This document shows, one piece after another, positions 1 to 64,000 of a stretch of 64,000 bases of DNA; positions within the stretch are counted from its first letter, which is position 1, and the number at the start of each line of letters is the position of its first letter. The position numbers were made by a program, and so were the translations under genes. The stretch is from the IMG/VR virus record IMGVR_UViG_3300046787_000129, positions 1 through 64,000 of that record, one strand, 5' to 3'. Below the pieces are notes generated by a model. That model did not search any database. It was not told the origin of the DNA and saw only the letters and a program-made list of their open reading frames with translations. This stretch comes from a virus.

Positions 1-1146
1 CTATTTAACTGGGCATCTATTCTAGATGAGAAAACACTTGAGCAGGCTAAGACTACTTCGTCAATGCCGTTCATTTTCCCACACCTAGCACTGATGCCAG
101 ATGCACATCTTGGTAAGGGGTCTACTGTTGGGTCAGTAATTCCTACACAGGGAGCCATTATGCCTGCTGCGATTGGTGTAGACATTGGCTGTGGAATGAT
201 GGCTATTAAGACTAACAAGAATGTACACGACATAGAGGGTGTAAATCTTAAGGAACTGCGTGAGTCAATTGAGTCTGCGATTCCACTATCAGCCTTTAAA
301 CATAATCAGACAGTTAAGCCAGACGCACTTGATGCAGCAGAAGAACTACTTGACGCTGCCCTGGATGCTGGGTTTAATCCATCAGACTATGCGAGCAACT
401 GGACACACCAACTAGGTTCCCTTGGTTCTGGTAATCACTTTATTGAGATTACAGTGGATGAGGAAAACTCTATCTGGCTATTCTTGCACTCAGGTTCTCG
501 TGGAATTGGTAATAAGATTGCTACACATCACATTGCCGTTGCACAGGGGTATGCAAAGAAGAACTTTATTACCCTGGTAGATCCAGACCTAGCGTACCTT
601 GTAGAAGGCACTGTAGAGTTCGATCGCTACATCGCCGAGATGACTTGGGCACAGAAGTTTGCATTTAAGAATCGTGAAGTAATGATGAGTCGTGTCAAGA
701 AGGCATTTAAGCATCACGTTGGTGATTTCGAAATCATTGAAGAGATTAACTGTCACCACAACTTTACTCAGCCTGAGAATCATCGGGGCAAGAATCTGTG
801 GATAACTCGTAAGGGTGCTATCTCTGCTAATGAAGGACAGATGGGTCTTATTCCAGGTTCAATGGGCACTGCATCGTATGTGGTTGAAGGGCTTGGCAAT
901 AAACTTTCGTTCTGCACTGCACCACATGGTGCTGGGCGTGAATACTCTCGTAATGAAGCACGAAAGGTCTTTACAAAAGAGTCCTTAGATGATATGATGA
1001 GAGGTATTGAATGGTCACACTCTGAAGCATTCATCGATGAACATCCAAATGCATACAAGGATATTGATGTTGTCATGGAAGACGCTAAAGATTTAGTAAA
1101 GATTAGACACGTACTACATCAGATTATTAACGTAAAGGGAGACTAA
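1..1146 (+). CDS. rtcB: RtcB-family 3'-phosphate/5'-OH RNA ligase (5' end lies before the window)
   Basis: Motifs MPDAH, GVDIGCG, GSGNHFIE, HSGSRG, HHN, RKGA, PGSMG, HGAGR, AYKDI. Frame is open from base 1 (LFNWASILDE...). Confidence 0.95.
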   Translation, partial: LFNWASILDEKTLEQAKTTSSMPFIFPHLALMPDAHLGKGSTVGSVIPTQGAIMPAAIGVDIGCGMMAIKTNKNVHDIEGVNLKELRESIESAIPLSAFKHNQTVKPDALDAAEELLDAALDAGFNPSDYASNWTHQLGSLGSGNHFIEITVDEENSIWLFLHSGSRGIGNKIATHHIAVAQGYAKKNFITLVDPDLAYLVEGTVEFDRYIAEMTWAQKFAFKNREVMMSRVKKAFKHHVGDFEIIEEINCHHNFTQPENHRGKNLWITRKGAISANEGQMGLIPGSMGTASYVVEGLGNKLSFCTAPHGAGREYSRNEARKVFTKESLDDMMRGIEWSHSEAFIDEHPNAYKDIDVVMEDAKDLVKIRHVLHQIINVKGD

Positions 1147-1147
1147 G

Positions 1148-1405
1148 TTGAATATACCAACAGATAAAGAAATCCGTGACTGGTACATGGGTTACGGTGT
1201 TGAAGGTCGTGCTGTGCTTGCCGATGTCGAAGGTGAAGCCTTTGATCGCTACATGGCAGAACGTGATGCTAAGGTTGGAGATGAAGCCTATCGTGAGGGT
1301 ATTGCTTGGGAGCGTAAGCGTGTAGAAATGGCATGGCATGAAGAGATGGCCTGTCAGTGTTCAAACTTTGAATACCACCTACTAGAACGTATTGAAGAGA
1401 AATAA
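1148..1405 (+). CDS. hypothetical protein
   Basis: 85 aa ORF abutting rtcB. Confidence 0.65.
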   Translation: MNIPTDKEIRDWYMGYGVEGRAVLADVEGEAFDRYMAERDAKVGDEAYREGIAWERKRVEMAWHEEMACQCSNFEYHLLERIEEK

Positions 1406-1510
1406 ATGCCTGAGATTTTGCATGGTATCTGTATTGGCATTGTCTTGTCACCAATCATTACCAAAGTAGGCGTTAGCGTTATCGCTTTTATTAAAGGAGA
1501 AAACAAGTGA
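1406..1510 (+). CDS. small membrane protein (34 aa)
   Basis: MPEILHGICIGIVLSPIITKVGVSVIAFIKGENK; translationally coupled; read by hand. Confidence 0.55.
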   Translation: MPEILHGICIGIVLSPIITKVGVSVIAFIKGENK

Positions 1511-1617
1511 GTCACACTCACGTCACTTATTCATCGGGAGTAAATGCTGAGCAGTATTGGTGGTGTTGGTGTGGCAAGCGTTTCACTAATCCGCTATTTA
1601 TTAAAGGAGAGAAATAA
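1507..1617 (+). CDS. small Cys/His protein (36 aa)
   Basis: GTG start after AAGGAG; ...WWCWCGKRF...IKGEK. Confidence 0.55.
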   Translation: MSHTHVTYSSGVNAEQYWWCWCGKRFTNPLFIKGEK

Positions 1618-1913
1618 TGAGTAATCTAACTCAAGAAGCAATACTGGCTGAACTTGCAAAACTCTCAGACAGTAAAGGTAGGGCGATGTCCTTCTATGAT
1701 GGACAGACTATTGTTCCTAACTCTTTGCTTGAGCAGGTTTGGCATGAGGCAGAGCGCAATACCGAACAGCGCATTATTAAGTTGCTAGAGGAAATGCCTT
1801 GGGATATGTTGATGAAAGCAGGACCTAATCAAACCGTCATTTTAGATTCAGCAACTTATGAGAAGATTCTGAATCGCGATGATGCAATCGCTCTTATCAA
1901 AGGAGAGAAGTAA
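1617..1913 (+). CDS. hypothetical protein
   Basis: 98 aa, AAGGAG RBS, TAATG coupling. Confidence 0.75.
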   Translation: MSNLTQEAILAELAKLSDSKGRAMSFYDGQTIVPNSLLEQVWHEAERNTEQRIIKLLEEMPWDMLMKAGPNQTVILDSATYEKILNRDDAIALIKGEK

Positions 1914-2006
1914 ATGAGTGGACAAAACATTGTCGACATCATTCAGTCTGCACTTATCTTTTTGCTGGCGTTTAATATTTATTGGCTTATCAAGAGGGAG
2001 AAGTAA
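1914..2006 (+). CDS. small membrane protein (30 aa)
   Basis: MSGQNIVDIIQSALIFLLAFNIYWLIKREK, RBS AAGGAG. Confidence 0.55.
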   Translation: MSGQNIVDIIQSALIFLLAFNIYWLIKREK

Positions 2007-2297
2007 ATGACACTATACTATGTAAAACAAGATAACACCGTTTGGGGTTGTGGAGACCCTGGTTGCTGTGGAGAATACTACGAAGAGATTGATGAAGAAT
2101 TTGTTGATTGCACTTGTGAAGTAGAAGTAGATGCAGACCACCTACATTCTTGTAATGGTGGTGGACCAGTGCTTGACTGGCGTAAGGCTACTCCACTTGA
2201 GGCTATAGCCTATGAGTCTGGAGTTACCAATGGCTATTGGGTTGCCTTTGAGGCAGGAATTGAATTTCAAAAGAAAGAAGCTAAAGATGAAAAATAA
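2007..2297 (+). CDS. Cys-rich hypothetical protein
   Basis: CGDPGCCG, CTC and HLHSC motifs. Confidence 0.7.
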   Translation: MTLYYVKQDNTVWGCGDPGCCGEYYEEIDEEFVDCTCEVEVDADHLHSCNGGGPVLDWRKATPLEAIAYESGVTNGYWVAFEAGIEFQKKEAKDEK

Positions 2298-2559
2298 TAT
2301 TAGCATTAAGACAATTAATTCATCAGCATACAAACTTGACTATCCGTATACTGATCATGGCCTTGGCTTCCAGCCACCAGAATTAGAATATATCCTGGTT
2401 GTAAATGATGAAGAAGTGGCTATCTCGAAGGATATGGCTTTTGGTATAGCTACGGCACTTGATGAGTACAAGCAAGAAGTTCGTAATGAGTTTGAAGACA
2501 AGAGGTTCCCATACACTTTTCACAAAACTTTTGGGGAACATGAAGGAACAGACAAATGA
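2287..2559 (+). CDS. hypothetical protein
   Basis: Likely start MKNNISIK at 2287 within ORF 2212..2559. Confidence 0.65.
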   Translation: MKNNISIKTINSSAYKLDYPYTDHGLGFQPPELEYILVVNDEEVAISKDMAFGIATALDEYKQEVRNEFEDKRFPYTFHKTFGEHEGTDK

Positions 2560-2723
2560 AACTAGATAACTATACAATTAGCAAGATGCAGGATCAGATT
2601 GCACAATTCCTATTCATCAAGTGGCTAGAGGGTGGACTATGGGATAGTAACCATCCAGAGATTAAAGAGCTATATGAGAACTACCATAACATTATGATAA
2701 AGCAGGTAGAAGTAATTGATTAA
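2556..2723 (+). CDS. hypothetical protein (55 aa)
   Basis: ATGA overlap; MKLDNYTISK...; read by hand. Confidence 0.55.
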   Translation: MKLDNYTISKMQDQIAQFLFIKWLEGGLWDSNHPEIKELYENYHNIMIKQVEVID

Positions 2724-2928
2724 TCCAGATGACTATTGGGTAAATAACCCTCTCGTTAAGCCAATGAATAAGGCAATGTTCTATGATAGGGATATTTGGA
2801 ACGCTCAGCAAGATGGACAAGACAGGGCTATTGATATTTTCAATGAGGCTACTGGGCATAGAGGCAAGACACATTCTTATGGTATGGAATGCTGGTTTTG
2901 TAAGGCAGTAGCTGAAATACGAGACTAA
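2716..2928 (+). CDS. hypothetical protein, H/C metal-binding C-terminus
   Basis: H..H...CWFC. Confidence 0.6.
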   Translation: MINPDDYWVNNPLVKPMNKAMFYDRDIWNAQQDGQDRAIDIFNEATGHRGKTHSYGMECWFCKAVAEIRD

Positions 2929-2958
2929 AGCTCGGCGGTAAATAAGAGAAACATAGCC

Positions 2959-2987
2959 TTGACACAAGGCCTACTCTCTACTATACT
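2959..2987 (+). promoter_or_regulatory. sigma-A type promoter
   Basis: TTGACA-N17-TATACT. Confidence 0.8.
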
Positions 2988-3020
2988 AGATATACAAGGT
3001 CCATTAAACATAAGGAATGT

Positions 3021-3500
3021 ATGCAAACCTTTCTCCCATATAAAGACTTCGATAAATCTGCCAATGTATTAGACTCTAAGCGATTGAATAAGCAAATTCT
3101 AGAGGGCTACCAGATTATGAATGTTCTTATGAACGATGATCCTAAAGCAGGTTGGAGAAATCACCCAGCAGTAAAGATGTGGAGAGGGTATGAGAACGCA
3201 TTGTTCGACTACATCCTTGCCATGGTACGTGAAGCAGATCGTCGTGGCATTAAGACTGATAAGAACAAGGATAATCTATTTAACCTTCGTGTACGTACAA
3301 TTAGTCGCTGGGGCCACGGTATACCAAAGTGGTACCAAGACAAGGCTATTATGGCTAAGGTAACTACAACACATAAAGCCAACCTATATCGTAAAGACGA
3401 TGTATTCTACTATGACTTTGCTAAGGCAGTCATTGATGACAATAATGAACCATGCTGTGCAACCTGCCAGTATTTCTGGGTAACTCACAAGGAGAAGTAA
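3021..3500 (+). CDS. pyrimidine-dimer DNA glycosylase / MSMEG_6728-like (DenV superfamily)
   Basis: MQTFLPY...LDSKRLNKQILEG.QI...GWRNHPAVKMW.G...H..NL.RKD signature. Confidence 0.85.
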   Translation: MQTFLPYKDFDKSANVLDSKRLNKQILEGYQIMNVLMNDDPKAGWRNHPAVKMWRGYENALFDYILAMVREADRRGIKTDKNKDNLFNLRVRTISRWGHGIPKWYQDKAIMAKVTTTHKANLYRKDDVFYYDFAKAVIDDNNEPCCATCQYFWVTHKEK

Positions 3501-3904
3501 TGAAAAAAGACACTACTAAACAGATTTTTAGCTTTCTTACTAATGATATTATAATGCTAACAGGCAAAATTAATGAGCTTGTCGATAAGGTTGCTGAGCT
3601 TGAGGATCATCTAGCTTTCTATGGCAGTAGCATCAATATTCTTGAGACTAATGTAAAGAAGCTATCTCATGACTTTTATGAGGAACAGAAGATCGAGCCC
3701 TATATTGTTAATGTTAATCAACCTAATTGGCTTGATAGAACTATCGAAGATATCGATGAGATGGTTCTTGAAAAGAAAATTCGTGAATCCATCATTGCAA
3801 AGCTAGAAGAAGAAGCAGAGGATAATTCTTGTAGTTGTGGAGACATCTGTAATGCATTTGATAATGGGTTTAGCACCGCTATTAGCTTTATTAGGAATAT
3901 GTAA
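3500..3904 (+). CDS. hypothetical coiled-coil protein
   Basis: Likely start at 3500 (TAATG coupling). Confidence 0.65.
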   Translation: MKKDTTKQIFSFLTNDIIMLTGKINELVDKVAELEDHLAFYGSSINILETNVKKLSHDFYEEQKIEPYIVNVNQPNWLDRTIEDIDEMVLEKKIRESIIAKLEEEAEDNSCSCGDICNAFDNGFSTAISFIRNM

Positions 3905-4188
3905 TGGAAGTAATTGATATGACAGAGTATGTTGCTGAACGCAGACAGGCCACCAGATCTCACTTCATATATAAAGATGGTGCACGTGAAGCCACCAAGG
4001 ATATCATGGAGTATCTCCAGGAGCAAGGATTCCTATGCAAGATTCCAGGACCAGTGAAGGCTAAGCAGAGGCATCTACTCTGCGAACAAGACCAAGAAGT
4101 ATCTACTGGTAGAGTTGCCTGTGGAGAACTACATACCTATCTTAATAATCTTTACTATACTGCTAAGACACGATACTTTGTCGAATAA
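3904..4188 (+). CDS. hypothetical protein
   Basis: 94 aa ORF, coupled. Confidence 0.65.
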   Translation: MEVIDMTEYVAERRQATRSHFIYKDGAREATKDIMEYLQEQGFLCKIPGPVKAKQRHLLCEQDQEVSTGRVACGELHTYLNNLYYTAKTRYFVE

Positions 4189-4224
4189 GCGAAGCTAAAG
4201 TTCGGCGGTAAAGAGAAACTATGC

Positions 4225-4253
4225 TTGACAAGCAAGCGAATTAGACCTACAAT
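4225..4253 (+). promoter_or_regulatory. sigma-A type promoter
   Basis: TTGACA-N17-TACAAT. Confidence 0.75.
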
Positions 4254-4265
4254 AGAGAGTATAGT

Positions 4266-4439
4266 ATGAATTGCTGGTATTGTAATAAACAGTTGGCAGA
4301 GCCAACAATAACATATAGAAGATCACACCGTAAAAAGAAGTATCGCACAGATATAACTGTACACAAAGATTGTTATAAAGCTTTTAATAAAACACGTAAA
4401 GTGTATGGCTTAATAGCTCCAGGATCAATTACACAATAA
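4266..4439 (+). CDS. small basic Zn-finger protein (57 aa)
   Basis: MNCWYC...HKDC; read by hand downstream of promoter. Confidence 0.6.
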   Translation: MNCWYCNKQLAEPTITYRRSHRKKKYRTDITVHKDCYKAFNKTRKVYGLIAPGSITQ

Positions 4440-4447
4440 GGAAAGAA

Positions 4448-4690
4448 ATGGCTACAGAAGCACAGCTAAAAGCAATTAACACAGATTATGAAGCAGAGTT
4501 CCAACACACACTAAATAAGGTTCAAGAGAAGATTGACTTCCTACTTGATCTATATAGTAAAGACAACGTATCACCTTTTGATATGTATCGTAACCTATCA
4601 GCAGCCAGATGGCTTGATGATGCACTAGAGGGTAATGTTGAGGTTATCCAGCTAACTCTAGAACGAAAGAAGAAAAGGGCTGAAGTATAA
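4448..4690 (+). CDS. hypothetical protein
   Basis: 80 aa, AAGGA RBS; last gene of + block. Confidence 0.7.
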   Translation: MATEAQLKAINTDYEAEFQHTLNKVQEKIDFLLDLYSKDNVSPFDMYRNLSAARWLDDALEGNVEVIQLTLERKKKRAEV

Positions 4691-4755
4691 ATTTTCGGGG
4701 AATCAAGAATGATCTTCGTAATCCCTAGTATAAACTAAACCTAGTAAAAGAAATA

Positions 4756-4790
4756 ACCCTAGTCTAAATACATAATGGCTAGGGTTTTTT
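4756..4790 (+). terminator. intrinsic terminator
   Basis: AACCCTAGTC...GGCTAGGGTT then T-run. Confidence 0.65.
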
Positions 4791-5592
4791 GCTATCCAGG
4801 ATATGTCTGATATAACACCATATAAGGCTACAGGAGACCTCAGAGATATACACCATACCCAATGAACAGGTTAATGTTATACCCCCTCAGATTGGCACAC
4901 AGGGCTATTTAGACTATGTTTTATAGATAGTTATCCACAGATATGTCTTACTGTTGTTGATAACTTATCTCATTAAGAGATGTTGGGAAATGAAGTATGG
5001 GTAATTATGCACACTATATCGTAAATGTCAAGCTTTTTGCATAATATTCTGTCTAGCCCCATGTTTTCCGCATGATCTTCTGTTGATATATATGCCCATA
5101 TATTATTGATAATAATTCTCATTAACATATATCTTTTGGGGAAATATATGCCCATTCGTAATCCTTTTTAATATAAACATATATAAAATATGGGCAAATA
5201 AAAACCCCTATCGTAATGTATTATTACTAGGGGTATATTTACTACTAGGGAGTGTTCTTATATCAAGAGATGATCTATCTACCCTGGCCTTTGGCCACAA
5301 GCAAAGCTTGTATATATCTTTATATTAACAGTGTTATAGATCTGGGGGATTTAAAGATAGGATCGTAATCCCTATAGGTAGTATATACAATACATCTTTG
5401 ATCTCTTACGATCGTTTAGCTCAATAAACAATCGTATGGAAACATGTAAAGAAAAAGCCATATATTTTACATATCAAGCTGACGTGTAAAGTATATAGCG
5501 TTTATTTGTTATATCTTATACTAGGGATTATAGAGCTTGATCGTAAATACCCCCAACTTCTGGGATTTTTTAGAGTCCTTCGTAATGTCCTA

Positions 5593-5621
5593 TTGACAAA
5601 TGGGTTATTCTTTGTTATAAT
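5593..5621 (+). promoter_or_regulatory. consensus sigma-A promoter facing the early genes (antisense)
   Basis: TTGACA-N17-TATAAT with extended TG. Confidence 0.7.
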
Positions 5622-5677
5622 ACGATTGGGTCGGCCATGCCCTGCCCCCTCCGAAGAGGGGACAGAGACTGTTTATC

Positions 5678-5950
5678 TTATTGCTCTGATGACTCTAGCA
5701 AATCGTCTAGCGTTTCAAAGCCTGTATCCTCATCAACCTCTAGACCCTCTAGCAAAAGGGCAAAGGTTTCTTCGATAAAGGCAGTAGCAACAGGCGTAGT
5801 AACAACAATGTCATTTGCGATAGCATAGGCAAGTGGCAAGCCAATGTCGTTGTATTCAATGAAGTCAGCAAACTCTACATCTTGACGATAGTTTAGCCAT
5901 AGGTCAGCAAGAATACTTGCCTTATCTTGAAAAGTGGTTGGTTCGCTCAT
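5678..5950 (-). CDS. acidic hypothetical protein
   Basis: 90 aa; followed by GC hairpin 5643-5667. Confidence 0.75.
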   Translation of the reverse strand: MSEPTTFQDKASILADLWLNYRQDVEFADFIEYNDIGLPLAYAIANDIVVTTPVATAFIEETFALLLEGLEVDEDTGFETLDDLLESSEQ

Positions 5951-6128
5951 TTATTCTTTCCTGTTCTGCTATGGCACTTTCGGTGACAATCAGCAATCTG
6001 TTGTAGTGGATAGGGGGTTTCATTTGTGCTAGGTAAAAACCTACATCATCTAAGTTTACATCAACTGGGCTAATGATTTCGGCAATCTTACTCGCAATCT
6101 TTTCTTCTCTAACGGTTGTTCGTTTCAT
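5922..6128 (-). CDS. hypothetical protein
   Basis: 68 aa; AAGGA RBS; TTGACT-N17-TACAAT promoter upstream. Confidence 0.7.
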   Translation of the reverse strand: MKRTTVREEKIASKIAEIISPVDVNLDDVGFYLAQMKPPIHYNRLLIVTESAIAEQERINERTNHFSR

Positions 6129-6171
6129 AGTGTTCCTTATTTAGTTGTATGCTTATTGTATCAAGTTTAGA

Positions 6172-6270
6172 GGGGGAAGTCAAGACCCAATTTCTCAACT
6201 TCCCCCAGTGGTACCACCAGAAACCCAAAACCAGTGGTACCGTTGGCAAGGAGTAATCTCAACCCACCAA
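6172..6270 (-). ncRNA. candidate three-hairpin antisense RNA with UUGGGU loops
   Basis: Three consecutive stems; G-U pairs extend the stems only on the - strand; loops AAUUGGG(U) and UUUUGGGUUU. Confidence 0.5.
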
Positions 6271-6280
6271 GTATATTAAA

Positions 6281-6670
6281 TTAAATAATTATCTCTTCAG
6301 CCATGGATACCCACCAGTTTGGTTCTGGTAGGACGTCGTCAACATTAATAGTTTTAATAAGGCTAGCGATACGTGGTGGAGCAAAAGCTAGGAAGTTCTC
6401 TGCAAAGTCCCACCAGTCTGAACCATACTCATCCTGTGGATAGTGCTCTGCAATGAGCGCTGTCTCTTCAGGGGTGCATTCGATAAGCAATGGCGTCTCA
6501 TACTTCCTTGTGCCCCTTGCGTCCTCTACGTATACATAAGGGTCAATGGTAAGGGTAGTGGCCCAAGTGGTCCCATTCTCTGCATACCAGTCTGACTCTT
6601 CAGTCCAGTCCGCTTCTTCAGTATAGATTTCACGGTAGAAGATGTTAAGATCGATAGTCTTACTAGACAT
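6281..6670 (-). CDS. acidic hypothetical protein
   Basis: ORF 6281..6712; probable start MSSKTID. Confidence 0.7.
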   Translation of the reverse strand: MSSKTIDLNIFYREIYTEEADWTEESDWYAENGTTWATTLTIDPYVYVEDARGTRKYETPLLIECTPEETALIAEHYPQDEYGSDWWDFAENFLAFAPPRIASLIKTINVDDVLPEPNWWVSMAEEIII

Positions 6671-6932
6671 ACCATAGCCCTTCCTTATCAGTGTCGTGGC
6701 CATCGCAACCACAGCAGTTCAAACAAAACTCTTGCTGGTCTGGACATTTGAATACGTCCATGATTACTTCACTGTCTGAAGTTAGATAAACCTGACAGTC
6801 ATCACATACTTCCACTTCAGTCTCGTCCAGTAGTTGGAAGACCTCATTAGATTCTACGTGACGATACATCTTCTCGATAATCTCAGACTGCCAGTCATCG
6901 TCAACTAGCAGGGTGTACTTGGTTACCTTCAT
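6663..6932 (-). CDS. Cys-rich hypothetical protein
   Basis: CDDC...C...CLNCCGC..H. Confidence 0.7.
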   Translation of the reverse strand: MKVTKYTLLVDDDWQSEIIEKMYRHVESNEVFQLLDETEVEVCDDCQVYLTSDSEVIMDVFKCPDQQEFCLNCCGCDGHDTDKEGLWYV

Positions 6933-7318
6933 TTACATCCCTCGTGTCCACAGCAGTTGTTACAGGTGTATTCCATGTCGTCTTCTTGGCAAGCATAAGC
7001 GTCATCATTGAAAGGATTATCACATACCTCGCAAGTTTCGATGTAGAGGTCAACCTCGTAGTCAGTATCTGGCTCGAAAGGAATCTCAGTTACATAGTAG
7101 CCTAGGCGATTTACAAAGTGATAGCCTTCGCTGATTACAAAGCCGTAATCAATCTGTGAATAAGTCCAGATGGTGTTTTCTGGGGCAGAGCGAACAAAGT
7201 CCAACTCTTCACCATAAGTCTCATACATAAAGTTATCTGGTTGCTTACTAATACTATTCTTGATTGGTTTGAACTGTTCCTCAAACTCTGACCAAGTTAG
7301 TGATACTCTTTTAGACAT
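6929..7318 (-). CDS. hypothetical protein with C-terminal Zn finger
   Basis: Start MSKRVSL after AAGGA-ACCCA; GYHFVNRLGY; CEVC...CNNCCGH. Confidence 0.75.
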   Translation of the reverse strand: MSKRVSLTWSEFEEQFKPIKNSISKQPDNFMYETYGEELDFVRSAPENTIWTYSQIDYGFVISEGYHFVNRLGYYVTEIPFEPDTDYEVDLYIETCEVCDNPFNDDAYACQEDDMEYTCNNCCGHEGCK

Positions 7319-7332
7319 TGGGTTATCCTTTT

Positions 7333-7842
7333 TTAGAAGTGGAAGTCTACAGGTATAAGATACCATGAATCATTGAGATTGTCAAGGGTATATTTAGGAT
7401 TAGTTGTAGCATTATGCATATCGTAGAAGTAGGCATTATAATTCCATGCCCCTTGGAACATCTCAATCATCATATTCAGTTCATACAACTCAAACGAGTA
7501 ATCTGTGTTACCGTCATACTTATCTAGATAGTTATTGATATCAATATTCTTCTCTTGGAAACGTGAGCGGTATCCAGCAAACTCAACCTTACGATTACTA
7601 ATCATTCTATCAATCATAGCCACATACTCATCAGGCTTCTTTGCATAACTAATAATATGATTAGGGCTAGACTGATAAGGGTCACCGTCTACAAATCTAC
7701 CGCCACCGATAACAAACCAGTCATACCAAGCATTGGTTGCGTATTCGTTTCCGCCTAGTTCACTGTTCAAAGTATCTTCAACAGTTCGCATAGCCATATC
7801 TTCGTCGTCTGCTTGAACTGCGATGTATTGCAAAACGTGCAT
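7333..7842 (-). CDS. phage hypothetical protein
   Basis: WYDWFVIGGGR...VDFHF. Confidence 0.75.
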   Translation of the reverse strand: MHVLQYIAVQADDEDMAMRTVEDTLNSELGGNEYATNAWYDWFVIGGGRFVDGDPYQSSPNHIISYAKKPDEYVAMIDRMISNRKVEFAGYRSRFQEKNIDINNYLDKYDGNTDYSFELYELNMMIEMFQGAWNYNAYFYDMHNATTNPKYTLDNLNDSWYLIPVDFHF

Positions 7843-7884
7843 TGGGTTTCCGTTCTTTGGGTATGTATCTATTATGACAGGTGG

Positions 7885-8220
7885 TTACTCATTTGTCAAG
7901 TCTTTTAGCAAAAAACCTGGGAAAGAATAATCTGTATCCTGATAGGTAACAATGCCACCAGGGAAATCTACAACGATAGGGTCATAGGATTCTTCGCCAC
8001 ATTCGTAACTAGATAGACCATAGCCAGTTTCACTATTCCAATCGTTGCCAATCAGCTGCGAGACAACGATACGCATAGCATAAGATGTGTCACCCCAGCG
8101 TGGTTCAGCTTTTGCGAGGGCAGATTGAAGGTCCGTAATCTTGCTATCTCCACCCCAGTGTGAATACAACCATACACTGCCTTTAGAGTCTCGTAATTCA
8201 AAGTTAGTACGTGCTCCCAT
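7885..8220 (-). CDS. phage hypothetical protein (LYSHWGG motif)
   Basis: 111 aa, AAGGAG RBS. Confidence 0.75.
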   Translation of the reverse strand: MGARTNFELRDSKGSVWLYSHWGGDSKITDLQSALAKAEPRWGDTSYAMRIVVSQLIGNDWNSETGYGLSSYECGEESYDPIVVDFPGGIVTYQDTDYSFPGFLLKDLTNE

Positions 8221-8387
8221 GGGGAACTCCTTATTGGGTTAGGGTTTATTTGATTACTACTACGTTACCACGGATTCGGGGAAAAGTCAAGCCTATCTTA
8301 ATAAGTATTTTATAGTTAATAGTATTAGTTAGAAAGAGGCCGACCACAGATCCCCTCCGCTGTCAAGCGGAGAGGTCTGCGTGTCTG

Positions 8388-9395
8388 CTATGCCATAGCG
8401 ACTTGCTGAACAATCTTTAGCAAGCGGTTCTTCTCGGCGTTCACCATTGGGTCAAAGCCTGAAGCACTAGCAAGGATAGACTCGTTAGAGCCACCTCGTC
8501 CGTTACGATACCAGTCAAGACGCTCAGTTAGTCCGTTCAAAGCACCCCAAGCAGTTCCAGCAATCATGCCGTTTTGGTTGCCACGATAGATAGACTGGAT
8601 TAGGTCAATCTTGCCATCATACTTCTTCTGTGAACCCTTAGCGTCCTTGTCTGGGGCAGGGTAGGCAAGAGCAACAATCTCGTCAAACTGACGCTCAGTG
8701 ATAGTCTTTTCAATCATAGCCTGTGCCATCTTGTCAAACTCGTCCATGTATTTGTTAGCCAAGCCAAGAGCCTCACGAGCAACCGCAATCTTACCCTCTG
8801 CGGTCTGGGTGTGGCGAATCTTGAAAGACTGCTTAGGACCTTTTCGGTTAGCACCAAGAGCAAGGTTTAGAGTGTTAGCACATACAACACGAACAGGGGT
8901 AATGCTTGCCTGAATAGCAACAGAGCCATCATGGCTAGTGTTGATTAGCAGATAGGTGTTGATTTTGTCACTAACGCCAGTAGGGTCTAGGACAGTCTCA
9001 CGCTCAAGAGCAAGCGAACCGAATACCTGACGCCCTCCCTTGATAGAGCCAGCAGTCTCCCAGCGTCCTCCGCCATCTAGAATGTTGTCACCAAAGGCGA
9101 ACAAGTCCTCGTTCTGAAGAACCTTGTAACGCTCACCAACAACGCCAAGAATGTCGTTCTCGTCCTTGTTGAATGGGTTAGTTCGGGTAACGAATGAGTA
9201 GGTCTTGTCTGAGTTGAAACCATCAGGGGTAGCAACATCTTCTAGACGAACATTCCAGTTATCTAGGTGTGCCAATGATAGCATTTTCTGAGTAGTGACT
9301 TCTTCGGTAAAGACTGTTCCAAGTCCATGCCATGCTGGCTCTCGCAATGAAGCGAAAGCGGTCTGTCCATCTACTGATTCTAGTTCGTGAGCCAT
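8388..9395 (-). CDS. DUF932 (TIGR03299-like phage/plasmid) protein
   Basis: MAHELE...PAWHGLG...ETAGS..GG...SHDGS.....TPVRVVCANTL...RHT signature. Confidence 0.9.
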   Translation of the reverse strand: MAHELESVDGQTAFASLREPAWHGLGTVFTEEVTTQKMLSLAHLDNWNVRLEDVATPDGFNSDKTYSFVTRTNPFNKDENDILGVVGERYKVLQNEDLFAFGDNILDGGGRWETAGSIKGGRQVFGSLALERETVLDPTGVSDKINTYLLINTSHDGSVAIQASITPVRVVCANTLNLALGANRKGPKQSFKIRHTQTAEGKIAVAREALGLANKYMDEFDKMAQAMIEKTITERQFDEIVALAYPAPDKDAKGSQKKYDGKIDLIQSIYRGNQNGMIAGTAWGALNGLTERLDWYRNGRGGSNESILASASGFDPMVNAEKNRLLKIVQQVAMA

Positions 9396-9550
9396 AAGAG
9401 ACTTCTTTCTTTAGTGGGTTATCTTGATGTATAACTAGATTACCAAAGAAACTAGTGTTTGTCAAGACTATTTAGCAAAATATTTTGGCGTGTCTTAAAG
9501 CTTATCGTAACTTGATCAGGAATAAAGGGGGCAGGGGCCGACCCCAAAAG

Positions 9551-9578
9551 GGAGCAGTTTATCAACTTGCTCAGGTTG
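9551..9578 (-). ncRNA. H-type pseudoknot motif, copy 1
   Basis: CAAC-CUGAGCAA-GUUG-AU-AAAC-UGCUC directly after a stop codon. Confidence 0.55.
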
Positions 9579-9585
9579 TTTGTTA

Positions 9586-10029
9586 CTAGGCTTCGTTACA
9601 GTAGATTGGGTCTGTCGTGTAGTCCAGAATCGTGTGGCTGTAAGAATCAATGCTCACATCAATGTCGCTCTCAATGTCAGCGGTATCAGGACCATCTTCA
9701 CCAAAAGGAACTTCAATGTCAATGTTGATAGTAACATTCAACTCATACGACTTGGTAGTTGTAAGGTCAATCTCTGCCTGCTCTGCGATGTTCTTGATAG
9801 TGTCAATGTCACCGTCAAGTTCATCTGCTACATACTGAAGAACCTTGCGAATCTTTAGTTCATAGTTAGCCTTAGCAGAACGCAACTCAAAGTGCTGTGA
9901 ACGTGCTTCTTCAAGTTGCTTAGTTAGTTTATCAATGTTCTCTTGCTTGGCAATAGCCTCTGACTCTAGTAGAGCGATACGACCTGCGATTGATGGGTGG
10001 TCTAGAACTGACATTTCTTCTTCTTTCAT
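9586..10029 (-). CDS. coiled-coil hypothetical protein
   Basis: 147 aa ORF. Confidence 0.75.
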   Translation of the reverse strand: MKEEEMSVLDHPSIAGRIALLESEAIAKQENIDKLTKQLEEARSQHFELRSAKANYELKIRKVLQYVADELDGDIDTIKNIAEQAEIDLTTTKSYELNVTINIDIEVPFGEDGPDTADIESDIDVSIDSYSHTILDYTTDPIYCNEA

Positions 10030-10187
10030 TAGAGGGCTTTTCTTAGTGCTTCTAGTCTATCAATGACCTCAGACAATAACTCTCGGTAGTCACTTGCTCT
10101 TAGGTCTTTGTTGTATGTTTCGTGGTAGTCCTTATCGAACTCGTCTGACCATTCCCGAAGGATAGCCCTTGCCTTACTCTTCCTCAT
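10029..10187 (-). CDS. small hypothetical protein (52 aa)
   Basis: MRKSKARAILREW...; read by hand. Confidence 0.5.
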   Translation of the reverse strand: MRKSKARAILREWSDEFDKDYHETYNKDLRASDYRELLSEVIDRLEALRKAL

Positions 10188-10353
10188 CTTCATCTTCCTC
10201 AGCGTCTTCCAATTCTGCTACCTCAATAGAATCGACAGCAAAATAGTTTAGATTCTCTTCCCAATCCCAACCCATAGACTCTGCTTCTTCCCTAGAGTCT
10301 GCTTCTACTTCTCCAACATACTCAATGGTAGTTGTTACTTCATACTTTGGCAT
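10174..10353 (-). CDS. small very acidic protein (59 aa)
   Basis: MPKYEVTTTIEYVGEVEADSREEAE...EDEDEEE. Confidence 0.65.
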   Translation of the reverse strand: MPKYEVTTTIEYVGEVEADSREEAESMGWDWEENLNYFAVDSIEVAELEDAEEDEDEEE

Positions 10354-10357
10354 TTAC

Positions 10358-10486
10358 TTATCCTAACATCATCATTTGGTATTGTAGCCAGTCGTCAAAC
10401 TCATACTGGCAGTCTTGGCATAGGGGGTGAACCGAGTCTACAGGGTCATAGTCTAGTGGTTCTTCACATTGGTAGCATTTATTCAT
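10358..10486 (-). CDS. small Zn-finger protein (42 aa), leaderless
   Basis: CYQC...CQDC; ATG 7 nt after -10. Confidence 0.6.
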   Translation of the reverse strand: MNKCYQCEEPLDYDPVDSVHPLCQDCQYEFDDWLQYQMMMLG

Positions 10487-10516
10487 AGTGTCTACTTTAG
10501 CATTACCCTCAGACAT

Positions 10517-10612
10517 TTAGTCCTCCATGTCATAGCAACGTTTACATTCTCCGAACCAAGTATCTGGTATCTGTGTTACCCCACAGGTCTTACACGTTAT
10601 TAGGTTAGACAT
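10517..10612 (-). CDS. small Zn-finger protein (31 aa)
   Basis: CKTC...CKRC. Confidence 0.55.
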   Translation of the reverse strand: MSNLITCKTCGVTQIPDTWFGECKRCYDMED

Positions 10613-10816
10613 TTAGCCCTCTACAATCCTAAACTCATACCCATTATCGCCATCTTGCTTTGCCTCTTCAAACTCTGACTCTTTTGAAAAGTAGAAGAAG
10701 ATGTTATCATCATCCTCGTCTAGAGAGTTCCACTCACCGTCAAGTGAAACGGTAGTTGCGTATTGAACTCCAGGTTCATCGTGCCATTCAATAACGACAT
10801 CCCTATACTCAGCCAT
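10613..10816 (-). CDS. acidic hypothetical protein
   Basis: DDNIFFYF motif; probable start MAEYR. Confidence 0.65.
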   Translation of the reverse strand: MAEYRDVVIEWHDEPGVQYATTVSLDGEWNSLDEDDDNIFFYFSKESEFEEAKQDGDNGYEFRIVEG

Positions 10817-11040
10817 TAGCAATCTCCATTCGAATACAACTCACTTGGCACACCTAAGCGACCTAGGACAACTTCTCTACCTGCGATACTTCCCTCAAGA
10901 TAATCAACAAAACTATCATTGATGTCATACTGTTCCATCTCTAGGCGGTAGGCAACAATCTCAGAGATTAGCAACTCACATAACTCATCTAGGTTGCCAA
11001 TACCGTAGTCTGCGTTTCTGTCTAGAACAATCTTGCTCAT
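10816..11040 (-). CDS. hypothetical protein
   Basis: 74 aa, GAAAGGA RBS. Confidence 0.7.
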   Translation of the reverse strand: MSKIVLDRNADYGIGNLDELCELLISEIVAYRLEMEQYDINDSFVDYLEGSIAGREVVLGRLGVPSELYSNGDC

Positions 11041-11086
11041 TGGATTTCCTTTCGTTATGCTTCTATTGTAGGGGTAGGGTCAGACA

Positions 11087-11296
11087 TTATACATACTCGT
11101 CTAGATACTCTTGGATGTCCTCACCATTTAGGCAAGCAAGGGCAAAGATGATACGCTCTGAATCTGGCAGGGTAGATAGGATGTCCCACTGCTCATCAGT
11201 AAGAGCGTCAGTAGGGAAGATAACAATCTCCTCGTTCTGAGAGTATGAACCATCGTGAGCAACAAAAGCAACATCGTTCTGGTATTCGTATGACAT
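11087..11296 (-). CDS. acidic hypothetical protein
   Basis: Start MSYEYQ after AAGGAG. Confidence 0.7.
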   Translation of the reverse strand: MSYEYQNDVAFVAHDGSYSQNEEIVIFPTDALTDEQWDILSTLPDSERIIFALACLNGEDIQEYLDEYV

Positions 11297-11429
11297 GGGT
11301 TTCTCCTTTGTTTGATTACTATAACTATACAACTACCCTCAGACATTTAAGGGATTTCGTACGGCGTGTCTTAAAGCTTTTGAATAAAGGGTGGCAGGGG
11401 TCGGCCCTTTTTGATCAGCTGTCAAGGTA

Positions 11430-11585
11430 AAAGAAAACCCCCTAGCAGTATGGAGGGATTTCCTCTATTATGTCTAGGGAGTTCTATTTCGCCAAGAGTC
11501 CTTGCGGTTATTCCTGACTTGCTATTTTTATCGTGTTTGCCATCACGCCTGTAAGCCGTTGCCTAGGACACTTACAGGAGGCTTG
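11430..11585 (-). ncRNA. candidate structured RNA ending in a terminator
   Basis: CCUGUAAG/CUUACAGG, CGUG/CACG, CC-GCAA-GG and CCCUAG/CUAGGG stems then U-run; no ORF. Confidence 0.35.
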
Positions 11586-11590
11586 GTTAG

Positions 11591-11622
11591 TGAGCAGTTT
11601 ACCTAGACTTGCTCAGGTCTTA
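11591..11622 (-). ncRNA. H-type pseudoknot motif, copy 2
   Basis: AGAC-CUGAGCAA-GUCU-AGGU-AAAC-UGCUCA after a stop codon. Confidence 0.55.
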
Positions 11623-11632
11623 GTTCATCTTA

Positions 11633-12076
11633 TTAGATTAGGTCAATGACCGAAGAATAAGACGAGGCTGATACTTCCTCTTGGAGAGTCATACGAAGAA
11701 TACGCAGGTTCTTCTCAAGGATTTCCTTGCGAGTAGTGTATTCACGACCAAAGTAGGTCTTGTCGTTTGGCTTTGCTGGCTCAGTTGGTCGCTCTGGGAA
11801 ACCTAGTGCCTGAGAGTCAAAGTCTACTGAGATACCGCCACGGTAGTTAGTAGAGATACGGATAGGAGAGTTGCTATCAGTTCCAAGATTGCTTGGGTCA
11901 CTAATAGCCTCAATAACCTTTGCGGATAGGGAAGCCTCGAAAGCCTTTACCTGTTCCTTGTAAGCCTTGTATTCGTCAGCGTATGAGGCAACAGCGTTGT
12001 CAATCTTTGCGATAGACGCTTCAATGTCTGCGATTAGAGTTGATACTGGGATTTTTACTGAGATAGCACGAGCCAT
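11633..12076 (-). CDS. hypothetical protein (147 aa)
   Basis: Start MARAISV after ACCCA box. Confidence 0.75.
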   Translation of the reverse strand: MARAISVKIPVSTLIADIEASIAKIDNAVASYADEYKAYKEQVKAFEASLSAKVIEAISDPSNLGTDSNSPIRISTNYRGGISVDFDSQALGFPERPTEPAKPNDKTYFGREYTTRKEILEKNLRILRMTLQEEVSASSYSSVIDLI

Positions 12077-12213
12077 TGGGTGACTACTTTCTTTATTGGG
12101 TTTATTTGTTATTACAAGTTTAGCATAGGGGTTATACATTTGTCAAGGGGCAAACAGTTTCTAGATTTGCTTACCCCTCGACAAAGGGATTAGTTTACGC
12201 TTTCCATAGGCGG

Positions 12214-12250
12214 TGAGCAGTTATTTTCACAAAGACATACTCAGGTCTTT
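12214..12250 (-). ncRNA. H-type pseudoknot motif, copy 3
   Basis: AAAGAC-CUGAGUAU-GUCUUU...AAC-UGCUCA after a stop codon. Confidence 0.5.
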
Positions 12251-12267
12251 TCCCAACTGAATGGGTA

Positions 12268-12423
12268 TTAGTTGTCTGCCTTTACAGTAGACCAACGAGG
12301 TGAACCATTTACATCAAGACGAACTCGGAACGAGCCGTTCTGGTTCTTTACAACTTCCTGAATGACACCTGACACGCCAGACTTAGCGGTGGTGAACTGT
12401 GAGCCAACAGTTAGAGCGTTCAT
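12268..12423 (-). CDS. small beta-barrel (SH3/KOW-like) protein, 51 aa
   Basis: MNALTVGSQFTTAKSGVSGVIQEVVKNQNGSFRVRLDVNGSPRWSTVKADN; fold is inferred. Confidence 0.65.
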   Translation of the reverse strand: MNALTVGSQFTTAKSGVSGVIQEVVKNQNGSFRVRLDVNGSPRWSTVKADN

Positions 12424-12781
12424 AGTTTTGCTTCTTTCTTTAGGGGTGATTTGTTTACTTATCTATTATGACACAAGGAGTAGAGAATGTCAAGCACATT
12501 TGATAACTAAATGATAACAACATTTCTTTTTTTATTCTTGGTGTTTAGTTCTCGTTTCCTTGTATTACTATTATGGGGCATAACGGTATGTTTGTCAAGT
12601 TGAAAGTGCCTTTTTTTATTGTGGGTTTTCACAAAGTTTGGGGAAAATCTTTGTCTATCTTAAACTTGACAAAAGCTGATCTTGGGGGTCGGCCCCCTTT
12701 CGGGGGACTTGTCAAGTCACTGATTGATTAGGAAGAATGCTAGAAATAGAATCCCGATGATAGATAGTTCTAGGATAGGCA

Positions 12782-13303
12782 TTACTCTGCAGACCCCCTA
12801 ACAACAATCCAGATTAGCGCCTGCATTGCACGTGGCGTCATTCCATACTTAGTTGCAACGGTAGTTACAGCGTCTGCCATAACCTTATACTGACCTTGGG
12901 TAGGCGTCTTCTTTTCGATACCTAATGCACGTAACATCCATACGTCAATAACTACAGCGTCTTCATTACCTGCAATAGCCTTAGCGAATGCATTAGTCTT
13001 CTGACCCTTTAGCGCTTCGAATCCCTTATCGAATGCAGCGTTAGCCATACGAATGTTATTGCCTAGCGCAACTACAGTCTCACCTAGGCTAAACTTGATA
13101 GCGTTAGTAACGTTACGTGCCCAACGTTCACGTGGGCTGAATGCTGATACGATAGTTGCCCCAACTTCAAGGGTAACGTCAAGGTTACGTGCAACCTCTT
13201 CTGCAACACGCTCTGCGTCAAGATACCATTTCGACGCTTGTTCAACCTGACCGAATGTTGCACGGCTTGCAAGTTCTGAATAAATCTCTACATAGTTAGT
13301 CAT
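12782..13303 (-). CDS. DUF7178-like phage protein (HhH-glycosylase-like fold suspected)
   Basis: WY..A.........A.I.SA.SPR..W..N ... K...F ... VVIDVWM ... QA..W pattern. Confidence 0.65.
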   Translation of the reverse strand: MTNYVEIYSELASRATFGQVEQASKWYLDAERVAEEVARNLDVTLEVGATIVSAFSPRERWARNVTNAIKFSLGETVVALGNNIRMANAAFDKGFEALKGQKTNAFAKAIAGNEDAVVIDVWMLRALGIEKKTPTQGQYKVMADAVTTVATKYGMTPRAMQALIWIVVRGSAE

Positions 13304-13358
13304 TGGGTGACTCTTTCTTTTGGGTTATTGGATTATGAAAATAATACTAACAGACTTA

Positions 13359-13573
13359 TTAGATAAAGTCAAATACATCGCCATCGAATCCGCCAATATC
13401 TAAGTCTGCCATTAGTTCACTAGGCGTGATCTCACCTTCGGCCATCATTGCGAATAGCTCTCTTACGTACTCTTCATCCATTATTTCACCTTCTCAAGAA
13501 TAGCGGCTAGTTGCCTAAGTTGTTCGGGGGTAAGGTTATTGATAACCTCATTATTGATTACATCTTCAAACAT
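13359..13573 (-). CDS. two coupled microproteins (13481-13573, 30 aa; 13359-13481, 40 aa)
   Basis: Read by hand; overlapping stop/start. Confidence 0.5.
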
Positions 13574-13781
13574 TACATGCCCAATCCCCTGCGTCATGGA
13601 AATAGCGTTCAACATCTGACCACGCCGTTTCACCCTTGAAATACTTTGTCTTACCGTCTAACACGGTCTTGTAGTAACCATGAAAGTTACTAGCATACCA
13701 TACCGTTCCATAGTCACTAGAATAAACTTCATCCCATGAACTAACTTCGGATACTTTAGTCTGTCGGGTTACAAACTGCAT
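13566..13781 (-). CDS. hypothetical protein
   Basis: 71 aa, AAGGAG RBS; KYFKGETAWSD. Confidence 0.7.
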   Translation of the reverse strand: MQFVTRQTKVSEVSSWDEVYSSDYGTVWYASNFHGYYKTVLDGKTKYFKGETAWSDVERYFHDAGDWACNV

Positions 13782-13821
13782 TTTGGCTCCTTTAGGTTAT
13801 AGAATAAGGTTAGCAGATTAG

Positions 13822-13992
13822 TTACTCATTGTCAAGGGCTTCACGCAATTTTGTTTGGCGTGTCCCCTTGTATTTCTTGGGGGTAATGACTTTAGCCTTA
13901 CCTTCCTTTAGCATAGACTGAAATAACGCTTGGCTCTCTGCCTTGCGAATAGCCTCGTTTACTTTACCTAATGGCTTCATCTTCTTCTTCAT
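13822..13992 (-). CDS. small basic protein (56 aa), leaderless
   Basis: MKKKMKPLGK...KKYKGTR; ATG 6 nt after -10. Confidence 0.6.
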   Translation of the reverse strand: MKKKMKPLGKVNEAIRKAESQALFQSMLKEGKAKVITPKKYKGTRQTKLREALDNE

Positions 13993-14132
13993 AGTTATAC
14001 ATTACCATTACCCTCAGACATTTAACCAGCTTTCGGGGAAATATTTTATCTATCTTAATTGACTTGACATTTGGTAAGAAAAGGGCCGACCAGATCCAGG
14101 AGCTTTTGTCAAGTCCCCAGTCTGGCGTGTCG

Positions 14133-14297
14133 CTATTCGTTTACGGCTTCAGTGAATCTCTTAGAGTCAAAGCGTGGGTTATCCTTCTTGAATAGTTCAA
14201 TGAACGAGTCTAGCAGATAGCCAGTATCTAGGTTCTCATCATTCTCGAAAGCGTTTAGGATTCTGGCTACCTCTACATAGTCTTTACGGGTCATCAT
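14133..14297 (-). CDS. small phage protein (MTRKDY...DNPRFD..RF type)
   Basis: 54 aa read by hand. Confidence 0.65.
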   Translation of the reverse strand: MMTRKDYVEVARILNAFENDENLDTGYLLDSFIELFKKDNPRFDSKRFTEAVNE

Positions 14298-14299
14298 TA

Positions 14300-14476
14300 T
14301 TAGTTGCCTCGGTTTTCTGCTAGGCGTAGGATAAACTGGGCAGTCTTTAGGTCAACTGCGGCTGACGCATAGCCAACCATTGTGGCTAGGGCTAGGTCAT
14401 TACGGTCACCAAACTCTGCCTTTAGAATAGCAAGAGCCTTGTCCATTAGTTCTAGTGAGTTCTTTTCCATTTTCAT
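14300..14476 (-). CDS. hypothetical protein
   Basis: Probable start MKMEKNS; the upstream extension in the ORF track is promoter sequence. Confidence 0.65.
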   Translation of the reverse strand: MKMEKNSLELMDKALAILKAEFGDRNDLALATMVGYASAAVDLKTAQFILRLAENRGN

Positions 14477-14521
14477 TTCCTGTTCTTTAGATGTTTTTAG
14501 TTTAGCAGTAGGGTCAGACAT

Positions 14522-14641
14522 TTAGCGTCTGAACACCTCTGCCTCTGGGTGGTCTGTTAGAAAATCCGACATGTCTAGGGTGTGGACAGCGGTAACGGCG
14601 GTGGTGCCTAGCACGTTGGTGAAGGTCATTAGAGTGTACAT
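14522..14641 (-). CDS. microprotein (39 aa)
   Basis: GAAAGG RBS, own promoter. Confidence 0.55.
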   Translation of the reverse strand: MYTLMTFTNVLGTTAVTAVHTLDMSDFLTDHPEAEVFRR

Positions 14642-14694
14642 TTTGTACCTTTCGTTTTTGTTTATGTATTTAGATTAGCATGTGGGTCAGACAT

Positions 14695-14844
14695 TTATTC
14701 TTCGTCTAGCAGATACTCTAGGAAATCATAGGCTTCGACAGCCTCGACAATGGTCATTAGACCTTTATAGTCGTTACACTCAGGGCAGACCATAACGCTT
14801 TCTGGGTATAGATTTTCACAGTAGACACAAACGTTCTTGAACAT
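14695..14844 (-). CDS. Zn-ribbon microprotein (49 aa)
   Basis: CVYC...CPEC; GAGGT RBS. Confidence 0.65.
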   Translation of the reverse strand: MFKNVCVYCENLYPESVMVCPECNDYKGLMTIVEAVEAYDFLEYLLDEE

Positions 14845-15002
14845 TTATTACCTCTTTCTTTGTTACTATAAATCTAGCATAGGGGTCAGACATTTAACCC
14901 CCGATCTTTCTAGGAATCTTAGAACGTTATCTTAACGTTACGTAAATAGTTATTAACAGAGTTATCCACAGGGCCGACCACACCCGAAGGTGTTTGTCAA
15001 GT

Positions 15003-15263
15003 CTACTCCTGAAAGAAGCTTGGGGGATTGTCATCCCAGTCTGGCTCAGAGTAGTTAGGGTCGTTCTCGAAACGGAAGAATTCTTCGGTGGTGCAGTTGT
15101 GGTCATCCATGGTTATCTCCATTCGTTAGGGTCAAAGTCGAAAGGGCTATAGGCATCTGAGCCACAGCCACAGCAAGGGCGGTCTTCGCAATCACACATT
15201 TGGGTCTCCTTCTGATAGAAAGTCTTGGATGTCTTCATCTGTAAAATCACCGTATCTAGCCAT
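15003..15263 (-). CDS. three coupled microproteins (15192-15263, 15113-15199 with CEDRPCCGC, 15003-15110)
   Basis: Read by hand; the first is leaderless, the others follow GGAG. Confidence 0.5.
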
Positions 15264-15421
15264 GTGATAAATCTAACACACATGTCAGACATTTACAAAT
15301 CCAACACGCCGCTTTCGGGGATTCTGTGGATCGATCTTAACTAACGTAACTTGACAAAAGTGGGTCCAGGGGCCGACTTTTTTAGCTGATTTGTCAAATC
15401 GACACGCCGATAAAAAGTGGA

Positions 15422-15517
15422 TTATTTTTCTGGGGTAGCGATAGCGGTTTCTAGGGTAACAATTCCAGCAATAGCCTTATCAAACTCTTCCCAAGTGTCA
15501 AAAGTAAGTTCAATCAT
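15422..15517 (-). CDS. microprotein (31 aa)
   Basis: MIELTFDTWEEFDKAIA... Confidence 0.5.
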   Translation of the reverse strand: MIELTFDTWEEFDKAIAGIVTLETAIATPEK

Positions 15518-15520
15518 TCT

Positions 15521-15712
15521 CTAAGCCTTTCCAATGATGTTTTCGTTGTAGTAGCGAACAACCTCGCCAACAGCCTTAGTCCCGTATACTCGGATAACTC
15601 GCTGATACTCGTCAGAGGCTTCTTTTATCTCTCGGTTATCGTTGCCCATTGAAGCAACGTGGTAGTTAGAAACTACCTTGTAAATCTCATCAGTAATCTG
15701 ACCTAGGTTCAT
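15521..15712 (-). CDS. hypothetical protein
   Basis: Probable start MNLGQ. Confidence 0.6.
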   Translation of the reverse strand: MNLGQITDEIYKVVSNYHVASMGNDNREIKEASDEYQRVIRVYGTKAVGEVVRYYNENIIGKA

Positions 15713-15763
15713 TTCATTTCTCATTTCTTTTGTTACTAACAGTCTAGGGGTTGGGTCAGACAA

Positions 15764-15880
15764 TTAGGCTGTTACACCGTATTGTGCTACGCAAGACTCG
15801 CAAGCCTTTTCGTTGTTGTAGAGGTTACCCTCGCAGATTACACAGTGTCCTGTTGCTACATTTACCTTTAGTGAGTTCAT
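15764..15880 (-). CDS. Zn-finger microprotein (38 aa)
   Basis: CVIC...CESC; AAGGAG RBS. Confidence 0.6.
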   Translation of the reverse strand: MNSLKVNVATGHCVICEGNLYNNEKACESCVAQYGVTA

Positions 15881-16456
15881 CTTGAACTCCTTTCTTTTTT
15901 ATTTCTTTTTCTTTATCTATATATATTTAAACATACATTATGCGATTTGTCAAGTCTATTTGGTAACAAACTTATAACGGTTTTTTTAGAGATATCATAC
16001 AAGACTTATCCACAGAGTTATCCACAGGGCCGACCCCTTTCGGGATCGTTTGTCAAGCTGACACGCCGTGTCCTAGAGAAATAAGAAGGCCATCACGAAA
16101 CTTGAAAATGTCTTCTTCGCTTAGGTGCTTTAGAAAAAAGGTGTTGTGGTATTTGCGAATAAATAGAAGGGCACAATCAAGGCAATTGCTACTGCCAAGG
16201 CAACCGCACATTAGTTTCCCCTAGTGCGGTATAGGCTAACAAAAGCGGTAATGGCAAAAGCAACCATTACAATCTGAAGGATAGAGGTTGCTAGGCGTGT
16301 GATGTCCATTAGGGTTACTCGCTTTCTGGGGTAGTGAATAGGTCTGAAGGGTTAGATAGCATTAGGTCAATCTTGAAGATTAGTTCTTCTAGTTCTTGGG
16401 TAGTCATTTTTGTTACCTTTCTTGATTACTTAGATTCTATTACAGGGGTCAGACAA

Positions 16457-16651
16457 TTAGGCGTTCGGGCCATACCAGATACGGACAACCAAAGCGGTAG
16501 CAAAGCCAAAGAACACTAGCCCAGCGATGAACGCTACTGAAGCCATCTCATAGATACCATCTAGACATAGGTCAATAGAGAATGCCATTAGGGTGAAGAA
16601 TACGGTTGAAGCGAATAGGAGGATGAAGTTCTGGATTGAGTAACGAGACAT
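16457..16651 (-). CDS. two-TM membrane protein
   Basis: Two hydrophobic segments. Confidence 0.65.
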   Translation of the reverse strand: MSRYSIQNFILLFASTVFFTLMAFSIDLCLDGIYEMASVAFIAGLVFFGFATALVVRIWYGPNA

Positions 16652-16710
16652 TTTCTGTTCTTTCTTTTAGGTTATGTATTTATCTTAGTATGTGCCTAGG
16701 ACATTGTCAA

Positions 16711-16845
16711 CTAGGATAGGGTCTCAATCATCACGATTGTGTAACCCTGAGCCTCTAGGTTCTTGACTACTGTTTCTTCCATTGAAGCAGGGTAAGCAGC
16801 AGAGGTTAGTGGGCTTGTTGGGTGAGTCATTGTGATTCTTAGCAT
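16711..16845 (-). CDS. microprotein (44 aa), first gene of the leftward region
   Basis: MLRITMTHP...; own promoter 16877-16905. Confidence 0.55.
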   Translation of the reverse strand: MLRITMTHPTSPLTSAAYPASMEETVVKNLEAQGYTIVMIETLS

Positions 16846-17104
16846 TTGTATTTCTTCTTTCTTTCTTTATACCTAAAGCCTATACCCTACCTAGGACATT
16901 GTCAATACGACACGCCGATAAATGGGAAAGTTTTTTAACAATCTTAGATAGTTATCCACAGAGTTATCCACAGGGCCGACCCCATGGGTCGCCATTTGTC
17001 AAGCCTATTTAGATAACGATTAGATAACAAACAATGTGATCGAGATCGCCCATATTGTCGGGGGTATCTGATAGGCTATACCCATATAGAGAAAGGTACC
17101 ACAC

Positions 17105-17223
17105 ATGACCATAGAACAATCAATCGCATTCATTATATTCATTATCGCTATCACTATCGCCTAATGGAATGGGTTATCTTGGCAGTAGTAGTAGCCATCC
17201 TTGTCATGGTGAAGGATAGCTAA
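17105..17223 (+). CDS. two 19-aa hydrophobic micropeptides (17105-17164, 17164-17223)
   Basis: MTIEQSIAFIIFIIAITIA and MEWVILAVVVAILVMVKDS; GAAAGG RBS; TAATG coupling. Confidence 0.55.
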
Positions 17224-17347
17224 CGTTATGAATCTGTTACAAAAAGATTTCCGACACGCCGTGTATGGATTTGACAAATGCTTAGTTATCTGATTAACTA
17301 TAGGTAGATAAATAAATAGTAAGTTTCAAAAAAGAAAGGACATTCAC

Positions 17348-17548
17348 ATGTCACTAGTTACACTAAACAACCAGGGTATCAAGGTTCTAGCAACCAACCC
17401 ATTCTTCTACTCATACCTAGAGTCATACCAATCTCTAGTATGCTGTGGTGAATACCAAGATGTTCACTACTGCTTCGCTCACAACACCAAGGCAGGATGT
17501 GCCTTCTGTGAGACCGATGTCTCAGCCCCTTGCGAGTGTGAAGGGTAA
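17348..17548 (+). CDS. Cys-rich hypothetical protein
   Basis: CC...HYC.AH...CAFC...CEC; AAGGA RBS. Confidence 0.7.
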   Translation: MSLVTLNNQGIKVLATNPFFYSYLESYQSLVCCGEYQDVHYCFAHNTKAGCAFCETDVSAPCECEG

Positions 17549-17747
17549 CACCTAAGCATTGGGTGTGCGTATATCCTGAGTTTGGGGTGTACGTACTGCC
17601 CTAGCAGTGTGCTCACTATATAAAATGTTGATTTTTATACGGAAACGTGTATCATACATCTCTAAAAAATATTCAGATTTTTGTCATTTTGGTTTTTGCA
17701 TAATTTTTCAGAATTTGCAAGATATATTTATAACGTTTGTATAACGT

Positions 17748-17954
17748 TTATGTTAAATCTTTGTTACGTAACTTAGTTTTTGCATAATTTTCACGGTATG
17801 CACGTACGTAACCTATCTGATATGCTACAAAAGCCTCTGTGGTAGGTCTTTTGTTGGAATAATATCTCTTTGCAGCTTCAAAAGCTTCTGCACGAAGAGA
17901 TTTTCCATCTGGCTCTGCAAAATATCGAAGGTATGTAATGAATTTCTTGATCAT
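17748..17954 (-). CDS. basic hypothetical protein, leaderless
   Basis: TATAAT 6 nt before ATG. Confidence 0.65.
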   Translation of the reverse strand: MIKKFITYLRYFAEPDGKSLRAEAFEAAKRYYSNKRPTTEAFVAYQIGYVRAYRENYAKTKLRNKDLT

Positions 17955-18011
17955 GGACTCATTATACTGTAATTTGCAACGGTAAACCTATAAAAATGTT
18001 ATAATTGCGTT

Positions 18012-18065
18012 ATGAAAACAAATCCTGAATGCAAATGCGATAACTGCAAGTGCGGTAAAGCCTAA
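18012..18065 (+). CDS. 17-aa metallothionein-like micropeptide
   Basis: MKTNPECKCDNCKCGKA; TGTTATAAT 6 nt before ATG. Confidence 0.5.
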   Translation: MKTNPECKCDNCKCGKA

Positions 18066-18149
18066 GTTCTTGTACTATATCGTACAAATAGCATAAATAT
18101 AGCCATCCATATCACTGATGCTGCTATGCCTAGCAAAACATATCCAATT

Positions 18150-18356
18150 TTACGAATCAACACGGATTCCAAACTCTTTGAGCTTAAGATTTACTAATTT
18201 TGTAGAAATATTCAGATAATTGGCTACGCCAGACACAGTTTTAAGCTCGTCTACAAGATTTACAAGGTTTTCCTTGTTGTGGTGTGGCTTTGTGTTACGA
18301 AAATCGTTCAATTCTTTGTTTGCCAGATCATTCTGATCAGGGATCTTGGATTCCAT
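18150..18356 (-). CDS. small HTH (Fis-like) DNA-binding protein
   Basis: TVSGVANYLNISTKLVNLKLKEFGI. Confidence 0.6.
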   Translation of the reverse strand: MESKIPDQNDLANKELNDFRNTKPHHNKENLVNLVDELKTVSGVANYLNISTKLVNLKLKEFGIRVDS

Positions 18357-18426
18357 GTCTCTCCTTATGGTTTAGTTTAAATTTTTCGGGGAATCAATCA
18401 TCTCTGATGATCTTTTGAGCAAATGC

Positions 18427-18663
18427 TCACCATTTCTGTATAGGACAATGAGCTCTCTCAAGAGTAGTCTTGAGTCTCATAAAACATCCACACTTGGTGC
18501 ATTGCTCTAATCGATGATTAAAGAATTCACAGCTACGACAGATGGCCAACCTATCTTCTTTAAGCTGAGAATCGCTTCTAGGCTCCTTTGGATTGAATAG
18601 TGATAAGAACTGTACATCTTTCTTATTATTCGCTCCTGGGGCATCCTGTGGCTTCTCCGACAT
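18427..18663 (-). CDS. DUF6171-like Cys protein, paralog 1
   Basis: R..ICRSC...QCTKCGCFM.LKT....CP..KW. Confidence 0.75.
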   Translation of the reverse strand: MSEKPQDAPGANNKKDVQFLSLFNPKEPRSDSQLKEDRLAICRSCEFFNHRLEQCTKCGCFMRLKTTLERAHCPIQKW

Positions 18664-18905
18664 GTTTCTATATTAGCACAAAGCTTTAAACTTTGCAAAC
18701 ATATATCCGCAAATCTTAAAACCATATTTAATAAAATCTTAAAACTATATTTATATATTTCTACCTATGTGAATGCTTGCATTCAAAGTGTAGATGGTTA
18801 CTCTTATTCCGCCGAATTTTTCGCCGCTTCTTTTTGTTCCATTTTGCGAACTTATCCACATAGTTATCCACAGGTGTTTAAATATTCATTTATAATTGTA
18901 CTATT

Positions 18906-19193
18906 ATGAGTTTTACTGATTGGGCTGGATTTATTCTAACAAGTTTGTCAATACTTGCTATCCTCGGTATAGGACTCAGATGGGTAATTAGACATTACCT
19001 AAAAGATATACTTCATGAAGTCAAACCTAACAGTGGTCAATCAATAAAAGATCAGGTTACTAGACTGGAAAAGAATTTCTCTAAAATAGAACATCAGCAA
19101 ATAGAAGCAGATCTTCTTAGAAAAGAAATGAATAAAAAAATAGATCACATGTACGATGTTCTATTAGATTACATTTCAAAATCAAGTAGATAA
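18906..19193 (+). CDS. single-TM coiled-coil membrane protein (holin-like/lysis accessory?)
   Basis: N-terminal TM, KPNSGQSIKDQVTRLE. Confidence 0.55.
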   Translation: MSFTDWAGFILTSLSILAILGIGLRWVIRHYLKDILHEVKPNSGQSIKDQVTRLEKNFSKIEHQQIEADLLRKEMNKKIDHMYDVLLDYISKSSR

Positions 19194-19425
19194 TCAGGCT
19201 GCCGAGAAGGCTGCGATCTGATTATATTTATTATATATAAAAGCTATATAGCTAGTAAAACATATCTTATATATTATTTCTTTTATTTATTAATTATATA
19301 TAAGATAGCACACAAATTTACTTTGTCAACACTTTTTTAATATATTTTCATATATCTTTTTTATAACAATTTAATAGTTGTGTATTATAAACAAACAAAC
19401 TCAAAGTTTATGGTATACTTTATAC

Positions 19426-19478
19426 AACTGGTGCCCAGGTTTGTCTCTCATACCCACCGACTTGGGCATCAGTTTTTA
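19426..19478 (+). ncRNA. candidate ~50-nt hairpin sRNA
   Basis: TGGTATACT promoter at 19411; 15-bp stem with G-U pairs on + strand; loop UGUCUCUCAUACCCACC; U-run. Confidence 0.55.
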
Positions 19479-19507
19479 TTTTATTTTAGTGATATAATTG
19501 AGGTAAT

Positions 19508-19885
19508 ATGAGTACTTCAATATCTGATTCGTTTGGACTTACACCAGCACACGTTAAATGGAACGTTGTTAGGGGAGATACCTCTGAGCTCTTTGTAGAG
19601 TTCCTTGAGAATGACGAGTCAACGGTTTATGATATCTCAGATTGGGAATTCTCGTCAAGTGCCTATGATTTTAAAGGTGACGTTGTTGATGAGCTAGATG
19701 TAGTTCCTAGTGCAGAAGGCGTAACAATCATTGCACAGTCCGACATCACTCAATATTGGGGTACTGGGTATAATTCAACCGTAGCAGAGCTAGCCTTTGA
19801 TCTACAGGTGATTGTCAATAATAAAGTTTGGACTCCAATCATCGGAACCATAAAGGTTCAAGCTGATGTAACTGGAGGACTATAA
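19508..19885 (+). CDS. small Ig-like virion protein (RGDT paralog 1)
   Basis: VVRGDT...FDLQV...GTIKVQADVT. Confidence 0.7.
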   Translation: MSTSISDSFGLTPAHVKWNVVRGDTSELFVEFLENDESTVYDISDWEFSSSAYDFKGDVVDELDVVPSAEGVTIIAQSDITQYWGTGYNSTVAELAFDLQVIVNNKVWTPIIGTIKVQADVTGGL

Positions 19886-19974
19886 TGGCAGTTATTAGAA
19901 TTTCAACAGTAGACGAGAGTCTACCGCCTCTAATTAGAGTGCAAAAGAAGATTTATAAAGTTAAGGTGAAGTAG
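19885..19974 (+). CDS. 29-aa partner peptide
   Basis: MAVIRISTVDESLPPLIRVQKKIYKVKVK, coupled on both sides. Confidence 0.5.
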   Translation: MAVIRISTVDESLPPLIRVQKKIYKVKVK

Positions 19975-20361
19975 ATGGCATTTCCAGGAACATTTGATAT
20001 TCAGTATTACCGTGGAGACACGTACGAATTTAAGCTATACCCGAAAGATGCAACTGGTGCCGCATATAACCTAGATGGCTACGACCTGACTACTGGTGTA
20101 GAGTTTACATTCTCTACCGCAAGAGGCTTTGCTGGATCAGACACCAAGAGAAAGTGTCTTTCTAGAATATCATCAGACAGAACCTACATTCTTTGTGTCA
20201 TTAGACCAGAAGATTCAGCGTTTATGACAAACGGACTAGATTATGTCTATGACGTTCAGATTTCAAAGCCTGCCCTTGTAGAGGGCGACTACGACACTAT
20301 CATTACTCTACTTACTGGAAACATCGCAGTAACTGAGCAGGTTACAGGAGCTACTGCGTAA
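19975..20361 (+). CDS. small Ig-like virion protein (RGDT paralog 2)
   Basis: YRGDT...YVYDVQI...LLTGNIAVTEQVT. Confidence 0.7.
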   Translation: MAFPGTFDIQYYRGDTYEFKLYPKDATGAAYNLDGYDLTTGVEFTFSTARGFAGSDTKRKCLSRISSDRTYILCVIRPEDSAFMTNGLDYVYDVQISKPALVEGDYDTIITLLTGNIAVTEQVTGATA

Positions 20362-21188
20362 TGGATCTACTAGTATCTACAGAGGACATCTCAATATTCG
20401 GTGGACCAACAAGCATTGATGTGAATGTTGGAACTGGAGAGCAGGGTACTCGTGGAACCTATATCTTTACTGGGACAGATAGACCTGGAGACTTAACTGC
20501 CAGCGAATTTCTAGATAACGTAACTGGGTTCAGCAAGTCTGTTCAGCCAAAAGATCTATACATCAATCTGAACCCATCTGACCAAGAGTATTTATATCTC
20601 TATCAGTACGATCAGATTGCTGGGGGTACGTACCAGTGGAACAAGACTCTAAGACTGGTTCCAAATACAGCTATTGCAAATATTCAGGTTCCGTTCTATA
20701 ATGGCAAGGCAATAACATACGTTCCAGATTCTGGAAAGATGACTTTGACTGAGCTAGTTCCACTGCTAGACACCATAGTTGCATCTCCAACAGCCCCTAG
20801 CTCACCAACGCAGGATGATCTCTGGTTGGACCTAGCTACAAATCCACTTCAGCTAAAAATGTATGACTCATCGGCTTGGGTGAAGCAGGGTCTTGTTTAT
20901 CAGGAACAGAGATTTCCACTATCACTATACTTCGACCTATCTCAGCTAGGAACAGAGATTGACGAGTCAAAATTTAACATTCAGTACAACGTTCTGAGTG
21001 CCAGCGGCAACCCTGTGTCATCAAGCATAACTGTTAGCCCAACAATAGCGTCAACAACAGATGGAATACTTCTGCCAATATCAGTTAGCAGCATCGAGGC
21101 AACTATTGATGCACTAACATCAGAAGTTACATGGGCACCATTGCAGGGCCTCCAGACAGTACATTTACTAATGACAGCAGGAGTATAA
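20361..21188 (+). CDS. virion structural protein
   Basis: G.QG.RG motif; P.....DLWLD repeat. Confidence 0.65.
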   Translation: MDLLVSTEDISIFGGPTSIDVNVGTGEQGTRGTYIFTGTDRPGDLTASEFLDNVTGFSKSVQPKDLYINLNPSDQEYLYLYQYDQIAGGTYQWNKTLRLVPNTAIANIQVPFYNGKAITYVPDSGKMTLTELVPLLDTIVASPTAPSSPTQDDLWLDLATNPLQLKMYDSSAWVKQGLVYQEQRFPLSLYFDLSQLGTEIDESKFNIQYNVLSASGNPVSSSITVSPTIASTTDGILLPISVSSIEATIDALTSEVTWAPLQGLQTVHLLMTAGV

Positions 21189-21189
21189 C

Positions 21190-21621
21190 ATGACATCAGA
21201 AAGCATTGGAGCAGTATTTCCAACACAGATACCTGGAATTTCAGATAACGCAGATATTCAGCTCGCATTGAAGCTTTACCACTACGGACAATCAACATCT
21301 CCAGCTACTCAATCTCAGTCAGTTCGTAACTCTATTTCTGGACACTTAAACAATCTAGACGTTAGAACTATTGCCTTGGAGACTCAGGGTATTGGATCTA
21401 TCGTACAAAATGATGAGCCTACTGGAACCATTCCAAATGGATATATCTGGGTAGACAAAGACTCTGTAGCACCAGTAATCCCAGACTTTATTGCAAAGTA
21501 TCAAACATCTGCTCCAACTGGAACTATTGCAACTGGAGCTTTATGGGTAGACTCAGACTCAAGCCCACTAACAATGTATGTCTACAGCGGCACTGCATGG
21601 AGAGCGATTGGTAGCGTATAA
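21190..21621 (+). CDS. fibre-associated protein
   Basis: Two PTGTI..G..WVD.D repeats. Confidence 0.65.
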   Translation: MTSESIGAVFPTQIPGISDNADIQLALKLYHYGQSTSPATQSQSVRNSISGHLNNLDVRTIALETQGIGSIVQNDEPTGTIPNGYIWVDKDSVAPVIPDFIAKYQTSAPTGTIATGALWVDSDSSPLTMYVYSGTAWRAIGSV

Positions 21622-22235
21622 TGACAACGATTAGTTCAGTAGGAAAAGCAGCATATATTTACGATGCTGCAACAACAACTTGGTATCCACTAGCTGGCTC
21701 TACCAATCCAGCAGCAGACATTGACTGGACTGGAACTCAAAGCTTTGCAAACACAGCCACGTTCAAAGGTGGAGTAATCGCAAGACTTGGAACAAATAAT
21801 TTTCAGAATGCAGCAGCAAGAGATTCTGCAATACCTTCACCAGTAGCAGGAACAGTTTGCTTTATCCAAGATACAAAGCAGCTACAGTACTACGATAATG
21901 GCTGGAAGGTTTATGGGGATAATGCACTATTATCAACAAAGACTTCTGGATTCACCATAGCACTTACTGACTCGGGAAGAACCATTGAGGTAGACTCGGC
22001 AACTAACGTTGCCATCACAATTCCTAAAAATGCCACTGTAGCATTTCCAATTGGAACTCAGCTGTCATTTATACAGGTCGGAGCAGGCTCAGTAACCTTT
22101 GTCGCCGCAGATACTCTAGTGACGACAATACTTAGCAAAAATAGCAATAAGAAGATTGCGGCAAGATATTCAGCAGCAACCCTGATCAAGAAGTCAACCG
22201 ATTCCTGGTATCTAATCGGTGACTTGACGGCATAG
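21621..22235 (+). CDS. fibre protein with C-terminal socket domain (copy 1)
   Basis: VAFPIGTQ...GAG.V...K..A.YS.A.L.K..TD.W.L.GDL. Confidence 0.7.
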   Translation: MTTISSVGKAAYIYDAATTTWYPLAGSTNPAADIDWTGTQSFANTATFKGGVIARLGTNNFQNAAARDSAIPSPVAGTVCFIQDTKQLQYYDNGWKVYGDNALLSTKTSGFTIALTDSGRTIEVDSATNVAITIPKNATVAFPIGTQLSFIQVGAGSVTFVAADTLVTTILSKNSNKKIAARYSAATLIKKSTDSWYLIGDLTA

Positions 22236-22243
22236 GCTTAATC

Positions 22244-23038
22244 ATGCTAGGCTCAATAACTATATACGGTGGTAGCAAGGGTATGGTCGCCATGCCAAAT
22301 CTATCTGGGCTAACAAGAACTGCAGCAATTTCAGCTATTGAGTCAGCTGGTCTTGTATTCCTATCTAGCACAAACTCTACAACGTCAACATCTAGCGATG
22401 ATGGAAAAATATCTTCTCAGTCAATTGCAGCAGGCACTTTAGTAGATTACGAAAGTCCTATCTCGATAGGTATTTGGTCATACCAGGCACCAGCAGGGCC
22501 AGTTATCACTTTTGTTACAGATCCAACGGTATACGAAGTTAACGATGGAGACTATGAGTGTTCTCCAATAACAGCCTACATGAAAATACAGGATAGAAAA
22601 AATATTACTTATACTTACAGATACGTAGACGGAGTAAAGGATAACAGCTATACTCCAACTACCAATTTTGTTAGCCAAGCAAATACCATATACACCTATA
22701 ATTCTACTGACTGTGGATACGTTGCTCCACCAGCAGTTACATGCACAACCAGTCAGAGCCTTATATCTAATGGAACATGCAGCAATGGCTATAAGACTAA
22801 AACAGTTATGGACGTTACCAACTGTAGTGATGGAAGTTCAAGTTCTGGTAGTCCATATAATATAACTGAAGAATGCTGCGTATCATTAGGAACAACTTAT
22901 AGCAATTGTACCTCTTGCGTCTGTGCTTACAAGACTTGCGATGCTGTAACTAGCACACTTTGTGGATCTGTGACAACAACACACCCAGCAGTAAGAGTTT
23001 CAGTTTCTTGCACTGGTGGAGGTTTAGGCCCTTGCTAA
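22244..23038 (+). CDS. PASTA-domain plus Cys-rich putative adhesin
   Basis: MPNLSGLTRTAAISAIESAGL...GKISSQS.AAGT.V is a PASTA pattern; Cys-rich C-terminus. Confidence 0.7.
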   Translation: MLGSITIYGGSKGMVAMPNLSGLTRTAAISAIESAGLVFLSSTNSTTSTSSDDGKISSQSIAAGTLVDYESPISIGIWSYQAPAGPVITFVTDPTVYEVNDGDYECSPITAYMKIQDRKNITYTYRYVDGVKDNSYTPTTNFVSQANTIYTYNSTDCGYVAPPAVTCTTSQSLISNGTCSNGYKTKTVMDVTNCSDGSSSSGSPYNITEECCVSLGTTYSNCTSCVCAYKTCDAVTSTLCGSVTTTHPAVRVSVSCTGGGLGPC

Positions 23039-23066
23039 TAGATTATTTTTATAGTATACTTTTAAA

Positions 23067-23270
23067 ATGTCAATTAAAAAGTTTGCTTTTGTCGCTGAAG
23101 GCGACGTGTTTCATACCTGGGAATTAACAATAGATGAGCATGGACATGGTCCAGAAATGCTGATCGCTGGATTGCAGTCAAACCCAATAGTCGTAGAGGT
23201 CTTAGATACAAATCTGCCAGTAGGTCCAGGCTGGACTTTCGACGGTACAAAGCTCGTACCACCTAATTAA
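23067..23270 (+). CDS. small fibre-chaperone-like protein
   Basis: FAFVAEGDV...SNP...GWTFDGTKLVPP; paralogous to C-half of 31769. Confidence 0.55.
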   Translation: MSIKKFAFVAEGDVFHTWELTIDEHGHGPEMLIAGLQSNPIVVEVLDTNLPVGPGWTFDGTKLVPPN

Positions 23271-23305
23271 TAATCTATTATGGTATAATTAGTGTCAGGT
23301 GACCA

Positions 23306-24547
23306 ATGACAATTTATACTAGACTGCAGATCAGACGAGGCGATGCCGCTGAGTGGATCGAAGCAAACCCAATACTTGCTGACGGTGAGCAGGCTCTAGA
23401 AAATGATACTCTAAAAACTAAGTTCGGTGATGGAGTCACAAACTACGTAGACCTTCCATACCAAGACCAACAGGGTCCAACAGGACCAACAGGTCCAATT
23501 GGAATAACAGGTCCTACAGGACCCAAGGGCGATACTGGATCTTTCGGTGGAGCGGTATTCACATATAGCTATCTAACAGACACAGTAGACTCAAATCCTG
23601 GATCTGGAAACCTAAAACTAAACAACACAATCTCTACAGCAACAGAGCTGTACATAAGCTTCTATGATGAGAATTCCGTAGACGCTTCCCCGTACTTAGA
23701 AACCATTGATGACTCTACTTCTGCAGTCAAGGGGCACTTCAAGATTCAGGAGGTAGCCAATGACAATAATTTTGCATATTACGCAATAATTGGAGAGCAC
23801 TACTTTCACGATACATACTTTGAGATTCCAATCCAATGGCTATCTGGTTCTATAACTTCCTGGACAAATGCTACAGATGTTACTATTACTTTTGTTAGAA
23901 CTGGCGACATGGGTGACACAGGTCCAACTGGGCCAACAGGGGCATCTGGACTAGATGGTGCCACAGGCCCAACAGGTCCACAAGGAGATCCAGGAGCAAC
24001 AGGGCCTGCTGGGTCAACAATAATAAATTGGCAGGGCGACTGGAGTGCACTAAGCACATACTCATCAAACGATATCGTATATTTTAATGGTAAGTCGTAC
24101 ATCTCGGTTGGAATATCTTATCCACCAGAAGATATAAACGCCACTCCAGAAAATATATCTACCTGGGAAATATTTGCATCTAGTGGAGCTTCTGGACCGA
24201 CTGGACCAACTGGTGCAACTGGCCCATCAGCACCTACCGTAACAGCAATAAATACAACATCTGCAACAGGCTATACCCTGCAGCTAACTGACAACAATCA
24301 GCTGCTATACCTAACTGGAACTTCTGCAGTAACTGTTACCATACCAGCTAATTCTTCGGTAGCCTTCCCAGTAGGATCTACAGTAAACTTTGTTCAGGCT
24401 AGTACTGGACAGGTTTCTGTAACTGGTCCAGCAGGAGGGTATTTAAACTATACCCCTGGAACGAAGACAAGAGCCCAATGGTCAATGGGGTCAATAATAA
24501 AGACAGATACTGATACTTGGCTTTTGGGCGGAGACCTAGTTAGCTAA
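23306..24547 (+). CDS. collagen-like tail fibre with C-terminal socket domain (copy 2)
   Basis: N-terminal QIRRG.AAEW...NP.L..GE...K.GDG; GPT repeats. Confidence 0.8.
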   Translation: MTIYTRLQIRRGDAAEWIEANPILADGEQALENDTLKTKFGDGVTNYVDLPYQDQQGPTGPTGPIGITGPTGPKGDTGSFGGAVFTYSYLTDTVDSNPGSGNLKLNNTISTATELYISFYDENSVDASPYLETIDDSTSAVKGHFKIQEVANDNNFAYYAIIGEHYFHDTYFEIPIQWLSGSITSWTNATDVTITFVRTGDMGDTGPTGPTGASGLDGATGPTGPQGDPGATGPAGSTIINWQGDWSALSTYSSNDIVYFNGKSYISVGISYPPEDINATPENISTWEIFASSGASGPTGPTGATGPSAPTVTAINTTSATGYTLQLTDNNQLLYLTGTSAVTVTIPANSSVAFPVGSTVNFVQASTGQVSVTGPAGGYLNYTPGTKTRAQWSMGSIIKTDTDTWLLGGDLVS

Positions 24548-25596
24548 TGAGGCTATTTCTTGGTTCCGTAATATCCCAGGGCCGAAAGTCCTTTAGAGAT
24601 ACATTCAATAGGGCAAACTTAACTGGTGAAGTGGGCAGAGCGTCTGACGGATCAGCTTGGAATATTATTAGAGGCACCTGGAATATTCTTAGCAATAAAG
24701 CAAAAGCCGATAGTACAGACTATCCAATAATCGCTCAGAACATGAATGTTTCAGATATACAGGTTGAGTTGTACGGAACATCTCAGGGTTCTTCCGCTGC
24801 CCTATGGGTAACTGACTCTGGCAACTGGTGGGCGGTTGGCCTGGTTCAGGAACCTACAGACTGTAACTGCACATACTACTACAATACGTATTATTATTAT
24901 GCAAATTCAACCTGTGTTGCATATAATCCTGGAAACTATGTGCCACCTGGACACAACGGTAACTACAATGCTGCAAATTGCAACTCTTATTATTGTTCAA
25001 AGTATACTGGAGGTGAGTGCACAAGCTCTGTATGTGTAGCATATAATGGATCTAACTGCAACAACTATGCCTATAACTATACAAATGGAACAACAAGATG
25101 TTCTGGCTCTTGGAATACGTCTAATTGTTCAACCTATGGTTGTACATCTTACGCACCATATTCTTGTATTGAAAATAGCTGCGGAAGCTATTCTCCAGGA
25201 TATAATAATGGCAATTTTAATAATGCATACACTAATGCAGCAACTGCATACAATTACGCTTGCATCATCCAGCAATCTGGACAGGATGGTCCATACGCAT
25301 CATGTCAAACCTGCTATCCACAATACGTTAGAATAATCCAGTCAGCCGCAAACACTGTATCTACAATAACCCAGTGGTCAGTTAGTGCTATAGCCTCAGC
25401 ACTAAGGGTAAAAACATCTGGATCTCAATTAACGATATCAGCATACAGCGACTCATCGATGGTAAGTCAAATTGGTTCAGACCTAGTTTATACGCCAACT
25501 GGAGTTACCATTACCCCAACATTTGGATTAACTGTTATTCCTTCGACGTATGGCCAAGGATATACTACCGATGAGATTAAGATCAGTAGAAACTAA
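24547..25596 (+). CDS. putative adhesin: beta-sandwich with 16-Cys insert (paralog A)
   Basis: DTFNRAN start; C/N/Y-rich insert. Confidence 0.75.
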   Translation: MRLFLGSVISQGRKSFRDTFNRANLTGEVGRASDGSAWNIIRGTWNILSNKAKADSTDYPIIAQNMNVSDIQVELYGTSQGSSAALWVTDSGNWWAVGLVQEPTDCNCTYYYNTYYYYANSTCVAYNPGNYVPPGHNGNYNAANCNSYYCSKYTGGECTSSVCVAYNGSNCNNYAYNYTNGTTRCSGSWNTSNCSTYGCTSYAPYSCIENSCGSYSPGYNNGNFNNAYTNAATAYNYACIIQQSGQDGPYASCQTCYPQYVRIIQSAANTVSTITQWSVSAIASALRVKTSGSQLTISAYSDSSMVSQIGSDLVYTPTGVTITPTFGLTVIPSTYGQGYTTDEIKISRN

Positions 25597-25615
25597 TTTT
25601 TGATATACTGGTATC

Positions 25616-25852
25616 ATGACAGAAAAATCAGCTTGGCAAAAGTACAAAGAAAAGCTTGGAGATACTCGTCCTTGGGATCTAGTTAATCCAGCAACTGAGT
25701 GGGCAGAAAAAGAAGTTGCCGATGCTCGCTACGATCTGTGTAAGGAATGTCCGTTCTTCATTAAGCTAACTGGTCAGTGCAAAGAATGCGGATGCATCAT
25801 GAGTGCAAAGACAAAACTGCTAAAGGCAACTTGCCCACAACACAAATGGTAA
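25616..25852 (+). CDS. DUF6171-like Cys protein, paralog 2 (leaderless)
   Basis: RPWDL...CKEC...QCKECGCIM.AKT....CP..KW. Confidence 0.75.
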   Translation: MTEKSAWQKYKEKLGDTRPWDLVNPATEWAEKEVADARYDLCKECPFFIKLTGQCKECGCIMSAKTKLLKATCPQHKW

Positions 25853-25888
25853 AAGAAAACCCCAGGATTTCTCCTGGGGTATCTTTTT
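25852..25888. terminator. bidirectional terminator
   Basis: ACCCCAGGA/TCCTGGGGT hairpin with A-run and T-run flanks between convergent genes. Confidence 0.75.
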
Positions 25889-25892
25889 GTGT

Positions 25893-26462
25893 CTAAAGTG
25901 TTTCTAATACTCTAACGTAACTAACACTAGAATAGTTTCCAGCAAAAGTCTTTACATCCTCAAATCTTGTAACATGTCCATGCTTTGGTGCATGAATCAT
26001 TTGTCCATTACCAGTATATATTCCAACATGGTATGCATCGTGTCTTCCGATATACTTAAAAACAACAATATCCCCAAGCTTCGGGGATCTAGTTACTTGT
26101 CCATAGTCTTCTTGTTTAGAAGCCCTATGCGTTATGTTGATATTCAGTTGTTCATAAAACCACATTGTTAGACCCGAACAGTCCCATCCAGCAGGAGAAG
26201 CTCCTGAGAATACGTACCACGTTTTGCCAACATGAGATTTTAATTGAGAGAATGCTTTTTGCATTTTTTCAGTATTTGAAGTGGCGACTAGATTGGCTAG
26301 CATTTGCTTTTGCCTTGCAGCCATTATTCTTGGGTTTAAATCGCCCTCTATATTTACTTGATTTACTACTGTAGTTACTTTCAAAGCTTCCGAACTTTCA
26401 GGGGTAACGCAGCCTGTTAGTGTTAGTACCAAGGTACCGATTGCAGCAATTTTAAACTTCAT
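25893..26462 (-). CDS. NlpC/P60 (C40) peptidoglycan endopeptidase, lipoprotein
   Basis: Lipobox LTGC; YVFSG...WDCSGL...GDIVVF...HVGIY.GNGQMIHA. Confidence 0.9.
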   Translation of the reverse strand: MKFKIAAIGTLVLTLTGCVTPESSEALKVTTVVNQVNIEGDLNPRIMAARQKQMLANLVATSNTEKMQKAFSQLKSHVGKTWYVFSGASPAGWDCSGLTMWFYEQLNINITHRASKQEDYGQVTRSPKLGDIVVFKYIGRHDAYHVGIYTGNGQMIHAPKHGHVTRFEDVKTFAGNYSSVSYVRVLETL

Positions 26463-26714
26463 TTTGCTACCTCCTTATTTTTTATGTTGTTACGACCTCT
26501 CTCACAGGTCCTGGCAGACAATATTCTTTCAGGTGGATAGAATATTTCCTTGAGTATGCCAGTGATTTCACGTTGTTGTCACTCTGTTTGTCACTATGTT
26601 CCTCTTAGAACAAAAACTTCCTTTAGAAGGAAGTTATCTATAAATTATACCATTATTTCGGGTACAGTCAATCAAAGATTGGCTAATTCTTTAATTATGG
26701 TATAATTAAGTATT

Positions 26715-27116
26715 ATGGCTAGAGGTACTGGAAGAATAGATGTTGGCAATAAGCCACCGCAAATACTATGGACAATTGTTCGTGGAGATACCGCTGCATT
26801 TACGGTGTACGTAACTGACGATGTAAAGGCTCCACTAACCCTGGCTGACTGGACTATTGCTATGGAGATTAAGCGTCCAACCGATGCTGCAAACTCTGGG
26901 GTAATAACCGATGCAGCAACAACTGTTCTAACCCTAACACCAGTTCACAATGTTTCAGACCCAGCTGGAGAGTTCACAGTATCTTTAACTGCAGCAGAGT
27001 CAACACAACTTGAGACTGGAGATATCTTTGACATCGAGCTTTCAACACAAGACAACGCTCTAGTTTGGACAGTAGCCCAGGGTAGCGTAAGTGTAATTGA
27101 GGATGTTACCAATTAA
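26715..27116 (+). CDS. small Ig-like virion protein (RGDT paralog 3)
   Basis: IVRGDT...FDIEL...WTVAQGSVSVIEDVT. Confidence 0.7.
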   Translation: MARGTGRIDVGNKPPQILWTIVRGDTAAFTVYVTDDVKAPLTLADWTIAMEIKRPTDAANSGVITDAATTVLTLTPVHNVSDPAGEFTVSLTAAESTQLETGDIFDIELSTQDNALVWTVAQGSVSVIEDVTN

Positions 27117-27340
27117 TGGCAACCTCGGTCATCAAGTTAAAAAATAATGGTGCCGTTAAAAAGGCAAAGTCAATTGCCTATGGAATTATAAAACTAACTT
27201 CTAAAACTAGAACTGTAAAGGTAAAACAAACTCTTCCATTTCGTGTAAAGTTTACGAGTGTGCAAGTTCCAGGGTATAGTGTAAATAGCCCAGCCCCAAT
27301 CGGCATAGCAGTTATCGGATATAGCAACTATATATTATAG
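27116..27340 (+). CDS. small basic partner protein
   Basis: 74 aa, coupled. Confidence 0.6.
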   Translation: MATSVIKLKNNGAVKKAKSIAYGIIKLTSKTRTVKVKQTLPFRVKFTSVQVPGYSVNSPAPIGIAVIGYSNYIL

Positions 27341-27371
27341 TGTATAATTGTATAATTAGGAGAGTTTAATA

Positions 27372-28241
27372 GTGACCACCACCAACAAAGACTTTAAGGT
27401 AAAACATGGGCTAGTCGTAGCCAATGGTGGAACCTTTGGTGGACCAGTAACTGTAGGAACTCCAACTGGTCCAGACCATGCAGCTACAAAAGACTATGTA
27501 GACGGAATATCACTGATAACAGGACCGACAGGAGCAGATGGCTCAATTGGTCCAACAGGAGCCGTAGGTCCAACAGGAGCAACTGGCCCAGCCGCAGAAT
27601 TCCTAGTGACCTCAACTCCTCCCTCATCACCACAAGAAGGTCAAATATGGTTTGATCCTGCAGCCGCTGCAGAGTATGTCTACTATGATGGATATTGGGT
27701 AGAGATATCAGGACCACAAGGAATTCAAGGTCCAACTGGTCCAACTGGACCAACTGGTCCAACTGGTCCCCTAGGGCCTACAGGTCCAGTGGCAGAGTTT
27801 TCAGTTACGCCTACTGCACCAGCTTCTCCACAAGAGGGGCAAATCTGGTTTGACCCATCAACCGCAGCAGAATACATTTATTATGACGGTGTCTGGATAG
27901 AGGTTTCTGGACCACAAGGCATCCAGGGTCCAACTGGACCAACTGGTCCCTCTGGAGTGTTGCCTAGCTTGTCCGTATCATCAGATATTACCTTATCATC
28001 TGGTAATAAATATTTTGTAGACACTTCTGCGGCAAGATCTCTAACTCTTCCAGCAGCCCCTAGCCTCGGGGATGAAATAAAGATCTTTGATGCCTCTAAC
28101 AGTTCTGCATCAAACAGTATCACGATACTAAATAATGGCATAAAAATAAACGGAGTCTTGGGCTCAGCTTCAATAAGCACAAACGGTGCAGATGCATTAT
28201 TTGTATATACTGGGACTACTTATGGATGGAAAATGAGCTAA
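27372..28241 (+). CDS. collagen-like fibre protein
   Basis: KDFKVKHGL N-terminus; GPT repeats; duplicated PQEGQIWFDP...YYDG.W module. Confidence 0.8.
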   Translation: MTTTNKDFKVKHGLVVANGGTFGGPVTVGTPTGPDHAATKDYVDGISLITGPTGADGSIGPTGAVGPTGATGPAAEFLVTSTPPSSPQEGQIWFDPAAAAEYVYYDGYWVEISGPQGIQGPTGPTGPTGPTGPLGPTGPVAEFSVTPTAPASPQEGQIWFDPSTAAEYIYYDGVWIEVSGPQGIQGPTGPTGPSGVLPSLSVSSDITLSSGNKYFVDTSAARSLTLPAAPSLGDEIKIFDASNSSASNSITILNNGIKINGVLGSASISTNGADALFVYTGTTYGWKMS

Positions 28242-28293
28242 CGCTCAGTCTTTAACTGACTCTTAGTCTAAATAGTGATATAATTGTCTTATC

Positions 28294-29997
28294 ATGACTT
28301 CCATTAATTTTCCAGATACCCCACAAGTAGATGACGAGTTCTCTGCTGGCACCAGAACATGGAAATGGGATGGAATAGCCTGGAGAATAGTCTCCGTATC
28401 AGTGGGGCCAACAGGACCACAAGGAAACACTGGAAACCTTGGACCGCAGGGGCCTACAGGCCCACAAGGTGATACTGGCCCACAGGGACCACAAGGAACC
28501 TCTATAAACTTTATAGGCACTGTAGCAGATGTTGCCAGCCTGCCATCTACTGGAAACTCAGCAAACGATGCGTACATCGTTCAAGCTGACGGTGACCTTT
28601 ACGTATGGGATGGCTCAGCCTGGGACAATGTAGGCCAGATTGTTGGACCACAAGGACCAACAGGTCCACAGGGCGACGAAGGTCCAGTAGGACCAACAGG
28701 ACCACAGGGACAAATTGGTCTAACTGGTGCAGACTCTACAGTAACAGGCCCGACAGGACCACAAGGTGTAGTAGGTCCAACAGGTGCGACAGGACCACAG
28801 GGCCCACAGGGAGACGTTGGGCCAACAGGACCAGTTGGAGATCAGGGAACTCCTGGTCTAAATGGAGATGAAGGACCACAGGGTCCAACTGGACCGCAGG
28901 GACCTACAGGCCCTACAGGCCCGACAGGACCACAAGGTGCAGACTCTAGCATAACTGGTCCAACAGGTGCCACGGGTGCATCAGGAGTTGTTTCAGTTAC
29001 TGGGCCAGTTACAAATACTGGAACATCTACTTCTGCAGTAATTGGACTTGACCAATCGTTAATATCTCTTGCACAGTCACAGGTGACTGACCTAATGTCA
29101 GACCTAGCAGACAAGGCACCAATCGCATCGCCAACATTCACTGGAACGGTAAATGTTACTGGCGACCTTTACGTATCTGGAACAACAACTACTGTAAATA
29201 CTCAAGACATTGTTGTTAGCGACCCAATGGTATACATCGGAGAAAACAACTCTTCAAACATAGTTGACCTAGGATTTGTTGCCTCATTTAATGACGGAAC
29301 TTACCAGCATACTGGATTGATTAGAGATGCTTCAGCAAGTAAGTGGAAGCTTTTCAAGGGGGTAACCGATGAGCCAACGACTACTGTAAACTTTGCTCAA
29401 GGCTCATTAGATACTCTAGCTACTGCAGCATTGGAGACATCAAGTATCACAGCAACCACGTCAGTTGATTTCACTGGTGCAACTATTACAGGAATTGACC
29501 TACTGCCTTCTCAGACTGGAAATACTGGAAAGTACCTTACAACCGACGGTACAGATGCTTCATGGGCAACTCTAAATGCTAGCCCAGCACTAGACGACCT
29601 ATCCGACGTAGCAATTACTTCAGTAGCCACTAACGATGTGGTTTACTACAACGGAACTTCCTGGGTAAATAAGAACGTCTCTGCAATTCCAGTGTCTACT
29701 AACGCACAAGCTGGAACAACTTATACCCTAGTACTTTCCGATGCTGGAAAGATAGTTGAGGCATCTAATGCTTCTGCAATTACTGTAACTATCCCAGCTA
29801 ACTCATCTGTTGCATATCCAGTTGGAACTCAGATAACTATTCTGCAGACTGGTGCTGGGCAGGTAACTGTAGCAGACCCATCGGGCGGTACACTAAATGC
29901 TACACCTGGAAAGAAGCTTCGTGCTCAATGGTCATCGGCAGTTCTTACAAAGAGAGCTACAGACACCTGGGTCCTAACTGGAGACTTGACAGCATAA
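28294..29997 (+). CDS. collagen-like tail fibre with C-terminal socket domain (copy 3)
   Basis: Long GPQ/GPT repeats; ...[25 protein letters not shown]. Confidence 0.8.
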
Positions 29998-31043
29998 TGG
30001 CAAACAAGCTAAGCGGCGTTGGCTCTTCGATACGAAAGAGACTACTAGATACCTTTGACAGATCAAACCAGTCTGGAATTGGAACGGCCTCGGATGGAAG
30101 CCTGTGGAATACTATCCGTGGAAGCTTCAGCATTTCTACAAATAAGGCTGTAGGCGTAGATGCTAACTATCCTATGGCAACACAGTCCCTGCCATTCTCA
30201 AATGTTGAGATTAACCTAAATGGAGCAGCTACAGGCTCAGCTGCAGCCCTTTGGGTAACTGACTCTGGCAACTGGTGGGCGGTAGGTCTAACTCAAGAGC
30301 CTACAGATTGTAACTGCACCTACTATTACAATACTTTTTATTACTACACAGCATCTACATGTGTTGGATACACACCTGGAAACTATGTTGGCTCATACAA
30401 TAATGGAAACTATAACGGTTCAAACTGTAACTATTACTACTGCTCATCGTATAGTGGAGGTCAGTGTGTAAGCTCTACATGCGTATCGTATAATGGCTCT
30501 AACTGTAATAATTATGCTTATAACACTACAAACAAGTCAACTAGATGTTCTGGATCTTGGAATGCATCTAACTGTGCATCTTATGGATGTACTGGATATG
30601 CCCCATATAGCTGTAACGCATATAGCTGTGGAAGCTGGAATGCCTCAACCATGAATGGTAGCTTTAATGCTCCTTATACAAACGCTCCAACAGCATATAA
30701 TTATGCCTGCAACATTCAGCAGTCTGGCCAGGCTGGACCATATGCATCATGCTCTACCTGTTACCCACAGTACATAAGAGTGCTACAGTCTGTAGGAAAT
30801 ACAGTGTCTACAATAACTCAGTGGTCAATTGCCAGCCTAGCCTCAGCACTAAAGGTCAAGACCTCTGGGTCTCAAATAACTATCTCAGCATACAGTGATC
30901 CTGACATGGTAACCCAGATTGGTTCAGATCTTGTCTATACTCCGACTAGCGTCACGATTACGCCAACATTTGGAATAACTGTTATTCCATCTGGTTATGG
31001 CCAAGGGTATACGACTGACAAGGTAGAAATAAAGAAGAATTAA
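29997..31043 (+). CDS. putative adhesin: beta-sandwich with 16-Cys insert (paralog B)
   Basis: Start MANKLSG by TAATG coupling; colinear with 24547. Confidence 0.75.
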   Translation: MANKLSGVGSSIRKRLLDTFDRSNQSGIGTASDGSLWNTIRGSFSISTNKAVGVDANYPMATQSLPFSNVEINLNGAATGSAAALWVTDSGNWWAVGLTQEPTDCNCTYYYNTFYYYTASTCVGYTPGNYVGSYNNGNYNGSNCNYYYCSSYSGGQCVSSTCVSYNGSNCNNYAYNTTNKSTRCSGSWNASNCASYGCTGYAPYSCNAYSCGSWNASTMNGSFNAPYTNAPTAYNYACNIQQSGQAGPYASCSTCYPQYIRVLQSVGNTVSTITQWSIASLASALKVKTSGSQITISAYSDPDMVTQIGSDLVYTPTSVTITPTFGITVIPSGYGQGYTTDKVEIKKN

Positions 31044-31079
31044 TGCTATACTAGACTTCTAAACATTTAGAGGTATGGT

Positions 31080-31769
31080 ATGAAAATAATTAGATTTTTC
31101 TCAGACAAGGCTATTGACAATATCGGTCAGCCATCAGCAATTAAAAACTTTTTGCCAAGCTGGTACAAAGAGGCGGAGACTACCTATCTAGGCTCGGATG
31201 GTTCAGAGGCCCCAGGACTTAAAAAGTGTGCTCCATACATGGATGCCCTACTCTCTGGATACACACTGGTAACCCCAGTAGATATCTTTGTTTCTAAGAA
31301 CGAAGACGGCAGCCTCAAGATAGGCTGGAATGGTCCAGGAGAAATGTCAGATTTTGTATCTGAGCGTCCAAAGGAATCTGGGGCAACCATGCCAAGACCA
31401 GCTGGACACTTTCCAAATCACATGGTCTGGCGAGGGTTTTGGGGAATTAATACTCCACGTGGATGGAGTGTTCTTATGACTCATCCATTAAATAGGTTTG
31501 ACCTTCCATTCACGACTACGTCTGGCATTATCGACAGCGATGCTTTTAGTGCATCAGGCAACATTCCATTCTTTATTCGGGAAGACTTTTCTGGAGTTAT
31601 CCCTGCAGGAACTCCGATTGCCCAGCTAATACCTATAAAGAGAGCTTCCTGGAGAATGGTAAAAAATGATAAAGGCCAGTGGAACAAGGAACACGAACAG
31701 GGTACTCAGGTAAGAAATCCAGAAACAAATTATAAAAAGAGCATGTGGAAAAGAAAAGAGTATAACTAA
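31080..31769 (+). CDS. DUF6065-like (dUTPase-fold suspected) protein, paralog 1
   Basis: KKC.P..DA...GY...HPLNR.DLPF...GI.D.D...PAGTP..Q.IP.KR..W. Confidence 0.65.
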   Translation: MKIIRFFSDKAIDNIGQPSAIKNFLPSWYKEAETTYLGSDGSEAPGLKKCAPYMDALLSGYTLVTPVDIFVSKNEDGSLKIGWNGPGEMSDFVSERPKESGATMPRPAGHFPNHMVWRGFWGINTPRGWSVLMTHPLNRFDLPFTTTSGIIDSDAFSASGNIPFFIREDFSGVIPAGTPIAQLIPIKRASWRMVKNDKGQWNKEHEQGTQVRNPETNYKKSMWKRKEYN

Positions 31770-32110
31770 TGGCACATACACACGAAAACGGCCAGGTACA
31801 TGGCAAGGTAACAACTCTAGACCTACTAAAGAGATACCTAGCACTAAAGGTTGAGAAGATGTCAGGAGTCAAGAAGTCTGTCATTAATCCTAACGTCTCT
31901 CCGCTAGACCAGATGTCGGGAATTGAGATTAACCACATCGCAATAGTCATTGATGGAGAAGTTCAGGATGTAATTAGAGCACAGAATAGAATGGCTGCAA
32001 TGATTCTAAGCAATCCAGAGTTCGTATTCTTTGAGCCATCTGAGACTACGGTAAAACTTGGATTTAAGTATCAAGATGGAAAGTTTATCAATCCAGAAGA
32101 GGAAAAGTAA
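31769..32110 (+). CDS. fibre-chaperone-like protein
   Basis: IAIVIDGEV...SNP.F...G.KYQDGKF..P. Confidence 0.55.
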   Translation: MAHTHENGQVHGKVTTLDLLKRYLALKVEKMSGVKKSVINPNVSPLDQMSGIEINHIAIVIDGEVQDVIRAQNRMAAMILSNPEFVFFEPSETTVKLGFKYQDGKFINPEEEK

Positions 32111-32773
32111 TTGGGTAAGAAGAAGATAACCTTTCACTCAGAAAGGACAGACCTAGACCTACTGAAGCCTATTCCGACTTCAAGGGCTATGCCAGACTGG
32201 TTTAGATCAATGCCAGGATCAATTCAGGGCGTAGAGACAGTTAAGAAGTGCGTACCAGTACTTGACGCACTAACAGCTGGATACGTTATTCCAATCCCAG
32301 CAGACGCATACTGGGACAAAGAGTCTAAGAGATTTGTTTCAGCTTTCGTAGACAAGCTAGACTCTGACCACATGAAAGAGCAAACATCATTTGTAGAAAT
32401 TCCAGACAACTTCGATCCACAGCCACACAAGTGGATTAATCGCTGGTTTATAAAGACACCAAAGGGATACAGCACACTATTCATTCACCCACTTAACAGA
32501 CAGGATCTACCGTTTAGATCATTCTCTGGAATTGTGGATACTGACAAGCATCCTATGCCAGTAAACTTTCCTTTTATTCTAGAGAAGGATTTCGATGGAG
32601 TAATCCCTGCAGGTACACCAATGATTCAGGCAATTCCATTCAAGAGGGACGACTGGGAGTCAACAATCATTGACACTGGAGACTCGTACTTCTATCCATA
32701 CTCGTCTGACAACATGAACCCACCATTTGCCTGGTATAAGCGTAAGTGGTGGAGTAGAAAGCTTTATAGCTAA
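32111..32773 (+). CDS. DUF6065-like protein, paralog 2
   Basis: Same motifs as 31080. Confidence 0.65.
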   Translation: MGKKKITFHSERTDLDLLKPIPTSRAMPDWFRSMPGSIQGVETVKKCVPVLDALTAGYVIPIPADAYWDKESKRFVSAFVDKLDSDHMKEQTSFVEIPDNFDPQPHKWINRWFIKTPKGYSTLFIHPLNRQDLPFRSFSGIVDTDKHPMPVNFPFILEKDFDGVIPAGTPMIQAIPFKRDDWESTIIDTGDSYFYPYSSDNMNPPFAWYKRKWWSRKLYS

Positions 32774-33511
32774 ATGATAAAACTTTTAATTGGAGACGCT
32801 TGTAAGCTAGATGTACAGTCTAATAGCGTAGACTTAATCATAACTCACCCACCATATCTAGGGATAGATACCGTTAGGTATGGTGGCGATAGCTCTAAGC
32901 AAATAAATTATTCTCAGGATAAGACAAAGATGCTGAAGCTTCTCAAAAAGGCTACAGACGAGATGGTCAGGGTTTTAAAGCCAGGAGGACACCTCGTAAT
33001 TGCCAACGGCAGAGACCAAGGAATAGACCTAGAGTACATTGTAAATGCTAGAAAGAATAAGCAGTTAAAGTATCTAGACTTTATTTGTCAGAACTCATAT
33101 AGCTCTAAAGACAACTCTAGTCAAAGTAGAATTATGAGCGAGTCTATAACAGTATGGCATCACTTTGTAAAAGACGGGGATGCATATTATAACCCCTTTA
33201 TCACAAAGAGATACAGTGACCCAGTGTGGAACTTGCCAGAAAACAATATAGATGCTACAGTAGATACTCTAATCCACAGAGAAATAAACATCATTGATAC
33301 AATGAATGTAGAAATACCAAAAAGATTTATAGAGATGTTTACAAAAAAGAATGCTATAGTTCTAGACCCATTTGGGGGATCTGGACTGGTAGCGGTAACA
33401 GCAGCAGAACTGGGTAGACGAGGAATATCTAACGATATCTCTGAGGACCAGAACAAGGCAGCAGAACAAAGAGTCTTGCTTACATTAGGAGAGAAATATG
33501 TCGGAAGCTAA
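32774..33511 (+). CDS. SAM-dependent amino-methyltransferase, N4/N6 beta-class fold
   Basis: DLIITHPPY (motif IV) ... VLDPFGGSG (motif I). Confidence 0.8.
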   Translation: MIKLLIGDACKLDVQSNSVDLIITHPPYLGIDTVRYGGDSSKQINYSQDKTKMLKLLKKATDEMVRVLKPGGHLVIANGRDQGIDLEYIVNARKNKQLKYLDFICQNSYSSKDNSSQSRIMSESITVWHHFVKDGDAYYNPFITKRYSDPVWNLPENNIDATVDTLIHREINIIDTMNVEIPKRFIEMFTKKNAIVLDPFGGSGLVAVTAAELGRRGISNDISEDQNKAAEQRVLLTLGEKYVGS

Positions 33512-33743
33512 ACCAGTAAGGCCATGGGACCTCTTCAATAAAAATAAGGAGAGAGCCTCAGCAGAGCTAAAAGAGAAGCGTATGGAGATTTGCAGAAGTT
33601 GTGAGTTCTTTGTATCTCTGACGCAGCAGTGCAAGAAGTGTGGATGCATTATGCCAGCAAAGACAATGCTAACAGAGGCATACTGTCCAGTACACAAATG
33701 GGAAGCAGAGCTTCCAAACGATAACTTACCATTCAAGGAATAG
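33498..33743 (+). CDS. DUF6171-like Cys protein, paralog 3
   Basis: RPWDL...CRSC...QCKKCGCIMPAKT....CP..KW. Confidence 0.75.
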   Translation: MSEAKPVRPWDLFNKNKERASAELKEKRMEICRSCEFFVSLTQQCKKCGCIMPAKTMLTEAYCPVHKWEAELPNDNLPFKE

Positions 33744-33745
33744 CA

Positions 33746-34789
33746 GTGAAAATAGCCGTATACACCATAGCATTAAACGAAGAGCAGTTTGTAGAGCGTT
33801 GGGCAGAGTCAGCAAAGGACGCTGACTACCTATACATTCTAGATACTGGCTCTACGGATGCCACCGTGTCTAAGGCTAAAGATCTTGGGGTAGTTGTTAA
33901 CGTTGCTTCGATTAAGCCATGGAGATTCGATGATGCTAGGAATACATCTCTATCTCTGCTACCAGATGACGTAGATATTTGCATCGCACTTGACATGGAC
34001 GAAGTCCTAGTTCCAGGCTGGAGAGAAGAGCTAGAGAAGATAAAACCAGAAACAACAAGACCTAGATACCAGTACACATGGTCCTGGTCAGAAGATGGTA
34101 AGCCAGGTTTGCAGTATGGTGGAGACAAGATCCACGCACGTCATGGATACCGCTGGAAGCACCCAGTGCACGAAGTAATAACTGCAGATCGAATTGAAGA
34201 GGTGCAGGAATGGATTGGTCTAGAGATTCACCACTATCCAGACAACACTAAATCACGTGGACAGTACTTCCCACTACTTGAGCTTTCTACAAAAGAAGAT
34301 CCGCTAGATGATCGCAATGCTTTTTATCTAGGAAGAGAGTACTTCTTCTATCAGCGTTATGCCGAGGCATCCAAAGAACTTAGAAGACACCTATCACTTC
34401 CTAAAGCAGTCTGGGCACCAGAGCGAGCAGCGTCCATGAGATACCTTGCTAAGGCCGAACCAGAGAATACCAGGGAATGGCTAGAGAAAGCTATCAAAGA
34501 GTCTCCAGGACGCCGTGAGGCCCTTGTAGAGCTATCTCAGTATTTCTACATCCGCAACGATTGGCAGAACTGTTACTGGAGAGCTCTAGATGCAATAGCA
34601 ATCGTAGAAAAGCCGCTAGACTATCTATGCGAAGAGTTCGCCTGGGGAGCCCTACCATTTGATCTTGCTGCAATAAGTGCCTGGAACTTGGGGTTCAAAG
34701 AAGAGGCGGTAAGGTATGGAGAAAAAGCCCTAGAACTTGACCCAGAAAACCAAAGACTCAGAGATAACGTCAAATATTACGGTCTATAA
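33746..34789 (+). CDS. GT2 glycosyltransferase with TPR repeats
   Basis: IALNEE...DTGSTD...F..ARN...LDMDE...VHE; C-terminal TPRs. Confidence 0.88.
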   Translation: MKIAVYTIALNEEQFVERWAESAKDADYLYILDTGSTDATVSKAKDLGVVVNVASIKPWRFDDARNTSLSLLPDDVDICIALDMDEVLVPGWREELEKIKPETTRPRYQYTWSWSEDGKPGLQYGGDKIHARHGYRWKHPVHEVITADRIEEVQEWIGLEIHHYPDNTKSRGQYFPLLELSTKEDPLDDRNAFYLGREYFFYQRYAEASKELRRHLSLPKAVWAPERAASMRYLAKAEPENTREWLEKAIKESPGRREALVELSQYFYIRNDWQNCYWRALDAIAIVEKPLDYLCEEFAWGALPFDLAAISAWNLGFKEEAVRYGEKALELDPENQRLRDNVKYYGL

Positions 34790-34810
34790 TCAATGGTATA
34801 ATTAAATATC

Positions 34811-35257
34811 ATGGCAAGACTAGATATCTCTACCGTAAAATCCTACTTTGAATCAGGTGACCGTCCTACTGGACAGAACTACGCTGACCTGATTGACACG
34901 CTCATTCAGCAGTCTACAGATCTTGGATCTGCTGGAAACAATGAGCAAACTATCAACGGTATTGAGAATGTTACAGTCGTAGATTCTTTTACAGCATCTA
35001 CATGGAGAATGGTTAAGTACCTAGTGTCCATTTCAAAGACATCTAGCGGAGATAATAAATTCTATGCCACAGAGCTTACCGTACTAATTGACCAAACAAA
35101 TATCAGTGTTAGTCAGTATGGCATTATAGACAACGATGGGGATATTGGAACCATTAGTGTCTCAAAGGATGGAAGCTTAGTAAAACTAATACTAACACCC
35201 AATCCTGCAGTTACGCCTGTTACCGTGCGATTCAGTCGCATGGGACTCAAGGCCTAA
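34811..35257 (+). CDS. virion structural protein
   Basis: FESGDRPT...YADLID N-terminus; beta-rich C-domain shared with 35275. Confidence 0.65.
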   Translation: MARLDISTVKSYFESGDRPTGQNYADLIDTLIQQSTDLGSAGNNEQTINGIENVTVVDSFTASTWRMVKYLVSISKTSSGDNKFYATELTVLIDQTNISVSQYGIIDNDGDIGTISVSKDGSLVKLILTPNPAVTPVTVRFSRMGLKA

Positions 35258-35274
35258 AATAAGGAGATAAAAAA

Positions 35275-36663
35275 ATGGCAACAGTTGACAAAAACTTTAA
35301 AGTCAAACACGGACTGATTGTAGAAGGCACAACAGCAACCGTAAACGGTGAGGACATCCTTACCACAGCAAGCACCACTAGCGATCTAGGCGAAGGTACT
35401 AATCTTTACTTTACCGATCAAAGAGCTATCGATGCAGTATCATCTAGCGTTTCTTCAGCAGTTTCAACAGCTATCAATGCACTTACCACAGACGACATTG
35501 AAGAAGGTTCTAGCAACCTATACTTCACAAACCAGCGAGCACTTGATGCAACATCATCGGCATACGATGCTGCAGGAGCAGCCTCTTCTGCACAAACTGC
35601 AGCACAGTCTTATGCAGATGGTCTTGCTATTAATTACGATGCAGCAGGGGCAGCAGCAACGGCAGAGTCAAATGCTAACTCTTACACAGACACTGCAGTT
35701 TCAAACCTTGTTAATGGTGCACCAGCACTACTAGATACCCTTAACGAGCTAGCCGCAGCAATCAATGATGACGCATCATTCGCAACTACGGTTGCTACTC
35801 AGATTGGCGAGAAGCAAGACACCTTGACCGCTGGAACAGCAATCGATATAGATGCTTCTACTGACACCATCTCTGTAAAGGTTAAGCCTAATGCCGCAAT
35901 TCAGGTAAACGCTAGCAATGAGATATTCCTTCAGGCTGGAGATGGTCTTTTTGAAAGTCCAATGACTGGAACCCTTCATGTCGGCCGAGGAACTGGTGTT
36001 ACTCTAGAAAATGAGGGTACTGCCATAGCAGTAGACACAACTGTAATCGCCTCTGTGTCTTACGTGGATACTAACTTTGTTAATGTTGCAGACCTACCAG
36101 GACAGCTAGATGACTATGTTCCAGTAACTGAAAAGGGTGCCGCTCTTGGAGTTGCAACCCTGGATGCAAGCGGATATGTTCCAGCCTCACAGCTAAACAT
36201 CGACGTGTCTGGAGACATCACTACAGCAATTAATGCCCTAACAACATCTGACATTGAAGAGGGAACAAATCTATACTTCACTAACACTCGTGCAGTAGAT
36301 GCTCTAGAGGCAGTTGTTCCAAACTTCACAGCAGTAGAGCTTAACTCTATTTCTAAGCAGATTGCTGCAACTGCTACAGTTACAGCTGCTACGTCAGCTA
36401 GCGTATACAGCTTCCGAGTAAGTGATTACAAAGTTGCAAAGTTCTTGGTTAAGGTTTCAGATGGATCAAACGTCGAGGTATCTGAGGTGCTATTGGCTGT
36501 AGACTCATCTGACAACATATCAATTACCGAGTATGGAAACGTTGCATCTAACGCATCGCTATCATCAATCTCGGCATCATATGTTGGAGGATCTTTTATC
36601 TCTCTAGATGTGACTCCAGTATCAAACGGAACCGTAAAGGTCTTCGGAACACTTATCGTCTAG
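35275..36663 (+). CDS. fibre/virion structural protein
   Basis: KNFKVKHGL N-terminus; three EG.NLYFT..RA repeats; APALLDTLNELAAAINDD fibre motif. Confidence 0.75.
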   Translation: MATVDKNFKVKHGLIVEGTTATVNGEDILTTASTTSDLGEGTNLYFTDQRAIDAVSSSVSSAVSTAINALTTDDIEEGSSNLYFTNQRALDATSSAYDAAGAASSAQTAAQSYADGLAINYDAAGAAATAESNANSYTDTAVSNLVNGAPALLDTLNELAAAINDDASFATTVATQIGEKQDTLTAGTAIDIDASTDTISVKVKPNAAIQVNASNEIFLQAGDGLFESPMTGTLHVGRGTGVTLENEGTAIAVDTTVIASVSYVDTNFVNVADLPGQLDDYVPVTEKGAALGVATLDASGYVPASQLNIDVSGDITTAINALTTSDIEEGTNLYFTNTRAVDALEAVVPNFTAVELNSISKQIAATATVTAATSASVYSFRVSDYKVAKFLVKVSDGSNVEVSEVLLAVDSSDNISITEYGNVASNASLSSISASYVGGSFISLDVTPVSNGTVKVFGTLIV

Positions 36664-36675
36664 TTAGTTAAGTTA

Positions 36676-36712
36676 TAGAATACCCCATCATTAGTTTGGT
36701 GGGGTATTTCTA
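36676..36712 (+). terminator. intrinsic terminator
   Basis: AATACCCCATCA/TGGTGGGGTATT hairpin. Confidence 0.65.
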
Positions 36713-36746
36713 TTTATCTAAGTTAAGTATGGTAAAATAGACTATC

Positions 36747-39700
36747 ATGGCAAATCCTTCCAATCTGTATGCTGAAAAAGTATTTAGCGAACATCCAATA
36801 TCTCTATGGGCTCTAGACGACCAGGTAGACTATATTTCGCTAATTACTGACACACAAAGACATATCGAAAATTGGACGGTAACAGGGGCAACCGCCACCA
36901 ACAACTCCTCAGCAGTAGACGATCCATTTCCAACAAGCCCAACTACAAAGTTTGTAGCTACACTACCATCTACGCAGTATGGCCAGATAAAAGTAGTCAG
37001 CCCTAACCTGATTAAGTTTGAAGACCTTTCTTCAGCACTAGAAACATTTTCTATCGGTACATACATCTACTCTTTGAATAATCCAATCAGCTATGAGATA
37101 GGCTACGAGTTTACAGATGCAGTCTCTAGCAATACCGTAGAGGTCACCAAAAGATACGAGAGCGAAATTACTGGCAAGTGGCTGTTCGTATCTGAGACAT
37201 TTAAGAGTGATAAGATCGGTAATGATCCAGAGTACGTTAGGCTAGTAATAAAGATAAACTACATAGTCTCTGGAAGTCCAGTAGGAGGATATGTCTTCTA
37301 TGTAAATGGAACTTCTTTTGGACAGTGGTCAGAAGAGTTTGCTACCACGTCACTTGGGCAATCAGCTACAGACCTTCCATCAGCTCTATCAAGCCTTAAC
37401 ACAGAAATATCTACTGGAGTACCTGCAAACCAAAAGAAAATAACTGCAGCAGCATACGGACTAAGCGATTCAAACGGATACTACCTAACTGACGGTCACT
37501 CAATGTTTGCTAAAAACTTCGGGGTACCACTAGTCTATGGAGCATCTAGCTCAACAGCCATATTCCCAAATCATAATGGACTTAGACCATCGTTAGTCCT
37601 ACCAAGCCAAGGATTTCTAAATAACTCTGGACGATATAACGACTATACAGCAGAGTTCTGGGTTAGACTAGACAATAGATCATCCGCACCAAGAAGAATC
37701 TTCGGTCCAATCGTAGAGTCAGCTTACCTAGCAGACTCCGAAGCATTGTCAACAATATATCCAGACGGAATATACGTAGACGGTCCTTTTGTAAAGATAA
37801 AGGTCGGAGACTCCATAGGATCCCACTTTGTCGGGGAATGGTCAAGACCAATGCTATTCGACTTCAAGGTAGCAGACGGAGTAGCAGGCTTGATGATAAA
37901 TGGAGAGCAAGTAATCTCTATGACCATAGACCTGAAAACACTATCTCTTCCAGCAGAGTCAGTATACGTATCTGGCATATCAGATCTACAGGATCAAAAC
38001 TGGGTAGGCTTCTACGCCTACGACGATATCCCTAAGATAGAAATCGATTGTGTTGCAATCTATAGCTATCAGGTTTCAGCAGTTTTAGCTAAACGTAGAT
38101 TTGCATATGGGCAGGCGGTAGAGTTTCCAGAAGGAGCTAACACAGCCTACGGAGGAACCTCAGCATTTATTGACTACCCATTTGCTAGCTATACCAATAA
38201 CTACTCTTATCCAGATGTAGGCAAGTTCGGTAGCGGTATTGTAGACAACGCTACAATATCAACAAAGTCAATATCTTCGCCACAGTTCAGCTTGCCAGAA
38301 ATAGTTTTCCTAGATAACCAAACTACTTTAGATTCTTGGAACGAGCACAACCAAGCATTGTCAGCAACCGCAGGTATTCCAGCCGCATCCTTCGGTTCCG
38401 AATATGAGGGGTATCTATTCTTTAGCAAGCTAAACGTATTAAAGGAAGATGTAAAGGCAGTATACGGAATCTTCACAGCTTATGAGCATCCTTCAGAGAA
38501 GCAGCTTCTGATAAAGATACAGAATAGAACAACTGGAGATTACTTTCAGTCCTACATTCTAGGAAACCAGGTGTTCTATGAGCTAAAGTTCAATGGGGCA
38601 TCACCAGAAACACTTTATAGTGAGGGTGAATTTGTAATAGGAGACCAGATCTTCTGTAACATAGATATAGAGGCTTTAACATCATTCTATGGATCAGACA
38701 TAACCGCTTTCTTTGGAAACAAGTCTCAGCTTATGATGTATGTTGGATCAACTCCAGACTTTGATATCACCTTTAATGGTCAGATAAATAAAATAGGTTT
38801 CTGTACTGCCAAGAATCTAAAGGCTATCAAGAAGTACTTTAACAATACATTCTCTGGGGTTCCAGGCTACGATGCAGGAGAGTCTTACTATGGATCTTTG
38901 GCATCATTCTGGAGCGAAATCGTAGATGGAGGATCGCCATCTGGATCTTTTATTAACTCAGGTTTATACTCACACACAGCAAGCTATACCCTGGTGCCAA
39001 AGAATAACTATGGAAACTTCGGGCTTTCTATTGCAACCAGCTCGTACTGGGAAGACTATGTGCCACTCTCATTCCTATCTCAATACGTAGACGGTATTTC
39101 TGGCGACAGTACATACGACCTAGACTTTATTCAGTTCAATATTGGCTATCCAGCACTCCCAGTTTACAGCGGTAGTGCTTATGATACTTCATCATCACTA
39201 GTAAAGACATACGTAACTTTTAGATATGCATCAGAGGCACCATCAAACTTCGAAGACAAGTATGTAAATACGATACCTGCTCAAAAAAATGGTGTGGTAT
39301 CTCCTGGAACATATGTCATTGGCTATACAGACCAGAACGCACCAATATATGATAACTTCTACAACACTAGATATGAGGTTGTAGATGGGCTAATCATCTA
39401 TCCACCAGCTGGGGTAAACGTAAACAAGCTTGTAATGGCTACACATATACAGATAGTTACAGATGGAGCACAGGAGTCTCAGGTAAAGATAAAGTCTTTG
39501 CAGTACGCATCAGAGTCTTTCAATAGCTACATCCCAAATCCAATCGGTACCAGATTTGGAAACAAGATTTACCCGTATAGGAAGTATGGTCTATACTACG
39601 ACTACAACGGTAGAAACCCTTATAGAATCTACAAGGGCAGCACGCCATACCTTTACCTGACGAGAGACAGCGGAATTCAGAAGGTTGGAGACTCTAACTC

Positions 39701-40403
39701 ACTGATAAGTAGCGGTCTAGAGATGCCTATCAATGAGAACGTAGCAGATGAATACAAGATAATTGCTATGCAGATGGCAATAAGGTTTAATGCGGAAAGC
39801 TTCCCTACAGTTGCAACTCAGATATTTGAAATACAGGGTAAGGATTCTTACACTAGGTTCTTCGTTGTAGCTAATGATACCTCTGGTAAGCGAGGTAGAA
39901 TCTATGCTATAAACTCTAAGACTGGACAAGTTGAGAATGGCATCGCCTTCTACCTGAATGGAAACTTGGTAAGAGAGCCAGTAATATCTCTAGAGTCCTG
40001 GGCGTTCCTAGGAATAAACTTCCAGAAGAGCATAGACCTAAACGGCTATGTCGGGGCATTTAGAATAACTGGACAAATGCTAACTAACATTGTCTCTATC
40101 TATAAGTCAACAAACCTACAAGAGGTACAGAAGAGCGACTTCAGACCTTGGTCAATGATTAAAACATCAGCACTTGTAGGAGACCTAGCTTGGTCGTACT
40201 GGAAGAGCAACTTTACCTGGAATGGTCTACTAGTGGCGGCATCTCTGGATTACTATGGAATTGACCCGTCTACAATATATAAGATTTATACTGGAACTAA
40301 CAAACTAATCGTTGATGACTCTAGAAAGATTAAGGTCGCTGACTACGAGTATGGCATTTATAGCTATGGGGCTACAAATGCAAAAATTATCAATGCCGTT
40401 TAA
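36747..40403 (+). CDS. large virion protein with LamG/concanavalin-like domains
   Basis: 1218 aa; HPISLWALDD, YTAEFWVR. Confidence 0.65.
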   Translation: MANPSNLYAEKVFSEHPISLWALDDQVDYISLITDTQRHIENWTVTGATATNNSSAVDDPFPTSPTTKFVATLPSTQYGQIKVVSPNLIKFEDLSSALETFSIGTYIYSLNNPISYEIGYEFTDAVSSNTVEVTKRYESEITGKWLFVSETFKSDKIGNDPEYVRLVIKINYIVSGSPVGGYVFYVNGTSFGQWSEEFATTSLGQSATDLPSALSSLNTEISTGVPANQKKITAAAYGLSDSNGYYLTDGHSMFAKNFGVPLVYGASSSTAIFPNHNGLRPSLVLPSQGFLNNSGRYNDYTAEFWVRLDNRSSAPRRIFGPIVESAYLADSEALSTIYPDGIYVDGPFVKIKVGDSIGSHFVGEWSRPMLFDFKVADGVAGLMINGEQVISMTIDLKTLSLPAESVYVSGISDLQDQNWVGFYAYDDIPKIEIDCVAIYSYQVSAVLAKRRFAYGQAVEFPEGANTAYGGTSAFIDYPFASYTNNYSYPDVGKFGSGIVDNATISTKSISSPQFSLPEIVFLDNQTTLDSWNEHNQALSATAGIPAASFGSEYEGYLFFSKLNVLKEDVKAVYGIFTAYEHPSEKQLLIKIQNRTTGDYFQSYILGNQVFYELKFNGASPETLYSEGEFVIGDQIFCNIDIEALTSFYGSDITAFFGNKSQLMMYVGSTPDFDITFNGQINKIGFCTAKNLKAIKKYFNNTFSGVPGYDAGESYYGSLASFWSEIVDGGSPSGSFINSGLYSHTASYTLVPKNNYGNFGLSIATSSYWEDYVPLSFLSQYVDGISGDSTYDLDFIQFNIGYPALPVYSGSAYDTSSSLVKTYVTFRYASEAPSNFEDKYVNTIPAQKNGVVSPGTYVIGYTDQNAPIYDNFYNTRYEVVDGLIIYPPAGVNVNKLVMATHIQIVTDGAQESQVKIKSLQYASESFNSYIPNPIGTRFGNKIYPYRKYGLYYDYNGRNPYRIYKGSTPYLYLTRDSGIQKVGDSNSLISSGLEMPINENVADEYKIIAMQMAIRFNAESFPTVATQIFEIQGKDSYTRFFVVANDTSGKRGRIYAINSKTGQVENGIAFYLNGNLVREPVISLESWAFLGINFQKSIDLNGYVGAFRITGQMLTNIVSIYKSTNLQEVQKSDFRPWSMIKTSALVGDLAWSYWKSNFTWNGLLVAASLDYYGIDPSTIYKIYTGTNKLIVDDSRKIKVADYEYGIYSYGATNAKIINAV

Positions 40404-40421
40404 TATGGTATAATGGTGGTT

Positions 40422-40790
40422 ATGAATGATAAGTTTCCTGGACAAATTGGTGAATCAAAGATAACAGTACTAGACAAACAGTACGAATGGGGTATCTATT
40501 TCTGGAAAAAGGCTAACGGAAAGCCTTTTACCGACGGTAATGGAAGTGTTTTAAACATTCCATCTCACCGTGGAGATGCTCTACAGATCCGCAAACTAGA
40601 GCAAGAAGCACGTGCACTTGGACAGGGTGATGGCTCATACGAGTTCATGCCAGGTGTAGAAAGAGTCTCAGAAGATGAGTATGCAGAGCAAGTTGAGCGT
40701 ATGAAGAGCGGACTTATTCCAAACCTTAACGACCTTGGTGCTGTTCAAGCTGCCAAGGATACAATTGCTATGTACGGAAGTGACGATTAA
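40422..40790 (+). CDS. hypothetical protein preceding portal (leaderless)
   Basis: ATG 7 nt after TGGTATAAT. Confidence 0.65.
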   Translation: MNDKFPGQIGESKITVLDKQYEWGIYFWKKANGKPFTDGNGSVLNIPSHRGDALQIRKLEQEARALGQGDGSYEFMPGVERVSEDEYAEQVERMKSGLIPNLNDLGAVQAAKDTIAMYGSDD

Positions 40791-42451
40791 TGTCAGAATA
40801 TGAACACTACATCAGAGATATCGGCTTGCCTGAGTTTGAGCAAGAAGCAGATATCTTCAAGGCTCAGGACCCATTCAATAAGACTTGGGATGACCTCAAG
40901 GGACTGACTGGCCTAGACAAGAACTTTAAGCGTCGCAACGATCGTATTGCTAAGGCAAGCGTTTCAGACCAGACCTACGCCACTGACGTATCGTCTACTG
41001 GATACCAGAACGTAGACACCACACGTCCACAGTACCAGGACTCAGCACTTGCAGTTCGCCAGGGTATCAATGGAGCACACTCTAAAGAGATTAATCCAGG
41101 ACTAGTTTATCGTAATGGATATGGCATGTTTGATGTCATTACTCCACCATGGAACCTGTATGAGCTTGCAAACTTCTATGACACCTCATTCGCTAACCAC
41201 GCAGCTATTGATGCAAAGGTAGAGAACATTGTTGGTCTAGGATATGACTTCGAGATCTCTAAGCGTACACAGATGTCGCTAGAGTCTCAGGAGAACGCCT
41301 CTGCAGCAGAAAAGGCTCGTAAGAGAATTGAACGTGCAAAGGTAGAGCTTCGTGACTGGGTAGAAAACCTAAACCAGGACGACTCATTCACTAACACCCT
41401 GATGAAGTTCTTTACTGACGTACAGGCAACTGGAAACGGATACCTAGAAATCGGTAGAACTACCACTGGTGCAATTGGTTATGTAGGACACATTCCTGCA
41501 ACCACAATGCGTGTACGCAGACTACGTGATGGCTACGTTCAGATTATTGGCCAGAAGGTTGTCTACTTCAGAAACTTCGGGGCAAAGAACCAGAATCCAG
41601 TGACAGCAGATCCACGTCCAAATGAGATTATTCACTATAAGGAATACTCTCCGCTAAACACTTTCTACGGTGTGCCAGATATTATGGCAGCCATTTCATC
41701 GCTTCATGGGGATCAACTAGCATCGCAGTACAACATTGACTACTTTGGTAATAAGGCTGTACCACGATATGTAGTCACTCTAAAGGGTGCAAAGCTGTCT
41801 GAGGAAGCGGAAGATAAAATGTTCCGATTCTTACAAACTAACTTAAAGGGTTCGAATCACAGAACACTATACATTCCGCTTCCTCCAGATAGTGATAACA
41901 ACAAGGTTGAATTCAAGATGGAGCCAATCGAGAATGGTGTCCAGGAGGCATCGTTCAACGAATACCGCAAGCGTAACCGTGACGACATTCTTGTTGCACA
42001 CCAAGTTCCACTGTCAAAGATTGGTGGAGGAGACTCTTCTGCTATTGCGGCGGCACTTGCACAAGACCGTACATTCAAGGAGCAGGTTGCAAGACCAGCA
42101 CAGACTAATCTAGCAAAGATGATTAACAAGATCATCCACGAGAAGACAGACATCCTTGATCTAAAGTTCAACGAGCTTACTCTTACAGATGAGATCTCTC
42201 AGTCACAGATTCTTACAGAGTATGTAAAGAACAAGATTATGGTTCCTAACGAAGCTCGTACAGTTCTAGGTCTACCACACATCGACGGTGGAGATGTTCC
42301 TATGGAAATGACTCCACGTCAGGCTACCGATGCACGTGCAAACAACGCAGGTAACCGTGAAAGAGACTCGCAGAGAGCAGCAAATTCTTCAGATGGAGTA
42401 ACAACTACCACAGGAAGAAATGCCAAAGGTGAAGGAAGAAGCTCCGAATAA
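40790..42451 (+). CDS. portal protein
   Basis: GNGYLEI...EIIHYK...YGVP...YF.N.AVP...ILVAHQVP...NEAR..LGLP.I.GGD. Confidence 0.92.
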   Translation: MSEYEHYIRDIGLPEFEQEADIFKAQDPFNKTWDDLKGLTGLDKNFKRRNDRIAKASVSDQTYATDVSSTGYQNVDTTRPQYQDSALAVRQGINGAHSKEINPGLVYRNGYGMFDVITPPWNLYELANFYDTSFANHAAIDAKVENIVGLGYDFEISKRTQMSLESQENASAAEKARKRIERAKVELRDWVENLNQDDSFTNTLMKFFTDVQATGNGYLEIGRTTTGAIGYVGHIPATTMRVRRLRDGYVQIIGQKVVYFRNFGAKNQNPVTADPRPNEIIHYKEYSPLNTFYGVPDIMAAISSLHGDQLASQYNIDYFGNKAVPRYVVTLKGAKLSEEAEDKMFRFLQTNLKGSNHRTLYIPLPPDSDNNKVEFKMEPIENGVQEASFNEYRKRNRDDILVAHQVPLSKIGGGDSSAIAAALAQDRTFKEQVARPAQTNLAKMINKIIHEKTDILDLKFNELTLTDEISQSQILTEYVKNKIMVPNEARTVLGLPHIDGGDVPMEMTPRQATDARANNAGNRERDSQRAANSSDGVTTTTGRNAKGEGRSSE

Positions 42452-42509
42452 TTTAAAGTGTGATAAACTATTATTGTTACATTATAAAAAGGGCTTATAA
42501 TTAATTACC

Positions 42510-43874
42510 ATGACTATTGCTAAAGCACATTGGGATACCGAAGGCGAGAACGTTCGTCTATCGATGCCATTCAGTAAAGTAGATCAGGAACGTCGTATCG
42601 TTTCTGGATTTGCCACACTTGACAACGTTGACCGCCAGGCAGACATCGTAACTACAGAAGCCAGCCTACAAGCCTTCGCTAAATTCCGAGGGAACATCCG
42701 TGAGATGCACCAGCCTATTGCTATTGGCAAGATGATCTCTTTCAAAGAAGACAAGTACTTCGACCCAGAGACCAAGAAGTTCTACTCAGGCGTATATGTA
42801 TCTACATATATCTCAAAGGGTGCTCAGGACGCTTGGGAAAAGGTTCTTGATGGAACCTACACAGGCTTTTCTATCGGCGGTAGAATGAACAAGTGGGATG
42901 ACGCACTAGACACAGTATCAGACAAGGCAGTTCGTATCATTAAGGACTATACCCTTACAGAGCTATCTCTAGTTGACAGTCCAGCAAACCAGTTTGCAAA
43001 TATCCTTTCAGTACAGAAGAATGCTGCTGGAGAATCTGTTGTCAAGGGTGACAATGTTGATGTTGCAATTGAAAATGTATTCTGGGACAAAGAGTCTGGA
43101 CTAGTACTCTTGTCAGAGAACGAAGTGGCGAACAGCCCTACTTCTGGTGCACCCATGCAAAATATAGGTTTCGTTGAAAAATCAGATAACGAAAAAACAG
43201 ATATGATAAAGTTCTTAGTTGATAGTGCTAAAGGCATTAGTACAATTGAGATTAACAAGGAGGTAAGTCCTATGACTGACACAACAAATGAAGTAGTTGT
43301 CGATGCCCCAGCCGAAGAGGTTGTAGCAGAAGACGTTGCTGTTGAAGAATCACAGGTCGCTCCAGAGGCAGAAGTAACAACTGATGTATCAGACGTAGCA
43401 GTAGAGAAGTCAGCAGATGCTGACGAGGATGACAAGCCTGGTTCAACCGTTCCTGAAGAGGCAGACGACATGTCTGGCGAAGAGGATGACAAGGAAGAGA
43501 CCAAGAAGTCAGACGCTACCGATGCTGAGAATCTAGAAGTTACAGTCAAGTCTGATGACACCTTCGATGCTGCAATTGCAGAAGTCAAAGATGTTGTCAC
43601 AAAGGCCTTTAGCGATCTAACTGCAGTTGTTCAAGCACAAGCTGAGCAGATTGCAGAACTAAGCAAGTCTATTGGAGCAGTAAAGAATGAGGTAACTGCA
43701 ACCAAGGGTGAGTTTAACGAGTTTGGTAAGCGTTTTGAAGCCGTAGAGGCTGACACCGCTTTCCGTAAGTCTGGCGATCTCGGTGAGATCGTACAGGAAA
43801 ATCCTCAGATGAACAAGTCTGATGATTCCCCATGGGGCGGACGTTTCCTCAAAACAGCCGATCTATTTAAGTAA
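42510..43874 (+). CDS. HK97-type prohead protease fused to acidic scaffold
   Basis: VSGFA...DRQAD...EMH...GFSIGG...ELSLVDSPANQ. Confidence 0.9.
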   Translation: MTIAKAHWDTEGENVRLSMPFSKVDQERRIVSGFATLDNVDRQADIVTTEASLQAFAKFRGNIREMHQPIAIGKMISFKEDKYFDPETKKFYSGVYVSTYISKGAQDAWEKVLDGTYTGFSIGGRMNKWDDALDTVSDKAVRIIKDYTLTELSLVDSPANQFANILSVQKNAAGESVVKGDNVDVAIENVFWDKESGLVLLSENEVANSPTSGAPMQNIGFVEKSDNEKTDMIKFLVDSAKGISTIEINKEVSPMTDTTNEVVVDAPAEEVVAEDVAVEESQVAPEAEVTTDVSDVAVEKSADADEDDKPGSTVPEEADDMSGEEDDKEETKKSDATDAENLEVTVKSDDTFDAAIAEVKDVVTKAFSDLTAVVQAQAEQIAELSKSIGAVKNEVTATKGEFNEFGKRFEAVEADTAFRKSGDLGEIVQENPQMNKSDDSPWGGRFLKTADLFK

Positions 43875-43899
43875 ACACAAAATCACAGGAGGTGACGAT

Positions 43900-45042
43900 A
43901 TGTCGGAAGAAATTATTAAGAACCAGCCAGGAGAGTCTGGCGAGCTAGGTGGAACCGCACCAGGTCTATATCAAGGCCAGGGTGCATTTGCATCTGGATC
44001 AACCGCTGGCGATAACGTTCCAGGAAACTACGCTACTGGCGGAGCTATTGGAAATATCCCAAACGCAACACTTGGTGCCACCGATGGCCCAAACGCAATT
44101 AATCCATCTGGAGCCGCAGGATCAGGTATCCTACGTCCAGAGCAGGCTCGTCGTTTCATCGATTACGTCTGGGACGCAACCGTCCTAGCTAAGGATGGAC
44201 GCAGAGTTACCATGAGAGCTAACACCATGGAGCTTGAGAAGGTTAACGTTGGAGAGCGTGTTATTCGTGCCGCAGCCCAGGCTGACGGTGCTTACACCAA
44301 CACTGGAGCAACCTTCACCAAGGTTGAGCTTACCACCAAGAAGATTCGTCTTGACTGGGAAGTTTCTGCTGAAGGTCTAGAGGATGGCATCGAGGGCGGA
44401 GCTCTTGAGGACCACCTAGTACGTCTAATGACAAATGCATTCGCAAATGACATCGAAGACCTAGCCATCAACGGAACTGGAACTGGTTCAAACGCTTTCA
44501 CATCAATCATGCAGGGCTTTGTTAACAAGGCAACCACTGGTGATGCACACGAAGCAGTTGCAACTGTTGCAGACAACGCTTGGACCACCGATGTAATGCA
44601 GAGCATTATCTTGGCTATGCCTCGTAAGTACCGTGCACTTAAGAACAACCTTAAGTTCTACGCTGGTACCGATGCATTCCAGGGCATCATCAAGCACAAC
44701 GGTACCCTAGCTGACGCAATTGCTGAGGCATTCGCTGGTACTCCAGCAGGTACCCCTGCTAACCGTCAGGCTTACCTTGACGGCAACGGCCAGACCTTCG
44801 GTGGAGCACGTACTACTCGTGTTCTAGGTATCGATGTTCAGGAAGTTCCTTACTACCCTGCAGGCTATGTAGACCTTACATTCCCTCAGAACCGTGTATG
44901 GGGTTTCCAGCGTGACATCACCGTAAACCGTGAGTACAAGCCAAAGAAGGACACCATTGAGTACACCGTATTCGTACGTTTCGGTGTTCAGTGGGAAGAA
45001 GAGGACGCCATTGCGTTCGCAGATGCTGGTGCAGACTCATAG
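43900..45042 (+). CDS. major capsid protein
   Basis: Start after AGGAGG; GIL.PEQARRFID...LEDGIEG...DIEDLAING. Confidence 0.92.
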   Translation: MSEEIIKNQPGESGELGGTAPGLYQGQGAFASGSTAGDNVPGNYATGGAIGNIPNATLGATDGPNAINPSGAAGSGILRPEQARRFIDYVWDATVLAKDGRRVTMRANTMELEKVNVGERVIRAAAQADGAYTNTGATFTKVELTTKKIRLDWEVSAEGLEDGIEGGALEDHLVRLMTNAFANDIEDLAINGTGTGSNAFTSIMQGFVNKATTGDAHEAVATVADNAWTTDVMQSIILAMPRKYRALKNNLKFYAGTDAFQGIIKHNGTLADAIAEAFAGTPAGTPANRQAYLDGNGQTFGGARTTRVLGIDVQEVPYYPAGYVDLTFPQNRVWGFQRDITVNREYKPKKDTIEYTVFVRFGVQWEEEDAIAFADAGADS

Positions 45043-45062
45043 TCTGTAACGGTTCCTTTTGA

Positions 45063-45098
45063 GAGAGGGTAGGAGTTTCGGCTCCTGCCCTCTTTTCA
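45063..45098 (+). terminator. intrinsic terminator
   Basis: GAGGGTAGGAG-TTTCGG-CTCCTGCCCTC-TTTT. Confidence 0.85.
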
Positions 45099-45134
45099 TG
45101 TTTAATATCTGGTATAATTTATTAGGAGGCCGCT

Positions 45135-45353
45135 ATGTCAAAAAAGATAAACAATGACCAAGCCATTGTAGCAAAATCAAAGTCAGAACAAACAGTTGCG
45201 GTTCACTCATCTAGAAACGTTAGTTGGCAAGGAGTGGGCAGCGTAAGCAAAGGGTACAATATTGTATCCGAATCAGCTGCTGAAAAATGGCTAACCCGTA
45301 GTCACATAAGAATGGCTACCCCAGAAGAAGTTGCAGGAGCATACAGAACCTAA
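45135..45353 (+). CDS. small head-associated protein
   Basis: Position after MCP; R.ATPEEV. Confidence 0.6.
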   Translation: MSKKINNDQAIVAKSKSEQTVAVHSSRNVSWQGVGSVSKGYNIVSESAAEKWLTRSHIRMATPEEVAGAYRT

Positions 45354-46276
45354 TGGAAATCTTAAGAGTCCCACCATACCCAATTGTGACAACCTGGAAT
45401 TTGCCAGATGCAGATTACGATTACATCGTGTACGTAGAAGACCTAATCGATCACTCTATCGAAGAGACCACTATCACGTCAGACGAGAACGGTATTGTGA
45501 CTTATGAGATACCAATCTCAAAGGTAGAGTTTGACCGTGAGTTCTTGATTAGATTCTATGATGCAGAGCACCAGCACATAATCTACGAAGAGGGTCTAAG
45601 CATTATTAGACCATACGTAAACCCATCGTCTCTAGGAGAGACAAAGTCTGAGATTGCTGAATACAAGATGTACGAAGTAATTGCTAGATCGATCATAGAT
45701 ACTTTTATTAATGATGGATTCTACAACCACAAGTCAATCCTACAGGCCCAGGGTAATGGTGCAGACTACATGCCAGTATGGAGAATGGCAAACCGTGTAC
45801 TAAAGGTATACGAGAACAACGTTCTTATCTACGACATTGATGCTGACCCAGCAGACAACCTATACAACTTTTCTATTACCCTAGATAACTCTGCTATCCA
45901 AAAGACGACCAACCTTGAGTACAATAGAATCTCTCAGACACTGCCAGGTCTAAGCCTTCCTATATCTAGAGGCGACACTATGTACTCATTCGAGAGACCA
46001 GATGGCGGAGCCTTTAGAACTGGCTACGACTATCTATTTGTTTTGGACGAGGGCTTCCGAGCACTCCCACCAGACGTTGTACGTGCTACAACAATTCTTA
46101 TAAACGACATCAAGTGTGGCAAGCTAGACTACTTCCAGCGTGGAGTTTCTTCATACGACACAGACCAGTTTAAGCTACAGTTCGACAAGGTAATTTTGAG
46201 CGGTACAGGAAACCTACTTGTAGACAAGATGCTAGAGAAGTACACTAGAGGAATCCTTAAACTAGGAGTCCTATAA
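45353..46276 (+). CDS. head-tail adaptor
   Basis: Synteny; G...LPPDV..A...TGN..VD..L..Y. Confidence 0.65.
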   Translation: MEILRVPPYPIVTTWNLPDADYDYIVYVEDLIDHSIEETTITSDENGIVTYEIPISKVEFDREFLIRFYDAEHQHIIYEEGLSIIRPYVNPSSLGETKSEIAEYKMYEVIARSIIDTFINDGFYNHKSILQAQGNGADYMPVWRMANRVLKVYENNVLIYDIDADPADNLYNFSITLDNSAIQKTTNLEYNRISQTLPGLSLPISRGDTMYSFERPDGGAFRTGYDYLFVLDEGFRALPPDVVRATTILINDIKCGKLDYFQRGVSSYDTDQFKLQFDKVILSGTGNLLVDKMLEKYTRGILKLGVL

Positions 46277-46725
46277 TGGCTTATTGCGAAACTACAGACT
46301 TCATGTATCCGCTACTAGCTGACGTATACTACCCATTAGTAGAGCAGTCAGCATATGGTAGTGTCAAGAAGCAGTGGATTCTAGATAGAACAATTGCTGT
46401 AGCTCTAAATCCAGCAGGCACTAGATCAAAAGCTCAGGTTCAGACCAATGCAAATATAACCCTAGATAACATGCTGATCGGCAGAACCAGAAAAGACATT
46501 CTTGTTTCAACTGAAGAGTCTCCTATTGCTCTAACAAACATAATCTTAACAAACATTAGAGACATTAATGGAGTGCCAATCTACACAGAGTCTTCTGGAA
46601 TAAGAACTGGCAAGTCAACAATATTCGAGATCTCTACCTTTATGCCTATTGTAGGACCCTTTGGATCTACGGAGTATTACAAGATGATCGTTGCTAGATC
46701 AGATAACCAGGCGGCTGACCTTTGA
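46276..46725 (+). CDS. head closure/stopper protein
   Basis: Synteny and size. Confidence 0.55.
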   Translation: MAYCETTDFMYPLLADVYYPLVEQSAYGSVKKQWILDRTIAVALNPAGTRSKAQVQTNANITLDNMLIGRTRKDILVSTEESPIALTNIILTNIRDINGVPIYTESSGIRTGKSTIFEISTFMPIVGPFGSTEYYKMIVARSDNQAADL

Positions 46726-47399
46726 TACTAGAGCTTGATTCAAAACAGTTTATGCGTGACATGAATAATCTCATGCAGTATTCTGTTGGGTTTCTTAATG
46801 GCGTAGAAAAGGGCAAACCTGCTTTTTTGGACAACCTGGGTAGAACAGCTATCGAAGCACTCAAGGAGTTTGTGGACTCAAACGCCAGGGTAGATCCAGA
46901 GATGCTGGCTCACGTGTATGAGTGGTATCAGGTTGGAAGCCCAGAGGCAAGACTATACGATGTAGCCTATACGGTAAATAATACTTTTGGTTTAAGTCTG
47001 CAGTCTACCTTTAGACAGTCTACTACAGTCAAGAATGGATCTAATGAGCCGTTCTACGACAAGGCAAGAATAATGGAAGATGGTATTCCAGTAACTATTC
47101 GTCCAAAGAAGTCTGGAGTCCTAGCTTTTGAGGATAACGGAGAAATGGTTTTTACAAAGTCTCCAGTCAGGATAGAGAATCCTGGAGGGGCTATGGCACA
47201 GGGTGGATACGAAAAGGTATTCAGAATATTCTTTGAGAGATACTTCACCCAGTCATTTATGGTGTCTTCTGGAATCTTTTCTCATCTACAGAATCCTGTA
47301 GACTATAAGAGCAACCTTCAGGCTGGCAAGACTGGCGGCAAATCAACAGGTTTCAGAACGGGATATCAATGGATATCTAGAGGAGGACTATTACAATAA
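46722..47399 (+). CDS. neck/tail completion protein
   Basis: Synteny; E.G...IRPK...LAF. Confidence 0.55.
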   Translation: MILELDSKQFMRDMNNLMQYSVGFLNGVEKGKPAFLDNLGRTAIEALKEFVDSNARVDPEMLAHVYEWYQVGSPEARLYDVAYTVNNTFGLSLQSTFRQSTTVKNGSNEPFYDKARIMEDGIPVTIRPKKSGVLAFEDNGEMVFTKSPVRIENPGGAMAQGGYEKVFRIFFERYFTQSFMVSSGIFSHLQNPVDYKSNLQAGKTGGKSTGFRTGYQWISRGGLLQ

Positions 47400-48007
47400 T
47401 GGCCATATATCACCCACCAAGCTTTATCAATGCATACCTACAGGATAAGGTAGCATATTTTCACGGATTCGGAATGCCGTTTTTCCCTACAATGCCAACA
47501 GACCTACAGGCAGCCACTGATGGATTCTCCTACAGCAAGCTAACTGGTAGCGACGTAGAACAGAAGTATTACTTCAACGGTGCAGCAGCAATCTATGACA
47601 GAATGTTTAAGATGAGAAGAACTGCCTTCCCATACATCAAGTGCGAGCAAGTTCTATACTACATGTACTCTATAAACGAGACTGCAGTATCAACCCTGAT
47701 TGAGGCAACGCAAAGCATTCACGATCTTCTAGACAGAGGGGATGACTCTGCAAAGGACATCAATGCATGGATTCAGTCTCTCTATATTTCTCAGGGCAGA
47801 CGTAAGATAGATGTTCCAGACATTGTTACTGGAGTTACAGAGAATAAGAAGGTTGTAACCCTTAATGGACAAGACATGCTTCTTCCATACTTCCATGACA
47901 TCAAGGTCTATCAGCTACAGGAAACAAGAGACATTATTGACTTTGCTACAGCAAGAACTTATGCTGGGAATAAAATAATTGTCGATTACGACTGGCACAA
48001 ATCATAA
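47399..48007 (+). CDS. tail terminator (putative)
   Basis: Synteny before tail tube. Confidence 0.5.
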   Translation: MAIYHPPSFINAYLQDKVAYFHGFGMPFFPTMPTDLQAATDGFSYSKLTGSDVEQKYYFNGAAAIYDRMFKMRRTAFPYIKCEQVLYYMYSINETAVSTLIEATQSIHDLLDRGDDSAKDINAWIQSLYISQGRRKIDVPDIVTGVTENKKVVTLNGQDMLLPYFHDIKVYQLQETRDIIDFATARTYAGNKIIVDYDWHKS

Positions 48008-48082
48008 ATTCAAAAAGACTGCTATACTTATAACGAGGAAACACCCCCATTTTTTATTATCCTAAGAAAGAGGTGAAAAAAT

Positions 48083-48736
48083 ATGGCATATACACGTGGT
48101 AATGATAAGCAGATTATCGTTGGTGCAGCAGCACTATTCACATATGAGCCAGCAACTGGAGACAGCTTCCTAACCGATGCAGACCTACCAGATCTAGTTG
48201 AAGACGTATCTATCAAGGAGACTCTATCATCAGACGCTGACTTCCGTAACGTTGGTTACACATCAAATGGTCTTGAGATTCAGTTCCAGCCTGACTTCGG
48301 TGAAGTTAAGGTTGACCAGTTGCTTGACGTTGCAAAGCTTTACAAGCAGGGCATGAAGGTTAACCTAAAGACAACCTTCGCAGAGGCAACTCTAGAGAAC
48401 CTATTGTTCTCGCTTGCAGGTAAGAGTGCAGACCTAGATACTCCAGGAACTGGTAAGTATGCAGGCAACGATGTTCTAAACCTATCAGCTGGTGACATTG
48501 GAGAATGTCCAGTTGAGCGTGGTCTCGTAGCAGTTGGTCCAGGTACAGGTGACTGTGCAGCTGGTAACTCTATCGAGCGTATCTACGTTGCATACCGTGC
48601 ACTCTCAATTGAGAGCGTTAACGTATCAGCTAAGCGTGACGCAGCAACCGAGTTCGAAGTTTCGTTCCGCTTGCTTCCAAACGGTAACGCTTCATACGGT
48701 AAGATTGTAGACCGTACAATCTCACTAGTTAGCTAA
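48083..48736 (+). CDS. major tail tube protein
   Basis: IIVGAA...VGYTSNG...VDQLLD...AEATLENL. Confidence 0.85.
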   Translation: MAYTRGNDKQIIVGAAALFTYEPATGDSFLTDADLPDLVEDVSIKETLSSDADFRNVGYTSNGLEIQFQPDFGEVKVDQLLDVAKLYKQGMKVNLKTTFAEATLENLLFSLAGKSADLDTPGTGKYAGNDVLNLSAGDIGECPVERGLVAVGPGTGDCAAGNSIERIYVAYRALSIESVNVSAKRDAATEFEVSFRLLPNGNASYGKIVDRTISLVS

Positions 48737-48758
48737 TAACTAAATAATAACTGAATAG

Positions 48759-48799
48759 AAGCCGCTCACCTAGTTTTTCTAGGTGGGCGGTTTTGTTTT
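48759..48799 (+). terminator. intrinsic terminator
   Basis: GCCGCTCACCTAG/CTAGGTGGGCGGT then T-run. Confidence 0.8.
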
Positions 48800-48815
48800 A
48801 CTGTACAATAGAGTG

Positions 48816-49526
48816 ATGGCTACTCAAATATACAAAAGCGGAACCGTGACCACACTAGATGGTCAGAGGCTATATCTAACGCCATTAAAGATAAAGTACC
48901 TTAGACAGTTCATGACCGCATATGCAGAAGTTGGCAAAGCCGAGGGGCAGATAGAAGTTCTTTCAGCACTAGCAGAATGTGCACTGATATCAATGCAACA
49001 ATATTGCCCAGATATAAGAACCCTAGAAGACCTAGAGGACAGAATTAATCTCCCAACCATATACAAGATCATAAACATAGCAGGAGGAGTAAGTGCTGAT
49101 CCAAATGAGCCAGTAGATACTTCTGAGGCAAATGATGGAAAATCAGACGAAGCAAAGGGTTCATCTTGGGATGAGTTAGATTTAGCAAAGCTAGAAGCCG
49201 AGGTATTTTTGCTGGGCATATGGAAAGACTATGAAGAGCTAGAAACCTCGCTATCTATGCCAGAACTAGTAGCAACACTGGAGTCAAAGAGAGAGATAGA
49301 CTATCAGGAAAAGAAGTTCCTGGCAGCTATTCAGGGTGTAGACTTGGATGAGAGCACTGGCCAGAAAGATGCTAACCCTCAAAGCAAGTGGGAAGAGATG
49401 AAGGCTAGAGTGTTTAGTGGTGGAGCTGCCACTAACTCAAATGACATAGTTTCCCTGCAGGGGCCTAGTGCTCAAAAGGCAGGGTTTGGAATAGGCATGG
49501 GCCTAGACTACGTAAAACTGGGATAA
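48816..49526 (+). CDS. tail assembly chaperone, long (GT-like) form
   Basis: Leaderless start MATQIY; N-half paralogous to next gene. Confidence 0.65.
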   Translation: MATQIYKSGTVTTLDGQRLYLTPLKIKYLRQFMTAYAEVGKAEGQIEVLSALAECALISMQQYCPDIRTLEDLEDRINLPTIYKIINIAGGVSADPNEPVDTSEANDGKSDEAKGSSWDELDLAKLEAEVFLLGIWKDYEELETSLSMPELVATLESKREIDYQEKKFLAAIQGVDLDESTGQKDANPQSKWEEMKARVFSGGAATNSNDIVSLQGPSAQKAGFGIGMGLDYVKLG

Positions 49527-49582
49527 AATAATTAAGACCTGTGTTATAATTGTATAAACCCGTCGAAAAGAAAGAGAACAAA

Positions 49583-49900
49583 ATGACAACAACAATCAAT
49601 GAAGAGAAGCAGATAGAGCTTTCAAACGGAGCCATTCTAACTGTTCGTCCACTAAAACTATCACTACTTAGACTATTTATGAAGAAGTTCGAATCTCTTT
49701 CAGCAGTAGCCGAAGATAATGACAAGTCACTTGATGTACTCCTAGAGTGCGTAAAGATTGCACTAAAGCAGTACAACCCTGAGCTCGCAGAAGCAAAGGA
49801 CTTGGAAGACATTCTAGACCTTCCTACAGTTTACAAGATTGTTGAAGAGGCTTCAGGCATTAAGCTTGGAGATACAGACCTCCTCAACAGTATTGCATAA
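49583..49900 (+). CDS. tail assembly chaperone, short (G-like) form
   Basis: Between tail tube and TMP; PLK...LR.FM...LED..DLPT.YKI. Confidence 0.65.
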   Translation: MTTTINEEKQIELSNGAILTVRPLKLSLLRLFMKKFESLSAVAEDNDKSLDVLLECVKIALKQYNPELAEAKDLEDILDLPTVYKIVEEASGIKLGDTDLLNSIA

Positions 49901-49924
49901 TAATTAAAAAAGAGGTGTTCCTGG

Positions 49925-52900
49925 ATGGCTGATATTCAGTCCAATATTAATGTAAACATTGATACTACAAATGCATTAGCAAGTATCAAGGCTTTACAGT
50001 CACAGATATCAGCCTTCCATACATCTATGGCAAGGGGCGGAGCCCAAGCAACATCTTCGCTTGCCCAGCAACAGCAGAAGCTTCTAGATGGCATTAATGC
50101 AACTGGAAAGTTTTCGGCACAAGTACAAAACATTAAGACTACTACCGAGTCTTTTACCACAGCACTAGAGAAGAACAAGCTCTCTCTAGGACAATACTTT
50201 AAATACTCCGTAGCATCTACCAAGTCATTTGGTAGCATGTTCAAGACAGAGATGAACGTCGTCGAGAAGGTAGCTCGTGAAAGAGTAAAGAGCCTTCAGA
50301 CTCAATACATCAATCTAGGCCGTGATGCAAATGGTGCATTAAAGGCTATATCAATTAGACCGCTTCTTCTTGATCTAGATAACATGCAGACTAAGACTGC
50401 ATTGGCTGCTCAAAAGCAGCAGATCCTCAACCAGTTGCTACACCAGGGATCTACAAATCTTCTAAACTTCGGTAAGAACACTCAGTGGGCTGGTCGTCAG
50501 CTCATGGTTGGTTTTACTATTCCTCTATCTATGGCAGGTACAGCAGCAGCTAAAGCCTACATGGACATGGAAAAGGCTGCTATCAAGATCAAGCGTGTCT
50601 ACGGAGACCTAAATACTAGTGTTAAAGAGACCAACCAGGCTGTAGATGCTATCAAGAGCCTAGCTGCAGAGTATACAAAGTATGGCATTGCAGTAGCTGA
50701 CACCATGGAGATGGCTGCATCTGCAGCTGCTATGGGTAAGACTGGTGCAGACCTTCTTGCACAGGTAAACCAGGCAACTCGCCTAGCCGCTTTGGGTGGG
50801 GTGGAACAAGCTCAGGCCCTAGAGACAACAATCTCTCTAACAAGTGCATTTGGACTATCTACAGAGATGCTTGCATCTAAGATTAACTATCTTAACGCTG
50901 TTGAAAACCAGACCGTAACATCTATCGAAGACCTTACCATTGCCATTCCAAAGGCTGGTCCAGTTGTCAAGCAACTTGGTGGAGACGTAGAGGACCTAGC
51001 ATTCTTCCTAACCGCTATGCGTGAAGGTGGCATTAATGCATCTGAAGGTGCTAACGCACTAAAGTCTGGTCTTGCAGCACTTATCAATCCAACTGGCAAG
51101 GCATCAGAAATGCTTGCTGGATTTGGCATTAATATCAAGGCAATCGTTGAGGGTAACAAGGGTGACCTAAAGAAGACTGTTATTGACTTCGCTACAGCCC
51201 TAAACACCATTGACCCACTAAACCGTGCACGTGCCATTGAGCAAATGTTTGGCAAGTTCCAGTTTGCACGTATCTCTACATTGCTTCAGAACGTAACTGC
51301 CAGCGGTAGCCAAGCATCTAAGGCTCTAGCCCTAGCAAACATGTCTTCAATTCAACTTGCTGCAATGTCACGTAAAGAGTTGGACAGAATTTCTGCATCA
51401 CCAATGTACAAGTTCCAGAAGGCTATTGCAGACCTTCAGGTAAAGATTGCTCCAGTTGGAGAAGCCTTCCTAAAGGCAGTAACTCCAATTATTGGATTTG
51501 TATCTAAGATGCTGGATGGTTTCAATGGAATGAGCGACCAGTTCAAGAACTTCACAGTTATTGGTGTTGCGGTTCTTGGTGGACTTGCTCCAGTACTTCT
51601 AATGGTTGTTGGTCTTGTTGCTAATGGTGCTGCAAACATCCTCAAGTTCCTGACCCAAATAAAGTCATTCTTTAACAAAACTTCTGCAGGACAGAAGGAC
51701 CTAGGTTCAAGCACAAGCTACCTAACTACTGAGCAGATTAAGGCCGAAGCTGTAGCAGCTTCTCTAGACCAGATTCACGGAAAGCTAAAGCAGACATTCA
51801 CTTCTGAAGCAGGAGCAGTTGACTCGCTTACTGGTGCATACCAGAGATACCTAGCCGCTACTGGAAAGTATTCGGCACCAGCAGCAAAGGCTGCCCCAGG
51901 ACTATTTACGCCAGTTGTCAGCAAGGCAAAGGGCTTTGCTACTGGAGGAATGGTTCGAGGCCCAGGCAGCGGTACGTCAGACTCAATCCCTGCAAACCTA
52001 TCTAATGGCGAAGCAGTAATTGATGCAGAAACAGTAGAAAAGAATCCAGCCATCATCGCAGCACTATTTGCTGGTAAGACAATCAGTATTCCTGGATACT
52101 CTAGAAACAACTCTAGAGACATTGCAAGCTCTAGAGATTATGCAAAATTTAGAACATACACCGATGCAACATCTGGATTATCTAGTGGAGCTAACTCGGC
52201 ACTAAACACTGGAACGGCATCACCATCAGATATAGCAAGAGAGTATACTACATCACCTACTAGAATTCAGGGTCCACTAATTGCCGCAGTTGCATCCGAG
52301 CTAACTGGTGCAAACACACAGTCTCAGATAGATCAGGCTATTAAGAATAACCCAGAAATACTTTCATATGCAAAAAGCCTAAGCCTCGGTATCGCTAGTG
52401 AAGTAAGCAAGATAACTGCAAAGACTATGGGGGACCCAGAGTATACTGGTGCAGTAGCTAAGGCAAGGGCAGACATAAAGGCATCTCCAGAGATCGCAGC
52501 CGCATCTGAAAAGTTCTTTACGGAACCAAGCACATATGAAGATGACACAATCGAAAGAAAGCGTTCGAGCGGCAGATATGTCGCCGCTGGCCGTGAAAAG
52601 CTTCGTGCCATGGGGGCAAGATATACCGCACTTTTTAAGAGGGGTATGAGAGTTGCAAAAAACTTAAACGTGGATGAGCCACAGCTAGTAGATCCATCAG
52701 CAGCACACATGACATCTCCAAGAGATATGTCCGTATCTGAAATGGATGAATCTGGAATGATGCTTGGAGAAAATGCCCAAGCAGCCCGTGACCGCAAAGC
52801 AAAGAATGAAAAGCTTGTCTACAAGCAGGGTCAGTCAAAGACAAAGGTAACTGTTCCAGCATCAGCTAGTCAGGCTCAAAAGGATGATGCTCTATCTGCT

Positions 52901-55900
52901 GCTGGAGTAGTCATGGCAGACAAGTCTCTAGAGACTATTGGCTCAGCAGCAAAGTCACGTGCCGCTATCCAGTCTCCATCAAAAGAGATGGCAAAAATTG
53001 GTGAGGATCTTGCTGAAGGTGCTATAGAGGGCATGAAGTCTAAGGCCAAGGAGTCTAAGACCGCTGGGAAAACCATATATGACGCATCAGGCTTAACATC
53101 AGTTAAGGCAGCACTTGCTTCAGGACCAAAGATGCTTGGCCCAGCAGGTGCAGCTCAGGTGGATAGCTATCCGTCTCCAAAGACTCAGTCTGAAAGAGTT
53201 GCCGCCGTCAAGTCTCCTAGAGCTGCTTCACCATTTATGCAAGACGTACGAGCATCAGCTCAAAATGCAATGCCAAGACTACGTGTTGCTAAGCAAGAGT
53301 TCGTAGACGACATGAAGGGTGCCTTTGCCCAACTAAAGAACTTGTTCCGCAATGGCGGAAAGGATATGGTAGATGCTACTAAGTCTGGACTTATCCAGGA
53401 AACTCCTAGACTACGAGTCGCTGGTAAAGAGGCTGGCTTTGACTATGTAACTGCTCTAAAGGGCGGTAACGGTTCAATCGCTGCTGTAGTAACTGCAGGA
53501 AATCAAAAGATCGTATCTGCAGCACTAAAGGAATACTCTGAGGGTGGATTTAGAATTGCAGGAGCAGTTAGCCTTGGACTAGATAAGGGCATTGCTGGCT
53601 CTGTCGCAAAGGGTATTATTGCAGGAGAAAAGCTAGCAGACTCAGTTACCGACGGAGTAATAAAGAGAAGCAGAAAGCAAAAGAACCTTCCTATGGGCTC
53701 ACAAGGCCCACTAGAGGAAGGTGGAACTAGAGGCAATGTATTCCAGCGAGCAAAGGCATCAGCCGCTGAGAAGGCTTCTGCAGCCAAAGCAGGGTATAAC
53801 AAGCTTAATAGCAAGATCAACATATCATCCGATGGCTCTGGAACTTTTGCAAAGGTAGGAGCCGCAGCAACGACTGCTGCATTTGCTCTATCTGGAATGC
53901 CAGGACCTATTGGTGAAACTGTTAGCAAACTTCTTCCTTTTATGGGAATCATGACAGCTGTCTCTGGAATAATGTCAATGTTTAATTTGCAGGTGGTTAA
54001 TGGAGCAATTGCTCTAGGAGCCTTCTCACTTCCAATCATACCTCTGACTGCAGCCATTGCAGGCCTAGCTATAGTCATTGCTGGAGTTATCTGGTGGATG
54101 AATGCTGTTAATGATGCAAAGAAGGAAGAGCTTGCTCAGATAAACAATACTACCACTGCTCAGAAGAACGCTGCTAAGTCAATTGCAGAGCTTGGAAAGC
54201 TTGCTGGAATAACTCCAGGACAAAGTCGTGGGGAAATAGCAAAGACCGCACTTGCCGCAGGTATTGGTACAAAGCAAGCCAGCGATGTAAATATACTTCT
54301 AGAGAGCGAAGAGTTCAAAGATCCAGAGTCAGCCATCAACAAGATGATTAGTGGAATCAAGGGAATGTCTAATGTAGCAGCAAAGGACTTCCTTGCTACA
54401 TATGCAAACCAGTTAAAGGGATTCGGATTTGACGATAAGACTATTGAATCAATTCTAAATGCTATTAAAATTAAGGCTAACAAGACAGACTTGAAGCTCG
54501 ACTTTGCAAGCGTCGATATTAACACAAAGAAGGGGCAGGCCCAGGTATCAGAGGGAATCAAGAATGCCCTTGCTGGTGTTTCAGACCAAGACGCAAAAGA
54601 TGTTGCAGCAAAAAAGTCAGTCGCAGCTAATCCAGTAATTGGTCAGGATGGAAATGGCAATGACATATATCTATCAGACATTAAAAAGAATAGGGCTAAA
54701 AATGCTGCAATAGTTGAGGACCCAACCAAAAAGGGTACAGCTGAATACGATGCAGCCAAAAAGCAACTTGCTGAGCAAGACAAAACAATAGCGGCTCAAA
54801 AAGTCATTGCCGATAACAGCATGAAGGTAATAAACAAAGACACGAAAGTTGCTAAAACTAATGCTGCACTAAAAGAAGGTGCTACAGCAGTTACAACAAC
54901 TATCGATAGTGCACTGTCTCAGTTTAGTGCCAAGACAATGACAAAGGCAAACTTTGATAAAACTATCAAAGCAACTATTGCTGGACTTAAGTCTGGCAAG
55001 GCAGCAGCAGCAACTATGGGTGCAGCACTCAAGGGCCTTGGCCCTGCCGCAACCGCAGGTGGTAGCAAGATCGCTGGACTTACGGCTAAAACTCTTGCAA
55101 ATGGAACAGCCTTTGATACTACTAAGGCACAGGTAGAGCTTTACGCCATTGTAGCTGGAAACCCAGAAATTGGTGACAAGCTATTACAGGATATTGCAAA
55201 GATTGACACCACAGCTGCAGGTGCAGCACAGCAGATACAAAATCTTATAAACGTTGCCAAGGGTGGAAGCATTAGCACATCTGCAGGGGTCACAAATCCA
55301 GAGATCGTCACCGACACTACAGGCGGAGGAGACGGAGGCTCTGATCCAGCACAACTCCTAAAGGATACCAAGGCTGCTGTCCAGTCAAACATCATGAGCA
55401 TCAACCTTATGAAGAAGGGTTACAATGCAGAGTTCATAGCCTCTATTGCTGGTGCCGATGCTGCAACTCAAAAATACTACACAACTATGAAGAATGGCAT
55501 TCCAGTTCTAAATGCCCAGGGTCGTGCACTTCTAGCTGCATATAACACCAAGGCTATCAGCGACTTCCTAATTGCTCAAAAGCAATTGGTTGCTGGAGCA
55601 GCTATGGAGCTTTCTGCGAGAAAGACCCTGTCTGCAGCAGGACTAGATGAAGAAACTGTTAAGGAGATGGCTGCCCGTGCAGACGTCCAGGCAGCTCTAG
55701 CAGCCGCAAAGGCAGCGGTAGGCAAGAATGCACAGGCGAAGGCTATCAAGAGCGTAGTTGACGGTCTAAAGGCAGAGAAGGCAGCAGCAGATAGTCTATC
55801 AACAACAGTAGCACAAGACAAGTTCCAGAAGACGTACGATACTGGAACTAAGTATCTAGACATTCAGTCATCAATCATCAACAACGATTTTGAGAGAAAC

Positions 55901-57088
55901 GAAGCAAACAAGAAGAACGCAGACGCTATACTAAAGGCTAACCAGGAAATTCAGGACCTACAGACTGGTGCTGGAAAGACTACTGGTTTGAACCAGTACA
56001 CAAGCGGCCTAAGCAAGCTTCAGTTTGCAGAAGATGCCATTAACAAGAGATACGACGAACGTGCCAAGGCTCTTGACAAGGTTGCTACAATTAATCAAAG
56101 AATTAATGAGCAGCAAAAGGGTCAGTTATCTCTTGCCCAGGCTTTGGCTTCTGGGGATATAGCTGCAGCTGCCCAAGCAGCAGAAAACATGAATGCTCAA
56201 AATGCAACAGCTGCCATGGCAGATCAGAAGACAAACCTTGATGCAGCTAAGCAAAAAGAGCTTGATAAGCAGGTAGTCAATGTAAACGGCAAGCTTATGA
56301 CTAGAAAAGAAATTGATGAAGCCTCTAAGGTAATTCAGGAAAGAATTCTAGACATACAGATTAAGCAGCTAGATCCTGCACAGACTGCTCTAGACCTTGC
56401 TACACGTGCAAGAGACAAGAGCCTAAAGGCACTAACTGACCAGAAGGCAGATTGGGATGCTTGGAAGCTAAGTGTCGAGGCAGCAACTACAAGCTTGGCC
56501 AAGTACAACAAGGCTCTCGCAGATGCTGGGCCACAGGCCAAGAATGCGGAAGCAGAAGCCAAGGGGCTTACGGCTACAAAGGCACCAACAACTGCTCCTG
56601 GTCCAGGATCTCCAGCACTGTACAAGAGCTGGAAGGCCGCAGGATCTCCAGATCCAAAGAGATCACCAGACTCATTCTCTAAGTGGGCAGACTCAACCAT
56701 AATCTACAAGTCTATGGGTGGAATGATTCCTAACTACTATGCTGCTGGAGGTTTTGCAAAGGGGACAGACACTGTTCCAGCCATGCTTACTCCAGGCGAG
56801 TTTGTTGTTCGCAAGTTTGCGGTAGACAACTTCGGTGTAGATAAGCTAAATGCCATTAACTCTGGACAGTCTATCGGCACCGATACAGGTAACATACTGA
56901 CTGCTGTAACCTCTAACACTGGGGTATCAACAAGTTCTTCTGCATACACCGACGCTTCAGTGTATAATTATAATGTCAATGTAAATGTTAAGACAGACTC
57001 TAACCCAGACCAGATTGCAAGTGCTGTGGTTACAAGGATTAACCAGGCATCTGGACAGAATATAAGAGGAAACAGATTCTATGGCTAG
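49925..57088 (+). CDS. tape measure protein
   Basis: 2387 aa Ala-rich; TP901-type core; two A.GG...GT.D..PA.L..GE.V motifs. Confidence 0.93.
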   Translation: MADIQSNINVNIDTTNALASIKALQSQISAFHTSMARGGAQATSSLAQQQQKLLDGINATGKFSAQVQNIKTTTESFTTALEKNKLSLGQYFKYSVASTKSFGSMFKTEMNVVEKVARERVKSLQTQYINLGRDANGALKAISIRPLLLDLDNMQTKTALAAQKQQILNQLLHQGSTNLLNFGKNTQWAGRQLMVGFTIPLSMAGTAAAKAYMDMEKAAIKIKRVYGDLNTSVKETNQAVDAIKSLAAEYTKYGIAVADTMEMAASAAAMGKTGADLLAQVNQATRLAALGGVEQAQALETTISLTSAFGLSTEMLASKINYLNAVENQTVTSIEDLTIAIPKAGPVVKQLGGDVEDLAFFLTAMREGGINASEGANALKSGLAALINPTGKASEMLAGFGINIKAIVEGNKGDLKKTVIDFATALNTIDPLNRARAIEQMFGKFQFARISTLLQNVTASGSQASKALALANMSSIQLAAMSRKELDRISASPMYKFQKAIADLQVKIAPVGEAFLKAVTPIIGFVSKMLDGFNGMSDQFKNFTVIGVAVLGGLAPVLLMVVGLVANGAANILKFLTQIKSFFNKTSAGQKDLGSSTSYLTTEQIKAEAVAASLDQIHGKLKQTFTSEAGAVDSLTGAYQRYLAATGKYSAPAAKAAPGLFTPVVSKAKGFATGGMVRGPGSGTSDSIPANLSNGEAVIDAETVEKNPAIIAALFAGKTISIPGYSRNNSRDIASSRDYAKFRTYTDATSGLSSGANSALNTGTASPSDIAREYTTSPTRIQGPLIAAVASELTGANTQSQIDQAIKNNPEILSYAKSLSLGIASEVSKITAKTMGDPEYTGAVAKARADIKASPEIAAASEKFFTEPSTYEDDTIERKRSSGRYVAAGREKLRAMGARYTALFKRGMRVAKNLNVDEPQLVDPSAAHMTSPRDMSVSEMDESGMMLGENAQAARDRKAKNEKLVYKQGQSKTKVTVPASASQAQKDDALSAAGVVMADKSLETIGSAAKSRAAIQSPSKEMAKIGEDLAEGAIEGMKSKAKESKTAGKTIYDASGLTSVKAALASGPKMLGPAGAAQVDSYPSPKTQSERVAAVKSPRAASPFMQDVRASAQNAMPRLRVAKQEFVDDMKGAFAQLKNLFRNGGKDMVDATKSGLIQETPRLRVAGKEAGFDYVTALKGGNGSIAAVVTAGNQKIVSAALKEYSEGGFRIAGAVSLGLDKGIAGSVAKGIIAGEKLADSVTDGVIKRSRKQKNLPMGSQGPLEEGGTRGNVFQRAKASAAEKASAAKAGYNKLNSKINISSDGSGTFAKVGAAATTAAFALSGMPGPIGETVSKLLPFMGIMTAVSGIMSMFNLQVVNGAIALGAFSLPIIPLTAAIAGLAIVIAGVIWWMNAVNDAKKEELAQINNTTTAQKNAAKSIAELGKLAGITPGQSRGEIAKTALAAGIGTKQASDVNILLESEEFKDPESAINKMISGIKGMSNVAAKDFLATYANQLKGFGFDDKTIESILNAIKIKANKTDLKLDFASVDINTKKGQAQVSEGIKNALAGVSDQDAKDVAAKKSVAANPVIGQDGNGNDIYLSDIKKNRAKNAAIVEDPTKKGTAEYDAAKKQLAEQDKTIAAQKVIADNSMKVINKDTKVAKTNAALKEGATAVTTTIDSALSQFSAKTMTKANFDKTIKATIAGLKSGKAAAATMGAALKGLGPAATAGGSKIAGLTAKTLANGTAFDTTKAQVELYAIVAGNPEIGDKLLQDIAKIDTTAAGAAQQIQNLINVAKGGSISTSAGVTNPEIVTDTTGGGDGGSDPAQLLKDTKAAVQSNIMSINLMKKGYNAEFIASIAGADAATQKYYTTMKNGIPVLNAQGRALLAAYNTKAISDFLIAQKQLVAGAAMELSARKTLSAAGLDEETVKEMAARADVQAALAAAKAAVGKNAQAKAIKSVVDGLKAEKAAADSLSTTVAQDKFQKTYDTGTKYLDIQSSIINNDFERNEANKKNADAILKANQEIQDLQTGAGKTTGLNQYTSGLSKLQFAEDAINKRYDERAKALDKVATINQRINEQQKGQLSLAQALASGDIAAAAQAAENMNAQNATAAMADQKTNLDAAKQKELDKQVVNVNGKLMTRKEIDEASKVIQERILDIQIKQLDPAQTALDLATRARDKSLKALTDQKADWDAWKLSVEAATTSLAKYNKALADAGPQAKNAEAEAKGLTATKAPTTAPGPGSPALYKSWKAAGSPDPKRSPDSFSKWADSTIIYKSMGGMIPNYYAAGGFAKGTDTVPAMLTPGEFVVRKFAVDNFGVDKLNAINSGQSIGTDTGNILTAVTSNTGVSTSSSAYTDASVYNYNVNVNVKTDSNPDQIASAVVTRINQASGQNIRGNRFYG

Positions 57089-57740
57089 TAACCAGTATAT
57101 ATCTAATAAGAAGAGATTTCAAAGACCACAGGCTATTCTTTGGGCAAACAACCCTGGAACCCTTGTAAATGGAACATACTCTCCAGACGGATATGAGGTT
57201 GGAACTAACCTTTCACAATCTGGAGGTAGCTCACTTGAAAATAGCTTCCTGATTTTATCTGACCATAATAGAGGACCTTTAGAGTTTAAACCAACAAGGA
57301 TAGATAAGAAAGAGCGTATGATCAATGGCCGTATGCGTTCATATCACATTGCAGACAAGCTAACCCTGTCAACCTCTTGGACAATGCTTCCTTCAAGGTC
57401 ATACGCTGAATTCCCAGACTTTGACTCTACCACTGGATTATCCCTGCTAGCAGGAAAGTCTGGAAGTTTCACATCTGCTGACTCAGAGTACACTGCAGAT
57501 GGTGGGGCAGGTGGAGTTGACATTCTTAACTGGTATGAAAATCACCAAGGTCCATTCTGGGTATACCTAGCCTACGATAGACTAGATAACTTTGAAGACG
57601 CTACAAACCAGTACAACCGACTTAATCAATACAATCAGATTGTAGAAATGTACATCTCTGACATCAGCTATAGCGTAGAGAGTCGTTCTAATAATCGTGG
57701 AGATCTCTGGAATATTTCGGTTACCCTGGAAGAGGCATAA
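57081..57740 (+). CDS. distal tail (Dit-like) protein
   Basis: Follows TMP; RMINGRMR...W...WNISVTLEE. Confidence 0.7.
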   Translation: MASNQYISNKKRFQRPQAILWANNPGTLVNGTYSPDGYEVGTNLSQSGGSSLENSFLILSDHNRGPLEFKPTRIDKKERMINGRMRSYHIADKLTLSTSWTMLPSRSYAEFPDFDSTTGLSLLAGKSGSFTSADSEYTADGGAGGVDILNWYENHQGPFWVYLAYDRLDNFEDATNQYNRLNQYNQIVEMYISDISYSVESRSNNRGDLWNISVTLEEA

Positions 57741-60700
57741 TGTTTTCCAACCTAGAATTAAGACAACACCTATCTTCTTCTTCAACGGTAAAGTCCCAGT
57801 CAGTAATCATCTCTGAATGGAACATGAACCTACTAGACAACATAGTAGCCATTGGAAATTATAGATACAGGAAGAACACTGCTGGCAAGTATTCATCAAT
57901 TCCAAACGTATTCGATGCCAACGATTCTGGAAACTACTATACAGACGCTACATACTCAGACATAACTGTAGATGGCGGACTAGATGATACCGATGATACG
58001 CCAGTTTTCTTTGTTAGCAAGAAGCAAAAAGAAGGCTTGCTATATTCTCTAGAGGATTGCTTTGGTAGAGTAAGGCCAAGATCTGGAATCAATAAGGCCA
58101 GGGTAGGAATAACAAAGTACCTGCACCACTCTAACATAGACATGTTTAATCGTCCTAGATACTACATGGCTGACAAGACAGATAAGTTTAAGTACTGGAC
58201 ATCGTTCAGAACAGAGTCTGGCAAGGAGTATGGAATTGCCAATAAGACCATAAATGGCAAACACTACATTGACGACGCAGCTCCTTTCGTAGTTTATAAA
58301 GAGCAAGTTCCAGTAAACAGGGTTGTAGTGAAGATGCAGACAAGTGTGGGAAACGTAAATCTTGGGCCATTCTCTACTCCTAGCGGTCAGATGGATGACC
58401 CATTCTTTGGATATCAAAATCAGACAACCCCTACCAGATGGAAGATTCAATCTCTAGACAACAAAAATAATTGGGTAGATCTAATTAAGTTTGACGAGAC
58501 ATCTAAGAGAAGAGACGGATCAGAAGTAATTGGACCAGATGGATACGTTGAGATCTCTTATGGACTAGTAGTTCCAAACCAGTTTAAAGATACCTTTGTG
58601 TTTAATGGAGAGGTAACCTCTGAACTCATATTGCCAACCGATAGCCACGACGGACACGCATACTTGGTCAAGACCAATTCTTCAGAGATCGGGACCATGT
58701 ACATTTGGTCTTCAGATAGATACCTAAAGTTTAAGCCAGTTTATAACTGGCAGCTAGAAGACTATGCAACAAGTCCAGCAACTCCATTTGTAACATCTAC
58801 AACGGTACACGACTCATTCTCCGAGCCAACTACAGGAAAGTCTAAGTTTAGAGAGTTTACCTTTATCTCTGGGCTAAGAGTTGTTGTAGATACAATGAAC
58901 AAGTCAGAGTCAACCTTTGACTTAATCGAGCTATCTCCAAGACTAGCGGTAGACATGTCTGGAAAGACTCAGAACTTTTCTGTAAAGAAGCCAGCTTCAG
59001 ATTTGGGTATTACTGGATTGCCAGTTGGACAACTTCTCGCAGGTACTGGATCGCTAACTTTGTTTGACTATGACCAATCATTCAATGTTAACAATGCGTA
59101 CGATGCCACAAGTAATCCAAATGGAAGCATCGTAGCCAAGTATACGGCTAGAAACATTCAGACAAAAATCTACGAAGTTATTTGTGACGTGTTTGGCAAA
59201 GATGTATTCGTGCCAATTAAGACCATGTATTCAGACGGATTCCCAACTATCAATAATACCGATAGAACGGTATCAATTAATCTAAGAGACCTATACTACT
59301 ACCTAGAGTCTACTACTGCCCCAGAACTTCTAATCCAGGATGTATCTTTATCTTATGCAGTATCTATTCTTCTAGACTCTATTGGATTTTCAAACTACGT
59401 ATTTAAGCGAGTAGAAGGAGAGAGCGATCCAATAATCCCATTCTTCTTTGTAAGTCCTAAGCAGTCTGTTGCCCAGGTTCTGCAGAGCTTGGCGGTATCC
59501 ACACAGACAGCAATGTTCCTAAATGAAGAGAACACCTTTGTACTCATGAGCAAGCAGTACCTGATGCCATCAGAAACCGACAGAGACGTTGACATGACTC
59601 TATTTGGATCTCAGGATACAGAAACCTATGACTACGATGGCGATGATAGATATTCTGTAATAAAGAATAAGAGAGCTGTAGGAAAGACAATAGCCAACAT
59701 TATAGATATTGCCTCACAGGATAACAATATTTACAACGATGGAAAGATTTCTTATACTACCAGATCTATTCAGAAGAGCTACGGGTCTCTAAAGCAGGCG
59801 TACCTTCTCGATGAGAACAAGACCTGGATATACAAGCCTGCAGTTCTCTGGGAAGTCTCTGGAAGCGGAAACACCAAGTCTATAAATGAAGAGGTAGGAA
59901 ACCAGGGTAAGTATAACCTTGCAGCAATACCACTAAATACAACACTATCCGATAGCCTACCAGAGGTAGTTAACGGAGTAGTCGTAAACAACATTATTGA
60001 TCTTGGTGAGGCAGTATACTGGATGCCAAGATACAATGGATACTTCTATGCAAATGGCGAAATCATCAAGTATGACGCTGTAGAGTATAACGTGGCATCT
60101 ATTGGAAATGTTTGGATTACAAGCATTCAGGACTACCAGAAGTACTTCTCAAAAATCTCTTTCAATGGAAAGATCTATCCAACTGGTAGAGTTAGAATCT
60201 ACTCAGAGCCAAACTACGAGACTTTAAATGGCGTAACCACTCTGAAGCTTGGAGCTGTTGCAAAGCACGGAAGAGCTCAATTTGGAACTACTATCACTAC
60301 TCACAACGCTGGAATAGCTAACAACTGGACAAGCTCTGACTATGTAGGTGGAGTTGATATGGAGTCAAAGTATCTAGTTAATCCAGCACTAACAGTCCCA
60401 TCAACTACACCTGGTGCTGCAGGAGTAAGCAAGTCCAAGGCTACAGAGGCTGCTCGCTCTGGAATCATCAAGAACTTCTTAAGTGAGTCATATTCTCAGG
60501 AGTCAGACATCCTTGAGGATGCAGAAAAAGATGGTAGAACGGTTCAGTCTTCTGCTCTAGTTATAACTGGACCACAGTTTAAGACAGACGAGTCTCCACA
60601 AGACTTTGTCTCATACGTCTACAAGCCACTTGCTCCAACCATAGTCATTTCTGCTGTATCTAAGACTGAGACTACGGTTACATACACAACATCCACAATA

Positions 60701-62335
60701 CACGGTATCCGTGTAGGGGAAAAGGTATCGATTACTGGAGTAAACCCAACAGCCTACAACCTATCTAATCAGGCTGTAACAGCTGTCACAGCAACAACCT
60801 TTACTGTTTCTAAGACCATCACTCCAGCATATGTATCTGGTGGTATGGCAAAGGTAACTAGTGCTGGCATATCATACAAGCACTTTGGAACCAGAATGAG
60901 AGTTGTCGGTAAGATTGAGAACGACAAGAATAAGGTTCAGACAGCTGCTGGTGCCACACCAATGTACACTATTGTTCCAGCAACTGCAGATGCTCCAATC
61001 ACCATCTCTGGTGGTGGAGGTGGTGTAGCGGTATTGCTAAACCCATCTACAAACGAGGGGTACTACTTTGAGATCACTGCACTATCAGAAGCCAATATGG
61101 AGCAGTACGATAAGGCAGAGAATGTAAAGAACATCATGTTCTACAAGATTCAGAAGAACGCATCATCTAACAAGGCTGTTCCTCTATTCCTCAACCAGGC
61201 TGGAACAAAAGATCCTTGGGTAGGTGGGCTAACCCAGATACTTGTTGACGACGGTAGATTTACTGGACAGTCAAGAGTTGTATCCACTGAGAAGAATACT
61301 GTATATGATATCTCTGTAGAGTATCAGGATATTGGATCTATCAGAAGGTTCTTTCTTTATATAAATAACAATCAGGTTGCAACCCTAGACGACCTAAGTC
61401 CTCTACCAGTTTATAATAACATGGCACTATTCGTTCGTGGTGGGTCTAAGTGTATGTTCGAGAACATCTACGCTTTGGCTGGTAACTATTCTAACAATAG
61501 CAACTACGCACTAGAGCCAGTAACCAGCTCTGCATTCGGTGATCCAAGCCTAAGTGCGAATGAGTCATTCAGAAAGTATGCCGTGAGTGGAATGATTCAG
61601 TCAACCTATCTTTCGGGGGTAAGTGCTACTGAGCCACCAAAGCATAACCTATACTATGAAGAGTTCGGAACTATCATGAGAGAGGCATCATACTTTAATG
61701 TTAAGTACGACAAAGCCTATCCAGCACTTTATGCAAAGATTGCTCCAACATTCAACAGCATTAGAGGCTATACTGTATCAGGTTTCCACGGTGGATCATA
61801 CGGGGCAGAGTTCCTAGTGTTCAATGCTACAGACTCATCTCTAAACCTAGATGAGACATCTGGAAACTACCTACGCATTTTGGGAATCACCTTTACACAG
61901 GCTTCTCAGAATGACTACACTGTTGACGACTACTTCTCTAAGAAGAGCGACTTCTCTAATCCAGAAATATCTACTGGGGTAGTTGCTGAGTCACCTCTCA
62001 AGGTAAAGAAAGACTTCTATGATGTAAAGAACTCTAGGTCTATGTATGGTAGAAACGAGTTCTCACTAGATGCAACCTATATTCAGAGCAGAGACTCCGC
62101 AACCGAAATGATGTCTTGGATTATTTCTAAGGTTATGAAGCCACGTAAGTCTATTGGTGTAAAGATATTTGCTAATCCAACCATTCAGCTTGGTGACCTT
62201 GTAAAGATCGACTATGTTAAAGATGGCGTATCGCAGCTATCAAATCCAGACACTAGGTTTGTAGTGTACAATATTGAGTACAGCAAGTCTAGCAACGGAC
62301 CAGAGATGACTGTTTATTTGAGTGAGGTAGTGTAG
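57740..62335 (+). CDS. baseplate hub / central tail-tip protein
   Basis: 1531 aa after Dit; C-terminal ANPTIQLGDLV. Confidence 0.7.
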   Translation: MFSNLELRQHLSSSSTVKSQSVIISEWNMNLLDNIVAIGNYRYRKNTAGKYSSIPNVFDANDSGNYYTDATYSDITVDGGLDDTDDTPVFFVSKKQKEGLLYSLEDCFGRVRPRSGINKARVGITKYLHHSNIDMFNRPRYYMADKTDKFKYWTSFRTESGKEYGIANKTINGKHYIDDAAPFVVYKEQVPVNRVVVKMQTSVGNVNLGPFSTPSGQMDDPFFGYQNQTTPTRWKIQSLDNKNNWVDLIKFDETSKRRDGSEVIGPDGYVEISYGLVVPNQFKDTFVFNGEVTSELILPTDSHDGHAYLVKTNSSEIGTMYIWSSDRYLKFKPVYNWQLEDYATSPATPFVTSTTVHDSFSEPTTGKSKFREFTFISGLRVVVDTMNKSESTFDLIELSPRLAVDMSGKTQNFSVKKPASDLGITGLPVGQLLAGTGSLTLFDYDQSFNVNNAYDATSNPNGSIVAKYTARNIQTKIYEVICDVFGKDVFVPIKTMYSDGFPTINNTDRTVSINLRDLYYYLESTTAPELLIQDVSLSYAVSILLDSIGFSNYVFKRVEGESDPIIPFFFVSPKQSVAQVLQSLAVSTQTAMFLNEENTFVLMSKQYLMPSETDRDVDMTLFGSQDTETYDYDGDDRYSVIKNKRAVGKTIANIIDIASQDNNIYNDGKISYTTRSIQKSYGSLKQAYLLDENKTWIYKPAVLWEVSGSGNTKSINEEVGNQGKYNLAAIPLNTTLSDSLPEVVNGVVVNNIIDLGEAVYWMPRYNGYFYANGEIIKYDAVEYNVASIGNVWITSIQDYQKYFSKISFNGKIYPTGRVRIYSEPNYETLNGVTTLKLGAVAKHGRAQFGTTITTHNAGIANNWTSSDYVGGVDMESKYLVNPALTVPSTTPGAAGVSKSKATEAARSGIIKNFLSESYSQESDILEDAEKDGRTVQSSALVITGPQFKTDESPQDFVSYVYKPLAPTIVISAVSKTETTVTYTTSTIHGIRVGEKVSITGVNPTAYNLSNQAVTAVTATTFTVSKTITPAYVSGGMAKVTSAGISYKHFGTRMRVVGKIENDKNKVQTAAGATPMYTIVPATADAPITISGGGGGVAVLLNPSTNEGYYFEITALSEANMEQYDKAENVKNIMFYKIQKNASSNKAVPLFLNQAGTKDPWVGGLTQILVDDGRFTGQSRVVSTEKNTVYDISVEYQDIGSIRRFFLYINNNQVATLDDLSPLPVYNNMALFVRGGSKCMFENIYALAGNYSNNSNYALEPVTSSAFGDPSLSANESFRKYAVSGMIQSTYLSGVSATEPPKHNLYYEEFGTIMREASYFNVKYDKAYPALYAKIAPTFNSIRGYTVSGFHGGSYGAEFLVFNATDSSLNLDETSGNYLRILGITFTQASQNDYTVDDYFSKKSDFSNPEISTGVVAESPLKVKKDFYDVKNSRSMYGRNEFSLDATYIQSRDSATEMMSWIISKVMKPRKSIGVKIFANPTIQLGDLVKIDYVKDGVSQLSNPDTRFVVYNIEYSKSSNGPEMTVYLSEVV

Positions 62336-62336
62336 C

Positions 62337-63203
62337 ATGGCTAGCAAGGGTATCCCTAATTTTGAAACAGTTGTGTCTGCAGCCTCAAAAGCCCAAGGAG
62401 CAGTCAGAGAAGCTGGAATGGCCACCGCTGGTGCTAAGGCAGCAGCCGCAGCAACTGCAACAGGTGCAACACGTGAAGCAGGTATGGCTGCTGCAGACAA
62501 AGCCGCAGCGGCAAGAGCAAAAGCCGCAGCAGACAAGGCTAGGGCAGATGCTGCAGCAAAAGCAAAAGCGGATCAACTTAAAAAGAACTTGGCTGCAAGA
62601 GCAAACGCAGCACCAGTGTTAATGAATGATGAGATTCTTTCTAGAAGCAAATTCCTACGGGCTGACACAGAAGCAACTCCGCCAAGCGGCAATCAGGCTG
62701 CTAGCGGCGTATCAAACGGTGGAAATGCAGGAGGCTCAGTATCTGCTGCAAACGTTGGAACGCCAACAAATTCTCCAGCAATCAAGGTAGCAACACCAGA
62801 CATCATAACCATTGATCAGGAAACGCTCCCTGCAGAGCTAATGACAAGTATGATCTTTGAGAACATTGGTGGGCAAGAACTCTTAAGCATATCAAGACAT
62901 GACCTGATTTCGGGTAGTAACATGGACTATCAAGCAATTAAAAACTTGAGAGATGTCTATCTAAATAACAATCCGCTAAACATAATCCCAATGCCAGACC
63001 TTTCTAATAACTATGCAAAGAACTTCCCAATAGTTTGGGAAAGCCACATTATAGAAGAGTTCTCCAGCTTAGACTCAACTCATATTTATCTGGACAATGC
63101 TAAGAAGGAACTGAACCTATTGGTTACAAACATGAAGCCAGGAGAGCAAGTTGAAGTCGAGATTCTGTCATCTGTTACGGGATATAACGCTACCAAGTTT
63201 TAA
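62337..63203 (+). CDS. tail-associated protein with Ala/Lys-rich N-terminus
   Basis: 288 aa. Confidence 0.6.
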   Translation: MASKGIPNFETVVSAASKAQGAVREAGMATAGAKAAAAATATGATREAGMAAADKAAAARAKAAADKARADAAAKAKADQLKKNLAARANAAPVLMNDEILSRSKFLRADTEATPPSGNQAASGVSNGGNAGGSVSAANVGTPTNSPAIKVATPDIITIDQETLPAELMTSMIFENIGGQELLSISRHDLISGSNMDYQAIKNLRDVYLNNNPLNIIPMPDLSNNYAKNFPIVWESHIIEEFSSLDSTHIYLDNAKKELNLLVTNMKPGEQVEVEILSSVTGYNATKF

Positions 63204-63227
63204 TGGTACAATAGACTAGGAGATAAG

Positions 63228-64000
63228 ATGATTACTAATACTGGCAAGAACATTCTTGCAAAATACTTAATTGGGCAGGCCCCATCATATGCCTCACACA
63301 TTGCTATTGGGTGTGGAGCAAAGCCTTTAGCATCCGACTATGTCTTTTCTAGTCCAGAGCTTACAGCATACTCAAACAAAAAGACCCTAGACTTTGAGAT
63401 GTTTAGAGCACCAATTGTATCTCGTGGATACGTTAACGAAAACGGTACCCCTAAGATTGTTCTCACAGCAGAACTACCAACAACAGAGAGATATGAGATA
63501 ACCGAGGTAGGGGTTTACTCATCTGGATCTAATCCATCTGCAGGAACAGCAGACAGCAAGGCAATCTACGTATTCTCTGAGAACGAGAACTGGGAGTACC
63601 ACGCAAGCTCATCACCAACAGCTATTCCAGTTATTGCAGAGCCCCTAGCAACAGTTGATGCACCTAGAATTATTGACCAGACTTCCCCAGTTTTTATTAC
63701 AAACTCTGATAACAAGACCCTGATGGACGAGACTAGAATACTTAGATATGAATCTCCTAGATACTTTAACAGAGGAATCTTTATTTCGGGGGACAATTCA
63801 TCTCTTCAGAACGCAACAGCCACAATTACTGGAGTTGTTGGAAACGGAACCACTGTCACATACACTACATCTACAAACCATGGAATTAGAGTTGGAGAAG
63901 CGGTAACCATATCTGGAGTAGACCCGTCAGCATATAACTATTCAGGTGCGACCCAAACAGTTACTGCCGTAACTCCAAAGACCTTCTCTCTAGCTAAGAC
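63228..64000 (+). CDS. tail/baseplate fibre-anchor protein (runs off window)
   Basis: MITNTGKNILAKYLIGQAPSYASHIAIGCG...ITEVGVYS; not in ORF track because there is no stop. Confidence 0.75.
   Translation, partial: MITNTGKNILAKYLIGQAPSYASHIAIGCGAKPLASDYVFSSPELTAYSNKKTLDFEMFRAPIVSRGYVNENGTPKIVLTAELPTTERYEITEVGVYSSGSNPSAGTADSKAIYVFSENENWEYHASSSPTAIPVIAEPLATVDAPRIIDQTSPVFITNSDNKTLMDETRILRYESPRYFNRGIFISGDNSSLQNATATITGVVGNGTTVTYTTSTNHGIRVGEAVTISGVDPSAYNYSGATQTVTAVTPKTFSLAK

Follow-up and report, generated by a model that had tools for sequence, protein, structure and literature searches.

What is the role of a site that combines a sigma-A -35 hexamer and exact promoter spacing with a G/C-rich box where the -10 should be? 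Ten such elements were originally predicted between 5.6 and 17 kb of the window, the 64,000-nucleotide stretch analyzed here. The window belongs to the 109,629-bp genome of a lake phage that has an actinobacterial host and encodes WhiB and NrdE.

Recurrence and anatomy of the elements

The predicted recurrence of the pseudo-palindrome GGYCGRCC was borne out. Nine exact sites begin at 5629, 8338, 9536, 11399, 12687, 14084, 14972, 16028 and 16974, versus 0.72 expected in the window, and none of 100 shuffles had as many as nine. The whole genome contains the same nine sites and none outside 5.6–17 kb. Every copy is GGCCGACC or its complement, with GGCCGGCC and GGTCGACC absent among the nine; a tenth site, at 15371, has the variant box AGTCGGCC. 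The composite TTGACA-N15-19-YCGRCC was matched 10 times against 0.08 expected, whereas a reversed-pattern control had no match in the genome. As proposed, TTGACA on the - strand is separated from YCGRCC by N17 at 8338, 12687, 14084, 14972, 16028 and 16974 and by N15 at 11399 and 15371. Also as proposed, an opposing TTGACA is present on the + strand at 12666, 14064 and 15351, and perfect matches to the DnaA box (TTATCCACA) occur at 14962, 16006/16018 and 16952/16964. A perfect -35 had been claimed for all ten elements; this holds on the - strand for eight but not for 9536 (TTGATA) or 5629 (none). Placement at cassette boundaries also held up, with sites 3–70 nt past the stop codon of an early gene (~210 nt at 11399) and real promoters 65–110 nt further downstream. 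The elements and a neighboring promoter are as follows.

5593..5621, + strand: promoter with the perfect consensus TTGACA-N17-TATAAT, pointing toward the early array's end; 7 nt separate its -10 from the GC box
5629..5665, - strand: element 1, at the array end; hairpin CTGTCCCCTC-TTCG-GAGGGGGCAG (5642-5665), then box GGCCGACC (5629-5636); no -35 on the - strand
8338..8375, - strand: element 2, after the DUF932 gene; 9-bp hairpin (8367-8375 paired with 8352-8360) with TTGACA as its loop (8361-8366), then GATCTGT and box GGTCGGCC (8338-8345)
9536..9565, - strand: element 3; degenerate -35 TTGATA (9560-9565), N16, box GGTCGGCC (N18 if counted to YCGRCC)
11399..11425, - strand: element 4; TTGACA-N13-GGCCGACC, with AGCT and GATC in the spacer
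12666..12715, both strands: element 5, two-armed; TTGACA 12710-12715 (-), N15, box 12687-12694, N15, TTGACA 12666-12671 (+); spacer hairpin CCCCC-GAAA-GGGGG
14064..14112, both strands: element 6, two-armed; TTGACA 14107-14112 (-), N15, box 14084-14091, N14, TTGACA 14064-14069 (+)
14962..15000, - strand: element 7; TTGACA, hairpin ACACC-TTCG-GGTGT, box 14972-14979, DnaA box 14962-14970
15351..15397, both strands: element 8, two-armed; variant box AGTCGGCC 15371-15378, arms 15392-15397 (-) and 15351-15356 (+)
16006..16056, - strand: element 9; GGCGTGTC-N3-TTGACA, hairpin CGATCCC-GAAA-GGGGTCG, box 16028-16035, DnaA boxes 16018-16026 and 16006-16014
16952..17002, - strand: element 10; TTGACA, hairpin CGACCC-ATG-GGGTCG overlapping box 16974-16981, DnaA boxes 16964-16972 and 16952-16960

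Across the family (loci of relatives are designated by L numbers) the upstream gene is followed by an RNA hairpin and in many linkers by a sigma-A -35 hexamer, and exactly 14–15 bp further a GC-rich box of 8–12 bp fills the -10 slot; the core of the window's box is G or C at seven of eight bases. Eighty fetched loci plus the window yielded 139 distinct TTGACA-N~15-GC-box sites. At these 139 elements no TAnnnT is present 16–18 bp past the -35; YCGRCC or another GC box fills the slot and begins at the position that TGG-TAnnnT has in canonical promoters of these loci. The -35 context, cTTGACAa, is identical at elements and canonical promoters. Roughly a third of the sites are symmetric (TTGACA-N15-box-N15-TGTCAA), and among 35 distinct two-armed sites the inner distance between TTGACA and TGTCAA is 36–39 bp in 34, with the box centered, making the promoter geometry genuine on both strands.

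The hairpin is a real part of the element. Mean folding energy at the sites is -9.0 kcal/mol versus -5.8 in shuffles, while 259 canonical promoters average -3.9 versus -3.6 kcal/mol. The sense strand of the hairpin is more stable than the antisense strand by 0.9 kcal/mol (p = 0.006), and the hairpin of element 2, at the DUF932 site, shows compensatory changes in L143 and L155.

The element is a linker common to the early, terminal-repeat-type gene array of a family of uncultured actinophages; a DUF932 protein relative is encoded by 443 of 444 matching IMG/VR stretches. Across 64 genomes of candidate hosts we counted two element matches versus eight for a reversed control. The element is thus phage-private and represents no host promoter class in the genomes searched. 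A full-text literature search found no published description of it.

A broken palindrome and purged restriction words

Each genome uses one type of box, and close syntenic relatives have other types at orthologous sites. In the manner of a multi-copy operator, near-identical copies occupy intergenic gaps and vary between related genomes. Box orientation is free. The box is GGTCGGCC at 8338 of the window and in L155 but GGCCGACC at the orthologous site of L143, where the flanks are otherwise similar; on the sense strand the two orientations number 7 versus 3 in the window and 3 versus 6 in L143. Type-A genomes pair one GGCC half with one GGTC half at 32 of 32 sites. Type-B genomes (50 sites) pair one GGGC half with a GGTC or GGCC half, with three exceptions, a single GGTCGACC (L128) and two sites of type A (L154). 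Lineage-specific boxes diverge strongly, examples being GGCTCGCC, GGAGCGCC, GCCTCGGG and GTGCCGACC.

These boxes are broken palindromes, and the break is tied to avoidance of restriction words. Purged words, observed versus expected, are CCGG (0 versus 78), CGCG (1 versus 55), GCGC (11 versus 100) and CCCGC (0 versus 23). Because CCGG, CGCG and GCGC are purged and all-G/C palindromes center on such words, one half-site is mutated, and it may be either half. In relatives tolerant of GCGC the palindrome is intact, with GGGCGCCC at six of six sites in L133 and five of five in L184, and boxes with GGCC, CGCG or CCGG were found only in genomes tolerating those words. The apparent flip of the box arises because one half-site is mutated to remove a purged word; an invertible or asymmetric core is unneeded. 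Only the -35 arm is fixed in orientation relative to transcription, and the box itself is free. Anatomy, statistics, conservation and the link to restriction words are all direct observations. Avoidance alone leaves unexplained why the window has GGCCGACC and L127 has GGYCGCCC. Furthermore, linkers contain GATC, GGCC and AGCT at 5- to 19-fold the density of the remaining early region, which indicates functional constraint against the purge.

Comparison with known systems

The original prediction likened the elements to PeSL, the promoter-early stem-loop cassettes that T4-type phages carry (Arbiol et al. 2010, PMC2839356; Comeau et al. 2014, PMC4122927), a fair comparison in that a hairpin and pieces of an early promoter stand between small ORFs in both. 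Like PeSL, the linkers recur in intergenic gaps among small early ORFan genes as composites of a -35 of the sigma-70 type and a stem-loop, in many cases polyG/polyC, over or between promoter boxes, and both have a terminator-like position in a mosaic gene neighborhood. However, PeSL contain a functional -10 and have been proven to be strong promoters, whereas linkers have a genome-specific GC box in the -10 slot, and the linkers belong to an actinophage siphovirus with a different host.

Streptomyces BE1 phages such as Peebs (MF347638) have a homologous module in a direct terminal repeat of ~11 kb, the linkers of which are not mentioned in the genome paper (PMC5764925). Shared features of the Peebs module are the DUF932 gene (57% amino-acid identity) and small - strand genes, and in each gap a GC hairpin closed by a UUCG loop likewise comes with a GC-rich quasi-palindrome and, downstream, a promoter. 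In contrast, the arms of the Peebs palindrome, (G)TGTCGGGCCCGGACA(C), abut the core, no TTGACA lies 15 bp away and Peebs shows no avoidance of CCGG. To our knowledge, BE1 terminal-repeat linkers have not been described in the literature.

Stoperators of cluster A mycobacteriophages, the sites of L5 gp71 (GGTGGMTGTCAAG), contain the complement of CTTGACA. Like the conserved inverted repeats of phiC31, L5 stoperators occur in many intergenic copies that are uniform within a genome but differ between relatives. Sites of both kinds are read by a transcription-blocking phage repressor; the phages are temperate and the repressor is known. The linkers resemble them as multi-copy, short intergenic sites of an actinophage, uniform per genome and variable between relatives. 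Yet stoperators are asymmetric, with one orientation relative to transcription, whereas the linker box is a broken palindrome that occurs both ways round, 15 bp from a -35, and its reader is only putative. Bacterial promoters that are symmetric and bidirectional and share their -10 zones have reportedly been described by Warman et al. in 2021. Two-armed linkers share their arrangement of opposed -35 hexamers flanking a central zone at promoter spacing, but the center of bidirectional promoters is TAnnnT / AnnnTA and that of linkers is G/C-rich (7 of 8 bases in the window).

Possible functions of the linkers

The explanation we tentatively prefer, while giving it less than an even chance, is a composite linker between early transcription units in which the operator of a dyad protein and docked RNA polymerase together insulate, with no start site. 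The early small-gene array is the counterpart of the ~11-kb terminal-repeat module of Streptomyces BE1 phages. Read along the sense strand, a linker has a stable RNA hairpin that would close the upstream unit, a host sigma-A -35 hexamer over or just ahead of the hairpin and, exactly 14–15 bp on, an 8–12 bp GC box, presumably unmeltable, in the -10 slot. A DNA-binding protein with dyad symmetry, probably encoded by the phage, may use this box as its operator. The ideal operator would be an all-G/C palindrome, GG + CCGG, GCGC, CGCG or GGCC + CC, and purging of those four-letter words would leave one half-site always mutated, the half being chosen at random. Bound protein and RNA polymerase (via sigma region 4) would sit side by side, with the polymerase docked and the DNA unopened, turning the site into an insulator or shut-off point between cassettes.

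We infer a protein reader, polymerase docking and an insulating effect. In favor are the enrichment and confinement to the early array, the family-wide occurrence, the pairing of unlike half-sites, the purged words, the promoter-like geometry, the hairpin, the scarcity of matches in candidate hosts, the Peebs linkers and the density of GATC, GGCC and AGCT. Uniformity within genomes, differences between relatives and free orientation fit a dyad-symmetric reader, not a -10 or an RNA motif, and the fixed, often mirror-symmetric distance to the -35 suggests that protein and RNA polymerase are adjacent. Other points count against this reading. Docking cannot be the core function family-wide because several lineages are without the -35 arm: 14 boxes of L129 lack TTGACA, and in L133 GACACGCCC/GGGCGTGTC arms take its place. 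RNA polymerase closed complexes are usually weak roadblocks. About 40 open reading frames scanned for a DNA-binding domain gave none, and one small basic early protein was predicted to fold into two helices only. Given the divergent boxes, a base-specific reader would have needed frequent change between lineages; reading of shape or GC content would cover that divergence but not the uniformity inside each genome.

An unlikely alternative, although the strongest, places the function mainly in RNA. The hairpin, whose loop is often GAAA or UUCG, would act as terminator, attenuator or 3'-end stabilizer, the GC box would be the G-run/C-run base or tip of the stem or a downstream GC block that stalls polymerase, and TTGACA would be an overlapping, PeSL-like relic of compaction. 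The significant hairpin with its more stable sense strand agrees with this, as do sites directly past stop codons, box G-runs that often form the hairpin 3' arm, and the polyG/polyC tracts of PeSL stem-loops. A consensus terminator scan of the array found 14 sites versus 10.2 expected, one of the 14 at a box; canonical U-tract terminators are thus not enriched, and something else must therefore end transcripts. The elements do have the G/C-rich hairpin of an intrinsic terminator, but the GC box stands where a U-tract 3' of the stem would be, and most boxes are not followed by one. Nor does a structural role require an identical 8-mer at all sites of a genome or account for sense-strand box orientation being random between genomes. 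Half of the window's boxes are flanked only by GG..CC and so have no hairpin of their own, and in L171 and L194 a canonical terminator upstream leaves the element outside the transcript. The 36–39 bp mirror geometry with -35 hexamers is also left unexplained.

We consider it improbable that the element is a factor-dependent, middle-class promoter, at which the -35 recruits sigma-A RNA polymerase and a box-bound phage protein, or a nick or modification in the box, takes over from -10 recognition and opens the DNA, two-armed sites firing both ways. Exact promoter spacing on one or both strands, a box in the TGG / T(-12) register of canonical promoters, the phage-private nature of the site and a phage-encoded WhiB-type partner of sigma region 4 would suit such a promoter, and DnaA boxes directly downstream would suit regulated starts. 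However, a box with G or C at seven of eight core bases is the hardest sequence to melt, and it is kept in lineages without the -35 arm. The idea that the box is read as a strand-specific -10 fails because orthologous sites of relatives hold it in either orientation. Most single arms also point the same way as the strong promoters 65–110 nt downstream, which would make a start at the box redundant, and no sigma-like gene was found. A docking or insulating control site is more likely than a working promoter.

Quite improbable is a PeSL-like recombination linker, with short homology for swap, excision or insertion of early ORFan cassettes and an identical core for crossover. The array is indeed mosaic, single genes sharing 82–98% identity with one relative while other relatives lack the gene or match it at ~45%; cassette order around 15–17 kb differs between the window and L127, PeSL elements provide a precedent, and the phage has RecA and endonuclease VII. 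Even so, 8 bp are too short for RecA, inverted boxes would flip genes, and orthologous sites are old and syntenic with no recent movement. The predicted site-specific core is unlikely: tyrosine and serine recombinases (PF00589, PF00239) had no match in the genome, and the arms lie 14–15 bp from the identical core across unconserved sequence, unlike lox/att. Breakpoints were expected at the sites, but the few sharp identity borders that could be mapped fall at gene or promoter ends and none on boxes.

Least probable of all is a target for a sequence-specific enzyme (T5-like programmed nick, base modification or restriction decoy): an exact asymmetric 8-mer usable both ways is typical of recognition sites, terminal repeats with T5/SPO1-like architecture are homologs of the module and GATC, AGCT and GGCC cluster in linkers, but such a target needs neither a fixed 15-bp distance to the -35 nor mirror symmetry, the broken palindrome explains the asymmetry without an asymmetric reader, and general Pfam or PHROGs scans of ~70 reading frames revealed no DNA methyltransferase or nickase.

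Returning to the docking and insulating linker, a bolder version, doubtful but worth stating, is that it represents a new kind of control site. This would be a mirror-symmetric pseudo-promoter whose -10 zone is a phage-protein operator, with sigma-A RNA polymerase held docked at one or both -35s, making the site a polymerase trap, an insulator or, given a further signal, a start that can be switched. Because the hosts' restriction systems would continuously reshape the operator, a phage's box type would then report which palindromes its hosts cut.

GC boxes in the early array

Between about 19.3 and 5 kb the window carries small - strand genes, an early array whose intergenic gaps hold a composite element: a hairpin, often a TTGACA (-35), about 15 bp, and then an 8-12 bp G/C-rich word (the GC box) in the -10 slot. 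The window's box, GGYCGRCC, occurs nine times against 0.72 expected, a count reached in 0 of 100 shuffles; these are the only copies in the 109,629-bp record and are confined to 5.6-17 kb. Every copy is GGCCGACC or its complement; the symmetric forms GGCCGGCC and GGTCGACC do not occur among them. TTGACA-N15-19-YCGRCC gave 10 matches against 0.08 expected, and the reversed control gave 0 in the genome. The original prediction listed ten elements with a perfect -35, which was wrong for 9536 (TTGATA at N18) and for 5629, where the - strand has no -35 and the + strand bears a perfect TTGACA-N17-TATAAT ending 7 nt before the box. Opposing TTGACA hexamers (12666, 14064, 15351) and DnaA boxes (14962, 16006/16018, 16952/16964) are present and placed as it described. 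Array promoters comprise many TTGACA-N17-TAnnnT sites and 15 of a second form, TGTCTGAsss-N8-TAnnnT.

Features of the window and of the whole record
4931, 14962, 16006/16018, 16952/16964, 18852/18864, one strand: eight perfect DnaA boxes, mostly pairs 12 bp apart
5593-5680, + strand: perfect consensus promoter directed against the end of the early array
8388-9395: DUF932 gene
10054-16455, - strand: the 15 TGTCTGAsss-N8-TAnnnT sites (e.g. 14871-14892, 11324-11345), often without a good -35
13822-13992, - strand: gene for a strongly basic early protein of 56 aa, 16 of them Lys or Arg
17253, 16909, 16060, 15401, 12371: 8-mer GGCGTGTC
14124, 13857, 11363, 9487: the same 8-mer in the other orientation, GACACGCC
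Record 88661-89092, + strand, outside the window: endonuclease VII gene
Record 92787-92963, + strand, outside the window: WhiB-family gene (49 bits)

Three of the DnaA-box pairs or singles adjoin a GC box; the 18852 pair and the 4931 single have none as neighbor. The transcript of the 5593-5680 promoter is predicted to begin at the GC box and enter the hairpin CCCCCTCCGAAGAGGGG, and could be a short antisense RNA or serve a 63-codon frame (5637-5828). Among 556 canonical promoters checked, this arrangement was found only in this genome. In relatives, the TGTCTGAsss-N8 spacer lies within TTGACA-N17-TAnnnT.

The phage encodes DnaB, DnaG, Pol III alpha, RecA, NrdEF/NrdI, M23 lysin, endonuclease VII and WhiB. 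Its NrdE is nearest to Actinomycetota NrdE, including that of Candidatus Nanopelagicus, and the host is therefore an actinobacterium, as the WhiB-family gene also supports. The DUF932 gene has a 57%-identical homologue within the ~11-kb direct terminal repeat of Streptomyces BE1 phages (PMC5764925); the array is therefore the counterpart of a T5/SPO1-type terminal-repeat early module.

Hairpin, spacing and arms

Elements lie 3-70 nt past the stop codon of the upstream gene (~210 nt at 11399), and the -10 hexamer of the next real promoter follows 65-110 nt beyond. On the sense (-) strand the order is hairpin (TTGACA forms its loop or directly precedes it), often AAGCT and GATC, then the GC box. 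After the box come a mirror arm (TGTCAAG), two DnaA boxes or other sequence, and then TTACGA/TTAAGA words and the promoter. Folding energy around TTGACA was -9.0 kcal/mol in 139 elements (shuffles -5.8) and -3.9 kcal/mol at 259 canonical promoters (shuffles -3.6), and element hairpins were more stable on the sense than on the antisense strand (p = 0.006). The DUF932 site has compensatory stem changes: the window pairs CCTCTCCGC/GCGGAGGGG, relative L155 CTCCCTGGC/GCTGGGGAG and relative L143 CCTCCTGGC/GCTGGGAGG. The hairpin is a true component of the element.

In the same loci, canonical promoters have TGG-TAnnnT at the position where the box starts. Of 35 distinct two-armed sites, in which TTGACA faces the box from both sides, 34 have 36-39 bp between TTGACA and TGTCAA, and the box sits centrally, 14-15 bp from each arm. 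Such an arrangement is that of a symmetric bidirectional promoter whose -10 zone has been replaced. In relative L129 the 14 boxes lack a -35 arm, and L133 has GACACGCCC/GGGCGTGTC arms in its place. What the whole family shares is therefore the hairpin and the box; the -35 arm, though precisely spaced, is an addition of particular lineages.

The 8-mer GGCGTGTC/GACACGCC, which includes GACAC, adjoins linkers family-wide, 3-4 nt upstream of TTGACA or as mirror arms around the box (L133). Directly past the DUF932 stop codon, many loci (e.g. L130:11014-11060), though not the window, have a covarying H-type pseudoknot, S1-ct-AGGCA-a-S1'-(a)aaac-TGCCT, without an Rfam match. Its stem 1 is ACGTG/CACGT, AGAC/GTCT, ACTC/GAGT or CTG/CAG, and its stem 2 AGGCA/TGCCT, GGGCA/TGCCC or GAGCA/TGCTC.

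Box types in relatives and the broken palindrome

Megablast against cultured phages gave no match, and an IMG/VR scan for TTGACA-N15-19-GGTCGGCC returned just single chance matches. Relatives were found through the DUF932 protein: 443 of 444 matching IMG/VR stretches encode a relative of it, and 80 loci (L126-L205) were fetched. The element is common to the whole family, with a box uniform within each genome and differing between genomes.

GC boxes of the window and related loci
GGCCGACC: window, L143, L155, L194, L166
GGTCGCCC and GGCCGCCC: L126-128, L130, L131, L137, L154
GGCTCGCC: L132, L138, L141
GGAGCGCC: L136, L139, L145, L151
GCCTCGGG, GGGGGCCCC, GTGCCGACC and others: remaining loci

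The compared regions are syntenic, and orthologous boxes have therefore changed in concert while spacers stayed in place. Box type does not track DUF932 identity; L127 is 98% identical with a different box, L143 79% with the same box. The box may point either way: at the orthologous DUF932 site it is GGTCGGCC in the window and L155 and GGCCGACC in L143, and the two orientations stand at 7:3 on the sense strand of the window and 3:6 on that of L143. The box can therefore be neither a strand-specific -10 nor an RNA motif. A fixed polarity, TTGACA>GGTCGGCC, is apparent in the window and broken in L143. Gene conversion as the source of uniformity was rejected, since the copies have different spacers, each conserved among orthologues, and only the 8-mer changes in concert.

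The genome is purged of restriction words (observed/expected CCGG 0/78, CGCG 1/55, GCGC 11/100; longer words CCCGC 0/23, GGGCCC 1/8, CTCGAG 0/4.8, GCATGC 0/7.7), and the set varies among relatives, different groups of them lacking GGCC, GATC or AGCT altogether. A palindrome with four central G/C bases necessarily has CCGG, GGCC, GCGC or CGCG at its center, and the boxes seen here each escape such a palindrome by one step. Type A, the window's, joins a GGCC half and a GGTC half in 32 of 32 sites. Type B joins a GGGC half to GGTC or GGCC; of its 50 sites, three depart from this, a GGTCGACC in L128 and two sites of type A in L154. GGCTCGCC and GGAGCGCC each lie one escape away from GGCGCGCC, and GTGCCGACC is type A with GGCC destroyed. 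The GCGC-tolerant L133 and L184 have perfect GGGCGCCC at 6/6 and 5/5 sites, the GGCC-tolerant L144 and L153 have GGGGGCCCC, the CGCG-tolerant L150 has GGCGCGGCC, and boxes of the CCGG-tolerant L179, L189 and L197 include CCGG.

A symmetric reader would lose least if only one half were altered, which would yield a constant hetero form, random orientation and uniformity. The predicted flipping of the box is real in that both orientations occur, and is explained by a palindrome with one altered half-site and by purged words. The broken-palindrome reading leaves the difference between the window and L127 boxes without explanation; restriction avoidance is not its full cause, because sub-words of the L127 box are not avoided in the window's genome. 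Linkers carry GATC, GGCC and AGCT at 5- to 19-fold the density of the remaining early region, which indicates that linker function retains these words against the purge. Whatever the mechanism, the broken-palindrome rule is a clean case of restriction avoidance shaping a functional cis-element, with the ideal operator and the host-cut palindromes readable from sequence alone.

Candidate functions and known systems

We tentatively favor a hairpin-plus-operator linker, in which a symmetric protein would occupy the -10 slot of a disabled promoter. If such docking is true, the element would be a compact natural insulator, built from a promoter whose -10 slot cannot be melted. Among actinophages, stoperators and the phiC31 inverted repeats offer functional precedents for early regions that carry an operator in many copies. 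In the search for a reader gene, none of the early reading frames followed the box type, and Pfam and PHROGs scans were blank; no ParB N-terminal domain is encoded in the genome. The 56-aa protein, encoded immediately downstream of two-armed element 14084, is kept in most relatives; it has no family match, and its two predicted helices (pLDDT 77) are uninformative.

A terminator acting at the RNA level is somewhat unlikely. It would use the sense-strand hairpin past the stop codon. A consensus scan found no enrichment of canonical U-tract terminators in the early array. Rfam gave no match within 4.5-19.5 kb. A factor-dependent promoter, suggested by the promoter-like spacing, is unlikely. The TTGACA-GC-box pattern matched twice in 64 Nanopelagicaceae-like and other actinobacterial genomes versus eight times for its reversed control and is no host promoter class in the genomes searched. 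As a -10 for another sigma factor the box was rejected on this ground, on its free orientation and because the genome encodes no sigma region 2. Recombination at the linkers, originally suggested as cassette shuffling, would suit the strongly mosaic array, but none of the few sharp borders in the mosaic coincides with a box and no tyrosine or serine recombinase is encoded, which makes it quite improbable. That the box is an enzyme target is the least probable reading, and very doubtful.

Other candidates were discarded. Half of the window boxes are flanked only by GG..CC, and the "loop" is invariant, so a G4-loop-C4 mini-hairpin cannot be all that the box means. If the box were an ECF-type -35 with TGTCAA as its -10, firing antisense, every site would produce antisense transcripts, and the phage has no sigma gene. 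For an origin, DnaA-trio repeats are absent and ten dispersed sites are atypical; for class-I activation of the next promoter, a distance spread over 65-110 nt is unsuitable.

To our knowledge, no transcription control has been described for this actinophage group. The element is a real, conserved cis-element, unpublished so far as full-text searches and the BE1 genome paper (PMC5764925) show; we found no description there of the linkers of BE1 phage Peebs either. For a large group of uncultured freshwater actinophages and for their cultured Streptomyces relatives, it marks the regulatory grammar of the module expressed first, and it can be used to set early cassette limits in metagenomic phage contigs. 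PeSL elements of T4-type phages likewise combine a polyG/polyC stem-loop with pieces of an early promoter between ORFan cassettes but, unlike the linkers here, retain a working -10. In Peebs, every gap of the homologous module has a promoter together with a GGGCCC-UUCG-GGGCCC hairpin and the quasi-palindrome TGTCGGGCCCGGACA.

What the first reader, a model, noticed from the sequence alone, without database searches (positions are those of the whole stretch)
6172..6270. Candidate antisense RNA whose UUGGGU loops match the start regions of many early genes
Three hairpins lie 3' of the 6281 gene, and G-U pairs show they fold on the - strand. The loop regions AUUGGGUCU and UUUUGGGUUUCUG are complementary to leaders such as GGAGACCCAAAUG (15199), CGGAAACCCAAUG (7842) and GAGAAACCCAUG (11296). 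A downstream-encoded multi-target antisense RNA would shut off upstream early genes as it accumulates, as P1 C4 and P4 CI RNAs do (analogy). I do not recognise this RNA family.
Basis: partly seen in the sequence, partly recalled or inferred. Interest (0 to 1): 0.85.

Follow-up and report, generated by a model that had tools for sequence, protein, structure and literature searches.

The report
Conserved G-capped hairpin terminator–promoter RNA module
The three hairpins are real and belong to a previously undescribed RNA structure conserved in more than fifty uncultivated phages; it ends one early transcription unit while carrying the promoter of the next gene, and whether its G-rich loops also silence early genes by base pairing remains plausible but unproven.

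Summary
Window 6172-6270 (- strand) folds into three hairpins (z = -4.4). A covariance model built from relatives hits 6161-6241 as the only copy in the 109.6-kb phage.

The module recurs in about 54 metagenomic phage contigs. It has one to three hairpins capped by an invariant G-run (GGGG or GGGGG; the window alone has UUUUGGGUUU). A terminator hairpin follows, whose 3' arm and U-tract double as the -35 and spacer of the promoter of a conserved 63-73-aa gene. Stems covary strongly (96% paired, 21 of 26 pairs compensatory). Nothing in Rfam matches.

The ACCCA/CCC(C) box just before AUG is real and early-specific (7/30 early genes against 2/130 others), and it is complementary to the loops.

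Tests of the antisense reading are mixed:
- duplex energies are only weakly better than controls;
- the own loop is the best match in only some clades;
- the largest clade (GGGGG loops) shows almost no matching start regions;
- one cited target (15199) is not a gene start.

Verdict: this is a new structured RNA motif, certainly a terminator-promoter junction. It is possibly (about 0.35-0.4) an RNA that pairs with start regions. It is not a member of the P1 C4 or P4 CI family.

The parts
6243..6270 (-). H1: weak G-U-rich lower stem, UU bulge, apical GAG-AUUA-CUC. The core UUGAGAYUACUCC is conserved in sequence in about half of the relatives.
6210..6241 (-). H2: 11-bp stem with loop UUUUGGGUUU. 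It is homologous to the hairpin capped by an invariant GGGG or GGGGG in all relatives.
6172..6206 (-). H3: 14-bp G+C-rich hairpin with loop AAUUGGG. In relatives it is followed by a U-run (intrinsic terminator); here the U-run is degenerate.
6155..6183 (-). Sigma-70-type promoter TTGACT-17-TACAAT (TG-extended). Its -35 lies inside the 3' arm of H3. It serves the 68-aa gene.
   Evidence: CTTG and TG-TA..AT are invariant columns
5922..6128 (-). Conserved 68-aa gene (three predicted helices, no family). It is always immediately downstream of the module.
6281..6670 (-). Upstream early gene (130-143 aa; motifs DLNIFYRE, LIECTPEET, EYGSDWW). Its 3' UTR is the module.
7843..7866 (-). Leader of the 169-aa gene. 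It carries ACCCA near the 5' end and GGAAACCCAAUG at the start, and is the best predicted partner of the H2 loop (-19.9 kcal/mol).
7319..7335 (-). Start region GGAUAACCCAAUG of the 129-aa gene. It has a 7-nt complement to the H3 loop AUUGGGU.
11297..11312 (-). Start region GGAGAAACCCAUG of the 69-aa gene. It has a 9-nt complement to the H2 loop.
12077..12105 (-). Leader with two ACCCA boxes (AAACCCAAUAAAGAAAG...GUCACCCAAUG) of the 147-aa gene.
13304..13330 (-). Near-duplicate leader with two ACCCA boxes, belonging to the 173-aa gene.

Best explanation
SHOWN. The three hairpins are this phage's single copy of a conserved structured RNA module found in a clade of uncultivated phages, probably infecting Actinobacteria. 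The module has one to three hairpins capped by a G-run, then a long G+C-rich terminator hairpin. The 3' arm and following U-tract of that hairpin are also the -35 and spacer of the promoter of a conserved 63-73-aa gene. The module therefore closes the upstream early transcription unit, so those early mRNAs carry it as a structured 3' tail, and it restarts transcription for the next gene.

INFERRED. The exposed G-run caps (here UUGGGUUUC in H2 and AUUGGGU in H3) pair with the C-run box (ACCCA, or ACCCC in relatives) that sits between the Shine-Dalgarno sequence and the AUG of several early genes. Most of those genes lie in the operon just upstream. Once the operon's 3' end has been made, this pairing would occlude ribosome binding, in cis or in trans. 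Short runs of G-C pairs would suffice without a chaperone, as shown for the actinobacterial 6C sRNA. In most relatives the long terminator loop (UUAUUUCCUUUC) is complementary to the GAAAGGAAA Shine-Dalgarno tract of the same start regions.
For: Structure and family:
- Fold z = -4.4, and the - strand folds better than the + strand.
- 62 related loci were found.
- Model R1 gives one hit per locus at the same place.
- Model R2 hits window 6161-6241(-) at 34 bits, E = 5e-6. It is the only hit in all of G000 and G001 and the only one in a 2.8-Mb MAG.
- Covariation: 96.4% of cells paired against 41-54% when slid; 21 of 26 pairs carry double changes; G-U/A-U alternation fixes the strand.

Terminator-promoter overlap:
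- CTTG, TG and TA..AT are invariant columns, with a U-run between them.

G-run:
- GGG is invariant in 41 of 41 aligned sequences.

C-run box:
- ACCCA(A0-2)ATG occurs 7 times against 0.33 expected.
- CCC within 9 nt of the AUG occurs in 7/30 early genes against 2/130 others in G000.
- It is early-only in the 85-kb G003 phage as well.
- It is conserved at orthologous genes down to about 35% protein identity.
- It is absent from the element-less distant relatives L004 and L006.

Complementarity:
- A loop complement of 6 nt or more occurs in 5.6% of start regions against 3.0% of background windows (p = 9e-4).
- 8-9-nt matches occur in G003, L054 and L055.
- For the window and for the UUAGGGGUUUC loop types, the own loop ranks first, or is beaten only by the near-identical loops of that group.

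Precedent:
- Chaperone-free pairing through G-C runs is documented in Actinobacteria (PMC6486639).
- The portal protein is 47% identical to those of Streptomyces phages.
Against:
- No promoter for a discrete small RNA was found.
- Duplex energies are weak evidence. For H2, early against late start regions give p = 0.01, and 20 of 300 shuffled loops do as well. H3 is not significant.
- In the largest clade (GGGGG caps) almost no start region carries 6 nt or more of loop complement, and its start regions have only CCC.
- In the swap test the own loop ranks 7th-10th in five of the eleven loop types tested; a twelfth type had no C-run start regions.
- The G-run is usually a 4-nt loop closed by A-U or G-U pairs, which is small for kissing.
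- The ACCCA boxes could be inherited with duplicated promoter-leader cassettes; leaders 13303 and 12076 are near-identical.
- In G001 the complement of the H3 loop is only weakly early-specific.
- In the window H3 lacks a U-tract.
Confidence: 0.38

Rival explanations
1. It is only a composite terminator-promoter junction, like the PeSLs of T4-type phages. H3 terminates and insulates the upstream unit, the embedded promoter restarts transcription, and H1 and H2 merely shield the 3' end from exonucleases. The match between G-runs and C-runs would then be coincidental.
For: - The -35 lies in the 3' arm and the U-run in the spacer in nearly all relatives.
- Other hairpins with TTGACA in or abutting the 3' arm exist in the window: 12185-12139, 7919-7897 and 15974-15951.
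- Composite terminator/promoter elements are described in T4-type phages (PMC4122927).
- The energy and swap tests for pairing are weak.
Against: - It does not explain an invariant G-run cap across more than 50 divergent sequences, nor the sequence-conserved H1 core.
- It does not explain a 12-15-nt conserved terminator loop with a near-invariant CC. Plain protective hairpins should drift.
- The module is single copy, unlike PeSLs.
Confidence: 0.25
2. It is a cis-acting protein- or polymerase-binding RNA placed just before a terminator. One version is a nut/boxB-like or put-like site that controls read-through of H3. Another is an operator or decoy for a phage RNA-binding protein, such as a product of the flanking genes.
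For: - An invariant small loop on a covarying stem is the classic signature of a protein-binding hairpin.
- Tandem identical caps occur in L015 and L020.
- The module is always 3-6 nt ahead of the terminator and always linked to the same small gene.
- G002 and L019 insert a gene with a Lys/Arg-rich N-terminus right before it.
Against: - The downstream gene has its own promoter, so antitermination is not needed for its expression.
- No recognisable RNA-binding or antiterminator domain appears in the flanking proteins.
- Nothing links this reading to the early-specific C-run box.
Confidence: 0.2
3. It is a decoy aimed at the host. The AAGGGG caps would mimic a Shine-Dalgarno sequence, binding the 16S 3' end, or would sponge the C-rich loops of the actinobacterial 6C sRNA. 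The UUCCUUUC loop would mimic the 16S 3' tail.
For: - AAGGGG can pair with CCUCCUU with one wobble, and UUCCUUUC resembles the 16S 3' end (sequence inspection).
- 6C acts through C-rich loops on G-rich sites (PMC6486639).
- A probable actinobacterial host.
Against: - The host is not identified.
- No host sequence was tested.
- The window's own caps have only GGG flanked by U.
- This reading is purely inferential.
Confidence: 0.07
4. The element works at the DNA level. The TGGGT/ACCCA words would be sites of one DNA-binding regulator in either orientation, and the T-rich H3 loop would be an UP element of the embedded promoter.
For: - Three TGGGT words are spaced 38-39 bp apart.
- The H3 loop lies at about -41 to -54 of the promoter.
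Against: - Stems covary and use G-U pairs on one strand only.
- The distance from the G-run to the -35 varies from about 40 to about 62 nt.
- The near-invariant CC in the loop is not an UP-element feature.
Confidence: 0.05

Closest known systems
PeSL composite terminator/promoter cassettes of T4-type phages (PMC2839356, PMC4122927)
   Same: A stem-loop terminator is fused to an early sigma-70-type promoter between small early genes. The window holds several such junctions.
   Different: PeSLs are multi-copy and are implicated in recombination. This module is single copy and syntenic. It carries extra hairpins with an invariant G-run cap and a long conserved terminator loop, and the -35 lies inside the stem.
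P1/P7 C4 antisense RNA and P4 CI RNA
   Same: As a working analogy only: a phage RNA made from the same operon, whose loops are complementary to ribosome-binding regions of phage genes.
   Different: - There is no sequence or structure match (Rfam C4 not hit).
- C4 lies upstream of its target and is cut out by RNase P.
- C4 and CI control immunity in temperate elements.
- Here the RNA is a 3' tail ending in a terminator, in an apparently lytic early region.
Actinobacterial 6C sRNA (PMC6486639)
   Same: Hairpin loops made of a homopolymeric G/C run act on short complementary runs near ribosome-binding sites without Hfq or ProQ.
   Different: The polarity is the mirror image: G-run loops against C-run targets. 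The RNA is phage-encoded, forms part of an mRNA 3' end, and is not homologous.
Lambda nutR-tR1 and HK022 put RNA
   Same: Conserved RNA hairpins in an early transcript lie immediately ahead of a terminator.
   Different: There is no boxA or boxB consensus and no N-like protein was identified. The gene beyond the terminator has its own promoter.

Membership tests
   Window 6161-6241(-): 34 bits, E = 5e-6 in 257 kb and 3e-7 in 15 kb with filters off. The window was not used to build R1 or R2.
   The window has UUUUGGGUUU (three G) in a 10-nt loop. All 40 other aligned sequences have GGGG or GGGGG. The window is a divergent member.
New G-capped hairpin + terminator-promoter module | -35 (CTTG..) in the 3' arm of the last hairpin, a -10 17 nt on, then the 63-73-aa gene | tested here: met
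Intrinsic (Rho-independent) terminator | G+C-rich hairpin followed directly by a U-tract | tested here: inconclusive
   Most relatives have UUUUUUGG after H3. The window has UCUAAACUUGAU, and the scan did not list it. Termination was not assayed.
P1/P7 C4 antisense RNA (Rfam) and P4 CI RNA | Match to the family's covariance model | tested here: not met
   No Rfam family matches at gathering score over the whole window, nor at E <= 1 over the window's element and four relatives.
P1/P7 C4 antisense RNA and P4 CI RNA | Excision from the operon transcript by RNase P, and repression shown genetically | not testable with these tools
   No transcript data are available.
PeSL (T4-type composite terminator/promoter) | Many near-identical copies at cassette boundaries in one genome | tested here: not met
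   R2 finds one copy per genome. Other hairpin/-35 junctions in the window are unrelated in sequence.
6C sRNA | Two hairpins with C-rich loops, and an Rfam match | tested here: not met
   The loops are G-rich and there is no Rfam hit.

The most novel reading that the evidence does not exclude
The 3' tail of an early operon in a clade of probably actinobacterial phages is a chaperone-independent, multi-target RNA that pairs with translation start regions. Its G-run caps would pair with the C-run spacer of early genes, and in most relatives its anti-Shine-Dalgarno loop would pair with their Shine-Dalgarno tract. Early translation would be shut off once the operon has been fully transcribed. This would be a mirror image of the host's 6C sRNA logic, and the RNA might also titrate 6C.
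Probability: 0.3. Interest if true: 0.8.

Novelty: new variant of a known kind. Interest (0 to 1): 0.6.

Why it matters
Regulatory RNAs of lytic phages are poorly known, especially for phages of Gram-positive, Hfq-less hosts and for uncultivated freshwater and marine phages. Four points follow from this work.
- The module is a well-supported new RNA motif. It has strong covariation, more than 50 members, no Rfam match and no homologue among cultured phages.
- It shows one short sequence acting as terminator, promoter and conserved RNA structure at the same time.
- If the G-run/C-run pairing is real, it gives a simple RNA-only mechanism for shutting off early genes.
- That mechanism is testable: swap GGG and CCC in the loops and in the early-gene boxes.

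Tried and rejected
- DNA search of the phage collection with the region: no match.
- tblastn of both flanking proteins against cultured phages: no match.
- Rfam at gathering and at E <= 1: nothing.
- tRNA or tmRNA: none in the window.
- The 68-aa protein as an anchor in viral contigs: no loci.
- RNAalifold on plain MAFFT alignments: gave no structure or only H2, because the 5' arm of H3 was misaligned. This was solved with a hand-given structure and covariance-model realignment.
- Pfam and PHROGs for the flanking and target proteins: nothing.
- AlphaFold model of the 68-aa protein: three helices, pLDDT 79. Foldseek against the PDB: no match.
- Idea that G-run length tracks C-run length (G3/C3, G4/C4, G5/C5): rejected. 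GGGGG-cap phages mostly have CCC, and G4 phages have C3 to C5.
- Idea of an obligatory H2-H3 kissing pair (GGGG with CCUU): rejected as universal. GGGG is kept where the H3 loop lacks CCUU.
- A leader-peptide ORF starting after the G-run: not conserved (inspection).
- Metagenome records: not held for whole-record search.

Full report
**Context.** The window is the first 64 kb of a 109.6-kb IMG/VR phage record, G000. Early genes run on the - strand from about 18.7 kb down to about 4.9 kb, behind many TTGACA/TATAAT-type promoters. Structural genes follow on the + strand. The portal protein is 47% identical to those of ~130-kb Streptomyces phages. A related 85-kb contig sits in a MAG labelled Bifidobacterium. 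The host is therefore probably actinobacterial, but this is an inference.

**Observation.** On the - strand, the 3' UTR of gene 6670-6281 folds into three hairpins:
- H1, 6270-6243;
- H2, 6241-6210, with an 11-bp stem and loop UUUUGGGUUU;
- H3, 6206-6172, with a 14-bp stem and loop AAUUGGG.

The fold energy is -48.7 kcal/mol, z = -4.4, and none of 200 shuffles does as well. The + strand reaches only -35.9, because several pairs are G-U. The 3' arm of H3 contains the -35 of a TG-extended promoter, TTGACT-17-TACAAT (6183-6155). This promoter serves the 68-aa gene 6128-5922.

The complementary word ACCCA occurs 34 times on the early - strand, against 13.7 +/- 3.7 in shuffles. ACCCA(A0-2)ATG occurs 7 times against 0.33 expected, and all 7 are in the early region. 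TGGGT is not enriched overall (8 against 9.6), but three of the eight copies sit in this cluster. The 15199 site lies inside a 59-aa ORF and does not start an ORF of 30 aa or more.

**A conserved family.** The upstream protein found 5 viral, 62 metagenomic and 1 MAG locus. Nearly all of them carry the same architecture directly after the stop codon:
- an optional H1 with the conserved core UUGAGAYUACUCC;
- one or two hairpins capped by GGGG or GGGGG;
- a long G+C-rich hairpin whose 3' arm holds CTTG;
- a U-run, then TGgTAtAAT;
- a conserved 63-73-aa gene.

In the 41-sequence alignment the only invariant columns are T..GGG in the cap, CTTG (-35) and TG-TA-A-T (-10).

I built covariance model R1 from nine sequences with a hand-given structure. 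It found exactly one hit in each of 50 loci, always at this position. On that alignment 96.4% of cells are paired, against 41-54% when partners are slid. Twenty-one of 26 pairs show double changes (203 cells), and several pairs alternate G-U with A-U or G-C, which fixes the strand. One caveat applies: the alignment is fitted to the model.

Model R2 was rebuilt from those hits. It scores window 6161-6241(-) at 34 bits (E = 5e-6). It finds no other copy in G000, in the complete 94.8-kb relative G001, or in the 2.8-Mb MAG. In G002 an extra 69-aa gene separates the module from the upstream gene, yet the module stays glued to the promoter of the small downstream gene. Rfam has nothing, even at E <= 1. 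Cultured phages lack both flanking proteins.

**What is certain.** H3 plus the promoter form a composite terminator-promoter junction. The U-run lies in the promoter spacer and is conserved in most relatives. In the window it is degenerate, so termination here is uncertain. This resembles the PeSLs of T4-type phages (PMC4122927). The window has further hairpin/-35 junctions at 12185-12139, 7919-7897 and 15974-15951. PeSLs, however, are multi-copy. This module is single copy and has features that a plain junction does not need: the invariant G cap, the conserved H1 core and a 12-15-nt terminator loop.

That terminator loop comes in two classes:
- UUAUUUCCUUUC, complementary to the GAAAGGAAA Shine-Dalgarno tract of these phages and similar to the 16S 3' tail;
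- a short AUUG(G/C) loop, as in the window (AAUUGGG), L012, L018, L051, L065 and G002.

**Test of the antisense idea: support.**
- A CCC(C) box 1-3 nt before the AUG marks early genes. It occurs in 7/30 early against 2/130 other genes in G000. It is early-only in the 85-kb G003 phage.
- It is conserved at orthologous genes across the family, for example the MHVLQ and MSKF genes just upstream of the module.
- It is missing in the two distant relatives that lack the module.
- Loop complements of 6 nt or more occur in 5.6% of start regions against 3.0% of background windows (p = 9e-4).
- Matches reach 8-9 nt in G003, L054 and L055 and 9-11 bp at 7842 in the window.
- In Actinobacteria, runs of G-C pairs between loops and single strands suffice for sRNA action without a chaperone (PMC6486639).

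**Test of the antisense idea: against.**
- Duplex energies of the H2 loop are only modestly better for early than for late start regions (p = 0.01). Twenty of 300 shuffled loops do as well, and H3 is not significant.
- The GGGGG-cap clade, which is the largest, has start regions with only CCC and practically no 6-nt matches.
- G-run length does not track C-run length.
- In a swap test the own loop ranks first, or is beaten only by near-identical loops, for the window and the UUAGGGGUUUC types. It ranks 7th-10th for five other loop types.
- The complement of the H3 loop in G001 is only weakly early-specific.
- The cap is mostly a 4-nt loop.
- No promoter for a discrete RNA is seen, so any regulator would be the mRNA's own 3' tail or a processed piece of it.
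- Some ACCCA boxes sit in near-duplicate leaders (13303 and 12076) and could be inherited together.

**Conclusion.** The hairpins are a real, conserved and new structured RNA module. The module is certainly a terminator-promoter junction. The G-run caps are functional, but their partner is unknown. I rate the explanations as follows:

| Explanation | Confidence |
|---|---|
| Pairing with the early C-run start regions, in cis or trans | about 0.35-0.4 |
| Pure junction with 3'-end protection | 0.25 |
| Protein- or polymerase-binding site (nut/put-like or operator) | 0.2 |
| Decoy for host 6C sRNA or ribosomes | 0.07 |
| DNA-level reading | 0.05 |

The module is not a member of the C4 or CI family; the resemblance is mechanistic only. 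No transcript data could be obtained. The flanking 68-aa protein is a three-helix protein with no structural match.

Noticed in passing
window 10500-15800 (- strand), e.g. 10516, 11332, 13992, 14521, 14687, 15292, 15763; also L009 and L010 (G001): A repeated word TAAATGTCTGA(G/C)(G/C)(G/C)T occurs about 9 or more times, often overlapping stop and start codons and placed about 12 nt before a TANNNT. G001 has the variant TAAATGTCAG(T/A)GG. It looks like a second promoter class with an element at about -26 to -30 and no -35.
   Followed up: no
window 5593-5621 (+ strand): A perfect TTGACA-17-TATAAT promoter (12 of 12, TG-extended) points into the 3' end of the - strand early genes. Its transcript would be antisense to 5678-6128 and, if not terminated, to the hairpin module. 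A G+C-rich hairpin (5640-5667) lies just downstream of it.
   Followed up: no
window 1-~1000 and G000 108.6-109.6 kb: Identical sequence contexts at 133/108760, 373/109000 (one base differs) and 846/109473 indicate a direct terminal repeat of about 1 kb, although the record is classed as linear without end repeats.
   Followed up: partly
window 9528-9545, 11411-11440, 15360-15372, 16956-16987, 8340-8352: A recurrent G+C-rich word GGTCGGCC/GGCCGACC lies inside small hairpins at early cassette boundaries. Related words occur in G001 and G002.
   Followed up: no
window 12139-12185, 7897-7919, 15951-15974 (- strand): Three further hairpins have the early -35 (CTTGACAAA) in their 3' arm or straddling its end. 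Terminator-promoter fusion is a general habit of this early region.
   Followed up: partly
L011 8102-8311 (G002) and L019: An extra 69-aa gene with a Lys/Arg-rich N-terminus and its own promoter is inserted between the 143-aa gene homologue and the RNA module.
   Followed up: no
window 13304-13330 and 12077-12105: Two early leaders are near-identical over about 30 nt (AACCCA-A(W)AAAGAAAG-(W)AGTCACCCAATG). This suggests duplicated or converted promoter-leader cassettes.
   Followed up: partly
L026 900-971 and L053 917-988: tRNA genes lie within the early regions of two relatives, about 3.4 kb upstream of the module.
   Followed up: no
L081 / G003 contig C1 (85 kb): A whole phage-like contig carrying the module is binned in a MAG labelled uncultured Bifidobacterium. 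This is either a host hint (Actinobacteria) or a binning artefact.
   Followed up: partly

Follow-up and report, generated by a model that had tools for sequence, protein, structure and literature searches.

Short C-rich boxes at early-gene starts of an uncultured actinophage as putative pairing sites for a three-hairpin phage RNA

Introduction

The shut-off of early genes is understood in a few model phages, and there mostly through proteins, as with T4 RegA and RegB and with changes to the polymerase. The locus described here, part of a window of 64,000 nucleotides (positions 1 to 64,000 of the IMG/VR virus record IMGVR_UViG_3300046787_000129), raises the question of what reads a short ACCCA box that recurs at the translation starts of early genes on its - strand. 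The original prediction treated these boxes as a post-transcriptional regulon, read either by the '6172 RNA', a three-hairpin module (6172-6270, - strand) that closes an early operon, or by an RNA-binding protein. The RNA reader gains in silico support from loop complementarity, from co-variation between loops and boxes, and from the near absence of boxes in relatives that lack the module; the protein reader does not. We put at roughly 0.55 the probability that early ribosome-binding sites are masked by a phage RNA for which the boxes serve as pairing sites. DnaA boxes, repeated promoter elements and other DNA-level signals are also dense in the early region.

Distribution and placement of the boxes

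All of the ACCCA sites originally listed are present on the - strand, as are the listed variants. Two boxes surround the Shine-Dalgarno sequence (SD) of gene 7333-7842 (box 1 at 7858-7862, box 2 at 7843-7847, SD GAACGGA) and, from sequence and duplex prediction, those of gene 11633-12076 (12097-12101 and 12077-12081, SD AAAGAAAGUAG) and of the DUF7178 gene 12782-13303 (13321-13325 and 13304-13308, SD AAAGAAAGAG); the pairing around the SD that had been described as frequent holds for these three genes. Box 1 precedes the SD of gene 7885-8220 (8235-8239, SD AAGGAG), of the DUF932 gene 8388-9395 (9415-9419, SD AAAGAAAGAAG) and, as the variant ACCCC, which is the family-wide spelling, of the 51-aa ORF 12268-12423 (12443-12447). 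Box 2 abuts the ATG of gene 6929-7318 as AACCCA (7319-7323, from sequence and k-mer enrichment), overlaps the start codon of gene 11087-11296 as ACCCATG (11296-11300) and stands in the arrangement GGAG-ACCCA-A-ATG at the small Cys-rich ORF starting at 15198 (15201-15205). The AUCCA variants lie at 11041 and 13329.

The expected enrichment at early starts was borne out by k-mer counting. Between -30 and +3, ACCCA occurs in 9/36 early genes (the - strand block 5000-18500) and in 1/120 other genes (Fisher p = 6.6e-6), counts that are based on crude ad hoc gene calls, with the gene match at 14546 not to be counted because it probably precedes a wrongly called start (ORF called at 14300-14521). About one quarter of early genes thus bear ACCCA on one or both sides of the SD, and the single non-early gene agrees with the reported absence of boxes at structural-gene starts. 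Relative to the block's own density, 12 occurrences fall within the early -30..+3 windows where 2.9 are expected (binomial 1.3e-5), and AACCCA is the top non-SD 6-mer at early starts (7 genes vs 0.89 expected). Counts made independently of gene calls gave 8 instances of ACCCA-N0-1-ATG on the early sense strand, whereas shuffles that preserve dinucleotides gave 0.60 +/- 0.81 (maximum 4), the antisense strand none and the late block 2 in 81 kb; ACCC[AC]-N1-8-SD was counted 5 times against 0.21 expected.

The anchors of the boxes are the SD and the ATG, not the promoter elements (-10/-35), and the leaders are G-poor apart from the SD. A tie to the transcription start was considered and rejected, since the distance of box 1 from the -10 box ranges between 7 and about 20 nt, but that from the SD is 1-7 nt. 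Pairing with the 3' tail of 16S rRNA was likewise rejected: the complement of the Gram-positive 16S 3' end is AGAAAGGAGG, which accounts for the SD and not for the C boxes.

The three-hairpin module

On the - strand, the module comprises H1 (6243-6270), the conserved first hairpin with a GUUGAG-N4-CUCC core; H2 (6210-6241), with an 11-bp stem and the loop UUUUGGGUUU, the complement of AAACCCAAAA; and H3 (6172-6206), with a 13-14-bp stem and the loop AAUUGGG(U), the complement of ACCCAAUU. The 3' arm of H3 contains the -35 box TTGACT (6183-6178) of the next promoter. H2 and H3 are the only hairpins in the whole 109.6-kb genome with a stem of at least 11 bp and UGGGU in the loop, and in silico 6-9 nt of the boxes can pair with the H2 loop and with the H3 loop AAUUGGGU. 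The best predicted duplex of the H2 loop with the leader of gene 7333-7842 reaches -14.5 kcal/mol, and that predicted for the small Cys-rich ORF starting at 15198 reaches -13.2 kcal/mol. Furthermore, compensatory changes seen across 27 distinct relatives maintain the H2 stem, in which each of pairs 4-10 shows 4-6 pair types. Conserved structure, an exposed seed, complementary sites and seed-target co-variation, the general marks of a base-pairing regulatory RNA, are all found in silico, and a cmscan search of both strands of 4500-19600 gave no match among 4227 Rfam families at E <= 1.

In bulk duplex energies with the loops, early starts had no clear advantage over random early-strand windows (p = 0.08, 0.57), and shuffled loops, the seeds being short, equalled the real ones in 21/200 and 10/200 trials. 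As this bulk test is weak, the argument rests on the k-mer and comparative tests.

Family-wide design and loop-box dialects

Among k-mers other than Shine-Dalgarno sequences, AACCC(C) ranks first at the early starts of about 100 related loci from uncultured actinophages, and AACCCC occurs 120 times in 1880 non-redundant start regions of relatives where 16 are expected. Box placement in these relatives is bimodal (-26..-20 and -8..-6), the boxes lying 4-7 nt upstream of an AGAAAG-type SD or abutting the ATG. The final box letter in the pooled relatives, which are mostly GGGG-loop phages, follows the order C > U > A >> G, and AACCCU is the second commonest spelling, a frequency that fits putative U-G wobble in RNA. 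ACCCA is this phage's version of the family-wide box. More than 25 relatives have AACCCC-A-ATG or ACCCC-ATG in the orthologous leader of gene 6929-7318, most of 80 relatives have ACCCC, UCCCC or CCCU at the box position of the DUF932 gene, and the two-box arrangement of gene 7333-7842 is retained in orthologues with only 35-65% protein identity.

Searches of a phage collection with the early region and with a late protein of 1218 aa gave no near-identity or protein match, and the 14-base H1 pattern run against IMG/VR gave matches that arise mostly by chance. A gapped pattern joining H1 to the UUGGGUU loop had a sole match, the contig of locus L042, and a protein-based scan starting from L042 found no closer relative of it.

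Phages with a AAGGGGUU loop carry the boxes AACCCC (70), TACCCC (9) and AACCCA (9), and UACCC boxes accompany the UAGGGGUA loop (TACCC[CT] 25 vs AACCC[CT] 21). The UUGGGUU-loop phages, namely this phage and L042, have AACCCA 10 times and AACCCC 0 times, their boxes reading AACCCAA, and a distant clade with the UUGGGUC loop has GACCCA 7 times, every one as GACCCAAUG. The 3x3 table of loop nucleotide against first box nucleotide gives chi2 = 57.7 (p = 9e-12), although this support amounts to about three or four independent loop changes rather than hundreds of sites because the loop classes are clades. Additionally, phages with the H3 loop CCUACUUUC have GAAAGUAG at 42/567 starts, whereas the two remaining groups have it at 17/1467 and 1/289. 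There are counter-examples: L035 has the loop UUGGGUA yet lacks ACCCA boxes, and the AGUGGGUC and GUAGGGUCA loop classes match their boxes at the first letter only. In GGGG-loop phages the flanking A-U pairs lie in the stem, so pairing there would require the top of the stem to open.

Boxes and module also tend to occur together. The median box density is 0.035 in module-less loci and 0.18 in loci with the module (p = 7e-5), and L004, which has the same gene order and an 86% identical DUF932 protein and is without the module, bears 0-1 boxes in 47 starts. In L042 the ACCCA boxes are confined to four module-adjacent genes, while starts farther away keep ACCCC, which shows that boxes and module can be inherited jointly as one block.

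Alternative explanations

The boxes could instead serve the ribosome directly, as G-free, C/A-rich flanks that leave the purine-rich SD free of structure or as a translational enhancer of strongly expressed early genes, with the loop match a coincidence. Their anchoring to the SD and AUG and the G-poor leaders suit this explanation, as do the leaders of more distant relatives, which are CA-rich but without CCC, and the cultured Streptomyces phage Bmoc, a Samistivirus, which has GGAACCCCAAATG at two early genes and in which the G-loop module was not found within the 16 kb examined. It is nevertheless unlikely, as it predicts neither the shift of box spelling with loop spelling nor the loss of boxes in module-less relatives, and the motif (AACCCA(A/U) here, AACCCC in relatives) is far more specific than composition.

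Distinctly unlikely is a phage or host protein that reads the CCC boxes in CsrA or RegA fashion, the module being irrelevant or at most a competitor. Such a protein does not explain why loops and boxes are complementary, and a sponge for it would bear the box motif itself, not the complement, even though CsrA targets have a similar layout, with a pair of short motifs variably spaced about the SD, and many early proteins have no assigned function. No CsrA-, RegA- or RegB-like family was matched among the 10 early proteins scanned (Pfam, PHROGs), which leaves a reader of this type unsupported. The specific candidate put forward originally, the 51-aa ORF at 12268, was rejected as well: its KOW match is sub-threshold, it is conserved in relatives without boxes and without the module, so that its distribution does not track the boxes, and its AlphaFold model, a small barrel (pLDDT 82), has only weak biotinyl-domain or Tudor-like matches, none of them significant.

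A third possibility is that AACCCA/TGGGTT is a double-strand DNA site for a DNA-binding regulator, oriented oppositely in the leaders and in the module. A DNA-binding reader would likewise make all sites co-vary, so that co-variation by itself cannot separate RNA pairing from a double-strand motif read both ways, and the density of DNA-level signals in the early region would suit it. We regard it as very doubtful, given the strict strand split, in which the C strand is sense at all 12 leader sites and the G strand at both module sites; the position of the module sites exactly in the loops of hairpins preserved by compensatory changes; the distance of the leader sites, which is fixed to the SD and ATG and not to the -10 or -35; and the U-for-C substitutions, which fit wobble pairing.

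Finally, that the boxes are functionless remnants of duplicated or recombining promoter-leader cassettes hitch-hiking with mosaic exchange is scarcely credible, for although the leaders of the genes starting at 12076, 13303, 9395 and 12423 are visibly related and leaders swap independently of genes (the DUF932 protein of L001 is 98% identical, its leader different), the SD sequences and lengths differ among box-bearing leaders, boxes are retained where proteins are only 35-45% identical, and loop complementarity is left unexplained.

Proposed mechanism and implications

Under the preferred reading, in which a phage RNA pairs with the boxes, the boxes on early mRNAs would be docking sites for the G-rich loops of the RNA made from 6172-6270. 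At a regulated start, a box would precede the SD by 1-7 nt or adjoin the AUG, and some starts would have boxes in both places. Through 6-9 contiguous base pairs with these boxes, the H2 and H3 loops would mask or clamp the segment from SD to AUG, most likely blocking 30S binding. Rising levels of the module RNA would then shut off a set of early proteins. We infer that the module RNA is stable, that its pairing takes place in trans (or in cis, within one polycistronic RNA) and that it represses rather than activates.

A broader and more tentative proposal, to which we give somewhat less than even odds, is that a large family of uncultured actinophages of about 110 kb times early-protein synthesis with one terminator-embedded RNA, whose two G-rich or anti-SD-like loops would use private C-rich boxes to clamp the ribosome-binding sites of a dozen early mRNAs, in lineage dialects. 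These dialects would be GGGGUU/AACCCC, GGGGUA/UACCCC, UGGGUU/AACCCA and UGGGUC/GACCCA.

If true, an environmental actinophage family would shut off its early genes with one small structured RNA and short message tags, and the conservation of the terminator-promoter module at 6172 would be explained. The matched spellings of loop and tag would then constitute natural orthogonal RNA switch pairs, the model predicting specificity swaps between loop and box spellings, and the dialects could give lineage-specific interference among co-infecting relatives, comparable to c4 of P1 and P7.

Comparison with known systems

Protein-based regulons offer the first comparison. A CsrA-family protein reads the messages of the CsrA/RsmA regulon through GGA motifs that loops display around the SD; here the motif is ACCCA/AACCCC rather than GGA, and no CsrA was found among the 10 early proteins. 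In T4, RegB cuts GGAG in early SDs and RegA binds AU-rich sites at the AUG. With these two, the phage itself encodes the means of shutting off many early mRNAs, by way of a short motif in their initiation regions (PMC3014915). Their readers are proteins and their motifs differ, the motif here being C-rich and flanking the SD, and neither has a homologue among the 10 early proteins scanned.

Other regulatory RNAs act through loops. The loops of RNAIII and RsaE of S. aureus, and of OxyS on E. coli fhlA, pair at or beside the SD, with two loops meeting two sites on one mRNA. Those loops pair with the SD itself, whereas the loops of this phage would pair with boxes that flank it; in many relatives, H3 has the anti-SD-like loop CCUACUUUC, which would pair with the SD variant GAAAGUAG. 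In Actinobacteria, the 6C sRNA pairs with multiple targets independently of a chaperone, using a few G-C pairs that join its hairpin loops to single-stranded mRNA sites (PMC6486639). The proposed module would resemble it in loop-mRNA pairing through a few G-C pairs, in the likely host phylum. However, 6C is a host gene with two hairpins, C-rich loops and G-rich targets, whereas the module has G/U-rich loops, faces C-rich boxes and has no Rfam match.

A further parallel is the c4 RNA, from the immI region of phages P1 and P7, which blocks ant (PMC8198154). It is a structured phage RNA that is transcribed in one unit with its target and sets two short exposed segments against two sites near a ribosome-binding site; in silico, box 1 and box 2 are likewise matched by the H2 and H3 loops, with 6-9 complementary nt. 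In 1990 Citron and Schuster reportedly described this two-site pairing around the icd/ant ribosome-binding site, which blocks expression, together with P1/P7 heteroimmunity, and RNase P frees the c4 RNA from a precursor transcript. The module is not a member of the Rfam C4 family, as it has no Rfam match at E <= 1. Moreover, c4 controls one operon from a position upstream of its target, whereas the module would serve about ten dispersed box-bearing starts from its place at an operon's 3' end, where it is joined to the promoter that follows. The matched changes of RNA and target between P1 and P7 nonetheless resemble the loop-box dialects seen across this actinophage family.

Genome setting and neighbouring signals

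The phage genome is a single contig of 109,629 bp, and the window takes in its first 64 kb. Up to about 4.7 kb the genes lie on the + strand; a - strand stretch with many small ORFs, the early block, runs from about 5 to 18.4 kb, and beyond it the genes return to the + strand. Homologues of the early DUF932 protein (8388-9395) occur almost only in actinophages (264 Mycobacterium, 116 Streptomyces and 58 Microbacterium among other records), which makes an actinobacterial host likely; the closest, at 57% identity, belong to Streptomyces Samistivirus phages. A 1002-bp direct repeat of 96.5% identity occupies the contig ends (1-1002, within the window, and 108628-109629), its first 107 nt being identical at both, and the sequence points to a terminal repeat whose copies have diverged, not to an overlap left by assembly.

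Several other signals accompany this layout. At many middle or late genes, an extended -10 arrangement occurs without a Shine-Dalgarno (SD) sequence, as at the + strand starts 23306, 26715, 28294, 34811, 36747, 40422 and 42510, where a TGnTATAAT-like box ends 6-9 nt before ATG; their mRNAs would be leaderless, a type common in Actinobacteria. Perfect DnaA-box words TTATCCACA occupy early intergenic positions (4924-4941, 14943-14972, 15999-16028, 16945-16974, 18857-18874), often as tandem pairs, and adjoin a GGGCCGACC core and a TTGTCAAG element. On the - strand, a promoter-like repeat, AAATGTCTGA(C/G)3-N8-TAnnnT, recurs at about 10519, 11088, 11349, 14024, 14524, 14697, 14896, 15295, 15766 and 16459, often overlapping the preceding ORF's stop codon, and most of the genes that follow it have no ACCCA box. 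A hairpin-like - strand repeat, CCUGAGCAAGU...AAACUGCUC, lies 3' of three early units (about 12215-12250, 11590-11625 and 9550-9580), beyond the gene ends at 12268, 11633 and 9586; in distant relatives, a similar aaactgctcaac stands upstream of C boxes.

C-rich boxes at early translation starts

The original prediction held that ACCCA boxes at early starts define a regulon read by the RNA at 6172 or by a CsrA/RegA-like protein. All the ACCCA sites on which it was built are present, and they are concentrated at early starts: ACCCA falls within -30..+3 of 9/36 early-block genes versus 1/120 other genes (Fisher 6.6e-6), one of the nine hits (14546) probably preceding a wrongly called start, and the early-block windows hold 12 occurrences versus 2.9 expected. 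Genes were called crudely, with a simple caller of our own combining codon log-odds and an SD score, whose SD term is unable to favour C boxes; a call-free test gives the same outcome: the early sense strand has 8 copies of ACCCA-N0-1-ATG (0.6 +/- 0.8 in shuffles), the antisense strand has none and 81 kb of the late block have two. In the k-mer check, AACCCA is the most enriched 6-mer after SD-type words such as AGAAAG and AAGGAG (7 genes, 0.89 expected). The enriched purine words AGAAAG, GAAAGG and AAGGAG are pieces of AGAAAGGAGG, the complement of the 3' tail CCUCCUUUCU of Gram-positive 16S rRNA, and this complementarity accounts for the SD, not for the C boxes.

Real instances are spelled (A/U)AACCCA(A/C)(U/A) and lie 1-7 nt upstream of the SD (box 1) or directly against ATG (box 2). 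Pairing around the SD, described earlier as frequent, is seen at the early - strand genes starting at 7842, 12076 and 13303, the other box genes having a single box. In most cases, a box gene is the first cistron after a sigma-70-like promoter. The distance of box 1 from the -10 box varies from 7 to about 20 nt, while that from the SD is nearly constant, which ties the box to the ribosome site and not to the promoter.

The observation is real and extends to a phage family. Searching IMG/VR with the DUF932 protein brought up 443 related stretches, 80 of which were retrieved, and a second scan yielded about 20 more. In most relatives, the orthologous leader carries ACCCC, UCCCC or CCCU upstream of the SD, not ACCCA; across 1880 pooled non-redundant start regions, the leading non-SD words are AACCCC (120 versus 16 expected) and then ACCCCA (109 versus 24), ACCCA itself showing no family-wide enrichment (68 versus 56). 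AACCC starts fall into two sharp position classes, one at -26..-20, typically 4-7 nt upstream of GAAAG, and one at -8..-6, abutting ATG. These words and positions argue that ACCCA is how this phage spells a conserved two-box design, which is kept even between orthologous genes with protein identities of only 35-65% and is exemplified by the leader ACCCC-aaaagaaag-AACCCC-a-ATG that recurs in orthologues of 7333-7842. The spelling order in pooled relatives, mostly with GGGG loops (AACCCC > AACCCU > AACCCA >> AACCCG), fits U-G wobble tolerance in RNA. In the cultured Streptomyces phage Bmoc (L238, NC_055842.1; 7700-13400), the early genes gp16 and gp7 (Lsr2-like) both carry GGAACCCCAAATG at their starts, several other leaders have a local GGGAG...CUCCC hairpin upstream of the SD, and no G-loop module was seen within the 16 kb examined.

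A three-hairpin module complementary to the boxes

At the end of an early operon, 6172-6270 (- strand) has a predicted fold of three hairpins, H1-H3 (-48.7 kcal/mol, z = -3.6), with the loops UUUUGGGUUU in H2 and AAUUGGG(U) in H3; the -35 box of the next promoter sits in the 3' arm of H3. Genome-wide, only H2 and H3 have stems of at least 11 bp with UGGGU in the loop. Loop-box complementarity spans 6-9 nt (AAACCCAAAA for H2, ACCCAAUU for H3), and predicted loop-leader duplexes of box genes range from -9 to -14.5 kcal/mol; a bulk duplex-energy test of the loops against early starts is weak. Rfam returned no match for the module. Its conservation extends to relatives, which have it in the same position; across the 27 distinct H2 hairpins compared, each of stem pairs 4-10 occurs as 4-6 pair types and is never unpaired.

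Co-variation and co-occurrence

Loci were grouped by H2 apex and boxes counted in de-duplicated start regions. Loop AAGGGGUU (684 start regions) is accompanied by AACCCC 70, TACCCC 9, AACCCA 9 and GACCCA 5; loop UAGGGGUA (287) by AACCCC 16, TACCCC 12 and TACCCT 13; loop UUGGGUU, of this phage and L042 (56), by AACCCA 10, CACCCA 4 and AACCCC 0; and loop (A/U)UUGGGUC (86), from a distant clade with a two-hairpin module at the same place, by GACCCA 7, all as GACCCAAUG. The loop/box contrasts give Fisher values of 7.7e-7, 3.1e-3, 7e-9 and 2.6e-4, and a 3x3 table of the loop nucleotide two positions past the G run (U, A, C) against the first box letter (A, U, G) gives chi2 = 57.7 (p = 9e-12), with the complementary letter raised in all three rows (0.73, 0.43, 0.48); the loop classes are clades, with about three or four independent loop changes, so the site counts are not independent. 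Classes AGUGGGUC and GUAGGGUCA obey the rule at the first box letter only, and ACCCA boxes are missing from L035, a relative with loop UUGGGUA. In phages with a GGGG loop, the nucleotides flanking GGGG, two on each side, pair with one another, so that box pairing would need the stem top opened.

The H3 loop of many relatives is an anti-SD look-alike, UUUCCUACUUUC or UUACCUUUCUUAC (e.g., L017:13738-13779, L020:14906-14948 and the L006 and L023 modules). Phages with the look-alike H3 loop CCUACUUUC have the off-consensus SD extension GAAAGUAG at 42/567 starts, and the two remaining groups have it at 17/1467 and 1/289; this six-fold excess of the matching extension marks a second, independent co-variation.

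This phage shares its loops with one other contig alone, L042, in which ACCCA boxes are confined to the four genes adjoining the module and ACCCC stands farther off; module and neighbouring leaders can therefore move as one mosaic block. L004, a relative with an 86% identical DUF932 protein and the same gene order, has a promoter alone at the module position and 0-1 boxes in 47 starts. Median box density is 0.035 in six non-redundant module-free loci versus 0.18 where a G-loop hairpin is present (58 loci; p = 7e-5).

Proposed mechanism and alternatives

Co-variation and co-occurrence support, as a still unproven reading, the RNA half of the predicted regulon, in which the module RNA reads the boxes. 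Read-through from early promoters would end in the module, H3 being a putative terminator with a long G+C stem and no U tract, a kind common in Actinobacteria. The module RNA, or the polycistronic RNA's own 3' end, would then pair through H2 and H3 with boxes 1 and 2, covering a stretch of 15-20 nt in which the SD lies and extending to the AUG. The most likely effect would be blocked 30S binding, which would shut off the first cistron of every early unit after a delay, with downstream overlapping ORFs presumably following by coupling; the same pairing may instead activate or stabilise.

The protein half is unsupported. The 51-aa ORF at 12268-12423, the candidate reader, encodes a small, highly conserved beta protein with only a sub-threshold KOW match in Pfam; its AlphaFold model (four strands, pLDDT 82) finds only weak biotinyl-domain or Tudor-like matches in Foldseek. 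It also occurs in the module-free, box-free relatives L047, L049, L211, L213 and L004, and nothing links it to the boxes. In most relatives, the leader of its orthologues has its own hairpin just upstream of the SD, e.g., GUCCCUCUGGGGC or CCUAG-N-CUAGG, at the position where this phage has an ACCCC box.

Relation to known systems

Given the lack of an Rfam match, the different motifs and the absence of related proteins among the 10 early proteins scanned, the module and its boxes are not a member of the c4, 6C or RegB/RegA families. The c4 antisense RNA of phages P1 and P7 directs two exposed segments at two sites at the ribosome-binding site, with spellings matched in each phage. It would be the closest analogue in working, both in this two-to-two arrangement and in the matched spelling differences between phages; c4 blocks ant (PMC8198154). 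The actinobacterial 6C sRNA appears alike in its loop-mediated, chaperone-free G-C pairing, with the polarity reversed here (PMC6486639), and T4 RegB and RegA would be alike in purpose, namely early mRNA shut-off at initiation regions (PMC3014915).

Follow-up and report, generated by a model that had tools for sequence, protein, structure and literature searches.

A compact H-type pseudoknot anchored just past stop codons in a virus genome and in phages, prophages and plasmids of many bacterial phyla

The window analyzed here is a stretch of 64,000 nucleotides of DNA from IMG/VR virus record IMGVR_UViG_3300046787_000129, a lake phage whose genome measures 109.6 kb. Within it, three minus-strand genes are each followed by a short RNA motif (Table 1). 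A search with the pattern GAGCAGTT..TRCTCAG returned exactly three matches in the window, at 9552-9574, 11592-11616 and 12215-12244 in plus-strand coordinates, against a chance expectation of 0.02 matches, and none of 100 shuffled sequences reached three. When a covariance model (R1) built from 136 copies of the motif was run over the 109.6-kb genome, these three and a fourth copy scored 33 to 45 bits, and the next best match in the genome scored 11.7 bits. The pattern count, the shuffles and the covariance model together confirm three compact H-type pseudoknots between positions 9,551 and 12,250, as a preliminary description of this DNA had proposed. The same description had suspected a looser variant at 17569-17616 (+); that segment lacks both the P1 helix and the AAC of the motif and is not matched by the model at E<=10, and we do not retain it.

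Table 1. Pseudoknot copies and neighboring features, with strand
Feature	Position	Strand	Description
Pseudoknot copy 1	9552..9578	-	CAAC-CUGAGCAA-GUUG-AUAAAC-UGCUC; P1 CAAC/GUUG, loop CUGAGCAA, L3 AUAAAC, P2 GAGCA/UGCUC; model R1 44.9 bits
Pseudoknot copy 2	11592..11620	-	AGAC-CUGAGCAA-GUCU-AGGUAAAC-UGCUC; P1 AGAC/GUCU, loop CUGAGCAA, L3 AGGUAAAC, P2 GAGCA/UGCUC; model R1 40.9 bits
Pseudoknot copy 3	12215..12250	-	AAAGAC-CUGAGUAU-GUCUUU-GUGAAAAUAAC-UGCUC; P1 AAAGAC/GUCUUU, loop CUGAGUAU, L3 GUGAAAAUAAC, P2 GAGUA/UGCUC including one U-G wobble; model R1 33.2 bits
Pseudoknot copy 4	97509-97537	+	Outside the window; found by covariance model
Gene upstream of copy 1	9586..10029	-	147 aa; no family match
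Gene upstream of copy 2	11633..12139	-	168 aa; no family match
Gene upstream of copy 3	12268..12423	-	51 aa; weak sub-threshold KOW-like match
Terminator-like hairpin and U-rich tail	9528..9545	-	3' of copy 1
Sigma-70-like promoter of next gene	12117..12146	-	TTGACA-18-TAAACT; 69 nt downstream of copy 3

Measured on the minus-strand ORFs, the three copies in the window start 7, 12 and 17 nt past a stop codon, in agreement with the range of 7 to 17 nt noted earlier. The stops are TAG (9586-9588) for copy 1 and TAA for copies 2 (11633-11635) and 3 (12268-12270), with a second stop, TAA in both cases, directly after those of copies 1 and 2. Copy 4 starts 6 nt past the stop of an Hsp20 gene, and its loop, CUGACCAU, pairs with UGGUC. 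The arrangement recurs elsewhere: homologues of the gene upstream of copy 2 in three IMG/VR contigs also have the pseudoknot directly 3', and the homologue of the gene upstream of copy 3 at locus L001 is followed by a copy whose P2 is GGGUA/UGCCC. Downstream of copy 1, the 3-nt spacer that separates it from the terminator-like hairpin runs into a CCUUUU stretch. Copy 3 lies at the end of a transcription unit, since the promoter of the next gene sits a short distance downstream of it.

The motif is about 27 bases long, of which about ten are invariant or nearly so. Read along the sense strand, it consists of P1, C-U, the 5-bp P2 strand, one nucleotide, P1', an A-rich linker that ends in AAC, and the P2' strand. 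In the consensus, P1 has 4 to 6 bp with a C-G closing pair, L1 is C(U), a single junction nucleotide varies (A, U or C), P2 has 5 to 6 Watson-Crick or wobble pairs ending in an invariant A-U pair, and L3 is A-rich and ends in AAC. The loop follows C-U-R-R-N-Y-A-W, with an invariant U at position 2 and the G coming at position 3. The P1 closing pair is C-G in 129 of 136 aligned copies, and the second pair is A-U or U-A in 131 of them. In a seed scan that constrained only the C and the G of the P1 closing pair, the full P1 was seen at 99 of 118 seeded IMG/VR loci.

Both helices covary among the paralogous copies in the genome and about 200 more from IMG/VR contigs, prophages and plasmids. A descriptor of the motif matched 174 times, compared with twice in reversed sequence. 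Among candidates defined by sequence alone, all tested pairs are Watson-Crick in 99, a single G-U pair occurs in 30 and a single A-C pair in 14, and the control yielded none with one or fewer non-Watson-Crick pairs. Within single genomes, compensatory variants of P2 include GAGCA/UGCUC, GACCA/UGGUC, GGCCA/UGGCC, AAGCA/UGCUU, GGGUA/UGCCC and GAACA/UGUUU. Thus, the fold proposed at the outset, an H-type knot in which the loop pairs with a 3' pentamer and P1 covaries, is borne out, since both helices show compensatory changes. G-U pairs exceed A-C pairs by 15 to 3 at inner positions, which shows the motif to be an RNA of the gene (sense) strand, and the motif is always oriented like the upstream ORF. 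The two helices must act together, because either one by itself has only marginal stability (-1.2 to -4 kcal/mol). A nested alternative hairpin, in which AAC would pair with the opening bases of P1', could form in copy 1 but not in the half of the copies whose second P1' base is A; we rejected it. All the invariant nucleotides are found at the junction of the helices or in the two groove-crossing loops, a placement that suggests a tertiary-stabilized, mechanically strong knot. By analogy with luteoviral and coremin-type knots, it also suggests that L3 makes A-minor contacts with P1 and that the L1 cytosine touches P2.

Of 174 copies, 145 have an ORF end no more than 150 nt away, and 70 of these lie 2 to 9 nt past the stop. 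The distance from stop to knot has its mode at 4 to 10 nt, with no peak in an antisense control and a wide spread of distances to the next gene, so that the upstream stop codon is the anchor point of the knot. At least 38 unrelated gene families or clusters precede it, and genes for ArdA, RadC, Rad52-like and DUF932 proteins are among the genes upstream. In prophages, it lies between a minor head gene and a scaffold gene. A compact knot at this spacing from a stop is typical of stimulators of frameshifting or readthrough. The luteovirus-type frameshift pseudoknots of BWYV, PLRV and PEMV-1 (PMC10321173) are among the closest known structures. Those knots are likewise compact and H-type, of about 27 to 28 nt, with an L1 of 1 to 2 nt whose first base is a conserved C, one unpaired nucleotide at the junction and an L3 that is rich in A and placed for the minor groove of stem 1. 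Unlike them, the phage motif has a longer stem 2, has neither a slippery heptamer nor an open -1 frame, and lies past a stop codon and not within an ORF overlap. Moreover, copies 1 and 2 in the window follow tandem stops, and among 79 tightly spaced copies the frames stay open past the stop for a median of 8 (0 frame), 4 (+1 frame) and 6 (-1 frame) codons, which excludes recoding at these sites. Accordingly, we attach almost no probability to the idea that the knot stimulates programmed readthrough or +1/-1 frameshifting at the stop codon.

We compared the motif with known RNA families. No Rfam 15 family reached its gathering threshold in the window and 14 other loci, and nothing relevant appeared at E<=10 in 4 kb of the window and three loci; the motif therefore keeps the novelty that, according to the preliminary description, a known Rfam family would have removed. 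A literature search with motif sequence strings returned only unrelated siRNA and primer matches. The preQ1-I riboswitch (RF00522) has a similar plan, an H-type fold of about 34 nt in which a hairpin is followed by an A-rich tail with AAAC at its end, and the loop pairs with a 3' segment. This resemblance, together with about ten near-invariant nucleotides that gather at the helical junction in phages whose hosts differ widely, would fit a binding site for a conserved protein or a small ligand, with a regulatory, riboswitch-like role. However, the phage motif has a shorter loop than preQ1-I without its conserved ligand-pairing cytosine, is not matched by RF00522 and has no Rfam riboswitch match even at E<=10. 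It stands 3' of genes and not before a consistent gene set, the junction nucleotide that would be expected to specify a ligand varies, and we found no protein family common to all loci (DUF932, the commonest, is present at 40 of 99). We therefore regard a ligand- or protein-binding role as distinctly improbable.

STAXI (RF01728) keeps similar company: it is described as a pseudoknot unit found in mobile elements, close to ssb, antirestriction and integrase genes; it forms an array of 153 positions with two to three tandem units and frequent UUCG tetraloops, and was reported from Enterobacteriales (PMC2864571). The ArdA, RadC, Rad52-like and DUF932 genes ahead of the phage knot recall that setting. 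The RF01728 model found no match at E<=10 in the genome under study or at loci L131, L145 and L176, and a search for STAXI in that genome, 151 Gammaproteobacteria, phage P1 and the Klebsiella IncFII leading region gave none over the cut-off. An antitoxin-mimic (ToxI-like) RNA, also suggested at first, finds no support: neither tandem 36-nt arrays nor a toxin partner are present.

We then considered what lies downstream of the knot. In roughly 40% of copies, a U-tract, a tRNA gene (and hence an RNase P cut) or a hammerhead ribozyme lies within about 13 nt; about 60% have no recognizable 3'-end-forming feature nearby. A U-tract within 10 nt follows 23% of IMG/VR copies and 40% of bacterial-genome copies, compared with 3.5% of background, and strong U-tracts follow 29% of bacterial-genome copies. 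This enrichment, 6- to 11-fold directly after P2, the scarcity of classical hairpin terminators within 75 nt (5 of 169 copies) and the location of the window copies at transcription-unit ends would all be expected if the knot were mainly a transcription signal, with a pseudoknot in place of the hairpin of an intrinsic terminator or pause element. The motif also resembles intrinsic terminators and 3' stabilizer hairpins in lying directly past stops at the ends of transcription or processing units, in the U-tracts that follow 23 to 40% of copies, and in its proposed roles of forming 3' ends and blocking 3' exonucleases. It differs from terminators in being a pseudoknot with about ten invariant nucleotides rather than an arbitrary G+C-rich hairpin, and in that most copies (60 to 77%) have no U-tract. 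In addition, P2 alone is a weak helix, and many copies lie in short intercistronic gaps or 4 to 12 nt before tRNAs that must be co-transcribed; 32 of 169 copies are 20 to 45 nt before the next start codon with no terminator or U-tract between. A role primarily as a terminator or pause signal is thus unlikely.

The tRNAs and ribozymes bear on a further possibility, that the knot is itself the processing signal, either a very small self-cleaving ribozyme, as had been suggested, or a mimic of a tRNA minihelix that RNase P cuts. A tRNA starts 4 to 12 nt past the knot in 28 of 169 copies. At locus L174, a type III hammerhead (Rfam Hammerhead_3, 50.5 bits) starts at the 3' end of the knot, and hammerhead cores follow the knot at L108 and L016. 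The knot therefore occupies the same genomic niche as hammerheads and tRNAs, and the bases after P2, often A and then C-rich (A 67%, C 47%, C 44%), faintly resemble a discriminator base and CCA. Yet ACC is far from universal, and the 5' and 3' ends of the knot exit opposite ends of the helix stack, unlike those of an acceptor stem. A complete hammerhead stands alongside wherever cleavage is evidently required, and among the self-cleaving families compared (hammerhead, twister, pistol, hatchet and HDV-like) only that separate Hammerhead_3 at L174 was found; the knot matches none. To our knowledge, 27 nt without conserved flanks is far below any natural self-cleaving class. With these observations the small ribozyme loses its footing, and processing by the knot itself is very improbable. 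Cleavage by RNase P or a hammerhead downstream would leave the knot on the upstream fragment and not on the downstream one.

The other close structural likeness is to coremin (xrRNA-C) and its Watson-Crick variant xrRNA-WCC, from beny-, cucumo- and other eukaryotic RNA viruses. Coremin brings Xrn1 and scanning ribosomes to a halt, and xrRNA-WCC stimulates frameshifting without a second hairpin (PMC6546385, PMC10520033, PMC10321173). Coremin (GUC-CGAA-GAC-GUUAAAC-UAC) and the phage knot (NWC-CUGAGCAA-GWN-NUAAAC-UGCUC) both lie just after ORFs and have a short first hairpin (3 to 5 bp) with a C-G closing pair and an A-U or U-A second pair, a cytosine as the first loop base (L1), a loop that ends in A-A or A-W, and a 6-nt linker, (N)UAAAC, directly followed by a U that is paired with the penultimate loop A. 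Removing the U from the phage loop CUGAGUAA gives CGAGUAA, a heptaloop variant that resists Xrn1. When the phage motif is set against the coremin spacer ...UUAAACUAC, UAAAC-U is common to both and the A-U pair is in the same register; the remaining 3' bases differ, and the Watson-Crick helix is longer (PMC10321173). The phage loop differs from that of coremin (YGAD or YGNNAD) in having 8 nt and U instead of G at position 2, and moving the loop G abolishes Xrn1 resistance (PMC10520033). Its P2 is a Watson-Crick helix of 5 to 6 bp, in contrast to the three mostly non-canonical pairs of coremin. The phage knot is therefore close to coremin/xrRNA-WCC and to luteovirus-type knots, but is not a member of those families.

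These shared features (the hp1 closing pair, the L1 cytosine, the loop end and the UAAAC-U linker) raise the possibility that the knot is a directional 5'-to-3' roadblock like xrRNAs, one that would act against RNase J or against sliding or readthrough ribosomes arriving from the upstream cistron, shield the RNA downstream, be it a tRNA array, a ribozyme or the next cistron, and give parts of an operon different stabilities. The bacterial hosts of the motif lack Xrn1. RNase J or a near-full-length RNase J-like protein is encoded in four of five knot-bearing genomes checked, and model matches are commoner in Bacillota (10 of 150) and Patescibacteria (6 of 150) than in Pseudomonadota (1 of 151) and Bacteroidota (1 of 151). 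In the prophages, the scaffold gene behind the knot specifies a product that is presumably needed in larger amounts. On the other hand, RNase J is absent from the fifth genome checked, a knot-bearing Bacteroidota genome, and the anchoring is to the upstream stop and not to the downstream unit. An hp2-like hairpin, which coremin needs for exonuclease resistance, starts 0 to 4 nt after P2 in 28 of 167 copies, compared with 32 at a control offset and 21 in shuffles, and so is not enriched. Finally, cleavage at a following tRNA or hammerhead detaches the knot, which therefore cannot protect that downstream RNA. On balance, we find a 5'-to-3' roadblock rather unlikely. Similarly doubtful is the broader proposal that the motif would be the bacterial-virus counterpart of coremin/xrRNA-WCC, a universal minimal roadblock serving as a modular gene-end signal across phyla, whose U-tract copies would be the first pseudoknot-type intrinsic terminators. 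If the fold is shared with coremin xrRNA, it would link the mechanical RNA roadblocks of bacterial and eukaryotic viruses and give structural biologists a simple Watson-Crick version of that fold, the structure of which was unsolved according to papers from 2023.

Copies occur in phages, prophages and plasmids of many bacterial phyla and groups, including Actinomycetota-type lake phages, Bacillota, Patescibacteria, Cyanobacteriota, Bacteroidota and Pseudomonadota, and most of them stand singly, scattered over the genome. By its portal and DUF932 genes, Streptomyces phage NootNoot is the closest cultured relative, and it carries no copy.

From this genomic context, we tentatively favor, at somewhat less than an even chance, a compact, tertiary-stabilized roadblock that would mark out the 3' end of the upstream mRNA and protect it. 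Among the functions listed in the preliminary description, nuclease blocking or end definition fits best with the stop anchoring and with the U-tracts, tRNAs and hammerheads within about 13 nt, and it is the blocking activity itself that we infer. As a gene-end module, the 3' UTR bases just past the stop would fold into the compact H-type pseudoknot. A 3' end would form a few bases downstream, by termination at an adjacent U-tract or, alternatively, through RNase P at a following tRNA, a following hammerhead ribozyme or some endonuclease. The knot would then halt 3'-to-5' exonucleases short of the stop codon, and its placement 4 to 10 nt past the stop would leave no bare RNA between it and a terminating ribosome. 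We know of no demonstration of resistance to PNPase, RNase II or RNase R for so small a knot. Its studied relatives, coremin and xrRNA-WCC, block 5'-to-3' enzymes and not 3'-to-5' ones (PMC10321173, PMC10520033). If the motif is a 3'-end cap or a terminator, it would add a new, very small component to phage gene expression, and could serve as a ready-made insulator or stabilizer in synthetic biology and as a new mark for annotating gene ends. In any case, a 27-nt RNA with about ten invariant bases, absent from Rfam, recurs past the stops of dozens of unrelated genes.

In a few copies, a UGA in the loop serves as the stop codon of a small ORF, and ribosomes must therefore unfold the knot there. 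The U-R-R triplet of the loop as the stop of the upstream ORF holds only for a handful of small ORFs, and we rejected it as a general explanation. In 16 copies, the frame of the loop stays open for 30 codons or more, compared with 7 and 5 copies for the other two frames.

The preliminary description had placed three compact H-type pseudoknots just after stop codons, and all three match that description once the minus strand is read. They share a common layout, namely a first helix (P1), an 8-nt loop of the form CUGAGYAW, the returning strand P1', a linker ending in AAC, and a UGCUC segment that pairs with loop bases 3-7 (P2), and they start 7, 12 and 17 nt 3' of the stop codons of three unrelated small ORFs. 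The number of matches to this three-copy pattern expected by chance is 0.02. A fourth copy lies 6 nt after the stop codon of an Hsp20 gene, as found both by a structural descriptor and by R1, a covariance model built from 136 copies. Its loop, CUGACCAU, pairs with UGGUC, which constitutes a double compensatory change in P2. R1 scores the four copies at 33-45 bits and the next best match in this genome at 11.7 bits, and neither the descriptor nor R1 found a fifth copy in this genome. The looser variant that had also been suggested is absent from the R1 matches, and we do not retain it.

Coordinates of the pseudoknot copies and associated features
Feature	Position	Strand
Knot copy 1	window 9552-9578	minus
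Knot copy 2	window 11592-11620	minus
Knot copy 3	window 12215-12250	minus
Knot copy 4	genome 97509-97537	plus
Segment 3' of copy 4	genome 97538-97568 (L005:13538-13568)	
Suggested looser variant	window 17569-17616	
Second intergenic module, first occurrence	window 9487-9545	minus
Second intergenic module, second occurrence	window 11364-11408	minus
AAAUGUCUGAGGG or near copy	window 10503-10516; 11337-11350; ~11075-11090	minus
DUF932 gene	window 8388-9395	
RtcB RNA ligase gene	window 64-1146	plus
Mtd_N/collagen-repeat protein	window 23306-24547	plus
Knot between DUF932 gene and tRNA-Asp	L127:5010-5043	
Hammerhead at first L174 knot	L174:7541-7595	minus
Hammerhead at second L174 knot	L174:~7270-7324	minus
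Knot and hammerhead core	L108:~1650-1726	
Knot and hammerhead core	L016:~13775-13850	
Three knot copies	L131:4990-5320	minus

The knot is a real, widespread and uncatalogued RNA, without a match in Rfam 15, and its structure is well supported. Three IMG/VR relatives of the phage, located by way of the 168-aa upstream protein, hold 11 further copies. The covariation claimed for P1 extends to these relatives, in which nearly every copy has a different stem (CAAC, AGAC, ACAC, UCUG, CGUC, CCAC, AGUC). P2 shows compensatory changes as well (GGGUA/UGCCC, AAGCA/UGCUU, GAACA/UGUUU, GGCCA/UGGCC, AGGCA/UGCCU), and L1 (CU), the second-last loop A and AAC-U-G are invariant. In a wider scan of IMG/VR the pattern specified the loop, the P1 closing pair and the 3' segment and nothing else, and it returned at least 118 loci; 99 of the 118 matches listed have a full P1 with 4 bp or more, though three of its four pairs were unspecified. 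The structural descriptor gave 174 matches versus 2 in reversed sequence, again among the matches listed.

Changes on both sides of a pair occur at all four P1 pairs and at four of the five P2 pairs in A1, an alignment of 136 sequences. Because that set had been selected for pairing, the weight rests on unbiased tests, in which candidates were picked by sequence alone and seven unconstrained pairs were checked in each. All seven pairs were Watson-Crick in 99 candidates, while 30 had one G-U, 14 one A-C and 22 one other mismatch; no reversed control had one or fewer non-Watson-Crick pairs. The outermost pair of P1 accounts for most exceptions. Further in, G-U pairs exceed A-C pairs by 15 to 3, indicating that it is the gene-strand RNA that forms the structure. 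Each helix by itself contributes only -1.2 to -4 kcal/mol.

Several identities were rejected. A double-stranded DNA site is contradicted by copies within one genome, which keep complementarity and not sequence, and by the strand specificity of the G-U pairs. As for a recoding signal, the frames stay open past the stop for a median of only 8, 4 and 6 codons, and two of the window copies come after tandem stops. Known RNA families had been named as a check on novelty: Rfam 15 was blank at gathering thresholds for the window and 14 loci, with nothing relevant at E<=10, and the STAXI model (RF01728) matches none of the knot copies tested, in this genome and at L131, L145 and L176, at E<=10.

About half of the IMG/VR loci are of the same phage group as the window: among the matches listed, the DUF932 gene is common to 40 of 99. 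The other 52 have none of the common genes. True copies of the same pattern are found in bacterial contigs from Saccharibacteria, Lachnospiraceae and other Eubacteriales, Eggerthellaceae, Ligilactobacillus, Calothrix, Polynucleobacter, Omnitrophota, Aminicenantes and a Deltaproteobacteria MAG, and a Fischerella plasmid copy has another P2 (GGAUA/UGUCU). Where annotatable, the neighbours of bacterial copies are phage or mobile-element genes (minor head protein with scaffold protein, ArdA antirestriction protein, Sipho_Gp157, Rad52-like protein, RadC). When approximately 150 genomes per phylum were sampled, a model match was present in 10 of 150 Bacillota, 6 of 150 Patescibacteria, 2 of 150 Cyanobacteriota, and 1 of 151 in both Pseudomonadota and Bacteroidota.

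Among the matches listed, 145 of 174 copies lie within 150 nt 3' of a same-strand ORF of at least 60 codons, and 70 of those 145 start 2-9 nt after the stop; across the 174 copies the antisense control is flat, and the next start codon lies at widely varying distances. The upstream genes fall into at least 38 clusters. A U-tract within 10 nt of the knot accompanies 23% of IMG/VR copies and 40% of bacterial-genome copies, versus a background of 3.5%. Of 169 non-redundant copies, 28 have a tRNA gene that begins 4-12 nt 3' of the knot. At L174, a type III hammerhead (Rfam, 50.5 bits) starts at the last knot bases, and a second knot is followed by the same CUGAUGAG hammerhead core; at L108 and L016, hammerhead cores lie 29 nt after the knot. 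For about 40% of copies, the sequence up to about 13 nt past the knot predicts a 3'-end-making event, whether U-tract termination, RNase P cutting at the 5' end of a tRNA, or self-cleavage by a hammerhead.

Of these events, an RNase P or hammerhead cut would leave the knot on the upstream fragment. This evidence and the close anchoring of the knot to the upstream stop suggest that it serves the 3' end of the upstream message. From this context we infer, tentatively and at somewhat less than even confidence, that the knot may be a 3'-end element that blocks 3'-to-5' exonucleases: a compact block that would halt them before the stop codon is eroded and, where a U-tract comes next, would also act as the terminator helix. 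A pure terminator or pause element is a rival reading, on which the U-tracts bear; classical hairpin terminators are rare near the knot (5 of 169), the next ORF starts within 45 nt without an intervening terminator or U-tract in 32 of 169 copies. The 3' flanks hold neither a conserved sequence nor a conserved hairpin. The knot might instead be a processing signal, given the adjoining tRNAs and hammerheads. Another rival is a ligand or protein binding site. The invariant bases (the P1 closing C-G, the L1 cytosine, the junction-side Y-G and A-U pairs of P2, and the linker AAC) are confined to the helical junction and the groove-crossing loops, a pattern that fits a knot stabilised by base triples and A-minor contacts and not a protein-recognition sequence. 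A site for a single partner protein was rejected, as no protein family is found at every locus.

Among the closest likenesses is coremin, a 20-mer with hp1 GUC/GAC and a C-G closing pair, loop CGAA and spacer GUUAAACUAC (PMC10520033). Its authors modelled it as an H-type knot in which the first loop C serves as L1, pairing joins loop bases 6-8 to spacer bases 20-18, and spacer adenosines occupy the hp1 minor groove (PMC10520033). Both RNAs have the C-G closing pair, an A-U or U-A second pair, the L1 cytosine, a loop end of A-A or A-W, a 6-nt linker NUAAAC, and a U after the linker that pairs in the same register with the second-last loop A. An Xrn1-resistant heptaloop variant, CGAGUAA, is one U apart from the phage loop CUGAGUAA. 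Position 2 of the phage loop, however, is not G, and the second hairpin that coremin requires is not enriched 3' of the knot, so the knot is not a member of the coremin family. By analogy, it may nonetheless fold and work like coremin; the Watson-Crick variant, xrRNA-WCC, needs no hp2 to stall ribosomes (PMC10321173). A 5'-to-3' roadblock is a further rival reading, against which the anchoring to the upstream stop speaks. Luteoviral frameshift knots have its architecture but not its context, and the preQ1-I riboswitch shares the outline alone.

Further arrangements were seen at individual loci. Many relatives (L127, the homologous L099, L101, L114 and L120, and others) have a DUF932 gene, a knot and then tRNA-Asp 4-12 nt on; the window DUF932 gene has no knot 3' of it. 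The type III hammerheads of L174, L108 and L016 start at the knot 3' end or 13 nt past it, and a Polynucleobacter MAG contig has two successive knot-hammerhead units. At L131, three knots lie in 300 nt, and two short ORFs (approximately 29 and 17 codons) end exactly at the loop UGA (ACC-UGA-GCA). In every loop the triplet reads U-R-R (UGA, UAA, UAG or UGG).

The virus record is a single contig of 109,629 bp, of which the window is the first 64 kb. At approximately 4-19 kb the genes are small and on the minus strand, with sigma-70-like promoters ahead of them; plus-strand portal, capsid, tape-measure and tail genes come next. The phage is probably an uncultured actinophage, since NootNoot-type Streptomyces phages are its closest relatives in culture, going by the portal protein (47% identity) and the DUF932 gene; NootNoot itself has no knot. 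A terminator-like hairpin lies 6 nt 3' of copy 1, and copy 3 is followed by the next promoter. Copy 4 is followed by UUUUCU and then by GGTATAAT, a -10-like element 5 nt before the next ATG and a possible promoter for a leaderless mRNA. Leaderless mRNAs are common in Actinobacteria. A second intergenic module, occurring twice in the early region and first at 6 nt 3' of copy 1, comprises a G+C-rich hairpin-like segment (GGGGYCGRCCCC-UGCC-CCC-UUUAUUC) and, 2-17 nt on, AAGCUUUAAGACACGCC; it looks like a terminator/promoter cassette. The RtcB gene (PHROG match, E 1e-136) has no knot 3' of it. A tail-region protein with collagen repeats and an N-terminal Mtd_N (major tropism determinant) domain hints at a diversity-generating retroelement target or related receptor-binding protein. 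Finally, several small early ORFs have AAAUGUCUGAGGG or a near copy at their starts and thus share the first codons Met-Ser-Glu-Gly.
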